Below, in pieces: positions 1 through 64,000 of a stretch of 64,000 nucleotides of DNA (positions are counted from its first letter, which is position 1; the number at the start of each line of letters is the position of its first letter). This stretch comes from Bacteroidota bacterium (GTDB lineage Bacteria > Bacteroidota > Bacteroidia > NS11-12g > UBA955): positions 2,955 through 66,954 of the forward strand of contig CANMBF010000009.1 in the NCBI GenBank assembly GCA_947496065.1, given 5' to 3'. Both the position numbers and the translations under genes were made by a program. The notes beneath the pieces are model-generated. The model saw only the letters and a list, made by a program, of their open reading frames with translations, ran no database searches and was not told the origin of the DNA.

Positions 1-47
1 TTGTGGCGGTTAACGAAGTGGTCTGTTTGACCCGTATAAAGTTTCAT
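1..47 (-). CDS. gcvP: 5' end of probable glycine dehydrogenase (glycine cleavage P protein); runs off the window
   Basis: Manual translation MKLYTGQTDHFVNRH resembles the GcvP N-terminal F..RH(I/N)GP motif; TACCTTCG promoter-like element at ~73-80. Only 15 codons visible. Confidence 0.5.
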   Translation of the reverse strand, partial: MKLYTGQTDHFVNRH

Positions 48-127
48 TAAATTTAGATTAAAAAATGTGGTGCGAAGGTAAGATAATTTTAAGAATTTTT
101 ATTGCCCTAAGTCTAACATGATTAATA

Positions 128-1489
128 TCAATGTAAAAAGAATTTAAACCAATGTGCGCTTGCTTTCATCGTACGTTTTTTAGTTTCAAAATCAATATAT
201 ACAAGTCCAAATCTAGGATGGTAACCTTCGGCCCATTCAAAATTATCAATCAACGACCAAGCAAAATAGCCTTTTAAATTGACACCTTCATCCATGGCTT
301 TCTTTACCTGTTCTAAATGCAATTGAAAATAATCTATTCTTCTCTCATCCATTATCACTCCTTCAATTATAGCATCATTCAGTGCCATGCCATTTTCCGT
401 AACAATTAAGGGTATCCCGATTTGATAGGCATCTATTTTCTTAAGAACATGGTAGATGGATGGTGGATATATTTCCCAATCCATTGCAGTTAGTTCTGTA
501 GTTCTTAGCTTGGCAGGGACCTGTTTTATTTTTAAAAAAGGATTTAACGGATTCCATTTAAATACCTCTCTAGTATAGGTTTGTATGCCAATAAAATCGA
601 GTGGCACCTTTAAATTTAAGGCATCTTCTGGATCTGTATATTTCTCTATTTGTTCTAATATTTTAATTTCCTCTTTTGGATACCCTAATCCTATGATGGG
701 CTCAAAAAACAAACGGTTAATCAATAAATCGGCTAAAAATGCAGCATTCACATTTCTTTTTTGATCATCAATACTTTCAACATGTGTAAACGAAAATGTG
801 GAACCTACCTTTAATTCGGGGTTAATTGCTTTGATCAATCTAAAGACATGCCCAATGCATAAATTGGCGTGGTGCATAGCTTTGAAAAAATTACTAAAAC
901 CTGTTTTCCCCGGCGCATGAATGCCAAAAAAATAACCAGCGCCCACAAAAACCGAAGGCTCATTTAACACCATCCAATAGTTTACTTTGGTAAATTGGGT
1001 GACACAAATAGTTGCATAAAGGGCAAACCAATCTAAAATGGCTCTGTTGGTCCAGCCTCCCTTCTTTTCAAGTGCAGCAGGCAAATCCCAATGGTAAAGT
1101 GTTACCCATGGCTCAATTTCAACATCTATACAATATTGAATAACCTCTTGGTAAAAAGCAATGCCTTGTGAATTAACTGTTTCGCCATCAGGTAAAATTC
1201 TACTCCATGCGATACTAAATCGAAAGTGTTTAAATCCCATTGATTTTAGCAAATCAATATCCGTTTTAAAATGCCCATAAAAATCGGAAGAATAATTAAG
1301 ATGGTGCCTATTCTTTATTCTGAATTTGGAGGAAAAAAGACCCTTCTGCGCTTGGCAAAATTCATCCCATATGGACACACCTTTGCCGTCGGCCAAAGCA
1401 GCCGATTCTGTTTGAGCTGCAGAAATAGCTGCACCCCAAATAAATGATTCTCCAAATTCAGTTGCTTTCAAAGGCTCAATGCACTCCAA
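128..1489 (-). CDS. Beta-glucosidase, glycoside hydrolase family 1
   Basis: FIWGAAISAAQTE, RFSIAWSRI, TLYHWD, acid/base NEP, nucleophile VTENG, WSLIDNFEWAEG. Confidence 0.95.
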   Translation of the reverse strand: MECIEPLKATEFGESFIWGAAISAAQTESAALADGKGVSIWDEFCQAQKGLFSSKFRIKNRHHLNYSSDFYGHFKTDIDLLKSMGFKHFRFSIAWSRILPDGETVNSQGIAFYQEVIQYCIDVEIEPWVTLYHWDLPAALEKKGGWTNRAILDWFALYATICVTQFTKVNYWMVLNEPSVFVGAGYFFGIHAPGKTGFSNFFKAMHHANLCIGHVFRLIKAINPELKVGSTFSFTHVESIDDQKRNVNAAFLADLLINRLFFEPIIGLGYPKEEIKILEQIEKYTDPEDALNLKVPLDFIGIQTYTREVFKWNPLNPFLKIKQVPAKLRTTELTAMDWEIYPPSIYHVLKKIDAYQIGIPLIVTENGMALNDAIIEGVIMDERRIDYFQLHLEQVKKAMDEGVNLKGYFAWSLIDNFEWAEGYHPRFGLVYIDFETKKRTMKASAHWFKFFLH

Positions 1490-1658
1490 TAAAGTCGACG
1501 CAATATTGCAGTTTTTATCGTCTCAAACAATGACTGATTGATTTTAAGAATAACTCGCACATGAGCATGAACAAAAAAATTAAAATACTTCTCATATTCA
1601 TACAAAGTTGCGCAACGAATATTAACTTTTTATTAAATTCCTATGATGTTTAAAATAA

Positions 1659-1684
1659 AAAGACCGCCAAAAATGGCGGCCTTT
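1659..1684 (-). terminator. Rho-independent terminator after clpB
   Basis: aaagaccgcca-aaaa-tggcggccttt hairpin with T-rich tail on the minus strand. Confidence 0.75.
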
Positions 1685-1704
1685 CATACTAGATTTTATA
1701 TGAT

Positions 1705-4299
1705 TTAATTTCGAAAAACAATCTCATTGTTAAATGAATCTACAATTATTTTTGATTCCTTTTTTACCTCACCTGTCAATATTTTTTTTGACAATTCGTT
1801 CAATACTTTTTTCTGTAATACACGCTTCAATGGTCGTGCACCAAACTGAGGATCGTAACCCAACTGACCTAACCAATCTGCGGCTTCTTCGGTAATTTCG
1901 ATGGCAAAACCTGCCTCGGCCAATTGCTTGGTAATACCCGCCAATTGTATCTTCACAATCTGATGAATATTCTCTCTGCTCAATGGTTCAAACATCAATA
2001 TCTCATCTATTCTATTTAAGAATTCAGGACGAATGGTACTCTTCAACAATTGATATACTTCATCCTTTGTTTTAGCCAATACTTGATCTTTATTCGCATC
2101 AGTCATCTCCTCAAAATTCTCTTGAATAATGTGTGAACCAATATTGCTGGTCATAATCACAATGGTATTTTTAAAATTAGCAGTTCTTCCTTTGTTATCG
2201 GTCAATCTACCATCATCTAATACCTGCAGTAAAATATTGAAAACATCTGGGTGCGCTTTTTCAATCTCATCTAGTAAAATCACTGAATAAGGCCTTCTGC
2301 GCACAGCTTCTGTTAACTGACCCCCTTCATCATAACCCACATAACCTGGAGGTGCTCCAATCAATCGACTGACGGTATGTTTCTCTTGGTACTCGCTCAT
2401 ATCAATTCTCACCATGGCATTGTCATCGTTGAATAAGAAAGCGGCCAAGGCTTTGGCCAACTCTGTTTTACCAACACCAGTGGTTCCCAAAAAGATAAAT
2501 GAACCGATTGGTTTTTTGGGATCTTGTAAACCTGCTCTGCTTCTTCGCACAGCATCCGAAATGGCGGCAATAGCTTCTTCCTGACCCACCACACGTTTGT
2601 GTAATTCATCTTCTAAATGCACTAATTTTTCGCGCTCACTTTGCAACATGCGGTTCACAGGTATGCCTGTCCATTTACTTACAACCTCTGCAATATCTTC
2701 GGCATCTACCTCTTCCTTCACCATGGGTTTGTCGCCTTGCACTTCAATTAATTTAACTTGCAATTTTGATACTTCTTCCTCAGCTTCTTTTATTTTTCCA
2801 TAACGAAGCTCCGCGACCTTACCAAAGTCGCCGTTGCGTTCGGCTTGATCGGCTTCGTTTTTATATTGTTCTATGTCGCCTTTGCGCGTTTGAATTTTTT
2901 CTACCACATCTTTCTCACTTCTCCAACGGGCGTTAATGGTGCTGCGTTCCTCATTCAAATTGGCCAACTCAGAATTCAGTTTACTTAATTTATCCTTGTC
3001 ATTTTCTTTTTTAATGGCTTCTTTCTCTATCTCTAACTGCATAATTCTGCGGTTCAGCTCATCGAGTTCTTGTGGTAATGAATCAATTTCAATTCTCAGT
3101 TTTGAGGCCGCTTCATCTAATAAATCAATAGCCTTATCTGGCAAAAAACGATCGGAAATATAGCGGCTCGAAAGTTCTACCGCATTGATAATTGCTTCAT
3201 CTTTTATCTGAACTTTATGATGGGTTTCATAACGCTCTTTCAAACCGCGTAAAATCGAAATGGCATCTTGTTCGCTCGGTTCCTCAACCATTACTTTTTG
3301 AAAACGACGCTCTAATGCTTTATCATTCTCAATGTACTTTTGATACTCGGCCAAGGTAGTGGCGCCAATGGCTTTTAGCTCACCACGGGCCAAAGCAGGT
3401 TTTAAAATATTGGCCGCATCCATTGCGCCTTCGCTTTTTCCAGCCCCTACAAGGGTATGTATTTCATCAATAAACAATACAATTTCGCCATTGCTTTTGA
3501 TTACTTCATTCACAACGGCTTTTAAACGCTCTTCAAATTCGCCCTTATATTTAGCGCCCGCAATTAAAGCGCCCATATCTAAACTAAAAATGGTTTTAGA
3601 TTTTAAATTCTCAGGCACATCGCCTTGCACGACTCTTCGCGCTAAACCCTCGGCTATGGCTGTTTTACCAACACCTGGCTCTCCAATTAAAATAGGATTA
3701 TTCTTTGTTCTTCTACTTAAAATTTGTAGTACTCTTCTGATCTCATCATCTCTGCCAATTACTGGATCCAATTTACCAGCCGAGGCGAGTTCATTTAAAT
3801 TCATTCCATATTTTTTCAAGGCATTGTATTGCTCACCGCCACTTTGTGAATTCACCGTACTATTGCCCCTCAAATCTTTAATGGCTTTTTTAGCATCTGC
3901 TAATTTAACACCCGCATCTTTTAGCAAATTGCTTATAGTATCGCTATTAGAAAGCAATGCAATGATCAAATGTTCAATCGAAACATATTCATCACCAAAT
4001 TCTTTCATCTGTTTCTCGGCACTCATTAGTGTAGTATTTAAGGCAGGGGATAAAAACTGATTGTTTTGATCGCCTGTTACTTTTGGTAAACCTGAAATAA
4101 TGGCATCTAAAGCCGATTTGGCTCTGTTGATATTAGCACCAGTTTTATTGAAAATAAATGAAATCACTTCTTCATCGTTTTCAAAAATACTTTTCATTAA
4201 GTGGGCATTCTCTATACTGGGATTGCCATTTTCAAAAGCCAATTGTTGCGCTTGTTGAACACATTCTTGTGCCTTTATTGTAAATTTATTAATGTTCAT
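1705..4299 (-). CDS. clpB: ATP-dependent chaperone ClpB
   Basis: Two AAA+ modules ([16 protein letters not shown]), coiled-coil middle domain, GAPPGYVGY, 864 aa. Confidence 0.98.
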
Positions 4300-4508
4300 T
4301 TTGTTTTATTTATTATTTATTTTGAGCAGCGGGATCAAACGATTTTCGGGTAGACTTAATCAAAACAAAATCCAAAGGCAATTAACTGCTAGTTAGTCAG
4401 TAATATCGGCCATTATGCTATATTTTGAATCCTAAAATAAAATAAATACGCAATATTGTCTGAGTCATCTAAAAAGATTAAAATTGCATCACAATAATTG
4501 CACACTTT

Positions 4509-5069
4509 TTGCATTTATATATACAGAACGTGAATTTATTTAAAAAACTCATATTACCCTTTGCTTTATTACTCATAATAATGGGTGCTACAACTGTTGC
4601 TAAAGTTTTATGGCAGGAAAATAAACCTTTAACCAAGCAACATTTTAAAGGACCAGTTGATACCAAATCAAAATTCATGTCGAATACGAATACCACTTTA
4701 AACATCCGTATTGTTAAACAAAGGGGAGTAACCGCAGAGGTCACCAATTATTTTGATCCTGCCAAATCATGGATAAAACCCAATGCGACCAACGAGATTT
4801 TAAAACATGAACAACTCCATTTTGATATTACTGAGATATATGCCCGCGAGTTAAGAAAAAGAGTTAAACACCTTCAAAAAAACACCAGTGATGCCGATGT
4901 ACTAAACATGGAAATCAAATCGGCTTTCAAACAATATGCAAGACTGATGGAGAAGGAACAGACAAGATATGACACAGAAACCAACCACTCAATTATCGTT
5001 GACATGCAAAAGAAATGGTCAGATAGTGTTGCTATCAGACTCATTGGTTTGAATGAATTTAAAAAATAA
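4509..5069 (+). CDS. DUF922-like putative Zn-dependent protease, secreted
   Basis: N-terminal hydrophobic signal, HEQLHFDITE (HExxH), YDTETNH motif. Confidence 0.75.
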   Translation: MHLYIQNVNLFKKLILPFALLLIIMGATTVAKVLWQENKPLTKQHFKGPVDTKSKFMSNTNTTLNIRIVKQRGVTAEVTNYFDPAKSWIKPNATNEILKHEQLHFDITEIYARELRKRVKHLQKNTSDADVLNMEIKSAFKQYARLMEKEQTRYDTETNHSIIVDMQKKWSDSVAIRLIGLNEFKK

Positions 5070-5279
5070 GTAAAATCAATTTTAAAAATCTCCAATTTTC
5101 ATATTACTGTAATAATTTGACAAATTTTTCTGAATCCGTCAATTTATCAATAAGTTTGTTGAAACAAATAATAATCCTAGAGGCCCTAACTTAATATTTA
5201 GATAATAGTTCAAATATCAAGAAATCGATTATTTTTGCAATGCTTTATAAAAAAACCAGACCCAAAAACCCGTATCAGA

Positions 5280-7169
5280 ATGAGTGAAACAGACCAAATT
5301 TTAAATGATGCTTTGACCAACGATCCAAAAGAAAATGCATTAGAAGCCGCTATCACACACCTTGAAAAAAAAGGTGATAGCGAAGAGCAAGATGAATTTA
5401 TTGAGGTGGCCGAAGAAGAAGAGAAAAGGGATAACACGGATTATTCTGGTTTCACCAAATCAGATTTTGTAAAAAAGGCAGAAGAATTGGTGTTCAATAC
5501 CAATTTGAAAGAGGGCCATGATATATTCAAAAAAATAAGAGTCCTTTTTGACGATGCCATTAAAGCTGAAAGGGTATTGCTAATAAAGGAATGGGCTGAT
5601 GCAGGCAATGAAGTGCGAGAATTTAAACCACCCTACGACGAGCAAAAAGAAGTCTTCTATAAAGCCTATACCAAATTTTTAGAAAAAAGAGCCGAAGAAA
5701 AAAAATTAGCGGAAGACGAAAAAAAGAAAAATCTAAACGCTAAAAAAAGTATCATTGAAAAATTAAGAGTTTTAACCTCAAATGATGAAACTGAAAAAGC
5801 TTTTGACGAAGTAAGAGAATTGCAAAAGCAATGGCGCCAAATTAGAACGGTGCCGCGCGAGCACATGCAAGACCTTTGGGATAATTACCGCTTCTTACTC
5901 GAAAAATTCTATGACAACCATACCATTAACAATGAGTTGAAGGAATTGGATAGAGAGAAAAACTTAGAAGCAAAAATTGACTTGATTAAAAAAGTTAGTG
6001 CGTTGCATGAAGAGAAATCAATCAAGAAAACCTATATTCTTTTAAACAAATACCATGAAGATTTTAAAAACACTGGACCAGTCAATGGCAAAGATGTTTC
6101 TGAAGAAATATGGAAACGTTTCAAGGATGCATCTGATAAAGTTTTAAATGAAAAAAGAGTTGTTTTAGATGAAATCAAAGCCAAGCGCAGTGATAACCTT
6201 GAATTGAAAAAGGTATTATGCGAAAAAATAGAATTGATTAATCAGATGCCGATTGAAAACGCCAAGCAATGGAAAGAAAAATCGGAAGAGATTACTGCTA
6301 TTTTCAATGAATGGAAAACAATTGGACCAGTGCCAGAAAGTGTAAATGATCAAATCTGGAAACGTTTCAGAGAAGCTCAAAATAACTTCAATCACAGCAA
6401 AAAAGGTTTCTTTGATAAACTTAACAGCGGCAGAGATGAAAATTTAAAAGCCAAATTGGCCTTGTGCGAGCAAGTTGAAAAGCTAATAGACAATCCGCAA
6501 TTCGATATTACTTCTAAAAAGATTATTGCTTTACAGGAGCAATGGCGCGGTATTGGACCAGTGCCTGATAAAATGAATGATGTTGTTTGGACCCGGTTCA
6601 GAGCAGCTTGTGATGCATTCTTTAGCAAAAAAGATGTTTTCTATAAAGAGAAAAACGCTGGCGAAAAAGAAAATCAAGTTGCTAAAGAAGGCATTCTTAA
6701 AGCAGTTACCGAATTAATAGAGAATAATGATAGTACTGCTGTATTTCAAGCTTTACGCAAGCTGCAACAAGATTGGATGAGCATAGGTTATGTACCTATG
6801 AAAGTGAAAAATGATTTGCAAAACAACTACAACAAAGCAGTTGATGCCATCTATAAAAAGCATAAGCAAGCAGCAGATGAGAACAAACAATTCAGAATGA
6901 AAGAACATTATGAAATGTTGGCATCAGCGCCTAATGGCGACGATAAATTGAAATACGAGGAACGCCAATTGAATGACAAATTGAAGATGTTGCGCGATGA
7001 TGTTGAAACATTGAAAAACAACGTTGAATTTTTTGCTAAATCTAAAAATGCCGATGCTTTCAAACTTCAAATAGAACAAAAAATTGAAACTGCCAATGTG
7101 CAGATTGCTAAACTATCTGAGGAATTAAAAGTGCTTCGCTCCTTCAAAAAAACCAGTGCTAGGTATTAA
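5280..7169 (+). CDS. DUF349 domain-containing protein (start probably MSETDQ at 5280)
   Basis: Repeated W..IGPVP....W.RF..A helical units. Confidence 0.9.
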   Translation: MSETDQILNDALTNDPKENALEAAITHLEKKGDSEEQDEFIEVAEEEEKRDNTDYSGFTKSDFVKKAEELVFNTNLKEGHDIFKKIRVLFDDAIKAERVLLIKEWADAGNEVREFKPPYDEQKEVFYKAYTKFLEKRAEEKKLAEDEKKKNLNAKKSIIEKLRVLTSNDETEKAFDEVRELQKQWRQIRTVPREHMQDLWDNYRFLLEKFYDNHTINNELKELDREKNLEAKIDLIKKVSALHEEKSIKKTYILLNKYHEDFKNTGPVNGKDVSEEIWKRFKDASDKVLNEKRVVLDEIKAKRSDNLELKKVLCEKIELINQMPIENAKQWKEKSEEITAIFNEWKTIGPVPESVNDQIWKRFREAQNNFNHSKKGFFDKLNSGRDENLKAKLALCEQVEKLIDNPQFDITSKKIIALQEQWRGIGPVPDKMNDVVWTRFRAACDAFFSKKDVFYKEKNAGEKENQVAKEGILKAVTELIENNDSTAVFQALRKLQQDWMSIGYVPMKVKNDLQNNYNKAVDAIYKKHKQAADENKQFRMKEHYEMLASAPNGDDKLKYEERQLNDKLKMLRDDVETLKNNVEFFAKSKNADAFKLQIEQKIETANVQIAKLSEELKVLRSFKKTSARY

Positions 7170-7186
7170 AATTACACCTAACCCAC

Positions 7187-7972
7187 ATGTTAAAGCGACT
7201 GCAGTTAGCAATTGATTATCTTTTTTATTTTTTTTCCTCAGGCACCCAACACAATGTGCACTCTCCCTTTGTGTTCAATTTTGTAACCAAAGTTTTAAGA
7301 GCAAGAAAAAACAAACCAGCCTACCATTCAATTGAATTAATACGCACTAAAATGTTGCGCAGCAACGCACCTATAGAAGTGTTGCCCTTGGGTGCAAAAA
7401 CCACCGGCAAAACCACCTATATGCCTTTAAAAAACCTAGTTGCAAAAACCTCTAAATCGGCTAAATATGGCGAACTACTCGAACGCATTTGCGAATATTT
7501 TGAACCGCAATACGCTTTAGAAATTGGCAGTTCCTTGGGCATTAGCACGCTTTACCAAGCTAGCGGCATACACAATGGCTATTTAATAAGTTTAGAAGGC
7601 AACCCAAAAAGTTTGGAAATAGCCCAACACAACATTGACAGTTTGGGTATGCAACATGTGCAATTTGGATTGGGCTTATTCGACGATACTTTGCCAATGG
7701 TGATAGAACAGGTGCCTCAGTTAGACTATGTATTTTTCGATGGCAATCATAGCTTAGACGCCACCTTGCGCTATTTTGAGTGGTGTTTAAAAAAGGCCCA
7801 TTCTAACTCTGTGTTTATTTTTGACGATATTCGCTGGAGTGAAGAGATGAATAGGGCTTGGCAAAAAATAAAAAATCATCCCAGTGTTATGGTGAGTATC
7901 GACTTATTTTTCATGGGTATTGTATTTTTTAGAACCGAACAGGCGAAAGAACATTTTACTTTGCGTTTTTAA
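7187..7972 (+). CDS. Class I SAM-dependent methyltransferase
   Basis: HSPFVF, LEIGSSLGIS, FFDGNH, FDDIRWS motifs. Confidence 0.9.
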   Translation: MLKRLQLAIDYLFYFFSSGTQHNVHSPFVFNFVTKVLRARKNKPAYHSIELIRTKMLRSNAPIEVLPLGAKTTGKTTYMPLKNLVAKTSKSAKYGELLERICEYFEPQYALEIGSSLGISTLYQASGIHNGYLISLEGNPKSLEIAQHNIDSLGMQHVQFGLGLFDDTLPMVIEQVPQLDYVFFDGNHSLDATLRYFEWCLKKAHSNSVFIFDDIRWSEEMNRAWQKIKNHPSVMVSIDLFFMGIVFFRTEQAKEHFTLRF

Positions 7973-8944
7973 ATGACCGAAAAGTTCAATTTCAATAAAT
8001 GGTTTTGGAAACTACCTCCAGTTAAAAGGTTTGTTAATTTTCTTGACAATATTATTCCACCCGGTTTCCAAGGTGCCTCCTTGTTTTCTGTGTTTCAGTT
8101 TTTCTTCCGTGGTATTATCAATCCAAAATTCAATTTGTATGCTGGCTCCCTTTCATGGAATTTTTTCTTGGCCATTTTTCCATCATTAATTTTTCTATTT
8201 ACATTAATTGCCTACATACCTGTTCACAATTTACAGAAGCAAATCCTTATTCAAATCGATTTCTTTTTACCGAAAGACGCTTATAAAATTATCAAATCAA
8301 CGATTACCGATATTGTTCACAAGCAGCGTTCAGGTCTATTATCATTGGGTTTTTTATCTGCCCTTTATTTTGCTAGTAATGGGGTATTTTCGATGATGTT
8401 AGCCTTTGATAGTAATTTTCAAGAGGAAGAAAAAAAGAAACGGAATTTTTTTCAAAAACGCGGCCGCTCCATTCTTTTAACGCTTGGCATAACCACCCTT
8501 ATATTTTTATCACTAATCGTATTAATTACTGGCTCCTATTTTTCAACTTATATTATCAAGCACCATATTATCAATAAATCGGTTATGCTTTTTGTGGTCA
8601 GTGTATTGCAATTTATTACGCTATCTGCTTTGGTGTTTTTTATCATGAGTTCCATTTATTATTTTGGACACTCAGCAAAGAAAAAATGGCGCTTCTTTTC
8701 TCCAGGTGCCACTGTAGCAACCGTTTTATCTTTGGCTGCTACTTATATTTTCTCGAGTTATGTCGATGGTTTTAATAGCTATAACAAGCTATATGGCAGT
8801 ATTGGTGCCATTATTGTCATGATGTTATTGATTTATTTCAACACCCTATGTGTCTTAGTAGGCTTTGAGCTAAATAAGAGCATAGAAACAGTGGTAAAAA
8901 TCACCCAACAAAAGCGCAAGCAAGAAAACCGATTTTTGCATTAA
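7973..8944 (+). CDS. YihY/virulence factor BrkB family membrane protein
   Basis: Multi-TM; FFLAIFP, YNKLYGSIGA, GFELN motifs. Confidence 0.9.
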   Translation: MTEKFNFNKWFWKLPPVKRFVNFLDNIIPPGFQGASLFSVFQFFFRGIINPKFNLYAGSLSWNFFLAIFPSLIFLFTLIAYIPVHNLQKQILIQIDFFLPKDAYKIIKSTITDIVHKQRSGLLSLGFLSALYFASNGVFSMMLAFDSNFQEEEKKKRNFFQKRGRSILLTLGITTLIFLSLIVLITGSYFSTYIIKHHIINKSVMLFVVSVLQFITLSALVFFIMSSIYYFGHSAKKKWRFFSPGATVATVLSLAATYIFSSYVDGFNSYNKLYGSIGAIIVMMLLIYFNTLCVLVGFELNKSIETVVKITQQKRKQENRFLH

Positions 8945-9023
8945 AACTCGGCTACCACATTTGGTTTCCTTACTATTTCACAACATTTTTCCATTTATAA
9001 TTGGGTAATTGCAATTATTTATT

Positions 9024-9031
9024 TATTTTTG
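9024..9031 (+). promoter_or_regulatory. Bacteroidota -7 promoter element for tRNA-Ser
   Basis: TATTTTTG matches TAnnTTTG just upstream of the tRNA. Confidence 0.65.
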
Positions 9032-9049
9032 CACCCCTTAAGCATAACC

Positions 9050-9137
9050 GGAGAAATGGCAGAGCGGTTGAATGCGGCAGTCTTGAAAACTGTTTTAGTG
9101 TAAGCTAACGGGGGTTCGAATCCCTCTTTCTCCGCCA
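9050..9137 (+). tRNA. tRNA-Ser(TGA)
   Basis: GGAGAAA/TTTCTCC acceptor stem, anticodon loop CT-TGA-AA, long variable arm, GTTCGAATC T loop, encoded CCA. Confidence 0.95.
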
Positions 9138-9154
9138 ACCAATGTTTATGAAAG

Positions 9155-9176
9155 AGCCCCGCAAGGGGCTTTTTTT
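9155..9176 (+). terminator. Terminator after tRNA-Ser
   Basis: agcccc-gcaa-ggggct followed by a T run. Confidence 0.8.
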
Positions 9177-9249
9177 ATGCGGCAACATTCACCATCCGCC
9201 AAAGGCGGATGAGTGAATTTGTGGCATAAAAAAAGCCAATAAAATTGCT

Positions 9250-9524
9250 TGCAATTTTATTGGGCTCTTAAATAAACATTGGTTGTAGCCTACCCCTTTG
9301 GGATCACGCAGTAACCCCAGCCACTGCGCTGATTGAAACGCCATTAAGTCACTGCAATTTTATTGGGCTCTTAAATAAACATTGGTTGTAGCCTACCCCT
9401 TTGGGATCACGCATTAGCCCCAGCCACTGCGCTGATTGAAACGCCATTAAGTCACTGCAATTTTATTGGGCTCTTAAATAAACATTGGTTGAAGCCTCCC
9501 CTCTGGGATCACGCAGTAATCCCA
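9250..9524. repeat. Tandem direct repeat, 103-bp unit, ~2.7 copies
   Basis: tgcaattttattgggctcttaaataaacattggttg... starts at 9250, 9353 and 9456. Confidence 0.95.
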
Positions 9525-9580
9525 TGCCCAACTAATACTTTTTTGAACTTCCTATTTTATCGCGTAATTTCGCATCACTT

Positions 9581-11353
9581 TTGAAATCCTTACTTTCCAT
9601 TAACCACTATTTTGTACGTTACAAATGGCTGCTGCTGAGTGGTATTTTGTTTGTTATACTTTCTAATATTTTTAACGTGGTAGTGCCCTACCTCGTGAGA
9701 CAGGTGTTTGATGAGGTGCAACTCAAAACTTCCTTCCTTCCGAACTTCGCTAGTAACGAAGCGCATAAAGCTTATTCTAATTCAGTTCTCAATACAGCCT
9801 TATGGTTTGGAGCCTTGATATTATTAGCTTCTGTTATCCGTGGTATTTTCATGTTCTTTATGCGACAAACACTCATTGTGATGTCGCGCAAGATCGAATA
9901 TGATATGAAAAAGGACATTTTCAACCACTATCAAAAATTATCTCAGCGTTTTTACAGAAAGAATTACACAGGCGATTTAATGAACCGCTTAAGTGAAGAT
10001 GTAGGCAGGGTGCGCATGTACATAGGACCCGCCATCATGTATATTGTGAACCTCGTCTTTACTTTTATTACCGTTATCTACATGATGTTTTCTGTGAATG
10101 TTGAAATGAGTTTATGGGTATTAATACCCTTGCCAATACTCTCTGTTGCCATTTACTACATCAGCGAAATCATTAACAAGAAAAGCGACCAGATTCAAGC
10201 CAAACTAAGTGATATCACTTCGCTCTCGCAAGAAACATTTTCAGGTATCCGTGTTTTAAAATCATTTGCAGTAGAACAATCGTTTTTGAAAAACATGGAG
10301 ACAGAAAGTGAAAAATACCGGACGCAAAAAATGTCGCTAACCCTCATTGACTCTCTGTTTAATCCCATGATGCTTGTATTGGTAAGCCTTAGTACTTTGC
10401 TCACCATTTACTTAGGTGGTAAAGGGGTTATCAATGGCACTTTTAGTTTCGGCAATATTGCGGAGTTTGTAATATATGTTAACCTGCTTACTTGGCCTGT
10501 GGCAAGTTTAGGTTGGGTAACTTCTTTGGTGCAAAGGGCAGCGGCTTCGCAAACCCGCATCAATCAGTTTCTAGACGAAACCCCCGAAATTACCAATCCT
10601 ACGCAAACACCCTTTCATTTTAAAAATAAAATTGAATGGCAATCAGTTGATTTTAGATATGACGAAAAAAACTTCGATGCCTTAAAACAAATTAATTTTA
10701 CCTTAAAAAAAGGCCATACACTGGGTATTATAGGCGCAACAGGTAACGGTAAATCTACCATTGCGGCTTTATTGTTGCGTCTTATTGAACCAACCAAAGG
10801 TGATATTCTGATAGATGAACAAAACCTTTCAAAAATCAACCTTGATGATTTTAGACAACAAGTTGGTTATGTGCCGCAAGATGTGTTTCTTTTTTCTGAT
10901 ACCATTGCCAACAATATTGCTTTTGGAGCTAAAGCATCTACCAGCAGAGACGACATTATCAGATTTGCTAAATTAGCCCAAGTACACCATAATATTGTTC
11001 AATTTAAGGAGGGTTATGATACCATTATTGGCGAACGCGGAATTACGCTAAGTGGAGGACAAAAACAACGCATTGCCATTGCCAGAGCGCTTATTCGCGA
11101 GCCTGAGTTACTCATTTTAGATGATTGTTTATCGGCTGTCGACCAAGAAACCGAAAAACAAATTTTAATGGAATTAAAACAATTGATGCAGCAAAAAACA
11201 GCCGTTATTATCAGTCACCGATTGAGCAGTGTGATGGCTTGCGATGAAATAATTGTTTTAGAAAATGGACAAATCCTTGAACGTGGCAATCACAGTTCGC
11301 TAATAGCGCAGAATGGGCAGTACGCAGAAGTGTATCGCAAACAACAAAACTAG
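9581..11353 (+). CDS. ABC exporter, fused permease/ATP-binding (MdlA/MsbA-like)
   Basis: TM domain, Walker A GATGNGKS, LSGGQKQR, LILDD. Confidence 0.93.
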   Translation: MKSLLSINHYFVRYKWLLLSGILFVILSNIFNVVVPYLVRQVFDEVQLKTSFLPNFASNEAHKAYSNSVLNTALWFGALILLASVIRGIFMFFMRQTLIVMSRKIEYDMKKDIFNHYQKLSQRFYRKNYTGDLMNRLSEDVGRVRMYIGPAIMYIVNLVFTFITVIYMMFSVNVEMSLWVLIPLPILSVAIYYISEIINKKSDQIQAKLSDITSLSQETFSGIRVLKSFAVEQSFLKNMETESEKYRTQKMSLTLIDSLFNPMMLVLVSLSTLLTIYLGGKGVINGTFSFGNIAEFVIYVNLLTWPVASLGWVTSLVQRAAASQTRINQFLDETPEITNPTQTPFHFKNKIEWQSVDFRYDEKNFDALKQINFTLKKGHTLGIIGATGNGKSTIAALLLRLIEPTKGDILIDEQNLSKINLDDFRQQVGYVPQDVFLFSDTIANNIAFGAKASTSRDDIIRFAKLAQVHHNIVQFKEGYDTIIGERGITLSGGQKQRIAIARALIREPELLILDDCLSAVDQETEKQILMELKQLMQQKTAVIISHRLSSVMACDEIIVLENGQILERGNHSSLIAQNGQYAEVYRKQQN

Positions 11354-11429
11354 ATATTGGTTACTGAGTTAATAGGTTATTGGGAGGATTTCTCCTTTAC
11401 AACTATTAACTGTTACTTTTTGTTTTTTC

Positions 11430-11930
11430 TTAATATTTGAATAGAACTCTGTAATAGTTATGCTTTCTAATAACTAGTATTTCAAGTGCGCGCCATGTTG
11501 TTATGTTTGAGTGATTAAATAAAACCTTTCTTATGGCCTCATTCAATCGGTTGTTCTTTTTGTACAATGTACCCATTTCGTTGTACACACTAGCGCACCC
11601 ATTTAAGTCTTGCCTAGCCTTGAAAAATTTAAGCGACTTTAAATAATATTGCAAAGCCTTTTGATGATTGCCCCCAAAATATAGCATGACGCCATACATC
11701 TTAAACAAATCTGCCAATGCCGCAGAATCCTTTAGCTTATATGCCAAATATATGGCTCTATCAGCATTGCCTATGGCTTGTTTTCCATTTGAAAAATAAT
11801 GGTCAGTTACTTCCTTTTTTAAAAGCTGAAGTTTTATGGCATCATTGGGTGGAGAAGTAGTTTGTGCACGCGAACACAGACCACCTAGCAGCCAAATGAG
11901 AAACAAACCATATTTTATTAATTTGCACAT
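11430..11930 (-). pseudogene. Truncated TPR-containing protein, probably the N-terminus of a TPR sensor kinase or regulator
   Basis: Signal peptide plus TPR-like helices (ALQYYLKSL, ASVYNEMGTLY); similarity stops abruptly, no signalling domain. Confidence 0.55.
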
Positions 11931-12082
11931 TAAAAAATAAAAGGAATATTATTAGTTGGTTCGAATTAAGGTAAAATTTTGCTAACTTTTCTTGATTGGT
12001 AGTTATAACTTTCAATTAACTACTTTTGTTGAACTTTTTTCGATTTAATTAATTTAAATTAAATTCGTGCCAGATTAACCAA

Positions 12083-12835
12083 TTGAACACCAATAAATCC
12101 ATATACTTTGCTTCCGATTTTCATTTGGGCGTACCCAGTTACGAACGTTCTTTGGTGCGCGAAAACTTAATTTGCGATTGGTTAGAAATGGCCCGTCAAA
12201 ATGCCTCCGAAATTTATTTATTGGGCGATGTGTTCGACTTTTGGTTCGAATACAAACAAGTGATTCCAAAAGGTTTTGCGAGGTTCTTTGGGAAAATTTG
12301 TGAAATCACAGACAGTGGCATTCCGGTTACTTTCTTTAAAGGCAACCACGATATGTGGACCTTCGGCTATTTAGAAAAAGAATTGGGCGTTAAAGTTATT
12401 TCAGATGAACTGATTATTGAACGCAATGGTCGCAAATTGTTCCTACACCATGGCGATGGCTTAGGCCCAGGCGACGATGGTTATAAATGGATACGCAAAT
12501 TATTTAGAAGTCAGTTTGGAATCAAACTTTTTGGTTTCTTACATCCGCGCATTGGTGTTGGCTTAGCACAATATCTATCGCGCAGCAGTCGAATTCAAAA
12601 CAAAGGTAACGACAAAGTTTTTAATGGCGAAGACAAAGAATACATCGTGCTCTTTTGCAAGGAAATGTTAAAGAGCCAGCATTTCGATTATTTTATTTGT
12701 GGACACAGGCATTTGCCTTTAAACATCGATTTAGGCAACCAATCACGTTATATCAACTTAGGTGAATGGGTGAACGATTTTACCTATGCCGAAATGAATG
12801 GCCCCGAAATTGAACTAAAAGTATTCAAATCATGA
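12083..12835 (+). CDS. lpxH: UDP-2,3-diacylglucosamine diphosphatase
   Basis: SDFHLG, LGDVFDFWFEY, GNHD, HGDG, GHRH metallophosphoesterase motifs. Confidence 0.88.
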   Translation: MNTNKSIYFASDFHLGVPSYERSLVRENLICDWLEMARQNASEIYLLGDVFDFWFEYKQVIPKGFARFFGKICEITDSGIPVTFFKGNHDMWTFGYLEKELGVKVISDELIIERNGRKLFLHHGDGLGPGDDGYKWIRKLFRSQFGIKLFGFLHPRIGVGLAQYLSRSSRIQNKGNDKVFNGEDKEYIVLFCKEMLKSQHFDYFICGHRHLPLNIDLGNQSRYINLGEWVNDFTYAEMNGPEIELKVFKS

Positions 12836-13632
12836 AATACATTTTAATGTTTCTTGCTTTCGCATTTTCAATCGTTGGAATAGCCAATACAATAAGCCCT
12901 ATCGATACTATTCCTGTTAAAAAAGACAGTCGGTTCACGACCGACAACATGGGCAATATTTTTATCATTTCGCCAACCAATGACATAGAAAAATACGATA
13001 AAAATGGGCATAAAATAGCGACAGCCAATTTTAAGGTTTTGGGCAGTATCACTGCCATAGATGCCACCAATCCTTTTGAAATTTATGTATTTTACCGTGA
13101 CCAAAATAAAATTTTATATCTCGATAATTTGTTGAATTTGAGAGGAGAAACTAACCTCGAATCCATTGGCATATCGCAATGCGCTGCCTTTGCACGCAGT
13201 TTTGACAACCAATTGTGGTTAGTAGACATGGCCGATTTAAAAATTAAAAAGTATAGCAAAGATTCTAAGTTTTTGAGCGAGAGTGCTTCCTTGAATACCA
13301 TTATTAGCGATGGGCCTATTCTGCCCGAAAGTATGGTAGATATTAATAGTACTTTGTATGTTTTAAATGATGGCGCCATTCTCAATTTTGATGCGTTTAT
13401 CAATTACACTAAAACCATAATTAGTGATAGCATAACGGCCTTTCAGGTGGTGAACCATCAAATTGTTTACCTTAAAAATGGTAACCTATTTTCTTATAAT
13501 CCTTTGCTCTTTAAATCCGAAAAATTAGACCTCGGATTGAACGAAACAATAAAAAACATGCGCATTGAAAAAGAAAGACTATATATTTTAACCGACGATA
13601 ACTTAATTTTGCACACTTATTCAGAAAAATAA
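12832..13632 (+). CDS. Secreted hypothetical protein, beta-propeller-like
   Basis: Signal peptide, IDATNPFEIYVFY..Q....LDN motif, overlaps the lpxH stop. Confidence 0.75.
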   Translation: MKYILMFLAFAFSIVGIANTISPIDTIPVKKDSRFTTDNMGNIFIISPTNDIEKYDKNGHKIATANFKVLGSITAIDATNPFEIYVFYRDQNKILYLDNLLNLRGETNLESIGISQCAAFARSFDNQLWLVDMADLKIKKYSKDSKFLSESASLNTIISDGPILPESMVDINSTLYVLNDGAILNFDAFINYTKTIISDSITAFQVVNHQIVYLKNGNLFSYNPLLFKSEKLDLGLNETIKNMRIEKERLYILTDDNLILHTYSEK

Positions 13633-13653
13633 ATTTCTGTTGACCCGAATCCC

Positions 13654-14727
13654 ATGTTAGAAAAATTAGAAGCCATCGAAGGGCGTTACCGTGAAGTAGA
13701 ATTGTTGTTAAGCAGTCCTGATACCATGTCGGACATGAAGCGTTTTACGCAACTTAACAAAGAATATAGCGATTTAAAGGACATTGTCGAAACCACCAAT
13801 GAATACCGCAATACTTTAAATTATTACCAACAAGCCAAAGATTTATTGGCCAACGAAAAAGACCAAGAGATAAAAGAAATGGCCAAACAAGAGGCCGATG
13901 AAATGGAGGCTAAGATAGGTCCCTTAGAAGAAAAAATAAGACTTTTATTAATTCCGAAAGATCCAGAGGATTTGAAAAATGCCATCATCGAAATAAGGGC
14001 TGGTACTGGTGGCGATGAAGCCAGTTTGTTTGCGGGCGACCTAATGAAAATGTACATGCGCTATTGCGAAAACCGCGGTTGGAAAGTAGAAGTATTAGAT
14101 GAAAATGAAGGCACAGCTGGCGGATACAAAGAAGTCATTTTAGAGGTAACTGGCAACAATGTATACGGAGATATGAAATACGAAAGTGGTGTTCACCGTG
14201 TGCAAAGAGTACCCAAAACCGAAAGTGCTGGCCGTGTGCATACCTCGGCTGCTACTGTAGCTGTATTGGCCGAAGCCGAAGATGTAGACGTGCAATTGAA
14301 TCCTGCCGATATCGATATGCAAACAAGCCGAAGTGGCGGTGCTGGTGGTCAGAACGTTAACAAAGTTGAAACCAAGGTGCAATTAACCCACCGTCCTTCG
14401 GGCATAGTGGTAGTATGTCAAGTTGAGCGTTCACAATTGGGCAATAGGGAGCGCGCGATGGCGATGTTGAGAACCAAGTTGTATGAAAAGGCATTGGAAG
14501 AACACAATTCAAAAATTGCCAATACCAGAAAAACATTGGTGGCTAGTGGCGATAGAAGTGCTAAAATAAGGACTTATAATTTTTCTCAGAGCAGAGTAAC
14601 CGATCACAGAATCAATATGACCATCTACGCGTTAGACGCTTTTTTAGGTGGCGATATACAAGGCATGATAGACGCCTTGAAGGTGGCAGAAAACGCAGAA
14701 AGAATGCAAGAAGGAACTGTGGTTTAA
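13654..14727 (+). CDS. prfA: Peptide chain release factor 1
   Basis: GGQ, PKT recognition motif, [16 protein letters not shown]. Confidence 0.97.
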
Positions 14728-14738
14728 ATAACAATTAT

Positions 14739-14846
14739 TTAAATACCTGCAGGTCCTTGTTTAATGCCTTCACCTTCCTTGCGGATAGGTTTCTCCATTC
14801 CCCTTCTTCTGTTTTTAACTTTCGCTATGTTTTTATCGGTGGTCAT
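14739..14846 (-). CDS. Putative 35-aa basic small protein MTTDKNIAKVKNRRRGMEKPIRKEGEGIKQGPAGI
   Basis: Manual translation; A-rich upstream leader; promoter-like motifs upstream; convergent with prfA. Confidence 0.45.
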   Translation of the reverse strand: MTTDKNIAKVKNRRRGMEKPIRKEGEGIKQGPAGI

Positions 14847-14901
14847 TAATTTAATAGTATAACACAAAAATGATTCCAATTATTGTACCTCATTTTTCTA
14901 T

Positions 14902-14930
14902 TAGACGTACAAAAGTGTAAAAACGTTTCA
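14902..14930 (-). promoter_or_regulatory. ECF-sigma-type promoter candidate
   Basis: TGAAAC-N17-CGTCTA on the minus strand. Confidence 0.5.
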
Positions 14931-15333
14931 CAACGTCTCAATATTTATCTAAAAAAGACATTATTTTGACAAATGGTTGTTGAGAACTATGTGTATAGGC
15001 ATCATAAATGACGCTTTTATTTGAGTAAAAAATACTAAACCACCAAGCGCAAATGCCCATCAAATAAAGCGTCTAGCATAACACAATAATTTTAAAAAAA
15101 TAACATAAAAATATTTTTCAGTTTTGAAATTTTTAATCAACTAAGATGACTATTTTTTTAAGTTTCTGGGTAATTGAGTTATTGCGTTAATTGAAAAATG
15201 GCTGTTCCCATACTAACTAATGCCCATTAACTAATCACCAGTCCCTAAATCCTATTCCCTATTTACTAGTTCCTCATTCCTCAATAACTATTAACAAATA
15301 ACTAAAGACCAAATACTATATTTGCGGCAAGTT

Positions 15334-16875
15334 ATGAATCCGGAAGAATTGTTTAAAAATATCATCTCTCACTCGAAAGAATATGGCTTTATTTTTCAGT
15401 CGAGCGAAATATATGATGGCCTTAGCTCTGTTTACGATTATGGTCAGCTAGGTGCCGAGTTGAAAAAGAATTTAAGAGACTATTGGTGGAAAAGCATGGT
15501 GCAAATGCATCAAAACATTGTTGGTATCGATGCTGCTATTTTTATGCACCCTACCACTTGGAAAGCCAGTGGTCACGTAGATGCTTTTAACGATCCTTTG
15601 ATTGATAACAAAGACAGCAAGAAACGCTATAGAGCCGATGTGCTCATTGAAGACCACATGGCAAAGATTATGGGCAAAGCAGATAAGGAAGTAGAGAAAG
15701 CCAAGAATAAATTTGGCGAAACTTTCGATGAGGCATTGTACCGCTCTACCAATCCACGTGTATTAGAAAATATTAATAAAGCCAATGCCATCGAAGCCCG
15801 TTTTAAAAAGGCTTTAGAAGACAATAACTTAGAAGAAGTTCGCCAAATTATTATCGACTGCGAAATCGTTTGCCCGATTTCTGGCACTAAAAACTGGACC
15901 GAAGTGCGTCAATTCAATTTAATGTTCAGCACGCAAATTGGCTCGGTGAGCGAGGAAGCCAACACCATTTACCTGCGACCAGAAACTGCCCAGGGTATTT
16001 TTGTGAATTATTTAAATGTACAAAAAACTGGCAGAATGAAAATTCCTTTTGGGATTGCACAAACAGGCAAAGCTTTTAGAAACGAGATTGTAGCCCGTCA
16101 GTTTATTTTCCGTATGCGCGAATTCGAGCAAATGGAAATGCAATTTTTTGTTCGTCCAGGTACCGAAATAGAATGGTACAACTACTGGAAAGAAACGCGT
16201 ATCAAGTGGCACCGCACCTTCGGATTTGGTGACAACAAACACCGATTCCACGACCATCTGAAACTAGCGCACTACGCCAACGCAGCTTGTGATATAGAAT
16301 TTAACTTTCCTTTTGGCTTTAAAGAATTAGAAGGTATTCACAGTCGTAGCGATTTTGATTTAAAACAACACGAGCAATTCAGTGGTAAAAAATTACAATA
16401 CTTCGATGCTGAGCTGAATGAAAGCTATGTGCCTTGTGTGGTTGAAACTAGTATTGGTCTCGACCGCCTTTTCCTAGCTGTTTACGCTGAATCATTGAAA
16501 GAAGAAACTTTGGCAGATGGTTCTACAAGAACACTCATGTCTTTACCTTTTGCTTTGGCGCCTGTGAAAGCGGCCATCCTTCCTCTGGTGAATAAAGATG
16601 GATTGCCAGAGAAGGCTGATGAAATTGTAAACCTATTGAAATACGATTTCAATGTGACCACTGAAGCCAAAGATGCCATTGGTAAACGCTACAGAAGAAA
16701 CGATGCGATAGGCACACCTTATTGCATAACTGTTGATTATGACACCATGGAAAATAACACTGTTACTTTGCGCAACCGCGATACCATGGAACAACAACGC
16801 GTAGCCATTAGCGAGCTAAAAGGAATCATGGACCAAACCGCGAGCTTGGGCAGTTTATTAAAACAACTGGATTAA
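15334..16875 (+). CDS. glyQS: Glycine--tRNA ligase (alpha2 type); ATG at 15334
   Basis: YDYGQLG, LRPETAQG, FRMREFEQME, anticodon-binding C-terminus; TATATTTG promoter at 15317-15324. Confidence 0.96.
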   Translation: MNPEELFKNIISHSKEYGFIFQSSEIYDGLSSVYDYGQLGAELKKNLRDYWWKSMVQMHQNIVGIDAAIFMHPTTWKASGHVDAFNDPLIDNKDSKKRYRADVLIEDHMAKIMGKADKEVEKAKNKFGETFDEALYRSTNPRVLENINKANAIEARFKKALEDNNLEEVRQIIIDCEIVCPISGTKNWTEVRQFNLMFSTQIGSVSEEANTIYLRPETAQGIFVNYLNVQKTGRMKIPFGIAQTGKAFRNEIVARQFIFRMREFEQMEMQFFVRPGTEIEWYNYWKETRIKWHRTFGFGDNKHRFHDHLKLAHYANAACDIEFNFPFGFKELEGIHSRSDFDLKQHEQFSGKKLQYFDAELNESYVPCVVETSIGLDRLFLAVYAESLKEETLADGSTRTLMSLPFALAPVKAAILPLVNKDGLPEKADEIVNLLKYDFNVTTEAKDAIGKRYRRNDAIGTPYCITVDYDTMENNTVTLRNRDTMEQQRVAISELKGIMDQTASLGSLLKQLD

Positions 16876-16878
16876 ATT

Positions 16879-17382
16879 TTATTCAAGAATTAATTTCAAA
16901 TCATCGGGATTTGAATTGTCAAACAATAAATTTTCTTGTAAGGTGGTGGCCATGCTGATGCCAACATAGTCGGCTTTAATGGGATACAATCTATGACTGC
17001 GCGAAGCCAAGACTGCTAGCTCAATTTTTCTTACACCCCTGTTTAATAACGGCATAAAACTACTGACAATTGTTTTGCCACTGTTCATGACATCATCAAC
17101 AATTACGACCGTTGCATTGCCTAATTCATCAAAATCGGTATCGCTAATAAACTTAGGTTCGAAGGTGTTTCGATCTAATTGTATAGCCAACTGATGAATC
17201 GATAAATTACTGATTTTTTGTAACTCAGACACCAGGTGCTGTGCGATGAATTGACCCCTGGCATCAATACCTGCAATCCATATCTTTTGCTCGTCCATAT
17301 TGTTTTCAAATATTTGCCAAGCAATGCGCTTTAATTTATTGCTAATTTGAGTATGCGTAAGAATGGTAGTAGAAGGATTCAT
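16879..17382 (-). CDS. PyrR-like phosphoribosyltransferase
   Basis: KRIAWQI.E, VIVDDVMNSGKT PRPP motif, PIKADYVG. Confidence 0.85.
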   Translation of the reverse strand: MNPSTTILTHTQISNKLKRIAWQIFENNMDEQKIWIAGIDARGQFIAQHLVSELQKISNLSIHQLAIQLDRNTFEPKFISDTDFDELGNATVVIVDDVMNSGKTIVSSFMPLLNRGVRKIELAVLASRSHRLYPIKADYVGISMATTLQENLLFDNSNPDDLKLILE

Positions 17383-17543
17383 TTATTGTACGAAAATATT
17401 ACCATACGCTTAATAATACAAACATTATCCCAAATACTTTTCCTTGCGATAGCAACTCAAAGTAAATGGACTTTTGGAAAAAGAAAATAAAGAGAAAGCT
17501 CCAAATTACCTTTTTTACCAAAAAAGTCACATAAGTTTGAGCC

Positions 17544-17800
17544 AATAAGTCACAAAAGGACTTTGTTATTTCTTAAAACAAGTATTTGAACTCAAAGTTC
17601 TTTCATTATTTTAGTGTTTTCCGTTTCAAATTCGCTACTAAAGTTCATTTTTCCTCTTTATTTTGACTAGCCAAAAAAATTCGACACACCCCTAATGTGA
17701 ACTTGAGAATGTCTGTTACTTGCAAATTGCGCTCTAGCGTAATTCTCACTATCTGAATTCGAAAGCCCAAGACATAAACCTTTCTCTTTTGTGACTTATT
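17544..17800. repeat. Perfect 15-bp inverted repeat bounding a 257-bp non-coding segment
   Basis: aataagtcacaaaag (17544-17558) / cttttgtgacttatt (17786-17800). Confidence 0.8.
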
Positions 17801-17990
17801 ACTTCGTAGCTGCTTCGCGGTGTGGTAAAATGGTTCTGAGTTCCCTAAGCTTGTCCATTTCCCTTCTTGTTTCCATAGACCCCAGCCTCATTATTATCTT
17901 GTTTTTTCGCGTTTACTCACATTTAATCCCAAATTTATTTGTTTATAATCAGAATTTGTCTACTTTTGCAGTCCCAAAAAGAAAAAAGTC

Positions 17991-18254
17991 ATGAAAGAAG
18001 GCATACATCCAAGCAGTTACCGTTTTGTTATATTCAAAGATTTAACAAGCGAATACTCTTTTTTAACCCGTAGCTGTGTTGAAACCAAAGAAACAGCTAA
18101 ATGGGAAGATGGCAATGAATACCCATTATACAAATTGGAGATTTCAGATAAAAGCCACCCTTTCTTTACCGGTAAACAAACATTGGTAGATACTGCAGGT
18201 AGAGTTGAAAAATTCAGAAGACGTTACGATTCAAGAAAAGAAAGCAATTTCTAA
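17991..18254 (+). CDS. rpmE2: 50S ribosomal protein L31 type B
   Basis: [26 protein letters not shown]; TACTTTTG promoter at 17961-17968. Confidence 0.97.
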
Positions 18255-18273
18255 TCTTAAATTCCCTGATATT

Positions 18274-18302
18274 AAAATCCCGAGTTATCGGGATTTTTTT
18301 TT
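18274..18302 (+). terminator. Terminator after rpmE2
   Basis: aaaatcccga-gtta-tcgggatttt plus T run. Confidence 0.85.
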
Positions 18303-18570
18303 GTCTCGTTAAAAATCAATATTTTATAATTTTAATCTAAAATTCAATTTATTATAATTCTGCAGCCTGTTATTTTAATTTTTAGCTCAAAGTTAAACTA
18401 AACACGGCGCCAAATCTCACTGTCTACAAAATAGGGTATGTTAACACAAGATTGCCCCTTGATGAAGAAAACTTAAACAGCTCACTATCTGAGGTTACCA
18501 AATTCTATGAAAATTAAAGTTGAAAATCCCTTTGATATAGTGTAAAGTTGCAGCTTATACAAATAATAAA

Positions 18571-19926
18571 ATGAAAAAAATATTTACTAATTCAATTTTA
18601 GTGAAAAATTTTGCTTTGGCTGTTAGTTTTACACTTGCCACTTCATTATTTTCACAAAATGCGCCTATCGACTTTGAAACAGGCGGAAAAGGTGCTTCAT
18701 GGTCATGGTCATCTTTTGAAAACGTTGCCAATGCACCTTTAGAAATCGTTAACAACCCTAGCGCTACGGGTAAAAACACCTCTGCTAAAGTTGGTAAATT
18801 TACTTGCTTAATCGGTGGTCAACCTTGGGCTGGTTTCGAAAGCAAACACGGTGCTGATATCGGTAAATTCACTTTATCTGCATCTAACGCAATCGTTAAA
18901 ATCATGGTTTACAAATCTGTAATAAGTGATATAGGTATCAAATTTGCCACTGCTTCAGGTGGTTCTGATGGTGAGCTTAAGGTTGCCAACACCAAAACCA
19001 ATGAGTGGGAAGAATTGACTTTCGATTTTTCTTCAAGAATTGCATCTGGCGTTTCTACTGATATCGATCAAATCATTTTCTTTCTTGATTTTAAATTAAA
19101 CCCAGGAAGAACTTCTGATAATGTGTGTTATTTCGATAACGTTACATTCTCAAACGGTGTAACTTTGGCTGAGCCTACTGTTGCTGCTCCAACCCCAACT
19201 AAATTAGCTGCGAATGTTATTTCATTGTTTAGCAATGCCTATACCAACGTAACTGTTGATACTTGGAGAACTAGCTGGTCTGCAGCTACTTTAACTGATA
19301 TGCAAATTGCTGGTAACGACACTAAAAAATATACTGCATTAGATTTTGTTGGTGTTGAAACTGTTGCTAGCCAAATTAATGCTACTACTATGGATTCATT
19401 CCATTTAGACATGTGGACCCCAAATGCTACTGATTTCAAAGTAAAATTGGTTGACTTCGGTGCAAATGGTGCATTTGGTGGTGGCGATGATGTTGAACAT
19501 CAATTAAGCTTTACGCCAACATCTAAAGTTTGGAACCGTATTTCTGTTCCTATGTCAGCTTTCACTGGTTTAACAACTAAAGGCCATATTGCACAAATCA
19601 TTTTTGTGGGTGTGCCAAGCGGTACTTCAGTAGTATACATCGATAACGTTATGTTTAGTAAAATCGCTGCAGCTTCAAATGTTGCTGCTATTGCTAAAGC
19701 AAACGTATCTGTATATCCTAACCCTGCCAACGACAACTTAAACATCACTGCTGATCATGCTATCCATACTTTTAGCATCACTAACAGCATTGGTCAAGAA
19801 GTAATGACTGTTGCTCCAAATGCAAACAGTACAGTAATCAATACTGCTAATTTAAGCACTGGCATTTACACAGTTAAAACAACTGTAAATGGCGTTGTTT
19901 CTGTTGCTAAAATTGTAATTAACTAA
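18571..19926 (+). CDS. T9SS-secreted protein with two carbohydrate-binding (CBM-like) jelly-roll domains
   Basis: Signal peptide; WEELTFDFS..YFDNV and W..ISVPMSAF..VYIDNV modules; VYPNPAND T9SS type A CTD; no catalytic motif seen. Confidence 0.75.
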   Translation: MKKIFTNSILVKNFALAVSFTLATSLFSQNAPIDFETGGKGASWSWSSFENVANAPLEIVNNPSATGKNTSAKVGKFTCLIGGQPWAGFESKHGADIGKFTLSASNAIVKIMVYKSVISDIGIKFATASGGSDGELKVANTKTNEWEELTFDFSSRIASGVSTDIDQIIFFLDFKLNPGRTSDNVCYFDNVTFSNGVTLAEPTVAAPTPTKLAANVISLFSNAYTNVTVDTWRTSWSAATLTDMQIAGNDTKKYTALDFVGVETVASQINATTMDSFHLDMWTPNATDFKVKLVDFGANGAFGGGDDVEHQLSFTPTSKVWNRISVPMSAFTGLTTKGHIAQIIFVGVPSGTSVVYIDNVMFSKIAAASNVAAIAKANVSVYPNPANDNLNITADHAIHTFSITNSIGQEVMTVAPNANSTVINTANLSTGIYTVKTTVNGVVSVAKIVIN

Positions 19927-19939
19927 TTTTTAAAAATTT

Positions 19940-19979
19940 AAAATGTTGGGCTACCATCTGTTAGCCCAACATTTTTTTT
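19940..19979 (+). terminator. Terminator after the CBM/T9SS gene
   Basis: aaaatgttgggcta...tagcccaacatttt plus T run. Confidence 0.85.
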
Positions 19980-20068
19980 GTCCCTACTTTTCTTCCTCAA
20001 TTATTTCCTAACTTTCCCATTTTTAACAAACGACTGAATCAATTCCTTTTGTCTACAAACTTACAACT

Positions 20069-21421
20069 ATGCCACTCACTATGAACATTAGACAATTCCT
20101 TTTATTAGCCAGCCTATTCAATGGTTTATTGGCTTGGTCGCAAACCACCATTCTAAAAACCGACACTGGCTATACTTTTATGAGAAATGGTTCACCCTAC
20201 TATGTAAAAGGTGTAGGCGGCGAAGTTAATTTTGATAAAATGATCGCCATTGGTGCCAACTCCTTCAGAACTTGGGGTGTTGACAATGCGCAAAAACTTT
20301 TAGACGAAGCCCAATCAAAAGGCTTAACCGTTATGCTAGGCTTATGGCTTCAGCACGAACGCCACGGATTCGATTATGACAATGCTGAAAAAGTAAAAAG
20401 TCAACTCGAGTATTTCAAAACCGTTATCAATCAATTTAAAAATCATCCTGCCCTTCTCATGTGGGGCATAGGCAACGAGCTCGATCTCGATTATACCAAT
20501 CCAAATTGTTGGAATGCAGTTCAAGATATAGCCAAATACATTCACCAAACAGATCCCAATCACCCTACCTCTACCGTTACCGCTGGCCTCGATTCACTCG
20601 AAGTAAAACACATTATGGCACGCTGCCCTGATATTGATGTATACTGTGTGAATACCTATGGCGACATTCCCAATGTGCCTAATAAAATTAGTGATTACGG
20701 TTGGAAAGGCCCCTTTATGATTACAGAATGGGGGCCGAACGGGCACTGGGAATCACCACAAACCAATTGGAAAGTGTCGCTCGAACAAAGCAGTACGGAA
20801 AAAACCAATTCTTACTATACGCGTTACACCCAATTCATAGCACCTTACAGCAGCCGGTGTTTGGGCTCTTATGCTTTTTTATGGGGTGCTAAACAAGAGT
20901 ATACCGAAACATGGTACGGCCTTTTTTCGAAAGATAATATTCCAACCGAGCCCATCGATGCACTCGAAATGTTGTTCACCCATAAACCCATTGCCAAGCC
21001 TGCTCCCTCTATTTTAAAATTAAGTGTCAATGGGCTTATAGCCACAGAAAATGTAGAACTGAAAGCCGAAAACGATTATGCTGCGGTAGTCGAAATTCTT
21101 CTTAAAGATTCATTGTCCAATCCAGCAGTGCAATATACATGGCGCATTATGGCCGAAAGCACCGATAAAAAATCGGGTGGCGATGTTGAAAATGAAGCCG
21201 AAGAAATTACGGGTCTTATTTTTAGCGGCAAGTCAAAAAACAACATCCGTTTTCATGCACCTTCCATCCCTGGTCAATACCGCCTTTTTGTTGCCGTAAT
21301 ATGTAATGGGAAATTAGCTTATGCCAACTTGCCTTTCCTTATTTTACCGCGCACTGAAGGCGATAAACAAGCCCGCTTTATTAAATTCAAAACCACCAAT
21401 ATGAAAGCCTTTGAACAATAA
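20069..21421 (+). CDS. Clan GH-A TIM-barrel glycoside hydrolase (GH2_C-like, possibly GH158-type beta-1,3-glucanase)
   Basis: GANSFRTW, HPALLMWGIGNE (acid/base), ITEWG (nucleophile), signal peptide. Confidence 0.75.
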   Translation: MPLTMNIRQFLLLASLFNGLLAWSQTTILKTDTGYTFMRNGSPYYVKGVGGEVNFDKMIAIGANSFRTWGVDNAQKLLDEAQSKGLTVMLGLWLQHERHGFDYDNAEKVKSQLEYFKTVINQFKNHPALLMWGIGNELDLDYTNPNCWNAVQDIAKYIHQTDPNHPTSTVTAGLDSLEVKHIMARCPDIDVYCVNTYGDIPNVPNKISDYGWKGPFMITEWGPNGHWESPQTNWKVSLEQSSTEKTNSYYTRYTQFIAPYSSRCLGSYAFLWGAKQEYTETWYGLFSKDNIPTEPIDALEMLFTHKPIAKPAPSILKLSVNGLIATENVELKAENDYAAVVEILLKDSLSNPAVQYTWRIMAESTDKKSGGDVENEAEEITGLIFSGKSKNNIRFHAPSIPGQYRLFVAVICNGKLAYANLPFLILPRTEGDKQARFIKFKTTNMKAFEQ

Positions 21422-21428
21422 CTGATCG

Positions 21429-23303
21429 ATGAATAAAAATAATACTATTGGTTTTTTATTGACGCTCTGCTTGGGTTCTTCTTTGTTATCGCAAAACAAA
21501 ACACGAGATACCGCTAAGCGGTACGCCCCTCCTTCTATGCTGCCTAAGCCCGGGGCAGTCGCTCAAAAACCAATGAGCCCTCTAGAAAATTTAGAGATTA
21601 GTGGGTATTACCGTTTCATTACCAACTACCGTCAACTATACGAAACCTACAGCCATTTGGCGAACAACAAAAACAATATTTTTGTTGGCGATGATTCGCA
21701 AATTCCACAGTTAATGCTCAACATTAAAGGCGATGCTAATAGCAGAACTTCATTTGGTACCGACTTATTTCTTTGGGCCCCGATGACAGGCGAAGGTGAA
21801 AAAGAAAATGTAAAGGGACTTAATTTAGGGGTTAATTTATCTGGCAACTTTGCTACTGATATTGGCAGTTTTTTGGTAAAAGCAGGTGGTATTAATTGGT
21901 ACGCACTCTCTCCTTTTACTTTTCAAACGAGCAAAGGCAATAACCGTTACAGTTTGTTCGAACGCAATCCATGGGATCCAAATACAGCAAAGGTGGATTC
22001 ACGCTATGTCGATTTTTATAGTGCAGGTGCTTTAAATCAAGACTTGCGTTGGGGTAACCAAGCCTTCCATGGTTTAATTGTTGAAGGCAGTCAATTACCA
22101 CATAACTTTTCTTTCAGTGCCATGTATGGCAAAACCCAATTCGATGGTGGCTTATCGGCCATTCCTAACAGTTCGATTGGTGGCCGCTTAACGAAATCTT
22201 ATAATGGTAGAAACTTCATAGCGCTGAATACTTTTAATAACGATAGCTATACCGATTCCATTAGCACCAAGCGCGCTGGCTTTAACATGGTAACCACCGA
22301 ATTCAAACACCATTTTAAACGCATAAAATTATATGGCGAAATTGGTGTTGGTCGCAACTTTGTTTCTAACCTCACCAGCAAATGGGGTGAAGCCATTTCA
22401 ATAAAAATTTCATCCGACATTCAACGAAAATTTCCAACTGAATTGCATGTATTTCGTGTGAGTCCAAATGTATTTAACAACAGTTCTGTTTTTATCAATT
22501 CTTCGATCCAACAAACTACACCTACTAATTCACTTACACAACCAGTGCTCATAGCCGTTTCGAGCGCCTTGTTACCGATTGGTCAGATGTCCAACAACCG
22601 CCAAGGGTTTGAGCTGAATTCACAAATTAATTTGGGCCGTTTGAAAAACAATATTGGCTATAGTAACGCAGTTGAATTAGAAAATTTGTCACCTAAAATT
22701 ACTTACACCCACGCCTTTAATAATTTATCACTTTCGCGCTTTTGGCGTTGGGATTTTCCTAGCAATGTTGGACCTTACAAAAACTTAAGTAAAATTTACC
22801 GCTCGGTTTTCGAAACCGTTTACTTAACAGAATTAAATACAGCCAACGGTAAACCTTTATTTAAAAAATACTTCAACACTTTCGAAATAAATTCGAAATA
22901 CAAAACTAAAATTTTGCGCAAAGATGCCTACTTCTTTTATTTAGGTTCTGTCAATTCTATTCAAAATTTTGCAGCACCCTTCACCGTGTTTTCAGAAAAA
23001 GCTTTGCTGCGCGCCTACTACCATCAATTCGAAGGGTATGTAAAATTGGCGCCCAAACTGGTATGGACCAACTATGTCAGCTTCGAGCGCATTATTGCGA
23101 ATTATAGCACCCAAGTGGATGCAATTTCTAAACGCCCCAAAAATCAACAAGGATTCTCATTTGCAACAGGGGCCGATATACAATTAAGCAAAGGCGCTGG
23201 TCTATATATTCGTCAACGCTGGATGAATTATAAAGACAAGAGTTTTTCTCTCGATCATTACAGAGGTTTTGAAACCACCATTGAAGTCAAAATATTCTTT
23301 TAA
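21429..23303 (+). CDS. Hypothetical outer-membrane beta-barrel protein
   Basis: Signal peptide, alternating beta-strand pattern, C-terminal TTIEVKIFF beta-signal; no TonB plug recognised. Confidence 0.65.
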   Translation: MNKNNTIGFLLTLCLGSSLLSQNKTRDTAKRYAPPSMLPKPGAVAQKPMSPLENLEISGYYRFITNYRQLYETYSHLANNKNNIFVGDDSQIPQLMLNIKGDANSRTSFGTDLFLWAPMTGEGEKENVKGLNLGVNLSGNFATDIGSFLVKAGGINWYALSPFTFQTSKGNNRYSLFERNPWDPNTAKVDSRYVDFYSAGALNQDLRWGNQAFHGLIVEGSQLPHNFSFSAMYGKTQFDGGLSAIPNSSIGGRLTKSYNGRNFIALNTFNNDSYTDSISTKRAGFNMVTTEFKHHFKRIKLYGEIGVGRNFVSNLTSKWGEAISIKISSDIQRKFPTELHVFRVSPNVFNNSSVFINSSIQQTTPTNSLTQPVLIAVSSALLPIGQMSNNRQGFELNSQINLGRLKNNIGYSNAVELENLSPKITYTHAFNNLSLSRFWRWDFPSNVGPYKNLSKIYRSVFETVYLTELNTANGKPLFKKYFNTFEINSKYKTKILRKDAYFFYLGSVNSIQNFAAPFTVFSEKALLRAYYHQFEGYVKLAPKLVWTNYVSFERIIANYSTQVDAISKRPKNQQGFSFATGADIQLSKGAGLYIRQRWMNYKDKSFSLDHYRGFETTIEVKIFF

Positions 23304-23308
23304 AACTT

Positions 23309-25087
23309 ATGAACTACACACAAAAGAAAAATTTAAATTCCATTACAAATAAAGCAAATATGCCTACTGTCAAAGTAAAATATAGAATTGGGTTAACGTT
23401 TTTGTTAATCTTTTCATTGCAATTAAATGCGCAAAAAGACCGCAAACTGACCTTCGTAGGGGGTGCGCGTTCTATTCTTAACAATGGCCGCTTAATTGTC
23501 AATGATAGCATTCCTGATACCACCACCGTAAAACGCAATGAAGGCGGTTATGCCCTCATCGATTTAGGGGTGAATATTAAGCCCAATAAAAATACAGAAA
23601 TCATGGGCATGTTCAGGATTAAAAATAATTTTGGTGGTTTCTGGGGTTCAGGTGTTTCTTTCGATGTGCGTCAATTATGGATTAAAGGTATTGTTGGCAA
23701 TGTGCTGCGTTACCAGTTGGGCGACTTGAATCTGAAACAAAGTAAATTCACCTTGTATAACCACCATGCCGACCAAATCGATAGTTTACCAGCCATTTTT
23801 AACTTGCAACAAAATATTGTAAACTATGAGCGTTTTTATATGAACAACAATACTTGGCGTATGCAAGGTGCTAATGTTGATTTTGGTTTTACCTTCTCTA
23901 AATTTTTAAAGGAAATTAATTTCACAGCTTTTTTAACCCGCTTAAATGCAACCAATTTTGGAAATGTTTCCGACCGTTTAATGAATGCCTACAGTGTGCA
24001 AATTGTAAAGAATAACCACTTGGCATTAACCGGACATACCAATACTATATTCGATGTAAATGGCACCACCAATAATAAAAATTTATTCAATAATTCTGTC
24101 AATAGCATTGAATGGAAATATGAAAACAAATTAAAATCCGATAACACGTACAGTTTTGCTGGTGAATTCGGCAATAGCCACTATTACTACTCAGCCGATA
24201 CCACTGCCCCATATTTAAGCGATTATTTTATCCATGCCTTCGCGCAAATGAATTTGAAGAAAGTGAACTTGAATGTTACAGCTGGTTACCTCAATGTAGG
24301 GGCCGATTTTAGAAGCATAGGCGCACAAAGCAAAGATGTTAACTACAATGCCTTGCCCACTTATTTCAACCGCTATACCAATACACAAGTCATTCGCCCG
24401 ACGACTTTGTTTGATGTTATTAGCAATGAAAATATATACAATCGCACCATCAACAACAATTTAATGAGCGGAAGCCAATTGTTTAACAATGTATTGCCCT
24501 ATGGTTTGGCAACCTTCAACCGTGTGGGCGCTTACCTTAAATTGAATTACAAAAACAAAAAAGACTTAATGGCCAATGCCGAGTACTATAATTTGAGTGA
24601 AATACGAGGACAAGGGACAACAGCCCTTAAACAATTTGCTATCTATAAAATGAATGTGAATGTGCCATTTCACAAACTATTAAATTTGAAAAGAACCTTG
24701 TCCATTCAAGCGGGTACCAATCTACAAATGGCCAATCGCAAAGGCAATGAAGCCATCGAAGATGTGGATTTAAAAATGATGCAAACAACGGCCGGTTTGC
24801 GTTGGGAGTTCTCACCCGACTTTGAATTAATTGCAGGCCTAGTGAACCAAACCAACAAAGGCAATGATTTTTCAGCCGATAGAAATGGCTTTACCGAAGT
24901 CACTTATTTTCAATTGAACAATTATAACCTGACACAACAAATAACTGCTGTAGGTTTGCGTTATAATTTTACGCCTAAAATATACCTCTGCGCCCTTTAC
25001 CAACAAAGTAATTACCAAGACAAAAAACAAAACAATGCCAATTTTAAAATCAATCAATTTGGCATCATTTACAATATTATTTTATAA
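23309..25087 (+). CDS. Hypothetical outer-membrane beta-barrel protein
   Basis: Signal peptide (..SLQLNAQ); amphipathic strands AGLRWEF, VGLRYNF, QFGIIYNIIL. Confidence 0.65.
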   Translation: MNYTQKKNLNSITNKANMPTVKVKYRIGLTFLLIFSLQLNAQKDRKLTFVGGARSILNNGRLIVNDSIPDTTTVKRNEGGYALIDLGVNIKPNKNTEIMGMFRIKNNFGGFWGSGVSFDVRQLWIKGIVGNVLRYQLGDLNLKQSKFTLYNHHADQIDSLPAIFNLQQNIVNYERFYMNNNTWRMQGANVDFGFTFSKFLKEINFTAFLTRLNATNFGNVSDRLMNAYSVQIVKNNHLALTGHTNTIFDVNGTTNNKNLFNNSVNSIEWKYENKLKSDNTYSFAGEFGNSHYYYSADTTAPYLSDYFIHAFAQMNLKKVNLNVTAGYLNVGADFRSIGAQSKDVNYNALPTYFNRYTNTQVIRPTTLFDVISNENIYNRTINNNLMSGSQLFNNVLPYGLATFNRVGAYLKLNYKNKKDLMANAEYYNLSEIRGQGTTALKQFAIYKMNVNVPFHKLLNLKRTLSIQAGTNLQMANRKGNEAIEDVDLKMMQTTAGLRWEFSPDFELIAGLVNQTNKGNDFSADRNGFTEVTYFQLNNYNLTQQITAVGLRYNFTPKIYLCALYQQSNYQDKKQNNANFKINQFGIIYNIIL

Positions 25088-25090
25088 AAA

Positions 25091-26095
25091 ATGAAATACA
25101 AGATACAACTGCTAGCCTTAATTACCCTTGCACTTTTCGCTTGCCGAAAAGATAAAAGCAAAGTGGATGGCCCCAGCATTTCAGAAATATTTAGCGATTT
25201 TAAAGTGGCCGAAACTTTTAAATGCAGCAAAGACAGTGTTAACTTTAATAAAGGTGAAACGGCTTTCTTTACCGCCCGTTTTAACAAGATTGTAAAGTGG
25301 ACCATTACCATACAAGGCAATACATCTAAAGCGATAAAAATCATTAATGGCGAAAGCAAAGCCATCAATGCTAGCAACTCCTCTTGGAATGGTAGCACAT
25401 CAGTATTCCCTATGTTTGCCAAAGAATTTTGTTTGGCCAAATTAAAGGTTAAAGATATTACCGATTCTTTCACTACTAATGTGCGCATAAGCAATACCAA
25501 AAAATTAGAAGGTGTAATTGTAGCCGATTTCGAAACAGGTCTTAATGCCAAATGGACCCGCTTTGCACAAAGTGGAGCCAACATGGATTTTCAAATTAAA
25601 ACTGATGCCTTTGCCCCTCAAGGCAAATCTTATTTAAACATGGCGGGTACTGTGAATTGGGATTATCTCATTGGCCTTATGGATTTTCCAGGTAATGCCT
25701 ACAGCGCTGCACCCACTTTTCCCTTGCCTACCAACCCGGAATCGGTGTATTTTAATTGTTTGATTTATGGGGTTAATAATACCAATACTTCTCTAGTCTT
25801 ATTTCAATTTAAAGAAGATGAAAATGCCGATGGTATTATTAATGCCAACAACGAAGATGAATACGATTACCAAGTAACGGTTGATTGGGTGGGTTGGAAG
25901 CTTATCTCCATTAAGTATTCAGATATTGTGACTTTGGTAAATGGCAGCCCAGCTTCCGCCAAAGGCAACGGCTTGCACAATCCCGATAAAATTGGAAAAA
26001 TATCGATGTTACATCTCGCCAATCCTAATAATGGTTTTGCAAGTTCTAAGCTTGATTTAATGATGTTCACTTTGAATAAACCACTAGAGCCTTGA
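25091..26095 (+). CDS. Lipoprotein with Ig-like and CBM11-like glycan-binding domain
   Basis: Lipobox LFAC; VADFETG...VDWVGWKLISIKYSD. Confidence 0.65.
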   Translation: MKYKIQLLALITLALFACRKDKSKVDGPSISEIFSDFKVAETFKCSKDSVNFNKGETAFFTARFNKIVKWTITIQGNTSKAIKIINGESKAINASNSSWNGSTSVFPMFAKEFCLAKLKVKDITDSFTTNVRISNTKKLEGVIVADFETGLNAKWTRFAQSGANMDFQIKTDAFAPQGKSYLNMAGTVNWDYLIGLMDFPGNAYSAAPTFPLPTNPESVYFNCLIYGVNNTNTSLVLFQFKEDENADGIINANNEDEYDYQVTVDWVGWKLISIKYSDIVTLVNGSPASAKGNGLHNPDKIGKISMLHLANPNNGFASSKLDLMMFTLNKPLEP

Positions 26096-26826
26096 GAAAA
26101 TTTTATTTATATATCTGCAGCATCTTTTGTCTAGCCTTAATGTTATTTTCATGTAACTATATTTTAGAAACTGAGAACGGAAAAGTGGCGCATAAGCGCG
26201 TTGATAAAAACGGAAATGTTATTGATCCTCATTCAAAAAACAAATTTATTTCAGTACAAAAACTAAACTTATACGATGAGCCATTAGTGGCCGATACCAA
26301 TTCAATTAATGGGTTTAAAGCCACCACCATTTTTGGTGATGCTTACGACAAAAGTGTTTGGGTTTCACCCGAGGTCGAATGCGTGGAAATGCGCACCGAA
26401 AAAACTAATGTATTCAGTGGCAATAGTGCATTAAAAGTTACTTGGAATAAAATTGCTGGTGGTTGCAAATGGATAGGCATTGGTTTTGGTTGGAACAATT
26501 GGATGGCCAAAGACATGCTCGATATTACCCAAGTAGCTGCGGTTGAAATGCAAGTAAAATCTGTAAAAGGCTCATTCAAAAATTTACCGGTAGCTTTTGC
26601 ATTCGAAGATTACTCAGGCATTCAAAACTACTATGGTTTCCGCTACGAATTGGCCGCTGGCGAATTCAATGATCAAACATGGACCACCGTTACCATTCCG
26701 CTTTCTAAATTCGAATTGGATACCAAAGATTTTAACCTCGAAAAAGTTAAACAATTCATGATACAACTCGAAGGTGAAGGTGATATTTACCTCGATAATA
26801 TCCGCTTTATTACGCTACAACAATGA
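26092..26826 (+). CDS. Lipoprotein with CBM30/CBM11-like domain
   Basis: Lipobox LFSC; WTTVTIPLSKF, IYLDNIRF. Confidence 0.65.
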   Translation: MRKFYLYICSIFCLALMLFSCNYILETENGKVAHKRVDKNGNVIDPHSKNKFISVQKLNLYDEPLVADTNSINGFKATTIFGDAYDKSVWVSPEVECVEMRTEKTNVFSGNSALKVTWNKIAGGCKWIGIGFGWNNWMAKDMLDITQVAAVEMQVKSVKGSFKNLPVAFAFEDYSGIQNYYGFRYELAAGEFNDQTWTTVTIPLSKFELDTKDFNLEKVKQFMIQLEGEGDIYLDNIRFITLQQ

Positions 26827-29078
26827 AACAACTGAACCTGTTATTAACGGCCCTTTTTTTCTTTTTATATACTGCCTCACACGCCCAAGGTGCTGCTAAA
26901 TCTGTGAATATCGATTCACTCATTGGGCTCATGAGCATCGAAGAGAAAGCAGGACAAATGACCCAAATCGACTTAGGCGTTATAGCCGAAGGTGGCATCT
27001 GCAATCTTAAAAATCCACAGACCCTTAACCTCGACAAATTAAAAACCGCCATAGCCAAATACCATATCGGTTCTATCCTGAATGTTGGCTGTGGTAGTGG
27101 TACCATATCGCTCGAGAATTGGCATAAAATATTGGCCACCATTGTAGCCGAGAATAAAAAAAATAGCAGATTAAACATTCCGATTATTTATGGAATCGAT
27201 GCCATCCATGGCGCCAATTATACCATGGGCGCTACTTTGTTCCCCCAACAAATTGGCCAGGCCGCAACATGGAATCCTTTATTGGTTCAGCAACTCTATG
27301 GTATTACCGCTTACGAAACCCGTGCCTCTGGTATTCCTTGGAATTTTTCACCCGTGCTCGACCTCGGTCGACAGCCCCTGTGGTCGCGCTTCTTTGAATC
27401 ATTTGGCGAAGATGTATTGCTTGCTAAATCAATGACCAAAAGTGCCATCCGCGGACTCGAAGGCAACACCCCTAACAGTCCTTATGCAGTGGCTTCTTGC
27501 ATGAAACATTTCTTGGGTTATAGTATGCCATTAAGTGGTAAAGACCGCACCCCAGCATGGATTAGCGACCGTGAATTGCGCGAATATTTTTTACCTACTT
27601 TTCAAATGGCCATACAACAAGGGGCCAAAACAGTGATGATAAATTCGGGTGAAATCAATGGTACCCCTGTGCACGCGAACTACGATATTTTAACCACCTT
27701 GCTCAGAAATGAATTAGGTTTTAAAGGCGTAGCCGTTACCGATTGGGAAGACGTCTACAAATTAGTAAATGTTCACCGCGTGGCCGAAACAAAAAAAGAA
27801 GCCGTTCGCATGGCCATCATGGCGGGCATCGATATGAGCATGACCCCCAACGATTTTGAGTTTACCGAACTTCTCATCCAATTGATTAAAGAAGGTACCA
27901 TTCCCATGGCCCGTATCGATCAATCTGTAAAACGCATTCTACAATTGAAAGTTGACATGGGTCTCTTCAATGAAACCCGTTTCAATAAAAATTTATATCC
28001 ACTCTTTGGTTCGACACAACATGCCAGCGTGAGTTATAATGGTGCTGCCGAAAGTTTAACCCTTTTAAAAAATAAAGACCAAATTTTGCCTTTAAACGCT
28101 GCCAAAGAAACCATTTTGGTATGTGGACCAGCTGCCAATAGTTTAAATCTCTTAAATGGCGCCTGGACCCACACATGGCAAGGCATTGATGCCCGCTTTA
28201 ATACACCAGGCAAACTCACCATCCAACAAGCCATACAAAAGCAAATGGCCAAAACCAATTTTTACTATTTGCCGGGATGCACCACCGATAGTGTGATTAA
28301 TATTGAAGCCTGTGTTGAAGCCGCCAAAAAAGTCTCTAAAATTATTGTTTGCTTAGGCGAAACACCCTGCACTGAATTGCCGGGTAATATTGATGATTTA
28401 AGTTTATCGGAACCCCAACAACAATTGGTCAAAGCTTTGAGTGCTTTGCATAAACCCATTATTTTGGTTTGTTGTTTTAACCGCCCTCGCATTATTAAGA
28501 ATATTGCGCCTTTGGCCGATGCCATCTTGTATGCCTACCTACCGGGTGATGAAGGTGGACTTGCCATTACCGATGCTTTGTTTGGCAAAATCAATCCGAG
28601 TGGTAAATTGCCTTTTACATACCCTGCAAATGTCAATGCATTTGTTCACTATGACCATAAAAGTTCAGAAGACTTAGATGTAGATTTTTCGAACAATGCT
28701 TACCGCCCACAATTCGATTTTGGCTTTGGCTTAAGCTATACCACTTTCGAATACCAAACCTTTACGATGAGCACCAATTCGCTGGGTGATAAAGATTCAG
28801 TGACCGTCAGCGTGGTTGTTAAAAATACAGGCAGTCGCGAAGGCATGGAAGTGGTGCAATTGTACTACCACGATTTAGTAGCCTCAATTACCCCATCTGT
28901 AAAAAAATTGGTGGCCTTTCAAAAAATAAAATTGGCCCCTCAAGCCATTCAAACTGTAACATTCACTTTGCACAAAAACGATTTCTCCTTTATCAATAAA
29001 GCTTTAAAACGCGTGACCGAAAATGGTGAATTCGAACTCCTCATTCAAAATCAAAAACAATCTTTATATGTCCACTAG
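26823..29078 (+). CDS. Beta-glucosidase, GH3 (BglX-like) with Fn3-like C-terminus
   Basis: GIDAIHG, CMKHFLGY, VTDW nucleophile, FGFGLSYT, EVVQLY. Confidence 0.95.
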   Translation: MKQLNLLLTALFFFLYTASHAQGAAKSVNIDSLIGLMSIEEKAGQMTQIDLGVIAEGGICNLKNPQTLNLDKLKTAIAKYHIGSILNVGCGSGTISLENWHKILATIVAENKKNSRLNIPIIYGIDAIHGANYTMGATLFPQQIGQAATWNPLLVQQLYGITAYETRASGIPWNFSPVLDLGRQPLWSRFFESFGEDVLLAKSMTKSAIRGLEGNTPNSPYAVASCMKHFLGYSMPLSGKDRTPAWISDRELREYFLPTFQMAIQQGAKTVMINSGEINGTPVHANYDILTTLLRNELGFKGVAVTDWEDVYKLVNVHRVAETKKEAVRMAIMAGIDMSMTPNDFEFTELLIQLIKEGTIPMARIDQSVKRILQLKVDMGLFNETRFNKNLYPLFGSTQHASVSYNGAAESLTLLKNKDQILPLNAAKETILVCGPAANSLNLLNGAWTHTWQGIDARFNTPGKLTIQQAIQKQMAKTNFYYLPGCTTDSVINIEACVEAAKKVSKIIVCLGETPCTELPGNIDDLSLSEPQQQLVKALSALHKPIILVCCFNRPRIIKNIAPLADAILYAYLPGDEGGLAITDALFGKINPSGKLPFTYPANVNAFVHYDHKSSEDLDVDFSNNAYRPQFDFGFGLSYTTFEYQTFTMSTNSLGDKDSVTVSVVVKNTGSREGMEVVQLYYHDLVASITPSVKKLVAFQKIKLAPQAIQTVTFTLHKNDFSFINKALKRVTENGEFELLIQNQKQSLYVH

Positions 29079-29901
29079 TCGCATTTTATTTTCGCTTAGC
29101 CTTTGTTTTTTTTTATTCGCTTGTAAACAATCGGCACCACCCGATATTCAACTACCCGACGAAAAAGGCAGCTTGTTTTTTTCAGGTTATTATTTCAATT
29201 ATAAAAATGCAGACAACCCCGTAGGTCCTGGGCCCAATCGCTTTGCAGGCAATTCAGAAAGTGCTTATGTAGATAGCTTAGGTCGCTTGCACATGAAAAT
29301 CATCAAGAAAAATAATTTCTGGTACAGTAGCGAAATTGTAAGTGTGAAAGAATTTAAATACGGTACTTATACCTTTACTTGCGAAACCGATATTAGAAAC
29401 TTCGATCAAAAAGTGGTGTTCGGTTTTTTTACTTGGGACGATTATTCCTTCCAAACCCAAGGCAATAGCGAGATAGATGTTGAATTCGCCAAATGGGATG
29501 TGGCCAGCGATACCAACTTGGTAACCTATAGCGCCCAACCTGTTATTTTTAGTAATCCTACCGCTTATAAAGAACGCACTTACAAACCCGCCATTCCTAC
29601 AAAATACATCAGCAAAACTACCACGTATATGATGCGTTGGACAAGTGATAGCATTGCTTGGGAAAGCTATGAAGGGGAAACCTATCCAGGACCTAATAAA
29701 CTGTCTAAATGGAGTTTTAACAAGAACAATATCCCGCGTTCTAAAATTGAAAACTCACTGAGCTCAAACCCAATCGTCGTGCCTCAACCCACCGACTCAA
29801 CCAATGTGCGCATCAACTTCTGGTTGCTCAATGGTGCCGCCCCGGTGAATGGTCAAAACCACGAAATCATTATCAAGAATTTTACTTACAAACCGCTTTA
29901 A
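29068..29901 (+). CDS. GH16 family lipoprotein (ATG at 29068)
   Basis: Catalytic EIDVE motif, lipobox LFAC, YGTYTF. Confidence 0.8.
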   Translation: MSTSRILFSLSLCFFLFACKQSAPPDIQLPDEKGSLFFSGYYFNYKNADNPVGPGPNRFAGNSESAYVDSLGRLHMKIIKKNNFWYSSEIVSVKEFKYGTYTFTCETDIRNFDQKVVFGFFTWDDYSFQTQGNSEIDVEFAKWDVASDTNLVTYSAQPVIFSNPTAYKERTYKPAIPTKYISKTTTYMMRWTSDSIAWESYEGETYPGPNKLSKWSFNKNNIPRSKIENSLSSNPIVVPQPTDSTNVRINFWLLNGAAPVNGQNHEIIIKNFTYKPL

Positions 29902-29933
29902 TTTTAGTCAACTTAGTTTACTATTTTTTTAAA

Positions 29934-32900
29934 CTAGTGTGCAATCATTAAACGAACGTTGCCTATATTTTTAGTGGTATTAAATCGCAGCATATAAAGT
30001 CCCGCAGGCAATTGCTCTGTTGATATTATCAACTGTTGTGATTGTGGTGTAAACGTTGCTACCACCTTTCCGTCGGCTGTACTCAATTCGACCCATGCAA
30101 TGGCGTGAAAGGCTTGTATTTGAAATATTTGATCGGCAGGATTTGGATACACACGCCAACCTAAAATAGCTAATTCGTCAAGATCTCCACTCGGTGCTTC
30201 TTTCTCTATTTTTATTTTGTATAACTTGCTTACCAAACCATTTTGCGATTTCACTAAGAAAGGGATGGTATCCGTAAAATTATTGTTAGTAATACCACTC
30301 TTTTGCGCCACACTTAAAACACTCGCTTTGGCACTATCGCTCAAAGTAAATACGCCTGTTAAATTCGTTAAGTCGGTATTAAACGGCACTGTTATATTTA
30401 AAAATCCACCACCAGTTGTTTTGGTGATAACCCCAGTATCTGCAGGACTCGCCAAACAGTAGGTGAATAATTCAGCTTTATCGTTTTTCAGAACAGTGGC
30501 AGTAACATCATATATTTTAGAAAAATTGGTATCCTGTGCAATCACTTTGTATTTTAAAATACTTTTGTAATTGTTAGCAGAACTGCCACTAATTTGTTTC
30601 ACATTTTGCACATAAGCTGTAGCACTATCACTTACTTTAAAATTGGCCACTAAGGCACTCAATCCACTACCAAACGGCAAGGTTAAAGCCACTGTTCCCC
30701 CTGTCGTGCCAATAGTTGTAATGACCCCATTAACAGCAGGACTCTGTATACTGTATTGCAACAAATCGCACGATTGGCTTTTACCCATTTTAACATAAAC
30801 AATATAGGTTTTGCTAACCGTTGTGTCCTGCGCTATTACTTGATAAATCAATGGTGATGTAAAATCATTCAGCGTTAGGTTGCTGTTCTGTTTAATATTC
30901 GACACCTTAGCATTTGCGCTATCACTCAAAGTAAACCATGCTTTGATAGCTGTTAAATTTGTTCCATAAGGCACTGTTAAATTCACATTGCCTCCGCTGC
31001 CTGTTGGTGTTAGGGTGCCTGTAACAGCAGGACTCACAAACCCATAAGTCAACAAATCGCAAGCTGTATTTTTATTGGTATAAACCGTTACCGTATAGGT
31101 TTTGGTTAAAGTTATGTCCTTGGCTTTGATGGTATAGGTGACCACCGTTTTAAAATTATTTTTAGTGATAGAACTGCCCTGTAAAACCGCACCGATGTAG
31201 GCCGTTGAGGTATCACTTAAAGTGAAAGTTGCCATCAGTGAATCGCGTTTGGTACCGTAAGGTACATAACAACTAATGTTTCCTCCTGTTGGCGTTTGGG
31301 TGACAATATCCTTGGTACTCAAACCTGCAAAAGTGTAGGTCTTGATGCCCAAGAAAAATAGAGTTGAATCAGCGATGGCATTGTTGGTATTCCCTACCAA
31401 ATCAGCAAAGGCAGAAGCAGCAATATTTAAATTCACTTTGCCATTGTTAATCGGACTGATTTTAGCCGTATAAACCAAGGCACTTTGTTGTACAAAATTT
31501 GACAAAGTACCATTGCTTACTACAAGATCTTTGGCTTCAAAACCATCTAATATTTCTGAAGCTTTAAATGTGGCTATAAAACTATTGCCCACTGTCGGCT
31601 TAGGAATGTTAACGCTGAGCGAAGGTTTAGTTTTATCTATCATTACAGAATAATCTTCGCTTTGCCCATAACTTAAAGCACCACAAGGTGCGTTCACTGT
31701 TGCAAAATCGCTGACTACACGTAGTCGCAAAAACTTACTAGTTACTATAGGGTTCACTGGTATACTAATCGTGCATGATTGTTTGCCTTTGCCACTGCCA
31801 ATAGTACCTACTAATTCACCGGCATCGTTCATCACCCCATTGTTATTAAAATCGATGTAAATTTTTGCATTCTCATTGTTATAAGTACCGCTCGTTACAG
31901 AGGCCGTATAGGTATTACCTGCCTTTACAATGGTGGCATTGTTGCACGTAAAATCTTCGTAACTAAAAGCGCCTGCATTCGATGATTTATCGATGGTGTT
32001 CAATTCAAATCGATAAATACCGATGCCATAGCCCCCTAAAATATTTGTGGTCGTAATACAGGAAGCGGCAGTGCCCAAGCCCGCATAATTATACATGTTA
32101 CTTTTAGTGTTACTGCCTTTGGCATTGGATACAGTTAAACTGATGGTGTAATTGCCATAGGTATTAAATTGTACTTCCGCACGGCTCGATAAAGAATCAG
32201 TACCATTTACATACGACCAGCCTTTGGCCGGCAGTATTTGCCACCTTCTGTTGGCGGGCGAACCCATGGAATTATCCACCATGATCATCGCATTGGCACA
32301 AGTTTGTGAACTCGAATTCTGCACTGTAAAATCGGCCACAGGCGGTACCGAAGCGGTTTTGAATAAATCGGATTGCCAAATGCCGCGACCATAAGTGGCA
32401 ATGTGCAAGCGACCCTTGCTAGTGCCATCGCTCATGATTTCCATATCAGAAATTTGGGCAACAGTTGGCATGCCATTCGAAAAGTTAATCCAGTTCTTAT
32501 AAAATTTATTTCTGTAATACACCCCAAAAGCGGTGGCCACATACATGCTAGAGTCGTTTGATTTTTGATCCAATAAAAATTTAATCACAGTGACTGCTGG
32601 TAAATTTTTATTCAACAAACTCCAGTTATTGCCCTTATCATTGCTGCGTAAAATGCGCGATTGGGTGGTTACTATAATTACTAAATTGCTGTCATAATCG
32701 CAGGTTTCTATTTGCTTAATTTGCTCGCCGCTATTAAAAGGAAAAGCAACTGCAGAATAGTTTGGCGCAGCAGAATTTATATCGGTACTTCTGTATAAAA
32801 ACTGCGTGTTATAAGCCATATAGAAAGTACCTTTTGAAATCTTCGAATACGCCAAAGCATTTGGCGTTGTGTTGCCGCTGATATTGGATATTTGCGTCCA

Positions 32901-34364
32901 AGTAACACCACTTGCAGGATTGACCCTTAAATTGGAGGTGCGGTATAAGTTGGTCTTAATTTCAAATAACACATTGCTGTCTTTGGGATGCACTGCATAG
33001 ATGCCGCCTTGGCCATTAATACCAGCCGTTGCAAAGCTAGCAATGTTGCGTTTAATGCCCCCATTCTCATACAACATACTGCTATCAAAAGCATCGAAGG
33101 CAAAGTCGCCACCCCAGTCGCCACCGCGCACCGTATAAAACTTTTTATCAATGGCCACATCCATGCCATTGTCTTGCAAACCACCGATAATATAATCGTT
33201 GTACAAAACACTGTTGCCCATTTTATAAAATTCAGAGGCACTTAAGCCATCTTCTAAAGTTGTCCATTTATTACCACCATCTGTTGTGCGATCGATACCA
33301 CCATCGTGGTAAACAAATAATTTATTGCTATTAAAAGGCGAATACAAATAGCCGTGCTTATCGGCGTGCACACCATAAGCCCAAGGCGATTTCATGGTAA
33401 AATTAACACCCCCATTGGTCGATTTCCAAATACAAATGCCAGCCACAAAAATCGTATTGGCATCCTTTGGATCAACAGCTATTGCGAGGTTATAAGACCC
33501 TTGACCATCCATGCTGCTGCCATTGCTCGAATAACCCAACACATTGGGCGTGTCAACCTGCAAAGTAAAAGTCTTACCATTGTTTGTTGATTTATAAACC
33601 CCTCCAAATGGACTGGTTCCGCCACTCTTCCAAACCACACAATACAATCGATTGGTATCGCTTTGGCATACGCCGATTTTTATCCCTGCACAGGTAATGC
33701 TTGAATTGATATCAGATTGGGTCCAGGTATTACCATTATCATAAGAACGGTAAAAATAAGAATTGGTAGCTGCGTAAATAATTGTGTTGCTTTGCGGACG
33801 GTAATATAAGTCGCGGTAAGATGAATTTACAGTGGTTTTCTTCACCCATGTTTTGCCTGCATCGGTTGATTTGTAGATACCATTATAACATGCTGCAATT
33901 AATATATTCGTATCATTAGGTGTATAGCGAATATAAGACACCAATTGATTACCAATGCCGCCTGTGGTTTGAAACCAAGTAGCACCCCCATCGTTGGTTC
34001 GCCATACACCGAGGCCACCGCCATTGTAATTGGCATCACCTGTACCTAATATCATTACTTTAGGATTGAGTTTATTGATGGCCAATGAAGCACAAGCAGT
34101 TTGAGGCAAGCCATCACTTATGGGGCGCCAAGTAGCACCTTCGTTCGAAGATTTAAAAACGCCACCAGATGCGGTTACTGCAAATAAAATATTGGAATCG
34201 GTAGGGTGATAAACCAATTCACAAACGCGGCCCATACCAGTCGTTTGTACACTGGGATTATCAGGAAATTTAACGGGCCCTACTTGGGTAAAATTGGCCA
34301 AGTTTTGGGCTTTACATATTGTAAAAATGGTCAATAAAAAAAGGCTGCTTAAAATCTGTCTCAT
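29934..34364 (-). CDS. T9SS-secreted BNR/VPS10 beta-propeller protein with PKD, GEVED, Ig-like and four DUF5018-like repeats (start MRQIL at 34364)
   Basis: Asp-box repeats S.D.G.TW, VHADKH, GGLQDNG, ATYGRGIW, GQSEDY, VYPNPA CTD. Confidence 0.85.
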   Translation of the reverse strand: MRQILSSLFLLTIFTICKAQNLANFTQVGPVKFPDNPSVQTTGMGRVCELVYHPTDSNILFAVTASGGVFKSSNEGATWRPISDGLPQTACASLAINKLNPKVMILGTGDANYNGGGLGVWRTNDGGATWFQTTGGIGNQLVSYIRYTPNDTNILIAACYNGIYKSTDAGKTWVKKTTVNSSYRDLYYRPQSNTIIYAATNSYFYRSYDNGNTWTQSDINSSITCAGIKIGVCQSDTNRLYCVVWKSGGTSPFGGVYKSTNNGKTFTLQVDTPNVLGYSSNGSSMDGQGSYNLAIAVDPKDANTIFVAGICIWKSTNGGVNFTMKSPWAYGVHADKHGYLYSPFNSNKLFVYHDGGIDRTTDGGNKWTTLEDGLSASEFYKMGNSVLYNDYIIGGLQDNGMDVAIDKKFYTVRGGDWGGDFAFDAFDSSMLYENGGIKRNIASFATAGINGQGGIYAVHPKDSNVLFEIKTNLYRTSNLRVNPASGVTWTQISNISGNTTPNALAYSKISKGTFYMAYNTQFLYRSTDINSAAPNYSAVAFPFNSGEQIKQIETCDYDSNLVIIVTTQSRILRSNDKGNNWSLLNKNLPAVTVIKFLLDQKSNDSSMYVATAFGVYYRNKFYKNWINFSNGMPTVAQISDMEIMSDGTSKGRLHIATYGRGIWQSDLFKTASVPPVADFTVQNSSSQTCANAMIMVDNSMGSPANRRWQILPAKGWSYVNGTDSLSSRAEVQFNTYGNYTISLTVSNAKGSNTKSNMYNYAGLGTAASCITTTNILGGYGIGIYRFELNTIDKSSNAGAFSYEDFTCNNATIVKAGNTYTASVTSGTYNNENAKIYIDFNNNGVMNDAGELVGTIGSGKGKQSCTISIPVNPIVTSKFLRLRVVSDFATVNAPCGALSYGQSEDYSVMIDKTKPSLSVNIPKPTVGNSFIATFKASEILDGFEAKDLVVSNGTLSNFVQQSALVYTAKISPINNGKVNLNIAASAFADLVGNTNNAIADSTLFFLGIKTYTFAGLSTKDIVTQTPTGGNISCYVPYGTKRDSLMATFTLSDTSTAYIGAVLQGSSITKNNFKTVVTYTIKAKDITLTKTYTVTVYTNKNTACDLLTYGFVSPAVTGTLTPTGSGGNVNLTVPYGTNLTAIKAWFTLSDSANAKVSNIKQNSNLTLNDFTSPLIYQVIAQDTTVSKTYIVYVKMGKSQSCDLLQYSIQSPAVNGVITTIGTTGGTVALTLPFGSGLSALVANFKVSDSATAYVQNVKQISGSSANNYKSILKYKVIAQDTNFSKIYDVTATVLKNDKAELFTYCLASPADTGVITKTTGGGFLNITVPFNTDLTNLTGVFTLSDSAKASVLSVAQKSGITNNNFTDTIPFLVKSQNGLVSKLYKIKIEKEAPSGDLDELAILGWRVYPNPADQIFQIQAFHAIAWVELSTADGKVVATFTPQSQQLIISTEQLPAGLYMLRFNTTKNIGNVRLMIAH
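30200..31360 (-). repeat. Four ~97-aa intragenic Ig-like repeats
   Basis: FTLSD/FKVSD..A units recur at ~291-294 bp spacing. Confidence 0.8.
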
Positions 34365-34816
34365 CGGGTTAAAGTATCGTTTTTGGTTTTCTTCCATTGC
34401 TCTAGTTGTTCTTCGGGGGTCATGATGGTGCCATCTGGTTTTACGAGGTTTTTATTGCGTTGCTGCCAATTTAAAAAGCGCTTGTATTCATAGACGTAAT
34501 CAATGGGTTTGGCAGGTGCATCTTTGTCCTTGTCTTTTTCTTCTTTAAAAAGATCTTGTCCTTCCCCATCTTCCTCGGTAGGTTTTTCTTTATCGGCCCA
34601 GTAAGCTTCGAAAGAAGCGACTGCTTTGTAGTAGTTCACACCAGTGCTATCCATCATGGTGAGCCATAACTTATCGTCTATTTTGGGTGTTATCTGCACC
34701 TTAGCAATCTCAGGTGTTGCAGGTGCTTTGCTCTTACAAGCCATGTTAAAAAGCAAGCAGGCAAAGCCACCGAAGGCAATTAATTTTATATAAATCTTTG
34801 AAGGCATGAAGTACAA
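34361..34816 (-). CDS. Hypothetical lipoprotein, translationally coupled to the BNR protein
   Basis: Lipobox-like NMAC; stop overlaps the next start (ATGA at 34361-34364). Confidence 0.75.
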   Translation of the reverse strand: MYFMPSKIYIKLIAFGGFACLLFNMACKSKAPATPEIAKVQITPKIDDKLWLTMMDSTGVNYYKAVASFEAYWADKEKPTEEDGEGQDLFKEEKDKDKDAPAKPIDYVYEYKRFLNWQQRNKNLVKPDGTIMTPEEQLEQWKKTKNDTLTR

Positions 34817-34929
34817 AAATAATTCATTTTATGAATTTTATATTTTTAAATTTTATGCCTTACTATTTACCGTTTAGTAACTTCTCATTTTAAATTGAAT
34901 GATTTTTGGTTTATTTTATCTTTTCGAAA

Positions 34930-34953
34930 AAAACATACCACTCGGTATGTTTT
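34930..34953. promoter_or_regulatory. Palindrome AAAACATACC-N4-GGTATGTTTT (copy 1 of 4)
   Basis: Perfect 10-bp arms; near-copies at 37211, 39622 and 39735. Confidence 0.6.
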
Positions 34954-35127
34954 CTTACCCATCCTTTTTTCCTAAGCCATTGTTAGTGTTTATCCCCAAC
35001 AATTTTCGCAAGCCTCGTGGCATTATGCGAACAACATTCAACCCGCCTGTGGTGGATTGCTTAAAATTCACGTAACCATTTTTTTCTTCTATTTTGAAAT
35101 TTCAATATCGCTTATTATTTTGCAAAC

Positions 35128-35153
35128 CATTCTTCGACAAGCTCAGAATGACA
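35128..35153. repeat. REP-like short hairpin
   Basis: cattct-tcgacaagctc-agaatg-aca, resembling flavobacterial cttcgac..gctcag..tgaca REPs. Confidence 0.55.
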
Positions 35154-35210
35154 TCACTCGGTCGTCCTGCTTTGATAGCTTTTGGTAAAGAGTGACAGGC
35201 AAATGAATGA

Positions 35211-37121
35211 ATGATGATAATAAATGAAAAACCTACCCTAAGACTAGGTATCTGCATGGCAGGTGCTGTATCAGCAGGCGCTTATACTGCTGGTGTATTG
35301 GATTATCTGTTCGAGGCCCTCGATGAATGGGAGAAAGCCAAAGCCCTCAACTTGCCCGGCGTGCCGCGTCACCAGGTGCGCATTGAAGTGCTCAGCGGTG
35401 CCTCAGCCGGCGGTATGACAGCTGCTATCGCTTCGGCGGCTTTGCAAACCCAATTTCCGCCCATCAACCAAAAAAATCATACCGACTATCATCTCAATCA
35501 ACAAAATCCCTTTTACCATTCTTGGGTGAATTTAAGCGAAACACCCGAAAGCGATATGATGCAGCAAATGTTGCAAACGGATGATATCGTCAACGACCCC
35601 AAAGGTAATGCCCACCAAGAAGTGCGCGCAGGTTTTAATTCTTCTTTTATCGATACCATCGCCTACCGCGCTTTGGGACATACAGTCAAAGATCCTAATA
35701 TTAAACGCCCATACCTAGCGACCGATTTCGAGTTCTTAACCACGCTTACTAATTTAAGAGGTTATGAATACAATCTTAAATTTATTACAGAACAAGGCCG
35801 TAGGGAACACCGTATGAAAATGCACCGCGACTTTGCCCATTTTCAATACAACGTATCTGAAGCCTATGGTGACGATGGCAAAATACCCTTTCACTTTAAT
35901 GATAAAGAAGGATGTAACAGAGATTTACTCATCAATACCGCCATGGCCACTGGCGCCTTTCCTGTTGGCTTGGCCCCTAGGGTTTTGCAACGCGATGCCA
36001 AATATATTAACGACAGTCCCCTGCTGCGTATCGACAACAACAATACCACTTTGGTAGACCCGCTACACCCTTATGTCAACGTGAATGTAGATGGTGGTGC
36101 CATTAACAACGAACCCTTTGATTTAACAGAACAAATACTCATTAACCGTAGAAAAAGCGACATTAAAAATGAAGTGTTTGCTAACCTACCCACCTCTGGT
36201 TTGAACGATGCCGATAGGAATAATGCGATTGAAGCTGCCCTTAAATCTGCCGATGCTTATGTGCAAGAAGTAGCGCCTAGTAGCTTCGATACGACGGTAA
36301 TCATGATAGATCCATTTCCTAACTTTAACGAAATACCAAATGGCAATTACTTGCCTTTAAAAGCTTTGAAGTTTGCCGCACCCGATATACTTGGTGCAAT
36401 GCGCGAACAGTTAATGTTAAAGGTCGATCAAATAAAAACCACCTACTCTGACAATGATTACAGTCGCTTTATGATAGCGCCCATCCGCAAAAAAAATGGG
36501 GTACAACAATTGTATAGCATTGCCTGTGGTTCATTTGGCGGCTTTGGTGGTTTCTTTAGCAAGGCCTTTCGCGAGCATGATTATATGTTGGGTCGCAGAA
36601 ACTGTCAGCGTTTTATTCAACGGTATTTATGTGTGCCCATGGATGAGAAAAATCTGATACTCGTATTTGGTTATGAAGGCATGGAACAAGCGTACCGTTT
36701 TGAAAGTGCCAATCAAAAATATTATTTACCACTGATTCCCGATATCCGTGTAAAAACTGATGCCAATGGAACTGTCACTGTTGTAACCCCATCTGAAGAA
36801 ATTGAGTTCGCTTATCCGAAAGTAAAATTAAGCTATCTCTTAAGTTTGCGCAAGCCATTGATGAACCGATTTAGTGCATTGGTAGACAACCTCACCAATG
36901 GCAAAGACCCCTTGAGAGAAGAGGAAATAAGTCCGGTTTTACAACGCATTCGCAAACGCAGTTTTTTACAAAATTTTTTGCTTCACCGTTTCTTAAAAAC
37001 AGCCACTCATTTGTATTTATCCATTGGCAAATTTTTCGGTAGAGGTGCCGCAGCCGACTATTTTTTAGATGCCGTGATAGATGATATGGAGAAAAGGGAG
37101 CTGTTAGAGGAAGACGTCTGA
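35211..37121 (+). CDS. Patatin-like phospholipase
   Basis: AGAVSAGAY oxyanion loop, GASAG nucleophile elbow, GAFP, DGG. Confidence 0.88.
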   Translation: MMIINEKPTLRLGICMAGAVSAGAYTAGVLDYLFEALDEWEKAKALNLPGVPRHQVRIEVLSGASAGGMTAAIASAALQTQFPPINQKNHTDYHLNQQNPFYHSWVNLSETPESDMMQQMLQTDDIVNDPKGNAHQEVRAGFNSSFIDTIAYRALGHTVKDPNIKRPYLATDFEFLTTLTNLRGYEYNLKFITEQGRREHRMKMHRDFAHFQYNVSEAYGDDGKIPFHFNDKEGCNRDLLINTAMATGAFPVGLAPRVLQRDAKYINDSPLLRIDNNNTTLVDPLHPYVNVNVDGGAINNEPFDLTEQILINRRKSDIKNEVFANLPTSGLNDADRNNAIEAALKSADAYVQEVAPSSFDTTVIMIDPFPNFNEIPNGNYLPLKALKFAAPDILGAMREQLMLKVDQIKTTYSDNDYSRFMIAPIRKKNGVQQLYSIACGSFGGFGGFFSKAFREHDYMLGRRNCQRFIQRYLCVPMDEKNLILVFGYEGMEQAYRFESANQKYYLPLIPDIRVKTDANGTVTVVTPSEEIEFAYPKVKLSYLLSLRKPLMNRFSALVDNLTNGKDPLREEEISPVLQRIRKRSFLQNFLLHRFLKTATHLYLSIGKFFGRGAAADYFLDAVIDDMEKRELLEEDV

Positions 37122-37547
37122 TCGAAATTTTAGGCCTTATGCGTTTGGATGGCGACGGTACCTTGTTGTTTAAATCGTCCGCTTCTTTCATTAGTTTTTA
37201 GAAGCAATTTAAAACATACCAATCGGTATTTTTTTTACCACTATACATATGCCCCACAAGGACAAATGGTCTAAAAAAAGAAACGTATCTCTTGGATTTT
37301 ATATCCCTTTGGTATACCTGATGACCATTGTTGGTGTTTTTTGCTTTGCAAAAGAATGGCTTTATTTCGCACAAAAGTAGTTCAGTAAACATTTACAAAA
37401 CAAGGATGGCCTTGCAAGTCAATCTTAATTTAATTATTTAGATTTAAAAAAAATGAAATAAAACAATCATTTTTTCACTATTGTCTTTTATATTGCTAAA
37501 GTTTTATTCCATCCTTATCAATTTTAACTAATAAACCTTAAAATAAA

Positions 37548-38558
37548 ATGACAGAAAAATTAAACTACCAAGAAAAATTCGTTTCAAAACTTAAATCAAT
37601 TGTTGCTAGCAATCTTAATTTAGCAGAGGAACTCGCCGATTTATTGAATATTTCTAACGATTCTGTCTACCGTCGCTTACGAGGTCAATCAGCATTTACG
37701 ATTGATGAAGTTGGTAAAATTTCCGAAAAATATGATCTGCCAATGGAAAGCATCTTCAGCACATCCAAGGAACATGTAAGTTTTAATTTCAATCCACTGT
37801 ACGCTCAAACAAATAATTTTTTTACATACATGCGTTGGTATGCGGATTACTTAACAAGTCTGGCTGGAGTGCCTGGCACGCGCATCATCTATGCGGCTGA
37901 CGATGTGCCTGTGTTAAGACATTTTAATTTTCCTAATTTAGCAGCATTCAAAGCATTTTATTGGAGCAAGGCAGTACTTAATATTAATTATTTACCCAAT
38001 GACAAATTTAAACTCAATGCAATTCCTCCGGAATTAGTTGAACTTAATAAAAAAACTGCTTTGGCTTATGCCAAATTAGATTGCACAGAAATATGGACCA
38101 ATGAAACCATCACAAGCACTTTAAAACAAGTACAATATTATTGGGAATGTAATTTTTTTGAATCCAATGCAGATGTGCTATTGATAATTAATGAGATTCG
38201 ACAAATGATTCATCAAATGAATAAAGAATGTGAAGACAACGAAAATGAAAACAGGCAGCGAATTGGTCATTTTATGTTATATAATTCAGATGTCATGATT
38301 GGCAATAATTGTGTTTTAGTTGAACCAGGTAATCCACAACATTCCAAACGTGTTTTTCTTGGCTACAACACTTTTAACACTTTGTCTACTACTGATAACG
38401 CATTCATAGATGAAACCAGCGCATGGATGAACAACCTACTCAAAAAATCAATCCTACTGACCGGCAGTGGTGAAAAACAGCGCTCCATATTCTTTAGAAA
38501 AATGCTTGAAAAGTTAAATGGGCTTGAAAATACCATTACAAATCAAGGCTCGTTGTAA
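37548..38558 (+). CDS. HTH transcriptional regulator with Bacteroidota-type C-terminal domain
   Basis: ELADLLNISNDSVYRRLRG HTH; C-terminal R..FF. Confidence 0.85.
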   Translation: MTEKLNYQEKFVSKLKSIVASNLNLAEELADLLNISNDSVYRRLRGQSAFTIDEVGKISEKYDLPMESIFSTSKEHVSFNFNPLYAQTNNFFTYMRWYADYLTSLAGVPGTRIIYAADDVPVLRHFNFPNLAAFKAFYWSKAVLNINYLPNDKFKLNAIPPELVELNKKTALAYAKLDCTEIWTNETITSTLKQVQYYWECNFFESNADVLLIINEIRQMIHQMNKECEDNENENRQRIGHFMLYNSDVMIGNNCVLVEPGNPQHSKRVFLGYNTFNTLSTTDNAFIDETSAWMNNLLKKSILLTGSGEKQRSIFFRKMLEKLNGLENTITNQGSL

Positions 38559-38683
38559 AATTACTCATAGAACGTGTGATTTTTGCAATTTAAACTTGCT
38601 GAATATCTTAAATAAGCAAAAAATGCAAAAAATTTCCGACGCTCAGTCTAAAACGCCAATATCTGATAAAAAAATGAACGCTA

Positions 38684-39487
38684 TTGTTTAAAATCAATTT
38701 TAGATGCCATAATATTGAAAATAGATTTGTTTCAAATATTATTAAAATGGTCAATCACAAACATTTTAGAGCCATTATACTACCAATGTGCCTAATGGTA
38801 TTATTGAGCGAATCTTGTGTAAGTATTCAAAAAATGAGATATACAAGGGGCTTACATTTCGATTTTACATCTATTGGCAAGTCTTATCAAACAGCAGAAT
38901 CACCTAAACAGGCTAATCTTGCTAAAAAAAATAAAATCCAAAAGCTAGTTAACTCAAAAGATTCTTCCTTCATTGGGAGTGTCAATTGTATTGAAAAAAC
39001 AACTATAACTGAAAGTAAGGAGGAGGTGTTAATTGGGCAAAACAAGGGGTCTAAAAGTAGGCACAACGTTAGCAATTACAATAATAAATCAGCTCCATTA
39101 TATTTTAATGCTTTTAATGATACCCCTGTTAACTCTTCATCTAGCTTACAGCAATTCTCTATTCAAACAGATGAGATCATTTATTCTGAAGGTAAATTAA
39201 ACAGAGGCAAAATTATGCTTCTCTCATTATTAAGCAATATACTTGCGGCCATTGCTTTGTTCACCTTGATTTGGGTGATAAGTGGTGGATCCGGACTTTT
39301 TTTAATTCTTGGACTGTTATTTGCGGCCGGCGGAGTAATGGCCGCAGGATATGGTTTTGAAGAATCCCAATACCATTCAGATTCGTTCCAACTCTTATTC
39401 ATGATTTGTAGTTTTCCTGGCTTACTAATCAATGTCAGTATTTTACTTATGATATTATTAACAGGAGGTACACTAAAAATCAATTAA
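38684..39487 (+). CDS. Hypothetical membrane protein with three C-terminal TMs (start may be further downstream)
   Basis: Possible lipobox SESC, low-complexity linker, hydrophobic C-terminus. Confidence 0.6.
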   Translation: MFKINFRCHNIENRFVSNIIKMVNHKHFRAIILPMCLMVLLSESCVSIQKMRYTRGLHFDFTSIGKSYQTAESPKQANLAKKNKIQKLVNSKDSSFIGSVNCIEKTTITESKEEVLIGQNKGSKSRHNVSNYNNKSAPLYFNAFNDTPVNSSSSLQQFSIQTDEIIYSEGKLNRGKIMLLSLLSNILAAIALFTLIWVISGGSGLFLILGLLFAAGGVMAAGYGFEESQYHSDSFQLLFMICSFPGLLINVSILLMILLTGGTLKIN

Positions 39488-39981
39488 AAAGTTAGAGCAC
39501 AAGAAAGATTTTTCATTGTGCCATTTTTGGTGTTTCATTCCAATAATTTGCCCCTTTCCTTTGGCGATGGATAAAAAACATTCAACCGTGCTGCCAAGCG
39601 TTAGTATTTGTGATATTATTAAAAACACACCATTAGGTATGTTTTTAATAATGCCGATTTTGTTGGGTATAACCCCTACGGGGTATGATAACAGTCTTCT
39701 ATTCTGATTGCCTCCATTCGAAAATATTTTAAAAAAAACATACCAACCAGTATGTTTTTCCATTTTTCGCGTAGCGAATAGATGTCTGTAAAATAAAATC
39801 TCGCACTTACATCTCATATCCCGTAGGGATTATACAAAGCCATTGTTGGTATTTCTCATCAAAAAACTCTGCTTTCCATCTTTCCCACCCTCACCATATC
39901 AAAAAATCAAAAAATCCGAGAATTTTAAAATCAAATTTCAAAAAATACTTTAACTTCGTTTTAGAAAGCCCGAAAAATACC

Positions 39982-40419
39982 ATGCATTATTTTTTACAAA
40001 GTACCCACTCCATCATCCGATGGCTGGTGCTCTTAGGTGCCATATTAGCCATTGTATTGCCCTACTTGGCGAGTAACGTATATGCAACACGCGTTAATAA
40101 ATGGCCGGCTTTGTTCTATGTCATAACCTGCGATATGCAATTGGTCATTGGTATACCCCTCTATTTTGTATACAGCAGTTATGGGGCTTCGGCTTTTCGC
40201 CAAGGTGTCGATAAAGTGATGCACACCGAAGCGCTGCGTAGCATTGCCATCGAACATTTCGCTATTACTTGCATTGCCTTCATATTCGTTCACATTGGGT
40301 ATTTTAAAATTCGCAAAAGCCAAACCGTCGATCGCATTCGCAAAATTAGTTTGCTGTATTTTAGCATTTCTATTCTCTTAATGTTGGCTGCTATTCCTTG
40401 GAGCCGCATCATGGTTTAA
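39982..40419 (+). CDS. 4-TM membrane protein of the Bacteroidota 'cytochrome B'-annotated family
   Basis: HS..RWLVL, QL..G, EH, HIG, IPW motifs. Confidence 0.75.
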   Translation: MHYFLQSTHSIIRWLVLLGAILAIVLPYLASNVYATRVNKWPALFYVITCDMQLVIGIPLYFVYSSYGASAFRQGVDKVMHTEALRSIAIEHFAITCIAFIFVHIGYFKIRKSQTVDRIRKISLLYFSISILLMLAAIPWSRIMV

Positions 40420-40902
40420 TCCAAATTTATTTTTTCCTCAATTCGTACTAAGCACCCACCAACGTTCTCGCCACGAGGCGCCTTTCGATGACCATTTCTG
40501 TATTCTCACAGATTGGTTAAACCCAGTACTCGAAAAAACAAAATTTTGGGAAGGGGTCATCGCTTTCTTTAGATGGTTTGGTATACAACCAGTGGCTGGA
40601 CAAACAGTAAGGAAGAATGTTTAGGTTTAGAAACACGCTTGTATTCAATGCTTTTTAAACAAGCAGGTCTTCGCTGATTTTTCTTTAAAAAAGCAATCAT
40701 TTGTATTTAAAATAATTGTTTAGTGCAAATTTTCTTAGAATTAAAATGATTTAACAATTATTGGTATGCTCAGATAAAGTTTATGTTTGTTACAAATAAT
40801 TTAATTATCGATTAACCTTATTAACTGCAGAGATTAAAGAAGGAAAAGTGTTAAAAGGATCAGAAGGTCAATAGATATAAGCTACTTTAAGACAAACAAG
40901 CA

Positions 40903-41961
40903 TTGAAAATAACAAACATAAATATCTTTCAATCATTTCTTCAATCAATTTTTAATTGGAGGTATTGGCAGATGGAATTTTTGTATTTTCCATTAACCTT
41001 TTATGTTTTTTTTATAGGTTCATTAAAAACAGGAAGATTATTTTACTTTGCTGCCGCTAACCCTAAAATACCTTTGGGGGGATTTGCAAATGATTCTAAA
41101 TATTCTATTATAAAAAATATTCCTACTGATTTTAAGCCTAAAACTTTATTAATTTTAAAAAATGATAATTCCGAGAATCTTCGGAACAAAATTAAAAGTG
41201 AAGATTTTCGATTTCCACTTTTTGTAAAGCCAGACATTGGAGAAGGTGGTTTTCTTGCAAATAAAATAAATTCTTGGGATGAATTATTAAATTATCATTT
41301 AAAACACGCTATGGATTATTTGGTGCAAGAATTTATAAACTATCCGTTAGAATTAAGTATTCTTATTCACAATGCAGAAGGTGCGTTTAAAATTAGTAGT
41401 ATTACGGAAAGAAAACACTTATTTATTACTGGTGATGGTTATTCTAATTTAGAAAAATTATTGCGCATGGATAAAAGCGCTAAGTTCAGAATTAATAGCA
41501 TCTTAAATCGATGCGAAAGTCAATTAAATACTGTACTCGAAAAAGGACAAACCTATCAACCAATATCGATTGGAAATTGGGATTATGGCGCTACATATTA
41601 TGAAAGGACTGAACTCTTAAATAAAATTATATTAAATTCTTTTGAAAATTTGAATACAAAAATAAATTTATTTAACTATGCCCGTTATGATATCATGTGC
41701 AATTCCATTGAAGATTTTTTGCAAGGTAAAATGATAATATTAGAAATAAACGGTGTCAAAGGCGAACCAATTCATATTTATGATATGAAGTATAACTTAT
41801 ACCAGGCCTATAAGGAAATATTTAAACATTGGGGTTTTATAATGAAAATTAGTAAACGCAATATTAGAGAAGGTGTTGTATGTCCTAATTTTATAAAAGG
41901 TTTTGATATGCTGCGTAACCATTACATAACAAAAAAAGCATCTCTCATAAAAAGAAATTAA
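40903..41961 (+). CDS. ATP-grasp domain protein (D-Ala-D-Ala ligase-like family)
   Basis: FAAANP, KPDIGEGG, LVQEFI, RYDI, LEING..GEP.HIYD. Confidence 0.8.
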   Translation: MKITNINIFQSFLQSIFNWRYWQMEFLYFPLTFYVFFIGSLKTGRLFYFAAANPKIPLGGFANDSKYSIIKNIPTDFKPKTLLILKNDNSENLRNKIKSEDFRFPLFVKPDIGEGGFLANKINSWDELLNYHLKHAMDYLVQEFINYPLELSILIHNAEGAFKISSITERKHLFITGDGYSNLEKLLRMDKSAKFRINSILNRCESQLNTVLEKGQTYQPISIGNWDYGATYYERTELLNKIILNSFENLNTKINLFNYARYDIMCNSIEDFLQGKMIILEINGVKGEPIHIYDMKYNLYQAYKEIFKHWGFIMKISKRNIREGVVCPNFIKGFDMLRNHYITKKASLIKRN

Positions 41962-41962
41962 A

Positions 41963-43069
41963 ATGAATAAATTAAAATTCACAAAAGACGAAGGGTCTGA
42001 ATTCTACAAAGAACTTAACGAAAAAATCGAACAGTACTTTGCCGTAAAAGGAATTCACAAGTCAGGAAACAAGATTATGATTTTCAAAATCATACTTTAC
42101 TTCAGTCTTGATATCTTGTTTTACAAACTTATGATAACAAGCACAACGACAATAGAATTTTACACATTCTATCTTTTAATGGGATTATCTGTTCTCTTGA
42201 CAGCATTTAACATTTCACACGATGCAGCACATGGTGTTGCAGTAAAAAGTAAGTTTTGGAATAACCTTTTATTTTCTTTAAGCTTTAACCTTCAAGGCAA
42301 CAATGCATACGTGTGGGGAAAAAATCACAACGAATCACACCATTTGTACACCAATGTTGAAGGAAGCGACATAGATGTTCTAAACAATCCATTGCTTCGT
42401 ATGACGGAAAATCAACCGTTGAAATGGTATCACCGCTTTCAATACTTGTATGCACCACTATTAAGTTTGCTATATTCCATAAATTGGTTTTTTATACGAG
42501 AAGCATTGATGCTTTTCAAATATTCAAGCAGAACAATTAAAATCGAAATTCCTCCAATGGAAGTTTTTAAACTTATTATTTTTAAGTTAATTTATCTTGT
42601 TTACATGTTAGTGTTACCAATCATGTTCTTACCATATGGAGTTTTAAATGTTTTTATTGTTTTTATTTTAAACCATTTCATGGTTTCCATTATTTTCACA
42701 AGTGTTCTAGGCGTTTCTCATCTTTCTGATTATGTTCATCATCCATACCCAGATAAAGAGGGAAGATTGCAAATGAGTTGGCCAAAACTGCAAATGATAA
42801 CATCGGTAGACTATAACGCAGAAAGCGTTTTTTTTAATTGGACTTTAGGTGGTTTTAATGCGCATGCTTTGCATCATCTTTTGCCTAACATCAGCCATGT
42901 TCATTACCTAAAAATATTGCCAATATTTGTTGAAACAGCAAAGAAACATAACATCAATTATATGAATATGCCCTACAAAGAAGCCCTTAGTTCATACTAT
43001 CGCTTTTTATACAAAATGGGAAATCAAGAACATATGAAACCCTTAATTTATGAAAGCAAAACATCTTAA
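41963..43069 (+). CDS. Membrane fatty-acid desaturase
   Basis: His boxes HDAAH, HNESHH, HALHH. Confidence 0.9.
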   Translation: MNKLKFTKDEGSEFYKELNEKIEQYFAVKGIHKSGNKIMIFKIILYFSLDILFYKLMITSTTTIEFYTFYLLMGLSVLLTAFNISHDAAHGVAVKSKFWNNLLFSLSFNLQGNNAYVWGKNHNESHHLYTNVEGSDIDVLNNPLLRMTENQPLKWYHRFQYLYAPLLSLLYSINWFFIREALMLFKYSSRTIKIEIPPMEVFKLIIFKLIYLVYMLVLPIMFLPYGVLNVFIVFILNHFMVSIIFTSVLGVSHLSDYVHHPYPDKEGRLQMSWPKLQMITSVDYNAESVFFNWTLGGFNAHALHHLLPNISHVHYLKILPIFVETAKKHNINYMNMPYKEALSSYYRFLYKMGNQEHMKPLIYESKTS

Positions 43070-44123
43070 TATACCGGAGGATACAGCGCTTTACAACTCT
43101 ATTTACAAGGAGATAAAAGAAACAATTGTGTTTGACAAAAAAGAAGTCAACCGCTACTTCTTTTTAAAGTTTTTGTTTTATGGTTCCTTGAGTATAGGGT
43201 CATATATATTACTCTTTATTTTAACAAATCCATTTTTATTCGTGTTGGATTTTGTGTTTTTTGGTTTTGTTGCAGTATTGCTGTGCTTTAATTTTGCTCA
43301 CGACTTTTCACATCACGCAATATTTAAACGTCCGTATTGGGACAATTTGGCATTTGAATTCATATACACTTTAGTTGGAGCGCATCCTGAGGCATGGAAG
43401 GGGAGACATATAAACTCCCATCATTTTGCTCCTAATGTTGAACATTTTGATACTGACCTTGCAATAACAGGCCTAATTAGAGTTTTGCCAACAAGCAATT
43501 TAAAATGGTATCACAAGTTTCAACATCTATATGCACCATTTGCATATGCCACCTATTCGCTTTATTGGGTTTGTATCAAAGATTTTATTGTTTTATCGCA
43601 GTCAAAACACAAAAATGCTTCATCAAAATTCAAATATTACATGGTATTTTATTTCCTGAAAATGTTTTACATTTTTTATTTATTAATTCTTCCATTGTTA
43701 TTCTCTCACCAATCAGGGTTGGTAATTTTTATTTCTTTCATTGTAATGCATTTTGTTCAATCCATCTATACCCTGTTTACTTTTTTTATCACTCATCATG
43801 TTGCAGAATCAAATTATCCTGTAGCCGATAGCAGTGGATTAATCAATACTTCGTGGTTTAAAAATCAAATAAACAGTTCTAATAATTTTTATCCATTCAG
43901 CCAAATTGGAAATTTTATTTTTGGAGGCGTAAACAATCATATTGCACATCATCTTTTTCCGCACATTAATCACTATCATTATCCTAAAATTAATATTTTA
44001 TTGTTTCGCAGGCTAGAAGAATGCGGAATTACACCAAGTGTTACCACTTATTTTGGTGGGGTAGTTTCTCATTTACGTTTACTTAAAATGATGGGCTATG
44101 TTAACAAAAAAAACAGCGGATAA
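43050..44123 (+). CDS. Membrane fatty-acid desaturase
   Basis: His boxes HDFSH, HINSHH, HIAHH. Confidence 0.9.
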   Translation: MKAKHLNIPEDTALYNSIYKEIKETIVFDKKEVNRYFFLKFLFYGSLSIGSYILLFILTNPFLFVLDFVFFGFVAVLLCFNFAHDFSHHAIFKRPYWDNLAFEFIYTLVGAHPEAWKGRHINSHHFAPNVEHFDTDLAITGLIRVLPTSNLKWYHKFQHLYAPFAYATYSLYWVCIKDFIVLSQSKHKNASSKFKYYMVFYFLKMFYIFYLLILPLLFSHQSGLVIFISFIVMHFVQSIYTLFTFFITHHVAESNYPVADSSGLINTSWFKNQINSSNNFYPFSQIGNFIFGGVNNHIAHHLFPHINHYHYPKINILLFRRLEECGITPSVTTYFGGVVSHLRLLKMMGYVNKKNSG

Positions 44124-44285
44124 CATTTACTACCCAAAAAGGGAGAATTCTTTCATCATTTTTGGCAGCCGTATATAATGGTTCGCTCCGCCTTCGGCGC
44201 ATCAAACACAACACATGACACACGAAAATAACGCCTTGTTTTAGATTCTGCAGAAAGCTGCAGACACAACACATGGCAACTAAAA

Positions 44286-44311
44286 CAAAAAATCCCGCTT
44301 TGGGCGGGATT
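44286..44311 (-). terminator. Terminator downstream of the GIY-YIG gene
   Basis: aatcccgc-tttgg-gcgggatt hairpin with T run on the minus strand. Confidence 0.7.
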
Positions 44312-44355
44312 ATGTTTTAGTAAGTGGAGGAAATGCGCGAAATGTCTAACTATTT

Positions 44356-44655
44356 TTAAGAATTTGGGTCTTCAGGTATTTTGTAACCTAATGATGTTAA
44401 AGTGAAATTTAGCATTAATTTTAATGCCCGTTTTCCTTTAGAAGATTTAAAATACTTTTCTCTGTAAATGGCATCATCTTTAAATAAGTAGTATTCAATA
44501 AAAATAAGCTTTAAAGGTCTTCGATGCTTTGTACTTATGGTTAAACCATCATTATGGTTATCAATTCGCTTATTGATATCTGTTGTAAATCCAACATATA
44601 ATTGATGGTCTTTTTCACTGAAAAGAACATACACTGCATAAGGCAATAGATTCAT
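44356..44655 (-). CDS. GIY-YIG nuclease family protein
   Basis: VYVL...LYVGFT.D...R...HN.G...STK.RRP..L...E......A..RE...K. Confidence 0.9.
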   Translation of the reverse strand: MNLLPYAVYVLFSEKDHQLYVGFTTDINKRIDNHNDGLTISTKHRRPLKLIFIEYYLFKDDAIYREKYFKSSKGKRALKLMLNFTLTSLGYKIPEDPNS

Positions 44656-44784
44656 AGTTTTAGACAGGCAAGATAATTAAAATTACTAAAAAACATTAAA
44701 GTGGACCCATGATAGAGACTTCCACTTCGTTCCAGTCACATCACGGGTACCACCCCGTGTCGTAAAACCCTGCCGAGAGTGCAT

Positions 44785-44817
44785 AAAAAAACCCTGAAGT
44801 ATAATTTCAGGGTTTTT
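44785..44817 (-). terminator. Terminator after tRNA-Phe
   Basis: aaaaaccctgaa-N7-ttcagggttttt with T run on the minus strand. Confidence 0.75.
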
Positions 44818-44828
44818 CTGACACGGGG

Positions 44829-44901
44829 TGGTACCTCCAGGAATCGAACCAGGGACACAAGGATTTTCAGTCCTTTGCTCTACCAACTGAGCTAAGGTAC
44901 C
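44829..44901 (-). tRNA. tRNA-Phe(GAA)
   Basis: GGTACCT/AGGTACC acceptor stem, AGCTCAGTTGGTAGAGC D arm, CT-GAA-AA loop, GGTTCGATTCC; TATTTTTG promoter at 44917-44924. Confidence 0.96.
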
Positions 44902-44991
44902 TCAAAATTGGGAGTGCAAAAATATAATTTTTTTTCGCTTTTCAAACATTTTTTCTCCTTTTGTTTTAATATTGAAGATTATTTCATCCGT

Positions 44992-46269
44992 ATGCTATCG
45001 CAAATATTCTTTTTAATCCTTTCTGCCATTGGTGTTTTCTACTTTACTAGAAGTATAAAAAAAATCAATCGCAACATTAATTTAGGTCAACCTTTGGAAA
45101 GAAGCGACAATATAGGCCTTAGAATTAAGACCATGACTTTAGTGGCATTAGGTCAAAGCAAAATGGTGGTGCGCCCCGTTGCTGGCTTCTTTCACATCCT
45201 AATTTATGTGGGCTTTGTGTTAATCAACATAGAAGTTTTGGAAATCTTATTAGATGGCATTTTAGGTACCCACCGCTTGTTTGAACCCCTATTAGGTGGC
45301 CTTTACACCATTGCCATTGGCTTTTTTGAACTATTGGCATTGGGCGTTATGTTGGCCTGTGTGGTTTTCCTAGCACGCAGAAATGTTACCAAACTGAAAC
45401 GTTTTACAGGAACCGAAATGAAAGGCTGGCCTATTTTCGATGCCAACGCTATTCTTGTCATAGAACTAATTTTAATGACGGCTCTTTTATTGATGAACGC
45501 TACCGATCGCTCATTAGCAGGTAGCATGCCCGTGAGCAGCTGGTTCAAACCTTTGTTTGCTGGTCTCAGCGACCATGCTGCGCATAGTGTTATGCTCGTT
45601 TGTTGGTGGATTCACTGGATTGGCATTCTTTTGTTCTTAAATTATGTACCTTTCAGCAAACACCTCCATATTTTTATGGCTTTCCCGAATACCTATTACA
45701 GCAATTTGAACCCCAAAGGCACCATCGATAACATGAAAAGTGTGACCACCGAGGTGCAATTAATGCTAGATCCAAATGCTGCCCCACCAGAAAATTATGA
45801 AGCCCCTACTGGCTTTGGTGCTAAAGATGTTAAAGATTTAAATTGGAAAAATTTGATGGATGCATACAGTTGCACAGAATGTGGCCGTTGCACCAGCGTT
45901 TGTCCAGCCAATATTACTGGTAAATTATTATCGCCACGCAAAGTAATGATGGATACCCGCGATAGACTTGAAGAATTTGGCAACGCCTTGGATCAAAACA
46001 AAGCTACCCCTGATTACCACGATGGCAAAAGCTTGCACGACCGCACCACTGCGGAAGAGCTTTGGGCTTGTACGACTTGTAACGCTTGTGCCGAAGCCTG
46101 CCCTGTGAACATTAGTCCTGTAGACATCATCATGCAAATGCGCCAATACCTTGTAATGGAACAAAGTGCCGCCCCTTCGGAATTAAATGGCATGCTCACC
46201 AACCTTGAAAACAATGGCGCCCCTTGGCAGTTTTCACCAACTGATAGAGCCAATTGGACCCAATCCTAA
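44992..46269 (+). CDS. Membrane-bound 2x[4Fe-4S] oxidoreductase subunit (FadF N-half-like)
   Basis: TM helices, SKHLH, CTECGRCTSVCP, CTTCNACAEACP. Confidence 0.88.
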   Translation: MLSQIFFLILSAIGVFYFTRSIKKINRNINLGQPLERSDNIGLRIKTMTLVALGQSKMVVRPVAGFFHILIYVGFVLINIEVLEILLDGILGTHRLFEPLLGGLYTIAIGFFELLALGVMLACVVFLARRNVTKLKRFTGTEMKGWPIFDANAILVIELILMTALLLMNATDRSLAGSMPVSSWFKPLFAGLSDHAAHSVMLVCWWIHWIGILLFLNYVPFSKHLHIFMAFPNTYYSNLNPKGTIDNMKSVTTEVQLMLDPNAAPPENYEAPTGFGAKDVKDLNWKNLMDAYSCTECGRCTSVCPANITGKLLSPRKVMMDTRDRLEEFGNALDQNKATPDYHDGKSLHDRTTAEELWACTTCNACAEACPVNISPVDIIMQMRQYLVMEQSAAPSELNGMLTNLENNGAPWQFSPTDRANWTQS

Positions 46270-46327
46270 TAACTTGATGCAACCTTTTAAAAAAAACAAG
46301 TCTAACCCTTACCTAAAATTCAATAAT

Positions 46328-48475
46328 ATGGCTAAAAATATTTACATGAAATTATTGGTGCTAACACTCTTCCTATCTGCAGCAATGCAAATAGAAGCTA
46401 AATGTGATTGGTACAAAATGTCACCAACTTGGACATATACCGTTAATGGAGGAACCATAGCAGCTAGTAATAATCTAGCCAAATACCCTTGTGTTCAATC
46501 CTTTTGGTCGTTGGCAGGAGCAACACCAATTAAAGCCAAAACTATTACTTATAAAGTAACAAAGAATGGGATCTATAAACTTTGCATGAAGCTTTATGAC
46601 ACATGCAATCGTTGCGATACTGTCATTTGCAAAGAAATTAAAGTCGATGGTATTAAATCGTGCAGTGTTGATTTTGTGGCCGATATTACCAAAGATGGGG
46701 TAAAATTCAAAGCCCTTTTCCCTTGTAATGGCAAGGCCGTATTCTCATGGAAATTTGGCAATGGCACCTTTGGTAAAACTGGCGACCCATTAGTTAAATA
46801 TGCCAAAGGCACTTACGAAGCTTGCTTAACAGCCAAATGTTATACCTACGGATTGAACAACAATATTATTGATTCTTGCGAAGCTAAAATTTGCAAGAAA
46901 ATAGTGATAAAAGCCAACCCCTGCGAACTAAAAGGTGATTTTTATTTTAAAGTAGGCGACAAAAACATGATCACTTTTGTGGGTTATGCCAACGAACAAA
47001 ACTTATTATACGAGTGGACCATCGATGGCACTACCACTAAGAAGGGCCGTGACTTTAATATGACCTTGTCACCTGGCACCCATAAAGTATGTGTGACCAT
47101 CTACAATCCTAAAACAGGTTGTAAAACAACCGTGTGCAAAACCATCGAAATACCACAACCTAAATTAGAATGCAAAGTTGATTTTACGGCCGAAATTACA
47201 AAGGATGGTGTGAAATTTAAACCGAATTTCCCTTGCAATGGCATCGCCACTTATTTATGGAAATTCGGCAACGGCACTTTCTCAAGCAATTTCGATCCGT
47301 TTGTAAAATATGCCAAAGGCACTTATGAAGTATGCTTATACGCCAAATGTAAAGTGTACAATAAAGATAAAAAAGCTTATGATTCTTGTGAAACAAAAAT
47401 CTGTAAGACCATTGTAATCAAAGAAAACCCTTGTTCATTAAAAGGTGAATTTAGCTTTAAAATTGGTGCCAGTAATTTGGTGACCTTTATTGCAACTGCC
47501 AACGAACAAAACCTTTTATATGAGTGGACCATCGATGGCACTACTTCTAAAAAGGGCCGCGATTTCAACATGACCTTATCACCAGGCACCCACAAAGTTT
47601 GCGTGACCATTTACAACCCAAAAACCAATTGTAAAATCACAATTTGTAAAACTATTACCATCAATAATGAAGAAAGATGCATACTGCCAAAAGGATGGGG
47701 AAGTTCGAATATTTGCACCACCTATAATTTCGAAGGGTTTAAAGCAGTGGATGGCAAAGGCACCCTTATTAATAATCTATGCCATCAATACAGTTGGGAC
47801 TTTGGCGATAAAACAACCGCTACAGGTCGTTTGATTAAGCATATTTATGCTAAGCCTGGCACTTATAAAGTTTGTATGAGAGTGGTAGATACTTGCTTAA
47901 AATGCGATACCTCTATTTGCCGCGAAATCGTTGTTAAAGCATGTTGCAACAGTCAAATCAATGCTGAGTTTACTGATTCTATTAAACTTGGAGGCATCGT
48001 TAAATTTGTCAATACATCAACTGGAGGAATTTATTTCAAATGGATATTTGGCGATAATACTTCTTCCAACGATAAAAACATTTCACATACATATGCCGTT
48101 GCTGGCAGTTACAAAGTTTGCTTGGTGGCTTACGATTCATTGAAAAATTGTACAGACACCTTCTGCAAAACCATACAGGTTACCATTAAACGCGGCAGTA
48201 CCGAGGCTATGTCAATTACTGGTGCAACAATGGCACAGTGGGACTTATACCCTAATCCTACAAGTGATGCTTTAACCATTAGTGGCTTTAATTTTAGCAA
48301 TGGCGATATCATTCGTATTAAAGATATTGCAGGTAAAACAGTGTTAGAAATTTATATTGAAAAAGCTGTAACAGAAACCACCCTATCGCTCGAACATTTA
48401 GTGCCTGGTATTTATACAATTCAATGGCAATCGCTTGCTGGCAATTCGGTTCAATCCAAACTGATTAAGCAATAA
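46328..48475 (+). CDS. Cys/Lys-rich PKD-repeat T9SS-secreted protein (start probably 46328)
   Basis: Signal peptide, W.FG.G..G.Y.VCL PKD repeats with paired Cys, LYPNPT CTD. Confidence 0.8.
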   Translation: MAKNIYMKLLVLTLFLSAAMQIEAKCDWYKMSPTWTYTVNGGTIAASNNLAKYPCVQSFWSLAGATPIKAKTITYKVTKNGIYKLCMKLYDTCNRCDTVICKEIKVDGIKSCSVDFVADITKDGVKFKALFPCNGKAVFSWKFGNGTFGKTGDPLVKYAKGTYEACLTAKCYTYGLNNNIIDSCEAKICKKIVIKANPCELKGDFYFKVGDKNMITFVGYANEQNLLYEWTIDGTTTKKGRDFNMTLSPGTHKVCVTIYNPKTGCKTTVCKTIEIPQPKLECKVDFTAEITKDGVKFKPNFPCNGIATYLWKFGNGTFSSNFDPFVKYAKGTYEVCLYAKCKVYNKDKKAYDSCETKICKTIVIKENPCSLKGEFSFKIGASNLVTFIATANEQNLLYEWTIDGTTSKKGRDFNMTLSPGTHKVCVTIYNPKTNCKITICKTITINNEERCILPKGWGSSNICTTYNFEGFKAVDGKGTLINNLCHQYSWDFGDKTTATGRLIKHIYAKPGTYKVCMRVVDTCLKCDTSICREIVVKACCNSQINAEFTDSIKLGGIVKFVNTSTGGIYFKWIFGDNTSSNDKNISHTYAVAGSYKVCLVAYDSLKNCTDTFCKTIQVTIKRGSTEAMSITGATMAQWDLYPNPTSDALTISGFNFSNGDIIRIKDIAGKTVLEIYIEKAVTETTLSLEHLVPGIYTIQWQSLAGNSVQSKLIKQ
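46661..47680 (+). repeat. 510-bp (170-aa) intragenic tandem duplication
   Basis: gttgatttt at 46667/47177; gccaacgaacaaaac at 46988/47498. Confidence 0.85.
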
Positions 48476-48496
48476 GTAATCAATAAACCCCTTTTT

Positions 48497-48532
48497 AAAG
48501 GCCTTGCGACTGTAAAAGTTCAAGGCCTTTTT
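48497..48532 (+). terminator. Terminator after the PKD gene
   Basis: aaaggccttg...caaggccttt plus T run. Confidence 0.7.
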
Positions 48533-48643
48533 AATGCTTAAGTAATTGTATTTAAGCAGTTTAAAAATATCTCAAAAAATCAATTTCAATTCAAATTTTG
48601 TGGTTTTTTAAATTATCGTACTTTTGCACCCGTAATTATAATT

Positions 48644-49702
48644 ATGAGCATTTCAAAAATACAGGAATTATTAGGCGCAGATGCCGATAACCTTTTAAAA
48701 CATGAATCCACAACCATCAGCAAAGATTTATTACATTTACCTGGTGGCGATTTCGTTAACCGCGTTTTTTCACAAACCAACCGTTCACCACAAGTACTAA
48801 GAAGTTTAAGTGCTTTGTATAACCATGGCCGTTTATCAGGTACAGGTTATATGAGTATCCTCCCTGTCGATCAAGGTATAGAGCACAGTGCTGGTGCTTC
48901 TTTTGCGCCAAACCCAATATTTTTTGATCCAGAAAACATCGTTAAATTAGCGGTTGAAGGCGGTTGTAATGCGGTTGCTTCAACCTATGGTGTATTGGCT
49001 GCAACTAGCAGAAAATATGCACACCAAATACCTTTCATTGTAAAAATTAACCACAATGAATTTTTAACTTATCCTAACAAATTTGATCAAATCATGTTTG
49101 GAAGTGTTGATGATGCTTGGAACCTAGGCGCTACTGCTGTAGGTGCTACCATCTACTTTGGTTCTCCAGAATCTGGTCGCCAAATTGTTGAAGTTGCTCA
49201 AGCATTCGAAAGAGCGCATGAACTAGGAATGGCTACCATCCTATGGTGTTACTTAAGAAACAATGGTTTCAAAAAAGATGGCATCGATTACCACGCAGCA
49301 GCAGATTTGACTGCTCAGGCCAATCATTTGGGCGTTACGATCCAAGCGGATATTATCAAACAAAAATTACCTACTAACAATGGCGGTTACAACGCGGTTA
49401 ACTTTGGTAAAACACACCCTAAAGTATACAGTGAATTATCGACCGACCACCCAATTGATTTAGCGAGATACCAAGTGGCCAATTGCTATATGGGTAGAAT
49501 GGGCTTAATTAATAGCGGTGGCGAAAGTAAAGGTGCTACCGATTTAGCCGAAGCAGTAACAACAGCCGTCATCAATAAACGTGCTGGTGGTCAAGGTTTA
49601 ATTAGTGGTAGAAAAGCTTTCCAAAAGCCTATGAACGAAGGTGTAGCATTGTTAAACGCAATTCAAGATGTATATCTTGAAAAAGAAATAACTATTGCGT
49701 AA
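48644..49702 (+). CDS. fbaB: Class I fructose-bisphosphate aldolase
   Basis: [29 protein letters not shown]; TACTTTTG promoter at 48619-48626. Confidence 0.95.
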
Positions 49703-49733
49703 TCCATTTCTTTCTCTTAATCTTGTATCATAA

Positions 49734-50579
49734 ATGAGTTGGTTTAAACGTGTTTCTGAAGGTATTACTACCAAAACTAAGGAGAAGAAAGCTACTCCAG
49801 ATGGTCTTTGGGAAAAATGTCCTAGATGCAAAAGTATTACCCCACGCAAAGATTTAGTGGAGAGTAAATATGTATGCCCTTCATGCGATTACCATTACAA
49901 GATAAGCTCAAAAGAATATTTCGAGGTATTGTTCGATGATAATAAATTCAAAGAATTAGATGCCAATATTACTTCGGGCGATCCACTAGAATTTACAGAT
50001 ACCAAACCTTATAAGAACAGAATAAAAGATAGTATTGCTAAGAGTGGTTTGAAAGATGCTGTGCGTTGTGCTGTTGGCAAATCGAACGGACGCAAAGTGG
50101 TGATAGCATGTATGGATTTTAATTTCATTGGCGGATCAATGGGAAGTGTTGTTGGCGAAAAAATTGCACGTGCCATTGACTATGCCCGTGAGAACAAACA
50201 TCCCATGGTTATAATTAGCAAAAGTGGCGGTGCCCGTATGATGGAAGCCGCTTTTTCTTTAATGCAAATGGCCAAAACATCGGCTAAGTTAGCGTTGTTG
50301 GCGAAAGAACATATTCCATATATTTCAATCTTAACTGATCCTACAACGGGCGGTATTACAGCATCGTTTGCGATGTTAGGTGATTTTAATATTGCGGAAC
50401 CTGAAGCCTTAATTGGTTTTGCTGGACCACGCGTTATTAAAGAAACCATTGGCAAAGATTTACCCAAAGGATTTCAAAGTTCAGAGTTCTTGCTGGAACA
50501 TGGCTTTGTAGATTTAATCGCCCACAGAAATGTATTGAAAGATAAAGTCAGTTTGCTGTTAAGTCATATTTGGGATTAA
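49734..50579 (+). CDS. accD: Acetyl-CoA carboxylase carboxyltransferase beta subunit
   Basis: Zn finger, [31 protein letters not shown]. Confidence 0.96.
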
Positions 50580-50641
50580 GAATAAACTTTCGAAAGACAA
50601 AAAAATAAAATATTAAAAATTTAAAATAAAATAAAATAAAG

Positions 50642-51022
50642 ATGAATTTTCCTGAGAATTTAAAATACACCAAAGAGCACGAATGGATTAGTGTTGAAGG
50701 TGAAGTTGCAACTGTAGGTATTACAGATTTTGCACAAGGTGAACTTGGTGATATCGTATTCGTAGAAATCGAAACCAAAGGTCAAACACTTGCCAAAGAA
50801 GCTACTTTTGGTACAGTAGAAGCTGTAAAAACAGTAAGTGATTTGTTTATGCCAATTGGAGGCGAAATTTTGGATGTGAACGCTGGTCTAGAATCACAGC
50901 CGGAATTGGTTAACCAAGATTGTTACAATGGTGGATGGATGGTTAAAATTAAAGTTTCAAATAGCGCTGAGTTAAACGATTTGTTAGACGTAGCCGCTTA
51001 TAAAGCTTTAATTGGGCATTAA
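50642..51022 (+). CDS. gcvH: Glycine cleavage system H protein
   Basis: YTKEHEW, GITDFAQ.ELGD, VEAVKT lipoyl-Lys. Confidence 0.96.
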
Positions 51023-51062
51023 TAACTTCATTTTTTAAAATTAAAACTGTCTAAAGTCAGAT

Positions 51063-51461
51063 TTGAAAAAAATAAAAAACCTTTTAAAATATCAATTGCT
51101 CACAATATTGTGGGCAATTTTTATTTACATGCTATGCATAAGCAACCCCTCTGTATTGCCCAAGTACCGCTTTTTTAATATTCCCTATTTCGACAAATGT
51201 GTGCATGCATTCCTTTTTGGTGTCATGGCTTTGTTATTTTTATTAGGCTTTAAACGCCAAACGCCTCGTCTTTATTTTAATAACAAACATTATTTTTTAG
51301 TGCTCCTTTGTTGCACGGTCTATGGCGTTTTTATTGAGCTTGTTCAATATTTCTATACATCCAATAGACATGCCGATATCTACGATGTGGTAGCCGATTC
51401 AACAGGTGCCATGCTTGGTTGTGCAGTTGCATATTTTTGGCTGATCAAAGGAGAAAAATAA
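51063..51461 (+). CDS. VanZ family membrane protein
   Basis: DKCVH, IELVQ, D..D..AD..G. Confidence 0.85.
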   Translation: MKKIKNLLKYQLLTILWAIFIYMLCISNPSVLPKYRFFNIPYFDKCVHAFLFGVMALLFLLGFKRQTPRLYFNNKHYFLVLLCCTVYGVFIELVQYFYTSNRHADIYDVVADSTGAMLGCAVAYFWLIKGEK

Positions 51462-51544
51462 TACCTTTTGCAGATTGAAAAGTTTGCATTTTAAATGCCA
51501 AATCGCCTGTTTTAAATCTTCCCTTTAATCCTTATTTTTGCAGA

Positions 51545-53944
51545 ATGTCTATAAACATGGCGAAAGACAAAGAACCAATCAATTTTGATGCGTTTAGAAC
51601 TGAGGTACTGAACGATTATAAGCTAGCTTTTGAAAGCAGACAGGCCAGTTTGCTTGGAAGAAAAGAAGTATTAACTGGAAAAGCCAAATTTGGAATATTT
51701 GGTGATGGAAAAGAAGTGGCGCAACTCGCCATGGCTAAAGCATTTATGAAAGGCGATTACAGAAGTGGTTATTACCGCGACCAAACATTCATGTTTGCTA
51801 CAGGTATGAATACCATTCAACAGTTTTTTGCTCAACTCTATGCCCATACTGATATAGAGGCAGAACCCAACAGTGCTGGCCGCAGTATGAATGGTCACTT
51901 TGGCTCTAGAATGTTAGACGAGAATGGGCATTGGTTACCACAAACCGATCGCTATAACTCCTCTTCAGATATTTCGCCAACGGCTGGTCAAATGCCGCGT
52001 TTATTGGGTTTGGCCTTGGCTTCAAAATTATATAAAGATAATAGCGATTTACACCAATTCACTGATTTTTCGAACAAAGGAAACGAAGTAGCTTTTGGAA
52101 CTATTGGTAATGCTAGTACCAGTGAAGGTGGTTTTTGGGAGGTTATTAATGCTGCAGGCGTATTGCAAGTGCCTTTAGCTATGAGCGTTTGGGACGATGG
52201 TTACGGCATTTCGGTACCTTCTAAATACCAAACCACAAAAGAAAATATTAGTGTCATTTTAAGTGGCTTTAACTCCGACGACAATGGTGTTGGTGTGGAT
52301 ATTTACAATGCCAAAGGTTGGGACTACGCCCAATTGTGTAAAGTATACAAAGAAGCCATTGACAATTGCAGAAACAATCACCGTCCCGTATTAATACATG
52401 TGAATGAAGTAACCCAACCGCAAGGCCATAGTACATCTGGTTCGCACGAGCGTTATAAGAGCCAAGAGCGTTTGCAATGGGAAGCCGATTTTGATTGCAT
52501 GGTAAAAATGCGCGAATGGATTGAAGCCAACAACATTGCAGAGGCAGCCGACTTAGATAAAATCGAAGAAGATGCAACCAACTATGTAAACGAATGTCGC
52601 AAGGAAGCTTGGGAAGCCTATATTACGCCTATTAAAAATGATGTAGCTACAGCCATAGATCTTTTAAACACTATCAACCACCCGTCGGTAACCGAGGCTG
52701 TTAAAGAATTAAAAGCGACCAAAGATCCCATTAGAAAAGAAATAGGTGTTGCAATTAATAAAGTTTTAATCGGCACCTTGCATAAACCTTCTGTTGAGCG
52801 CGAGCAACTGATTGTTTTCTACAAAAATTTCTTAAAAGAAAATTACAACCGTTATTCATCTCATTTGCACAGCGAATCGCCTAACCATGCACTTGCAATA
52901 GCAGAAACAAAAGCTGACTATTCCGAAGACAAGTTAGTAGATGGTCGCGAAATTGTACTCGCCTGCTTCGATGCAGCACTTGGTCGCGACCCAAGGGTAT
53001 TTGCCTTTGGTGAAGATGTTGGTGCAATAGGTGATGTAAACCAAGGCTTCGCAGGCATGCAAGAAAAATATGGCGAACACCGTGTAAGCGATACCGGTAT
53101 TAGAGAATTAAGTATTATTGGTCAAGGGATTGGCGCTGCAATGCGTGGCTTGCGTCCAATTGCAGAAATACAATATTTAGATTATTTATTATATGCCTTA
53201 CAAATAATGAGCGATGATATTGCAACGCTTGAATACAGAACCACAGGCGGACAAAAAGCACCGTTAATTATTAGAACCCGTGGCCACCGATTAGAGGGCA
53301 TATGGCACAGTGGTTCTCCTATGGGCTTGATCATTAATGCAGTGCGCGGCATGCATGTGTGTGTGCCTCGCAACATGACCCAAGCAGCAGGAATGTATAA
53401 TTTATTATTACAAGCTGATGAGCCCGCTTTGGTGATTGAGTGTTTGAATGGTTACCGTTTAAAGGAGAAAATGCCTTCTAACATTGGGGCATTTACAGTG
53501 CCATTAGGTATCCCCGAAATTATTAATGCAGGTAGCGATGTTACAATTGTTGGTTATGGCAGCACTTTAAGAGTGATTCAAGAGGCCATGAAACGCTTAA
53601 CAGAAGTGGGCATTAGTTGCGAGTTAATAGATGTTCAAACCCTCCTGCCATTTGATATAAATCATAGCATTGTAGAATCTTTAAAGAAAACCAATCGCAT
53701 TGCGTTTATTGATGAAGATTTACCAGGCGGTGCATCTGCCTATATGATGCAAAAAGTATTGGAAGAGCAACACGGTTATCAATATTTAGATACACCGCCA
53801 TTAACCATTTCTGCAAAAGCACACCGCCCTGCTTATGGTACCGATGGTGACTATTTCTCAAAACCAAATGCTGAAGATATTTTCATTGCCATTTATGGCA
53901 TGATGCACGAAACGAATCCTACTCAATTTCCTCAATTTCTTTAA
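51545..53944 (+). CDS. Fused alpha/beta 2-oxoacid (branched-chain) dehydrogenase E1
   Basis: GKAKFGIFGDGKE, GHSTSGSHERYK, GEDVG, RPIAEIQ; TATTTTTG promoter at 51533-51540. Confidence 0.92.
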   Translation: MSINMAKDKEPINFDAFRTEVLNDYKLAFESRQASLLGRKEVLTGKAKFGIFGDGKEVAQLAMAKAFMKGDYRSGYYRDQTFMFATGMNTIQQFFAQLYAHTDIEAEPNSAGRSMNGHFGSRMLDENGHWLPQTDRYNSSSDISPTAGQMPRLLGLALASKLYKDNSDLHQFTDFSNKGNEVAFGTIGNASTSEGGFWEVINAAGVLQVPLAMSVWDDGYGISVPSKYQTTKENISVILSGFNSDDNGVGVDIYNAKGWDYAQLCKVYKEAIDNCRNNHRPVLIHVNEVTQPQGHSTSGSHERYKSQERLQWEADFDCMVKMREWIEANNIAEAADLDKIEEDATNYVNECRKEAWEAYITPIKNDVATAIDLLNTINHPSVTEAVKELKATKDPIRKEIGVAINKVLIGTLHKPSVEREQLIVFYKNFLKENYNRYSSHLHSESPNHALAIAETKADYSEDKLVDGREIVLACFDAALGRDPRVFAFGEDVGAIGDVNQGFAGMQEKYGEHRVSDTGIRELSIIGQGIGAAMRGLRPIAEIQYLDYLLYALQIMSDDIATLEYRTTGGQKAPLIIRTRGHRLEGIWHSGSPMGLIINAVRGMHVCVPRNMTQAAGMYNLLLQADEPALVIECLNGYRLKEKMPSNIGAFTVPLGIPEIINAGSDVTIVGYGSTLRVIQEAMKRLTEVGISCELIDVQTLLPFDINHSIVESLKKTNRIAFIDEDLPGGASAYMMQKVLEEQHGYQYLDTPPLTISAKAHRPAYGTDGDYFSKPNAEDIFIAIYGMMHETNPTQFPQFL

Positions 53945-54953
53945 TGCGTATAATGCGCTGCTTGGTGTATTTATTTCGAACTGAAATATAAGTAGCGCAT
54001 AATACCACCGCTCCAATAAATAGTATACTGAGCTGTGCAGAGAGTTTTCTTTGCAGTGGCAGGATAATAATGATGATTGAAATTAAGGCTTGAACACCTG
54101 CATAAATTGCAGATATTTTCAAATGTTTCTCTTTACCTATATGAACTAATTTTTTGAAAAGAAAATCGCGATGTGGTACAAAAATATTTTCTTTTAAGAT
54201 TAATTTGTAAATAACTGTTAAGCCAGCATCCATACCCATTACAGCGAACAATAAAAGGTAAGCATAGTTCCCAGTTTTGAAAATCAAACTCAGCATTAAA
54301 TAAAAGATAACAAAGGCTATACCTATACTCCCAGCGTCACCAGCAAACACCTTGGCCCTTCCTCTAAAATTAAAAAACATAAAGGCGATGACACCACAAA
54401 TCATGGTATATATAAAATTCGGATCTGTAAATTCGATGGTGTTGCCTTCCAAATCAACAGAATGGTCATTAAGCCACCAAAAACTTAACAAGATGACGAG
54501 GCTATTTAAACCCAACATACCATTAATTCCATCCATGAAATTAAAGGCGTTCAATACACCTATACCAAAAATTACACAGGCAATAATAATGGGCAGTTTC
54601 TCGGCCGATATATAATCGAATGGTAACTCTATGGCTAGGAGTATTAAAGCAAATACTTGAAAAATAAGGCGAACAAAGTGTTTAATAAATACCAAATCAT
54701 CAATGTAACTTATTGTACAAACCATTAATAAACCAATAATAAAAAACGATTTAAGTGTGAATGGAAACGCAATGCAATAAATCATTAAGCCAAACAATAC
54801 AAATAAACCAAAACCAGTAATGGTTTGCTTACTGTGAGAACTTCTGCCAACAGGGTGGTCGTAAAGCTTAAAGTACTTGGCTGCCTTCAGATATAAAATC
54901 GAATACAGGATGAAGGAAATGGGCGCAATAAAGCTATATAAATAGGTGGGCAT
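53919..54953 (-). CDS. MraY/WecA-family (Glycos_transf_4) polyprenyl-phosphate sugar-1-phosphate transferase
   Basis: RSSH, YIDD, NAFNFMDGING, FAGDAGS. Confidence 0.9.
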   Translation of the reverse strand: MPTYLYSFIAPISFILYSILYLKAAKYFKLYDHPVGRSSHSKQTITGFGLFVLFGLMIYCIAFPFTLKSFFIIGLLMVCTISYIDDLVFIKHFVRLIFQVFALILLAIELPFDYISAEKLPIIIACVIFGIGVLNAFNFMDGINGMLGLNSLVILLSFWWLNDHSVDLEGNTIEFTDPNFIYTMICGVIAFMFFNFRGRAKVFAGDAGSIGIAFVIFYLMLSLIFKTGNYAYLLLFAVMGMDAGLTVIYKLILKENIFVPHRDFLFKKLVHIGKEKHLKISAIYAGVQALISIIIIILPLQRKLSAQLSILFIGAVVLCATYISVRNKYTKQRIIRIKEIEEIE

Positions 54954-54977
54954 TAATACTTATTAGTTGTTGCAAAA

Positions 54978-56864
54978 TTAAGTAGATTTTGAATATAATT
55001 TTTCTATCCAACTTTTATATTTATCCTCAATTAATTTTCGCTTTTGTTTAAGCGTTACGGTTAATTCACCACTTTCAACAGTAAACGGGGTGCGCTTTAC
55101 AACAAATTCTCTAATTCTGCTGTAATTGGCAATGCTCTGCGAAAGTTTTTTTACATCTTGCTCAATCCAATTCTTAATATCATCTTGCTCAGTCATAGGA
55201 TTTTCGTCATTAAAAAAGGAATCATTTAAGCCGAAGAATTTCTTCAAACTGTCCTCCCTTGGAACGATGATGGCTGTGATGTATTCGCGCTTGTCGCCAA
55301 TAATAAAAATCTGTTCAATGCGCTCGCTTTGCAAATATATATTTTCAAGTGGCGTAGGATAAATATTTTTACCCAAACTCGTTTTCAACATATTCTTTAA
55401 ACGGTCGGTAATTTTTAAATATCCTTTCTCAAATTTACCGATATCGCCAGTATGAAACCAACCTTCCGCATCCATTACCACAGCCGTTTCCAAAGGATTG
55501 TTATAATACCCTAACATAATATTAGGCCCTTTGCATAGTATTTCGCCTTCGGCACTTTCAAAATTAGGTTTAAAACTATCGTAGGTTTGAATTGTAATAA
55601 TTTCTTTCGACTCTACATTTTGAATAGCAACTTGCTGACGTGGTGCCACTCTGCCGCTGGTGCCATGCACTTGTCTTTCATATTCATTCACCGTTACAAA
55701 TGGCGATGTCTCTGTTAAGCCATAACCCTGTTGACAACGGATACCAATGTTTCCGAAAAATTCACCCACATGCTGAGGCAAGGCGCCACCACCTGATACC
55801 AAAAGTTTTAAACGGCCACCTAGTTTGGATTTAATTTTACTAAACACCAATTTTTCGGCAACTGAATGTTGGATTGCTAAAACAGGTCCAATCATTTTAT
55901 GTTGCTCTTTTCGCCAACGATGGGACTCACCAACTTTCAAACTCCAGAAAAATATTTTACTCGCTATACCGCCCTTGTCAACCGCATTGCCTCTAATTCT
56001 TGCCTCCAATCGCTCAAGTAAGCGCGGCACACAAGTCATGATGGTTGGATGTATCTCTTGAAAATTTTGTGAAATTTTTTCAATGCTTTCAGTATAGGCA
56101 ATTTGAGCGCCAATAAAAGTTGGCAAATAATAACCTGCCATGCGCTCGTATACATGGCTTAAAGGCAGGAATGATAGCATCCTGTCGTCCTTGTTAATAC
56201 TAGGACACAATTCTAAAGCATCATAACAATTGCTCATGAAATTATAATGGCTTAACATGGCCCCTTTCGGAACGCCTGTTGTACCGCTAGTGTAAATAAG
56301 TGCGGCCAAATCATTGTGTTGAATGGTCGGCAATACTGCTTCAATCTCTGTCTTTAAATTTGGCCAAAGTTGAGCGCCTTCGGCTTTAATATCGGTTAAC
56401 AACCTCAATTTTTCATTAGGCAATTTATAATCAAATGCTAAAAATACTTTTTCTATCGTTGGGCAATTAACTTCTACTTTTTGAAATTTTTTCAATAGGA
56501 AGGGGGTGCCTAATAAAACTGCCTTTGCGCCACTATCATTTAATATAAATTGGGTTTCCTCGGCAGTAAGGGTAGGAAAAATAGAAACATTCACAGCGCC
56601 CAATTTTTGCAGTGCTTGATCGAAATAAACAAACTCTGGACAATTTTCTAAAATAATCGCTACTTTATCGCCTCTTCGAATACCAATACTGAATAGGTAA
56701 GCGGCCCATTTTTCTATTTCTTCAAAAGTTTGACGGTAAGTTATTGCCTCGTATTGACCATTCACTTTTTCAAATAAAAAGGGATGTTCTGGGGCGTGAA
56801 TTACATTAGCAGAATATATTAGAAATTCATGTAATGAACCAAAATCAGGGTCTTTGAATGCCAT
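54978..56864 (-). CDS. Long-chain fatty-acid--CoA ligase
   Basis: YTSGTTGVPKG, GYGLTETSP, FHTGDIG. Confidence 0.93.
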   Translation of the reverse strand: MAFKDPDFGSLHEFLIYSANVIHAPEHPFLFEKVNGQYEAITYRQTFEEIEKWAAYLFSIGIRRGDKVAIILENCPEFVYFDQALQKLGAVNVSIFPTLTAEETQFILNDSGAKAVLLGTPFLLKKFQKVEVNCPTIEKVFLAFDYKLPNEKLRLLTDIKAEGAQLWPNLKTEIEAVLPTIQHNDLAALIYTSGTTGVPKGAMLSHYNFMSNCYDALELCPSINKDDRMLSFLPLSHVYERMAGYYLPTFIGAQIAYTESIEKISQNFQEIHPTIMTCVPRLLERLEARIRGNAVDKGGIASKIFFWSLKVGESHRWRKEQHKMIGPVLAIQHSVAEKLVFSKIKSKLGGRLKLLVSGGGALPQHVGEFFGNIGIRCQQGYGLTETSPFVTVNEYERQVHGTSGRVAPRQQVAIQNVESKEIITIQTYDSFKPNFESAEGEILCKGPNIMLGYYNNPLETAVVMDAEGWFHTGDIGKFEKGYLKITDRLKNMLKTSLGKNIYPTPLENIYLQSERIEQIFIIGDKREYITAIIVPREDSLKKFFGLNDSFFNDENPMTEQDDIKNWIEQDVKKLSQSIANYSRIREFVVKRTPFTVESGELTVTLKQKRKLIEDKYKSWIEKLYSKST

Positions 56865-56981
56865 TTTAATTAAAATATGAATTGCAAAAATATAGTTTTT
56901 TTATTGAATCCACTCTGGTTAAAAAATAAGATGTGAAAAATAATATTTTAGCTTTCTTACTATTTTACCTACATGCTTGTT

Positions 56982-57863
56982 TTAAATAACGTTAAAGGAC
57001 TGATAGTGCCAATATGGCCTTATTTCACTTCCAAATTTACTGTAAAAATAAGCCACGCCTTCTATTTCACTGCCTTCAAAATCGAGGATGATAGGCTGAC
57101 CTGCATATCGCTGAATTACCTCATCTATTAAGCTATTCATGATACCAAATTTTTTGCCTGCTGCCGTTGCACCTCCATTCATGTAAAACAAATAACCCGG
57201 ACTTATAAAAAACAAAACGGCACCTAATAACTCGTCATCCAAAAAAGCGCCAAGGGTTAAAAGCCGTCCTTTGGAAAAGGCAATATCACAATTATTAGCC
57301 AATAGCTTATAATGTTGGTCGGTTAACTCAGGATTTAGGCTACCCCAGGCTTGCCTATTTATTGCAATAACATCTTGTGCAGGGATGCCCCATTTGAAAA
57401 CAATGTCTTGGCGCTCAACCTTGCGGATGTTCTTATTCACATCGGGATTGTAGTTGACGGCTAATGACGTGTAAGTTAAATTTAAGTCTAGCTGGTAGTT
57501 GTTGCGCAATCTGCCCTTAGAAGGGGTTCCATGCAATAAATTTAATTGCATATCAATCCATAAATAACTGCGTGGTATGGCTTTTAAAAAATCATTTGTT
57601 GAAATCTTAAAATCAACTGGTCCAAAGACCCCTAACTGTTGACAAAAATAGGGTTGATAGATGTACTTAATGCCAAACTTTTTCTTCCAAGGCATTGGAA
57701 ACACCGCTTCATAATCTCCCCAAACAAGGGCGTCCCATTGATTTGAAGTGATGGTATTCAAATACCACGAATATCCATAAATAAGCGGCGCACTGCTTTT
57801 ATCAATGGCTAAGTCCCATTTAACAAAATCTATTTGATGGTATTTAATTCGTTTAATTTTCAT
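56982..57863 (-). CDS. GNAT/FemAB-like acyltransferase
   Basis: QP.FCQQLG, LDFEGS...GVA.FY..FG. Confidence 0.8.
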   Translation of the reverse strand: MKIKRIKYHQIDFVKWDLAIDKSSAPLIYGYSWYLNTITSNQWDALVWGDYEAVFPMPWKKKFGIKYIYQPYFCQQLGVFGPVDFKISTNDFLKAIPRSYLWIDMQLNLLHGTPSKGRLRNNYQLDLNLTYTSLAVNYNPDVNKNIRKVERQDIVFKWGIPAQDVIAINRQAWGSLNPELTDQHYKLLANNCDIAFSKGRLLTLGAFLDDELLGAVLFFISPGYLFYMNGGATAAGKKFGIMNSLIDEVIQRYAGQPIILDFEGSEIEGVAYFYSKFGSEIRPYWHYQSFNVI

Positions 57864-59154
57864 TTTTTAACCAATTTTCAAACACAGATCGCCATCCCAA
57901 CCAAGTATCGTAATCGCTTAAGGATTCGTTGTGAAACACAAAACAAAAAGAGCCTTTATTCTCATGAATTTGATGGCGAATCAAGTCGGTTGATTTTATC
58001 GTTTCACCTGGCTTGAATTTCATGAATTCTTTGTAGGCAACATCCATTGCAGAAAATGGAACGAGTTCTAATGTTGTTGATTCTTCTATCGCTAAATTAT
58101 ACCAATAAAAGGGTTTCGAAGTTGAGGCTCTAAAACCTGGTACTTCAGAATAGCCCATCGAATACTCGTGTTGAATGCCTAGTTTAATTAAATCACTATA
58201 GGTCTGTGGCAAGGAAAATCGCAAATAATGTTGACGACTTTTTAATACCGGTCTTTCAATGATAGATTCTAAAATAGTCTTTTCATTCGCTATCATTTCT
58301 TGATTTAAGAACGACGCATAACTCGGGTGTAATCCTACCTCATGCCCTTCTGCTACAAGGCGTTTAAGTATACTTTGAAATGCTGGATTTTGAGCTTGGA
58401 TGTTTTTATCATACGAACCGTAGTTGCCCACTTGTATAAAATAGTTAGCCTTAATACCCGCCTGTTTCAAAACGTCTAATTGGTAATCAAAATTATCAAA
58501 TGGATCTTGTTGGCTAGAAAAAATAACGCCTACCCTTTTGCTGAGTTGTGACCATTTGAATTTCGTTAAATCGCGCAGAAAACCGCCCAGCTGCCGTTTA
58601 AAACCTTTGCCTTTATAGGTAAAAACAGCATCAATATCGATGGTGGGTTGTATCCTTATATCACCTTCTTTAAAAGTTAAAACACCTGGATACAATGCGT
58701 CCAAATAAGAATACAAATAGTTGATCCAAACGTCTACCAATGGCATCTGCAAATAGTTGTTTTGGTGTAAAACAGATTGTTTATAAGAAAACCTTTGGTG
58801 TTGATCTAATTCAGTTGCTTGATATTCTTCATAGCGCGAGAGACAAAAAAAGATAGCACTTAAAATATCGAATCCTAGGTCGCTTTCATTTGCAAATAAC
58901 ACCGGCCGATTATTGACTATTTCAAAATCAGGCAATAGTTGATCAGTACCCCTTGCTTCCATTAAACCATTCGGTAGAATTTGAATCCAGCCCTCCAACT
59001 TTTGGTGACTGTAATTAATGCGAATAACAGCGCTAGTATTCTTGATTTCAGAAAGGTTCAACAACACATAACCACAACCAAATTGTTGTTCGAAAATATA
59101 GTCTAAAACATATTTTGTTCGATTAGAATGGTATGGCGTATAAATTGCTATCAA
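57853..59154 (-). CDS. Polysaccharide deacetylase family protein (DUF7033-like)
   Basis: LSRYEEY, TIDID, GLHPSY, RQHYLR, FHNESLS. Confidence 0.85.
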   Translation of the reverse strand: MIAIYTPYHSNRTKYVLDYIFEQQFGCGYVLLNLSEIKNTSAVIRINYSHQKLEGWIQILPNGLMEARGTDQLLPDFEIVNNRPVLFANESDLGFDILSAIFFCLSRYEEYQATELDQHQRFSYKQSVLHQNNYLQMPLVDVWINYLYSYLDALYPGVLTFKEGDIRIQPTIDIDAVFTYKGKGFKRQLGGFLRDLTKFKWSQLSKRVGVIFSSQQDPFDNFDYQLDVLKQAGIKANYFIQVGNYGSYDKNIQAQNPAFQSILKRLVAEGHEVGLHPSYASFLNQEMIANEKTILESIIERPVLKSRQHYLRFSLPQTYSDLIKLGIQHEYSMGYSEVPGFRASTSKPFYWYNLAIEESTTLELVPFSAMDVAYKEFMKFKPGETIKSTDLIRHQIHENKGSFCFVFHNESLSDYDTWLGWRSVFENWLKNEN

Positions 59155-59199
59155 AATTTTACTATTTTTGCCTTTTTACGCAAATAAACAATATTTTTA

Positions 59200-60336
59200 A
59201 TGAAAGTTGCTCTAATCACAGGAATTACCGGTCAAGATGGCGCCTATTTGGCTGAATTTCTTTTAAAGAAAGGCTATATAGTGCACGGACTAAAGCGCAG
59301 AAGTTCTTTGTTCAATACAGATAGAATCGATCATTTATACCAAGATCCGCATGTTCCCAACGCTAATTTAAAATTGCATTTTGGTGATTTAACCGATAGC
59401 ACGAATCTCATCCGCTTGATTCAAGAAATTCAACCTGATGAAATTTATAACTTGGCGGCCATGAGCCATGTGCATGTTAGTTTTGAAACACCCGAATACA
59501 CTGCCAATGCAGATGGTTTAGGGACTTTACGCTTATTAGAGGCCATACGCATTTGTGGGCTAATTAAAAAAACACGCATCTACCAAGCATCAACCTCTGA
59601 ATTGTATGGTTTGGTGCAAGCAGTGCCTCAAAGTGAAACAACGCCTTTCTATCCGCGCTCACCTTATGCAGTTGCTAAAATGTATGCCTATTGGATTACG
59701 GTGAATTACAGAGAAGCTTATGATTTATATGCATGCAACGGTATTTTATTTAACCATGAATCGCCTATTCGAGGAGAAACTTTTGTAACTAGAAAAATAA
59801 CCCGTGCAGCTTCAAAAATTGCCTTAGGTTTACAAGATAAATTATACCTTGGTAACTTAAACAGTAAGCGCGATTGGGGCCATGCAAAAGATTATATAGA
59901 AGCCATGTACCTAATGTTGCAACAGGAAAAAGCTGAAGATTTCGTCATCGCTACAGGTAAAACAACCGAGATACGTGAGTTTGCGAGAATGGCCTTTGCC
60001 TATTTAGGAATCACACTAAAATTCGAAGGTCAGAATGCGAACGAAAAAGGTATTATTGAATCAATAGATGTTGATAAAGCAGCGGCCTTAGGTTTGAACA
60101 CTACAGCACTTACAATTGGTAAAGAAGTTATCAATGTAGATGCTAAATATTTCCGACCAACTGAGGTTGATTTACTAATTGGAGATGCTCAAAAAGCTGA
60201 GAAAAAATTAGGTTGGAAAGCAAAACACAGCTTACAAGATTTAGTGAACGACATGATGCAAAGTGATTTGCATTTAATGAAGAAAGACGAATATTTAAGA
60301 GCTGGTGGATTTACCACCCTAAGCTATTTCGAATAG
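59200..60336 (+). CDS. gmd: GDP-mannose 4,6-dehydratase
   Basis: [32 protein letters not shown]; TATTTTTG promoter at 59163-59170. Confidence 0.97.
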
Positions 60337-60338
60337 GC

Positions 60339-61112
60339 TTAACCCTTTCTCGTTTTATATTTTACCAAGTACTTTCCCTTTTCATCCACACGGGTGTAAG
60401 GAGGACTGCGCATTAATTCAAAATAATTATAGCCCTCTTGCAAGTTCTTCCAAAAATCCATTTTGGTTTGGTCGTATTTGTAAAAGCTTTTTAAATAATA
60501 CCAATTCGCAGCGGTCATTTTACATGGGTAAATATGAATAGGTATGTGATAGTTGGTATCTCTATTGCCCTGAGCTTGAATATTGCACCAATACAATTCC
60601 TTGATCCCCTCTGTACTCATGGGCATACAGCCAATGGTTAAGCTATCGCCATGCACAAATATTTCGCCGCCATAGTTACCTTTTTTACCCAATATGCTAT
60701 CGCTTTTATTGGGATAGGAAACTTTGAATGACAAATAAAAACTACTGTAAGGATTGTATTGATTAATGTTGTAATAACCTTCAGGCACCTGGTAATCGCC
60801 TTCGCAGCGCTTAGGGCCTAATGATCCAGAAAGTCTAACAATATAATATATTTTCACTAATTTATACCGCTGGTTTGCGCTATCGGCTGCCCATAACTCC
60901 ATTTGTTGTTCCTTTTTAAAAGCACGCCAATAAACAAACTTTGGAGGGTATTGTAAATTAGCTGCTAAGAAAGCTTTTTTTAAATTTTCATCACTACTAA
61001 TTCGCGCATTCCAAACCCTTTGGTTGCCGAGTTGTTGCTCGGTTAATACCTGTGGTTGTGCCACCAATTTTACAATTGAAAAACTGAATATTAAAAGCGG
61101 GATAAAACGCAT
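60339..61112 (-). CDS. L,D-transpeptidase/carboxypeptidase (YkuD, YafK-like)
   Basis: GPKR.EGD.QVPEG.Y, SYPN.SD, IFVHG....IGC. Confidence 0.88.
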   Translation of the reverse strand: MRFIPLLIFSFSIVKLVAQPQVLTEQQLGNQRVWNARISSDENLKKAFLAANLQYPPKFVYWRAFKKEQQMELWAADSANQRYKLVKIYYIVRLSGSLGPKRCEGDYQVPEGYYNINQYNPYSSFYLSFKVSYPNKSDSILGKKGNYGGEIFVHGDSLTIGCMPMSTEGIKELYWCNIQAQGNRDTNYHIPIHIYPCKMTAANWYYLKSFYKYDQTKMDFWKNLQEGYNYFELMRSPPYTRVDEKGKYLVKYKTRKG

Positions 61113-61121
61113 GGAAAGTGA

Positions 61122-62555
61122 TTAGTCTACCACACTAATTTTAATACTATTGGCCATTGATTTATTTTTGATAGGCATACTTGCAGTATGTATAACACGG
61201 TCGCCCGCGTGTATTAAATCTTCTGACTTGAGGATGTCAATTACATCGCTAAAGGTTTGATCGGTGCTTTCATACTTATCGTAATAAAAACCGCGAATAC
61301 CCCACACCAAATTCATGGTTTTTAAAAGTGGTTTATGACTGGTGAAAATATAAATATCGGCACGTGGGCGAAAAGAAGAAATTTCGATGGCAGAATACCC
61401 TGAACGTGTCATCCCGACAATGGCTTTGGCCTTTAGGTGATCGCTCATTCTAACTGCAGTAAAACAGATTTCATCCGAAATAAAAGTATCGCTTTCGGCC
61501 GTTGGTTTAACACCTTTGAAATAAACCCTTCTATCTTTCTCAACGTCTTTAATAATTTTTTCCATCGTTTCAACCACCTTTACAGGGTAGCTTCCTACAC
61601 TGGTTTCAGCACTTAGCATTACCGCATCCGCCCCATCAATTACGGCATTGGCAACATCGGTTACCTCGGCTCTAGTTGGCGTAGGATTAGTAATCATGGT
61701 TTCCATCATTTGTGTTGCTACAATGACTGGCTTACCTGCTATCAAACATTTTTCAATGATATTTTTCTGAATTATTGGCAAATCCTGCAATGGCATTTCC
61801 ACCCCTAAATCGCCTCTCGCTATCATAATGGCATCGGCTACAGCAATAATAGAATCAATATTTTTTACCGCTTCTGGTTTTTCAATTTTAGCGATTACCA
61901 AAGAGGTTTTACCAGCTGCTGCAATTCTATTTTTAAGATCAATAATATCTTCGGCACTTCTCACAAATGAAAGACCAATCCACTCAACATCATTGGCCAA
62001 TCCAAATTCTAAATCTTCGATATCTTTTGGTGTTAAACTTGGAAAAGAAACATCTGTATGGGGTAGATTAAATCCTTTTTTGGATTTTAAAATGCCCCCT
62101 TCCATAATGGTTACTTTAACATCTGTCGCATTTAATATTTCATCAATGCGTAATTCCAATTTACCATCATCTAATAAAATAGATTCACCTGGTTTAACAT
62201 CACGAGTTAGATTCGCATAACGAATGCCTATGCGACTAGCAGTTCCTATCACTTCTTCTGAAGTAATAACAGTTTGTTCGCCATCTTTAAGCAAAACGCC
62301 CTCATTCTCCATAATGCCTACACGCAGCTTAGGACCTTGCAAATCTTGTAAAATACAAATATCTGAACTCAGCTCATTATTGATTTCCCGAATATTGGTC
62401 AGCACACTTAAATGGTCTTCATAGCTACCATGCGAAAAATTGAGGCGACAGACATCGACCCCAGCCATGATAATTTGTTTTAAATTTTCTTTCGAAGCTG
62501 TAGCAGGACCAATGGTTGCTATAATTTTGGTTTTATTGAAATTCTTTTTATACAT
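61122..62555 (-). CDS. pyk: Pyruvate kinase
   Basis: TKIIATIGPA, RLNFSHG, AKIEK, ARGDLGVE, MLSAET. Confidence 0.97.
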   Translation of the reverse strand: MYKKNFNKTKIIATIGPATASKENLKQIIMAGVDVCRLNFSHGSYEDHLSVLTNIREINNELSSDICILQDLQGPKLRVGIMENEGVLLKDGEQTVITSEEVIGTASRIGIRYANLTRDVKPGESILLDDGKLELRIDEILNATDVKVTIMEGGILKSKKGFNLPHTDVSFPSLTPKDIEDLEFGLANDVEWIGLSFVRSAEDIIDLKNRIAAAGKTSLVIAKIEKPEAVKNIDSIIAVADAIMIARGDLGVEMPLQDLPIIQKNIIEKCLIAGKPVIVATQMMETMITNPTPTRAEVTDVANAVIDGADAVMLSAETSVGSYPVKVVETMEKIIKDVEKDRRVYFKGVKPTAESDTFISDEICFTAVRMSDHLKAKAIVGMTRSGYSAIEISSFRPRADIYIFTSHKPLLKTMNLVWGIRGFYYDKYESTDQTFSDVIDILKSEDLIHAGDRVIHTASMPIKNKSMANSIKISVVD

Positions 62556-62997
62556 GTAATAATTCTAAATATCTTTTGTTACTTTTAACATCCATATTGG
62601 TAAAAAAGTTCTCTTGCGATTTAATGATTGAAAACTGCAAAGGAAAAATACCATCTATTTTTTTTTCGTTGTCTATGGCTTTAACAGCGCGCTCAAAATA
62701 GCCATAGATATCCTCGCCAGAACAAATTAAAAAATAATCGAATAAGGGTCTGCTTTGATAAATAACGCCTGCACTGCCTCTGTTCTGAACCAAGTACCAT
62801 TTTAATTCAACATCTTCGAAGGTTTGAAAAAAATGCAAATGCTCGCTTCTATTAGACGTAACATCACCAACAACCCAATCTTCATTCATAGTTAATTGCA
62901 TATCAAAATTGTGGTTCACTATCCATGCTACTTGATAGCCTGGAAGGTTAGCTTTGATGCCAGCAATTTTTAAATCTGTTGGAGACGTTTTATTCAC
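62548..62997 (-). CDS. IPExxxVDY-family-like protein
   Basis: Position upstream of pyk typical of Bacteroidota; Y.VAW..N, L.QN, DYFL motifs. Confidence 0.65.
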   Translation of the reverse strand: MNKTSPTDLKIAGIKANLPGYQVAWIVNHNFDMQLTMNEDWVVGDVTSNRSEHLHFFQTFEDVELKWYLVQNRGSAGVIYQSRPLFDYFLICSGEDIYGYFERAVKAIDNEKKIDGIFPLQFSIIKSQENFFTNMDVKSNKRYLELLHV

Positions 62998-63077
62998 GCT
63001 TTTGTACTTCAGTTGATTTTGTAAAAACGAAGTTCGAATTTACAACAAGTTTTAACAACTTGTTCAATTAATCGTTA

Positions 63078-64000
63078 TTAAGACGTTATAGTTCTATTTA
63101 ATGCTGAAAGTACTTTCTCTACTGGTAAATCATTCATACAACTTACACCTGTCACACATTGTCCTCTATAGAAACAAAGACACTCTTTATCAGGCGCAAC
63201 AATTTCGCCATTGCCAAACAAGTCAAATTCATTTGGATTAAAGATATTATTCATTAAAATAATTTTCTTTTGCAAGCCTAGTGTTAGGTGCATGCCCATT
63301 GTAACTTGGGTTACCACTAAATCACACTGATCAATTAAATTGATAAACTGAGGCAATGGGAAAAAGCCGAGGTACTTGGCGCCTGAAGCGGCTTGTATTT
63401 CTTTATTTCTAGGATCTTCTTGTTCGCCTCCTAACAATAAAACTTCATATCCTTGGGCCAACAATTGTTTGGCCAAATCAGCAAAATAATGTTTCGGCCA
63501 AAGGCGCGTGGTCCATCGGTCCCCACAACCTGTATTCAATCCAATTATTTTTTTTGTTCTGTCAATTTGTGGCCAAGTAAAACCTTTGTCAGCATGGTTA
63601 TCTAACAAATAAGATTCGCCACTGTATTCCATATCGCACAACCGAAAAATTTCTTGACAATAGTTCATCGTATTGGATTTGCTCACATCATCAAATAAGC
63701 CTGTATGGAATTTGTGATTGGCCAAATCGTTCATGGGTTGAGAAACATTATCTTTCAACACATAGCCATATTTATGTTTAGCTTTTACCGTTAATAAAAG
63801 TGCCGATGCTTCTTTTTCTTTATCTAAATTAATGGCAATATCAAATTCAGCATGTTGTAAATACATGGCCGAGGCATAATCAAATTTCAAAATTTCATCT
63901 ATTTGACCCTTCGGTAAAATGGCTGGGGTCATGGTTAACCAAGTAATTTTACAATTCGGATACATGGCTTTGTATTTGGTCACTAAGGGCGTAGTGCGAA
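63078..64000 (-). CDS. Glycosyltransferase family 9 (heptosyltransferase-like); 5' end outside the window
   Basis: RTTPL..., IGLNTG.G.RW..R.WP, LLGG, C.CFY...C....CM. Confidence 0.85.
   Translation of the reverse strand, partial: RTTPLVTKYKAMYPNCKITWLTMTPAILPKGQIDEILKFDYASAMYLQHAEFDIAINLDKEKEASALLLTVKAKHKYGYVLKDNVSQPMNDLANHKFHTGLFDDVSKSNTMNYCQEIFRLCDMEYSGESYLLDNHADKGFTWPQIDRTKKIIGLNTGCGDRWTTRLWPKHYFADLAKQLLAQGYEVLLLGGEQEDPRNKEIQAASGAKYLGFFPLPQFINLIDQCDLVVTQVTMGMHLTLGLQKKIILMNNIFNPNEFDLFGNGEIVAPDKECLCFYRGQCVTGVSCMNDLPVEKVLSALNRTITS

Follow-up and report, generated by a model that had tools for sequence, protein, structure and literature searches.

Glycan import in Bacteroidota normally depends on SusC/SusD, a TonB-dependent barrel with a lipoprotein lid. 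Dejean et al. in 2020 reportedly described the beta(1,3)-glucan loci of Bacteroides as encoding GH158, GH16 and GH3 enzymes together with SusC/SusD and SGBP-B. The sugar porins of Proteobacteria, such as LamB, ScrY, chitoporin and CymA, belong to glycan-use operons and form outer-membrane channels that have no plug. In Cytophaga hutchinsonii, the genes chu_1276-chu_1280 have been termed an "atypical PUL" (PMC12016534, which cites earlier work by Ji 2014 and Zhou 2016). According to that paper, CHU_1276 is needed for growth on cellulose, loss of chu_1276 also impairs growth on low glucose, and CHU_1277 has a role in cello-oligosaccharide assimilation (PMC12016534). The operon analyzed here, at positions 20069-29901, is in our judgment probably a utilization locus for beta-1,3-glucan of the laminarin type, in which a module of two barrels (B1 and B2) and two lipoproteins (LP1 and LP2) stands in the place usually taken by SusC/SusD. 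It appears to be a variant of the little-understood C. hutchinsonii system, here with laminarin-type enzymes.

In the window, that is the whole stretch of 64,000 nucleotides, eight open reading frames occupy positions 18571-29901, all on the + strand and located as in an earlier note on this DNA. The close packing from position 20069 that the note had described was confirmed, with intergenic gaps of 7, 5 and 3 nt followed by overlaps of 4, 4 and 56 nt. The 56-nt overlap, between the GH3 and GH16-like genes, shrinks to 11 nt if the Met at 29068 is the start of the final gene. The first gene (18571-19926, +) ends 142 nt 5' of the gene at 20069. It is separated from the others by a bidirectional, intrinsic-terminator-like hairpin at 19940-19975 (14-bp stem with 5 GC pairs, then a T-run), called by a consensus scan only, and therefore the operon proper is taken to consist of seven genes (20069-29901), in the order GH158, B1, B2, LP1, LP2, GH3 and GH16-like lipoprotein. 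No inner-membrane sugar transporter or regulator adjoins the operon in the window. The host is a freshwater Bacteroidota bacterium with a small genome.

The product of the first gene, a surface protein of 451 aa with N-terminal beta-sandwich domains, had been called a CBM-only T9SS protein. The T9SS C-terminal sorting domain is present (Por_Secre_tail, E 2.8e-12), and the CBM label is partly backed: residues 53-161 match PDB 8qx6 (E 1.4e-6), and none of the Pfam CBM models matched the protein. Relatives were found near the cassette in 14 of the 80 loci described below, and in several class-level loci. The gene is likely a separate transcription unit that provides an accessory glycan binder.

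The enzymes of the operon are the same set as in the Bacteroides loci. The clan-A glycoside hydrolase of the earlier note (20069-21421, +; 450 aa) is a homologue of GH158 endo-beta-1,3-glucanases, as seen from its matches to PDB 9oro (E 1.9e-87), entitled "Glycoside hydrolase family 158", and to 6pal (E 5e-72), which we take to be the solved Bacteroides GH158 enzyme. Unlike in the Bacteroides loci, the protein carries no lipoprotein signal; it has a signal peptide but neither a lipobox nor a T9SS tail, and its placement in the periplasm in our scheme is thus a guess. The GH3 assignment was borne out for a beta-glucosidase of 751 aa (26823-29078, +), which matches Pfam Glyco_hydro_3 (E 2.1e-69) and contains the C-terminal and Fn3-like domains. 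Its nearest NCBIfam models, exo-beta-1,3/1,6-glucosidase and BglX, both scored below the cut-off, and the enzyme is probably periplasmic because of its signal peptide. The final gene (29023-29901, +; 292 aa open reading frame, probable start at 29068) encodes a lipoprotein that was previously called GH16 and is better described as divergent and GH16-like. It contains the motif EIDVE, and the catalytic-type motif E[IV]D[IV]E was present in all 47 relatives; the family profile weakly matches Bacillus GH16 lichenases (1mac, E 1.3e-4), and the Pfam search of the protein gave no matches. Taken together, the GH158, GH3 and GH16-like proteins point to soluble beta-1,3-glucan, whereas the C. hutchinsonii system acts on crystalline cellulose.

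Barrel B1 (21429-23303, +; 624 aa) and barrel B2 (23309-25087, +; 592 aa, real start probably the Met at 23360) have no match in Pfam, NCBIfam or PDB sequences, and a profile comparison of the two with hhalign indicated that they are unrelated (probability 1.3%). AlphaFold2 modeled both as all-beta, plug-less outer-membrane barrels that begin directly after the signal peptide (pLDDT 70 and 69 for B1 and B2, pTM 0.69), the barrel of B1 spanning residue 53 to the C-terminal FF. The confidence of the barrel models is middling, and the motifs that are conserved best, such as FERNPWDP and RWGNQAF in B1, fall in loops of low pLDDT. Fold searches retrieved generic outer-membrane barrels only, with the sugar-specific porins of Proteobacteria among the matches. 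B1 and B2 are larger than these porins, at about 570 mature residues versus 340 to 420, have no sequence relation to them, and would work with dedicated lipoproteins in the module that we presume.

We considered whether the barrels could be hidden TonB-dependent transporters, energized like SusC, with the plug or TonB box supplied by another protein or by a disordered N-terminus. The top rows of the structure search do include SusC and other TonB-dependent barrels, for example 5t3r_D against B1 (Z 13.6, rmsd 4.2, 373 residues aligned), and a CHU_1276 model is also reported to have retrieved such hits (PMC12016534). These chains align over the barrel part but not the plug, and they are tied with porins, ushers and MtrB. 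Moreover, the Plug and TonB-receptor models matched none of 39 B1 relatives and none of 40 B2 relatives at E<=1, and the stretch before the first strand is short in the B1 and B2 models, with only some 30 to 40 disordered residues. We therefore regard this explanation as very unlikely. In the models, the proteins at 21429 and 23309 fold neither as plugged TonB-dependent receptors nor as soluble enzymes, in agreement with the view of them as outer-membrane barrels.

A kinship with the C. hutchinsonii system, which had been guessed earlier, proved real for B1. The B1 family aligned with a C. hutchinsonii protein over 564 columns (hhalign probability 100%, E 9.3e-53, 31% identity), and the 90% cluster of that protein includes ABG58548.1, annotated as "hypothetical protein CHU_1276", together with a RefSeq record called "CHU_1276 family cellulose-binding protein". 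By profile comparison, B1 is thus a full-length homologue of CHU_1276. The two systems resemble each other in encoding a barrel, a second outer-membrane protein, two beta-sandwich SGBP-like lipoproteins and then a glycoside hydrolase, the direct homology comparison being for B1 only. They differ in that LP2 is here a single domain of 244 aa and that the host, an aquatic bacterium with a small genome, yielded no SusD match. The same five-gene order as in chu_1276-chu_1280 was seen in two GH9-linked cassettes (L146 and L147), with a lipoprotein of 380 or 381 aa, compared with 375 aa reported for CHU_1279. Comparison of the 380-aa lipoprotein of the GH9 cassettes with the long forms of LP2 gave a suggestive hhalign probability of 82% (E 1.1e-5).

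Gene order was counted in 80 loci kept from 327 species genomes that encode a relative, using as denominators the loci with enough sequence to reach the gene in question. GH158 immediately precedes B1 in 70 of 70 loci and B2 comes after B1 in 69 of 69, while LP1 and LP2 were in place in 65 of 65 and 62 of 62 loci. In 39 of 56 loci a GH3 gene followed in the same orientation, and a GH16-like gene was present in 45 of 55. Colinearity holds in every related locus with sufficient sequence, and the arrangement is not due to chance. At the level of the class, a B1-superfamily gene was found in 42 of 401 genomes, and in 19 of 20 loci, drawn from 16 genomes, B1, B2 and LP1 were direct neighbors, the lone exception being truncated by a contig end. 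In this set, the B1-B2-LP1 module also lies beside GH9 (L146, L147), GH16 (L144, L145) and beta-mannanase (L148) genes. Thus, homologous B1-B2 pairs always adjoin carbohydrate-active enzymes, mostly GH158/GH3/GH16, and the module is reused beside different glycoside hydrolases.

This linkage, seen in all loci examined and for several substrates, speaks against a reading in which the barrels and lipoproteins work in export of polysaccharide, biogenesis of the outer membrane or another unrelated envelope process and have the hydrolases as mere neighbors. AlgE, Wzi, LptD and BamA-type barrels were among the fold-search matches, and a search with a language model suggested DUF6029, a barrel that 113 of 151 genomes of the class encode in single copy. 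DUF6029 was rejected as kin of the barrels, since the hhalign probability was below 1% and the protein is encoded elsewhere in this genome, away from the operon. Furthermore, a CBM_4_9 domain is fused to the barrel in some B1 relatives (P0275, P0291 and P0293), and the surroundings contain no conserved genes for glycosyltransferases or export. An envelope function of this kind is in our opinion highly improbable.

The reported lack of SusC, SusD and HTCS at the locus was confirmed for the window, and was extended to the genome, which is 96.6% complete. There, three SusD Pfam models gave no matches, the only hits of TIGR04056 were partial, N-terminal and below the cut-off and hence not of SusC grade, and phmmer searches started from two SusD examples and one of SusC found nothing. 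The SusD search matched 148 of 401 genomes of the class and its sensitivity may be limited, so that the result for this genome should be read as none found. Among the 80 loci, a susC/susD pair was located within 10 kb in only two (L062 and L063), where it lies directly upstream on the same strand; B1-B2 pairs do not, as a rule, travel with susCD. A manual cross-check of two lists showed that 24 of the 42 carrier genomes also have a SusD match, and for this reason, together with the two loci with susCD directly upstream, "replacement" of SusCD would be too strong a word. Like SusC/SusD, the module combines a barrel with a co-encoded lipoprotein in a glycan operon, is reused with different enzyme sets and, in our model, has LP1 at the extracellular rim of the barrel. 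It differs in having two unrelated barrels rather than one and in lacking a plug, a SusC-grade match and a member of the SusD fold family, and transport would presumably not be TonB-energized. Relative to the Bacteroides loci, two plug-less barrels and LP1 take the place of SusC/SusD.

Both lipoproteins, earlier described as CBM-like, have a lipobox Cys. LP1 (25091-26095, +; 334 aa; lipobox LFAC, invariant Cys18) has a beta-sandwich, CBM11-like C-terminal part with a weak CBM_11 match below the cut-off (E 1.1e-4). LP2 (26092-26826, +; 244 aa, TTG start) is a beta-sandwich resembling glycan-binding proteins and matches SGBP_B_XBD above the cut-off (E 1.8e-7, 31.9 bits versus 26.4), that is, the model for the binding domain of SGBP-B. 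Among the LP2 relatives, some lack the lipobox Cys or have a length of about 420 aa. The complex model of B2 with LP1 reached an ipSAE of 0.61 (0.60, 0.61 and 0.70 in three runs), compared with 0.00 for the best of three controls; at least 80% of contacts were common to the runs, and partner pLDDT was at least 84. Of 80 solved complexes, 58 attained this ipSAE mark, as did 2 of 110 mismatched pairs; these counts apply only roughly here because our own alignments were used. No solved relative was found by sequence for either protein, and the score is thus unlikely to reflect memory of a solved complex. Contacts run between LP1 residues 19-34 and B2 residues 432-438, 480-484 and 521-536, and the interface overlaps the invariant columns G27 in LP1 and G434 and G436 in B2. 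The model supports binding of LP1 by B2, with the LP1 N-terminus docked on the extracellular rim.

The grip of the B2 rim on the N-terminal tether of LP1 would also suit barrels that serve as outer-membrane platforms, anchoring, exporting or organizing lipoproteins and enzymes (displaying LP1 and LP2, docking T9SS cargo) while sugar enters otherwise. The commonest flanking genes encode T9SS-secreted binding proteins (a cluster of 40 open reading frames in the flanks of the 80 loci), consistent with such a role. Loss of cell-associated beta-glucosidase activity, one of the published C. hutchinsonii phenotypes, fits scaffolding as well as import. On the other hand, no SusC/D-type importer that could take the product was found in the genome, the low-glucose defect of the chu_1276 mutant and the reported role of CHU_1277 suggest sugar passage, and a pair of barrels of some 600 aa apiece is large for a simple anchoring role. 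Inner-membrane sugar transporters of the SSF or MFS type are encoded within or beside the cassette in relatives (L112, L113, L151, L152, L156, L158 and L031), which also argues for import. We consider a pure platform role unlikely.

The preferred reading, a glycan import module, agrees with the earlier proposal of an alternative glycan machine, which the plug-less models, the enzyme linkage and the rarity of susCD support as a putative module. In this scheme, the CBM-like lipoproteins, aided by the T9SS protein encoded upstream, would hold glucan at the cell surface, where two enzymes would cut it, the GH16-like lipoprotein and a T9SS GH16 from another part of the genome. The plug-less barrels would let oligosaccharides across the outer membrane with no energy from TonB, with LP1 on the extracellular rim of B2, and periplasmic GH158 (endo) and GH3 (exo) would complete the breakdown. 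Glucose would then be taken up by an inner-membrane sugar transporter, encoded elsewhere here and inside the locus in many relatives. Relatives also encode regulators of the BguR type (Y_Y_Y plus GerE) or the NrtR type beside the cassette; BguR is described in a preprint as specific to beta-glucan loci (bioRxiv 10.64898/2026.01.10.698779).

The eight plus-strand open reading frames that the earlier note had read as one co-directional group were all confirmed at their coordinates, but the first of them does not belong to the operon proper. This first gene (18571–19926, + strand) encodes a T9SS cargo protein with a match to Por_Secre_tail and an N-terminal domain that matches PDB entry 8qx6 (E 1.4e-6), and it lies 142 nt upstream of the remaining genes. 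Since a strong hairpin with a T-run (19940–19975) sets it apart, we define the operon as the seven genes at 20069–29901, which overlap or are spaced by 3 to 7 nt. Residues 28–423 of the product of the gene at 20069 match the solved GH158 enzyme 9oro (E 1.9e-87) and also 6pal (E 5e-72), a match that covers the catalytic TIM barrel, and the gene is assigned to GH158 by sequence. It is followed by genes for two predicted plug-less outer-membrane barrels, B1 (21429; 624 aa) and B2 (23309; 592 aa), and for two CBM-like lipoproteins, LP1 (25091) and LP2 (26092). Both lipoproteins carry a lipobox; in Pfam, LP1 has a CBM11 match below threshold and LP2 an SGBP_B_XBD match above threshold. The gene at 26823 is assigned to GH3 by its matches to the N-terminal (E 2.1e-69) and C-terminal (E 1.5e-41) domains, to which an Fn3-like domain is added. 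Neither the GH16 model nor any other model in Pfam matched the product of the last gene (29023). This protein contains the sequence EIDVE. In 47 of 47 relatives the corresponding motif, E[IV]D[IV]E, is present; it is of the ExDxE type catalytic in GH16. The family profile matches Bacillus GH16 lichenases weakly (E 1.3e-4), and we refer to the putative enzyme as GH16-like rather than GH16. We are confident that the operon at 20069–29901 serves the utilisation of beta-1,3-glucan.

Standard teaching has it that glycan uptake in Bacteroidota depends on SusC/SusD, and tools for PUL prediction locate loci via the susC/susD pair. In contrast to a canonical PUL with its adjacent susC/susD pair, the operon described here has none, and no SusC or SusD was found anywhere within the 64-kb window. 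Across the whole genome assembly (2.91 Mb, 96.6% complete), neither three SusD models nor phmmer searches with SusC/D examples produced a match, and the matches to the SusC model were all N-terminal, partial and below the cut-off. LP1 and LP2 match only beta-sandwich CBM-type models and not the helical (TPR-like) SusD/RagB family. We describe SusD as "none found" rather than "absent", because the search of the class matched only 148 of 401 genomes.

By sequence, nothing in Pfam, NCBIfam or the PDB matched B1 or B2. Each has hundreds of relatives that are annotated as "hypothetical" and carry consecutive NCBI locus tags; the annotation names of distant B1 relatives are mostly blank. The true start of B2 is probably the Met at 23360, since its relatives are about 570 aa long. 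AlphaFold2 models were built from 39 (B1) and 40 (B2) sequences, with pLDDT scores of 70 and 69, respectively, and a pTM of 0.69. Both models are all-beta barrels that start soon after the signal peptide, at about residue 53 in B1 and 81 in B2, and in these middling-confidence models DSSP assigned 25 strand elements to B1 and 22 to B2. Foldseek and VIA-align retrieved only generic outer-membrane barrels that were mutually tied in rank, including porins, ushers, MtrB, LptD and the barrel part of TBDT/SusC chains. The Plug and TonB_dep_Rec models matched neither B1 nor B2, nor any of the 39 and 40 relatives (E<=1). Together with the plug-less structure models, this argues that the barrels are not plugged TonB-dependent receptors. 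The possibility that B1 and B2 are paralogues was rejected, no relation being detected by BLASTP (E 0.6) or hhalign (probability 1.3%).

The pore may be lined or gated by the most conserved residues of B1 (for example GGINW, FERNPWDP and RWGNQAF), which are located in long low-confidence loops of the model; the conserved loops span residues 160–210, 350–376 and 432–458. Searching 1.84 billion representatives with a profile yielded 299 clusters of the B1 family. In three of these, represented by the distant relatives P0275, P0291 and P0293 (792–804 aa), a CBM_4_9 domain is fused to the N-terminus of a B1-type barrel. If the fused domain is at the surface, the N-terminus of a B1-type barrel must reach outside, which bears on the topology of the barrel.

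We modelled B2 (residues 44–592) in complex with LP1 (residues 19–334), each input being provided as an alignment. The ipSAE was 0.61 (0.60, 0.61 and 0.70 in three runs), as compared to 0.00 for the best of three controls. This mark is reached by 58 of 80 solved complexes and by 2 of 110 mismatched pairs, counts that hold only roughly for B2-LP1 because our own alignments were used. At least 80% of the contacts are common to the runs, the partner pLDDT is at least 84, and the model supports binding between the two proteins. The confident contacts connect residues 19–34 of LP1, just past the lipidated Cys, to residues 329–332, 406, 432–438, 480–484 and 521–536 of B2, and invariant columns are present on both sides of the interface. 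Judging from the strand order in the model and the convention that outer-membrane barrels terminate on the periplasmic side, the LP1-contacting segments of B2 are likely to be on the extracellular rim, and LP1 would then be situated on the cell surface.

The module is strictly conserved. A scan of species genomes identified a B1 relative in at least 327 of them, and 80 loci were kept, all from aquatic Bacteroidota MAGs labeled Chitinophagaceae, Crocinitomicaceae, Flavobacteriales and the like. Counting only loci where the DNA extends far enough, the GH158 gene is directly upstream of B1 in 70 of 70 loci, and downstream of B1 we observed B2 (69 of 69), LP1 (65 of 65) and LP2 (62 of 62). The downstream GH16-like gene (45 of 55) and a GH3 gene on the same strand (39 of 56) were found less consistently. 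A susC/susD pair was present within 10 kb in 2 of the 80 loci. Thus, the barrel–barrel–lipoprotein–GH order is conserved without susCD, and the homologous barrel pairs do not travel with an adjacent susCD, both of which agree with the SusC/SusD-less locus proposed in the earlier note. In two loci from Flavobacteriales MAGs (L062:209-8346 and L063:1671-6994), susC–susD immediately precedes GH158-B1-B2-LP1-LP2 on the same strand; in such hybrid loci the two outer-membrane systems are direct neighbors.

In the flanks, 377 ORFs were clustered, and the Pfam scan covered all 65 multi-member clusters and half of the 126 singletons, namely the 63 longest; the other 63 do not exceed about 310 aa. The recurring clusters comprised T9SS CBM48/X25 proteins (40 ORFs), NrtR-type regulators (24), an MFS-like protein (19) and a GH16 with a T9SS tail (12). 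Genes for the MFS-like protein and the T9SS GH16 are located on other contigs of the window's own genome.

With a broad B1 profile, the gene was identified in 42 of the 401 class genomes sampled, or about a tenth, in up to three copies per genome among the at most three candidates scored in each. The distribution is patchy, since none of three genomes from the same family and none of nine from the same order carry the gene. A manual cross-check of two genome lists showed a SusD match in 24 of the 42 carrier genomes. The module thus often coexists with SusD genes, and "alternative" is a better description than "replacement". B1, B2 and LP1 were adjacent in 19 of 20 loci from 16 genomes, the exception being interrupted by a contig end. 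Most of these 20 class-level loci contain GH158, GH16 and GH3 genes, an SSF or MFS sugar transporter and a regulator of the BguR or NrtR type. BguR is described in a preprint as specific to beta-glucan loci (bioRxiv 10.64898/2026.01.10.698779).

The genes beside the cassette differ between loci. One genus carries three cassettes per genome, and their neighbors vary. Here the cassette is located beside GH16 and GH3 genes in loci L144 and L145, beside a GH9 gene with or without GH3 in L146 and L147, and beside a beta-mannanase gene (PDB 2c0h, E 3e-31) in L148, and locus L149 is near a GH18 gene. Homologous barrel pairs are thus linked to CAZymes, to GH158, GH16 and GH3 in most loci and to GH9, GH16 or a beta-mannanase in others. 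In a high-GC genome from another class, locus L113 (G473:C1:1267000-1286999) has the order B2-LP1-(142 aa)-GH158 with an MFS sugar transporter alongside, and no B1 was detected within 20 kb; it is possibly a minimal version of the module. Apparent N-terminal fusions in this locus (two ORFs of 917 aa and one of 813 aa) were dismissed as over-extended ORFs in a high-GC genome.

The B1 protein of a GH9-linked cassette, used as a query, retrieved a protein from Cytophaga hutchinsonii ATCC 33406 (P0478; 43% identity, E 2e-169), as well as proteins from Sporocytophaga. The 90% cluster of P0478 contains ABG58548.1, "hypothetical protein CHU_1276", and the RefSeq "CHU_1276 family cellulose-binding protein". 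This RefSeq name does not derive from an NCBIfam HMM, because the library has no model for CHU_1276 itself, nor for B1, B2, LP1 or LP2. By hhalign, the B1 family alignment matched P0478 with a probability of 100% (E 9.3e-53, 31% identity, 564 columns), and the match extends to a shared C-terminal ETT.E.KIFF. As judged from these comparisons, B1 belongs to the CHU_1276 family and is homologous to it over the full length. In C. hutchinsonii, chu_1276-1280 encodes an endoglucanase together with two outer-membrane proteins and two beta-sandwich proteins of the SGBP type, and it is described as an "atypical PUL" on which growth on cellulose depends; poor growth of the chu_1276 mutant is reported for low glucose as well (PMC12016534). 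CHU_1277 is cited as acting in cello-oligosaccharide assimilation (PMC5553014). The layout is the same here: after B1 come a second outer-membrane protein and two SGBP-like lipoproteins, and then a glycoside hydrolase. The GH9-linked loci L146 and L147 show the same arrangement as in C. hutchinsonii. In the GH9 cassettes, B2-family genes follow the CHU_1276-like genes, which is a positional correspondence, and the 380-aa lipoprotein shows only suggestive similarity to long LP2 forms (hhalign probability 82%). Thus, of the relationship to the CHU_1276-1280 system suggested in the earlier note, the part concerning B1 and CHU_1276 is borne out.

The best-supported explanation, which we consider moderately probable, is that the barrel–lipoprotein module is the outer-membrane capture and import device of the operon. 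This reading is based on the position in the operon, the strict conservation, the modular reuse beside other hydrolases, the lack of a SusC/D-type match in the genome, the C. hutchinsonii phenotypes and the B2-LP1 model. The main rival is that the module has a scaffolding or display role. Extending the capture and import reading, we suggest more tentatively, and at somewhat below an even chance, that B1-B2-LP1(-LP2) is a second, general, TonB-independent machine for glycan uptake in Bacteroidota. As a modular cassette it would fit into loci for beta-1,3-glucan, for cellulose and for mannan, and perhaps for further glycans, with LP1 on the rim of B2 converging on the SusC/SusD design; it would be the main import route where no SusD is found, and the cellulose system of C. 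hutchinsonii would be a special case.

C. hutchinsonii and two further cellulolytic species were already known to have cassettes of this kind. What is new is that the cassette has a beta-1,3-glucan version, that it is spread over hundreds of uncultured aquatic species, and that it is reused for different substrates. By title and abstract opening, none of the papers retrieved in literature searches describes the cassette in beta-1,3-glucan loci, and those retrieved for CHU_1276 all concern C. hutchinsonii. Because the SusC/D-free module was found in 42 of 401 class genomes and a close relative is encoded in at least 327 species genomes, a capacity to use laminarin-type glycans, and probably cellulose and mannan, is being overlooked in aquatic and soil Bacteroidota. 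The long-unexplained cellulose system of C. hutchinsonii is now tied to a large protein family acting on soluble substrates, which make transport assays and structural work far easier.

A language-model search placed clusters of DUF6029 (PF19494) near both barrels. This lead was rejected, since the DUF6029 model matched none of the 39 and 40 relatives and the hhalign probability was below 1%; the negative comparison owes a small part of its basis, one (L095) of the 21 rows of the DUF6029 alignment, to genome G094, which carries an unpublished flag. Proteins of the DUF6029 family are about 560 aa, barrel-sized and widespread, being encoded in 113 of 151 class genomes and single-copy in nearly every carrier. 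The only DUF6029 gene in the window's own genome (G000:C1:31677-33350) is on a different contig from the operon.

Three other genes in the window were noted. A 636-aa patatin-like phospholipase is encoded at 35211–37121 (+ strand), without an evident link to the operon. Convergent with the end of the operon is a gene (29934–34397, - strand) for a 1487-aa T9SS-secreted protein with Sortilin/BNR repeats and GEVED, Big_12 and PKD domains. It has four paralogues in the genome and a weak, below cut-off match to the F510_1955 glycosylhydrolase family (E 2.3e-32), and may be a further surface glycan-active protein. Finally, a GH1 beta-glucosidase gene (128–1489, - strand; E 8e-132), located 18 kb upstream, could represent the cytoplasmic end of the same pathway.
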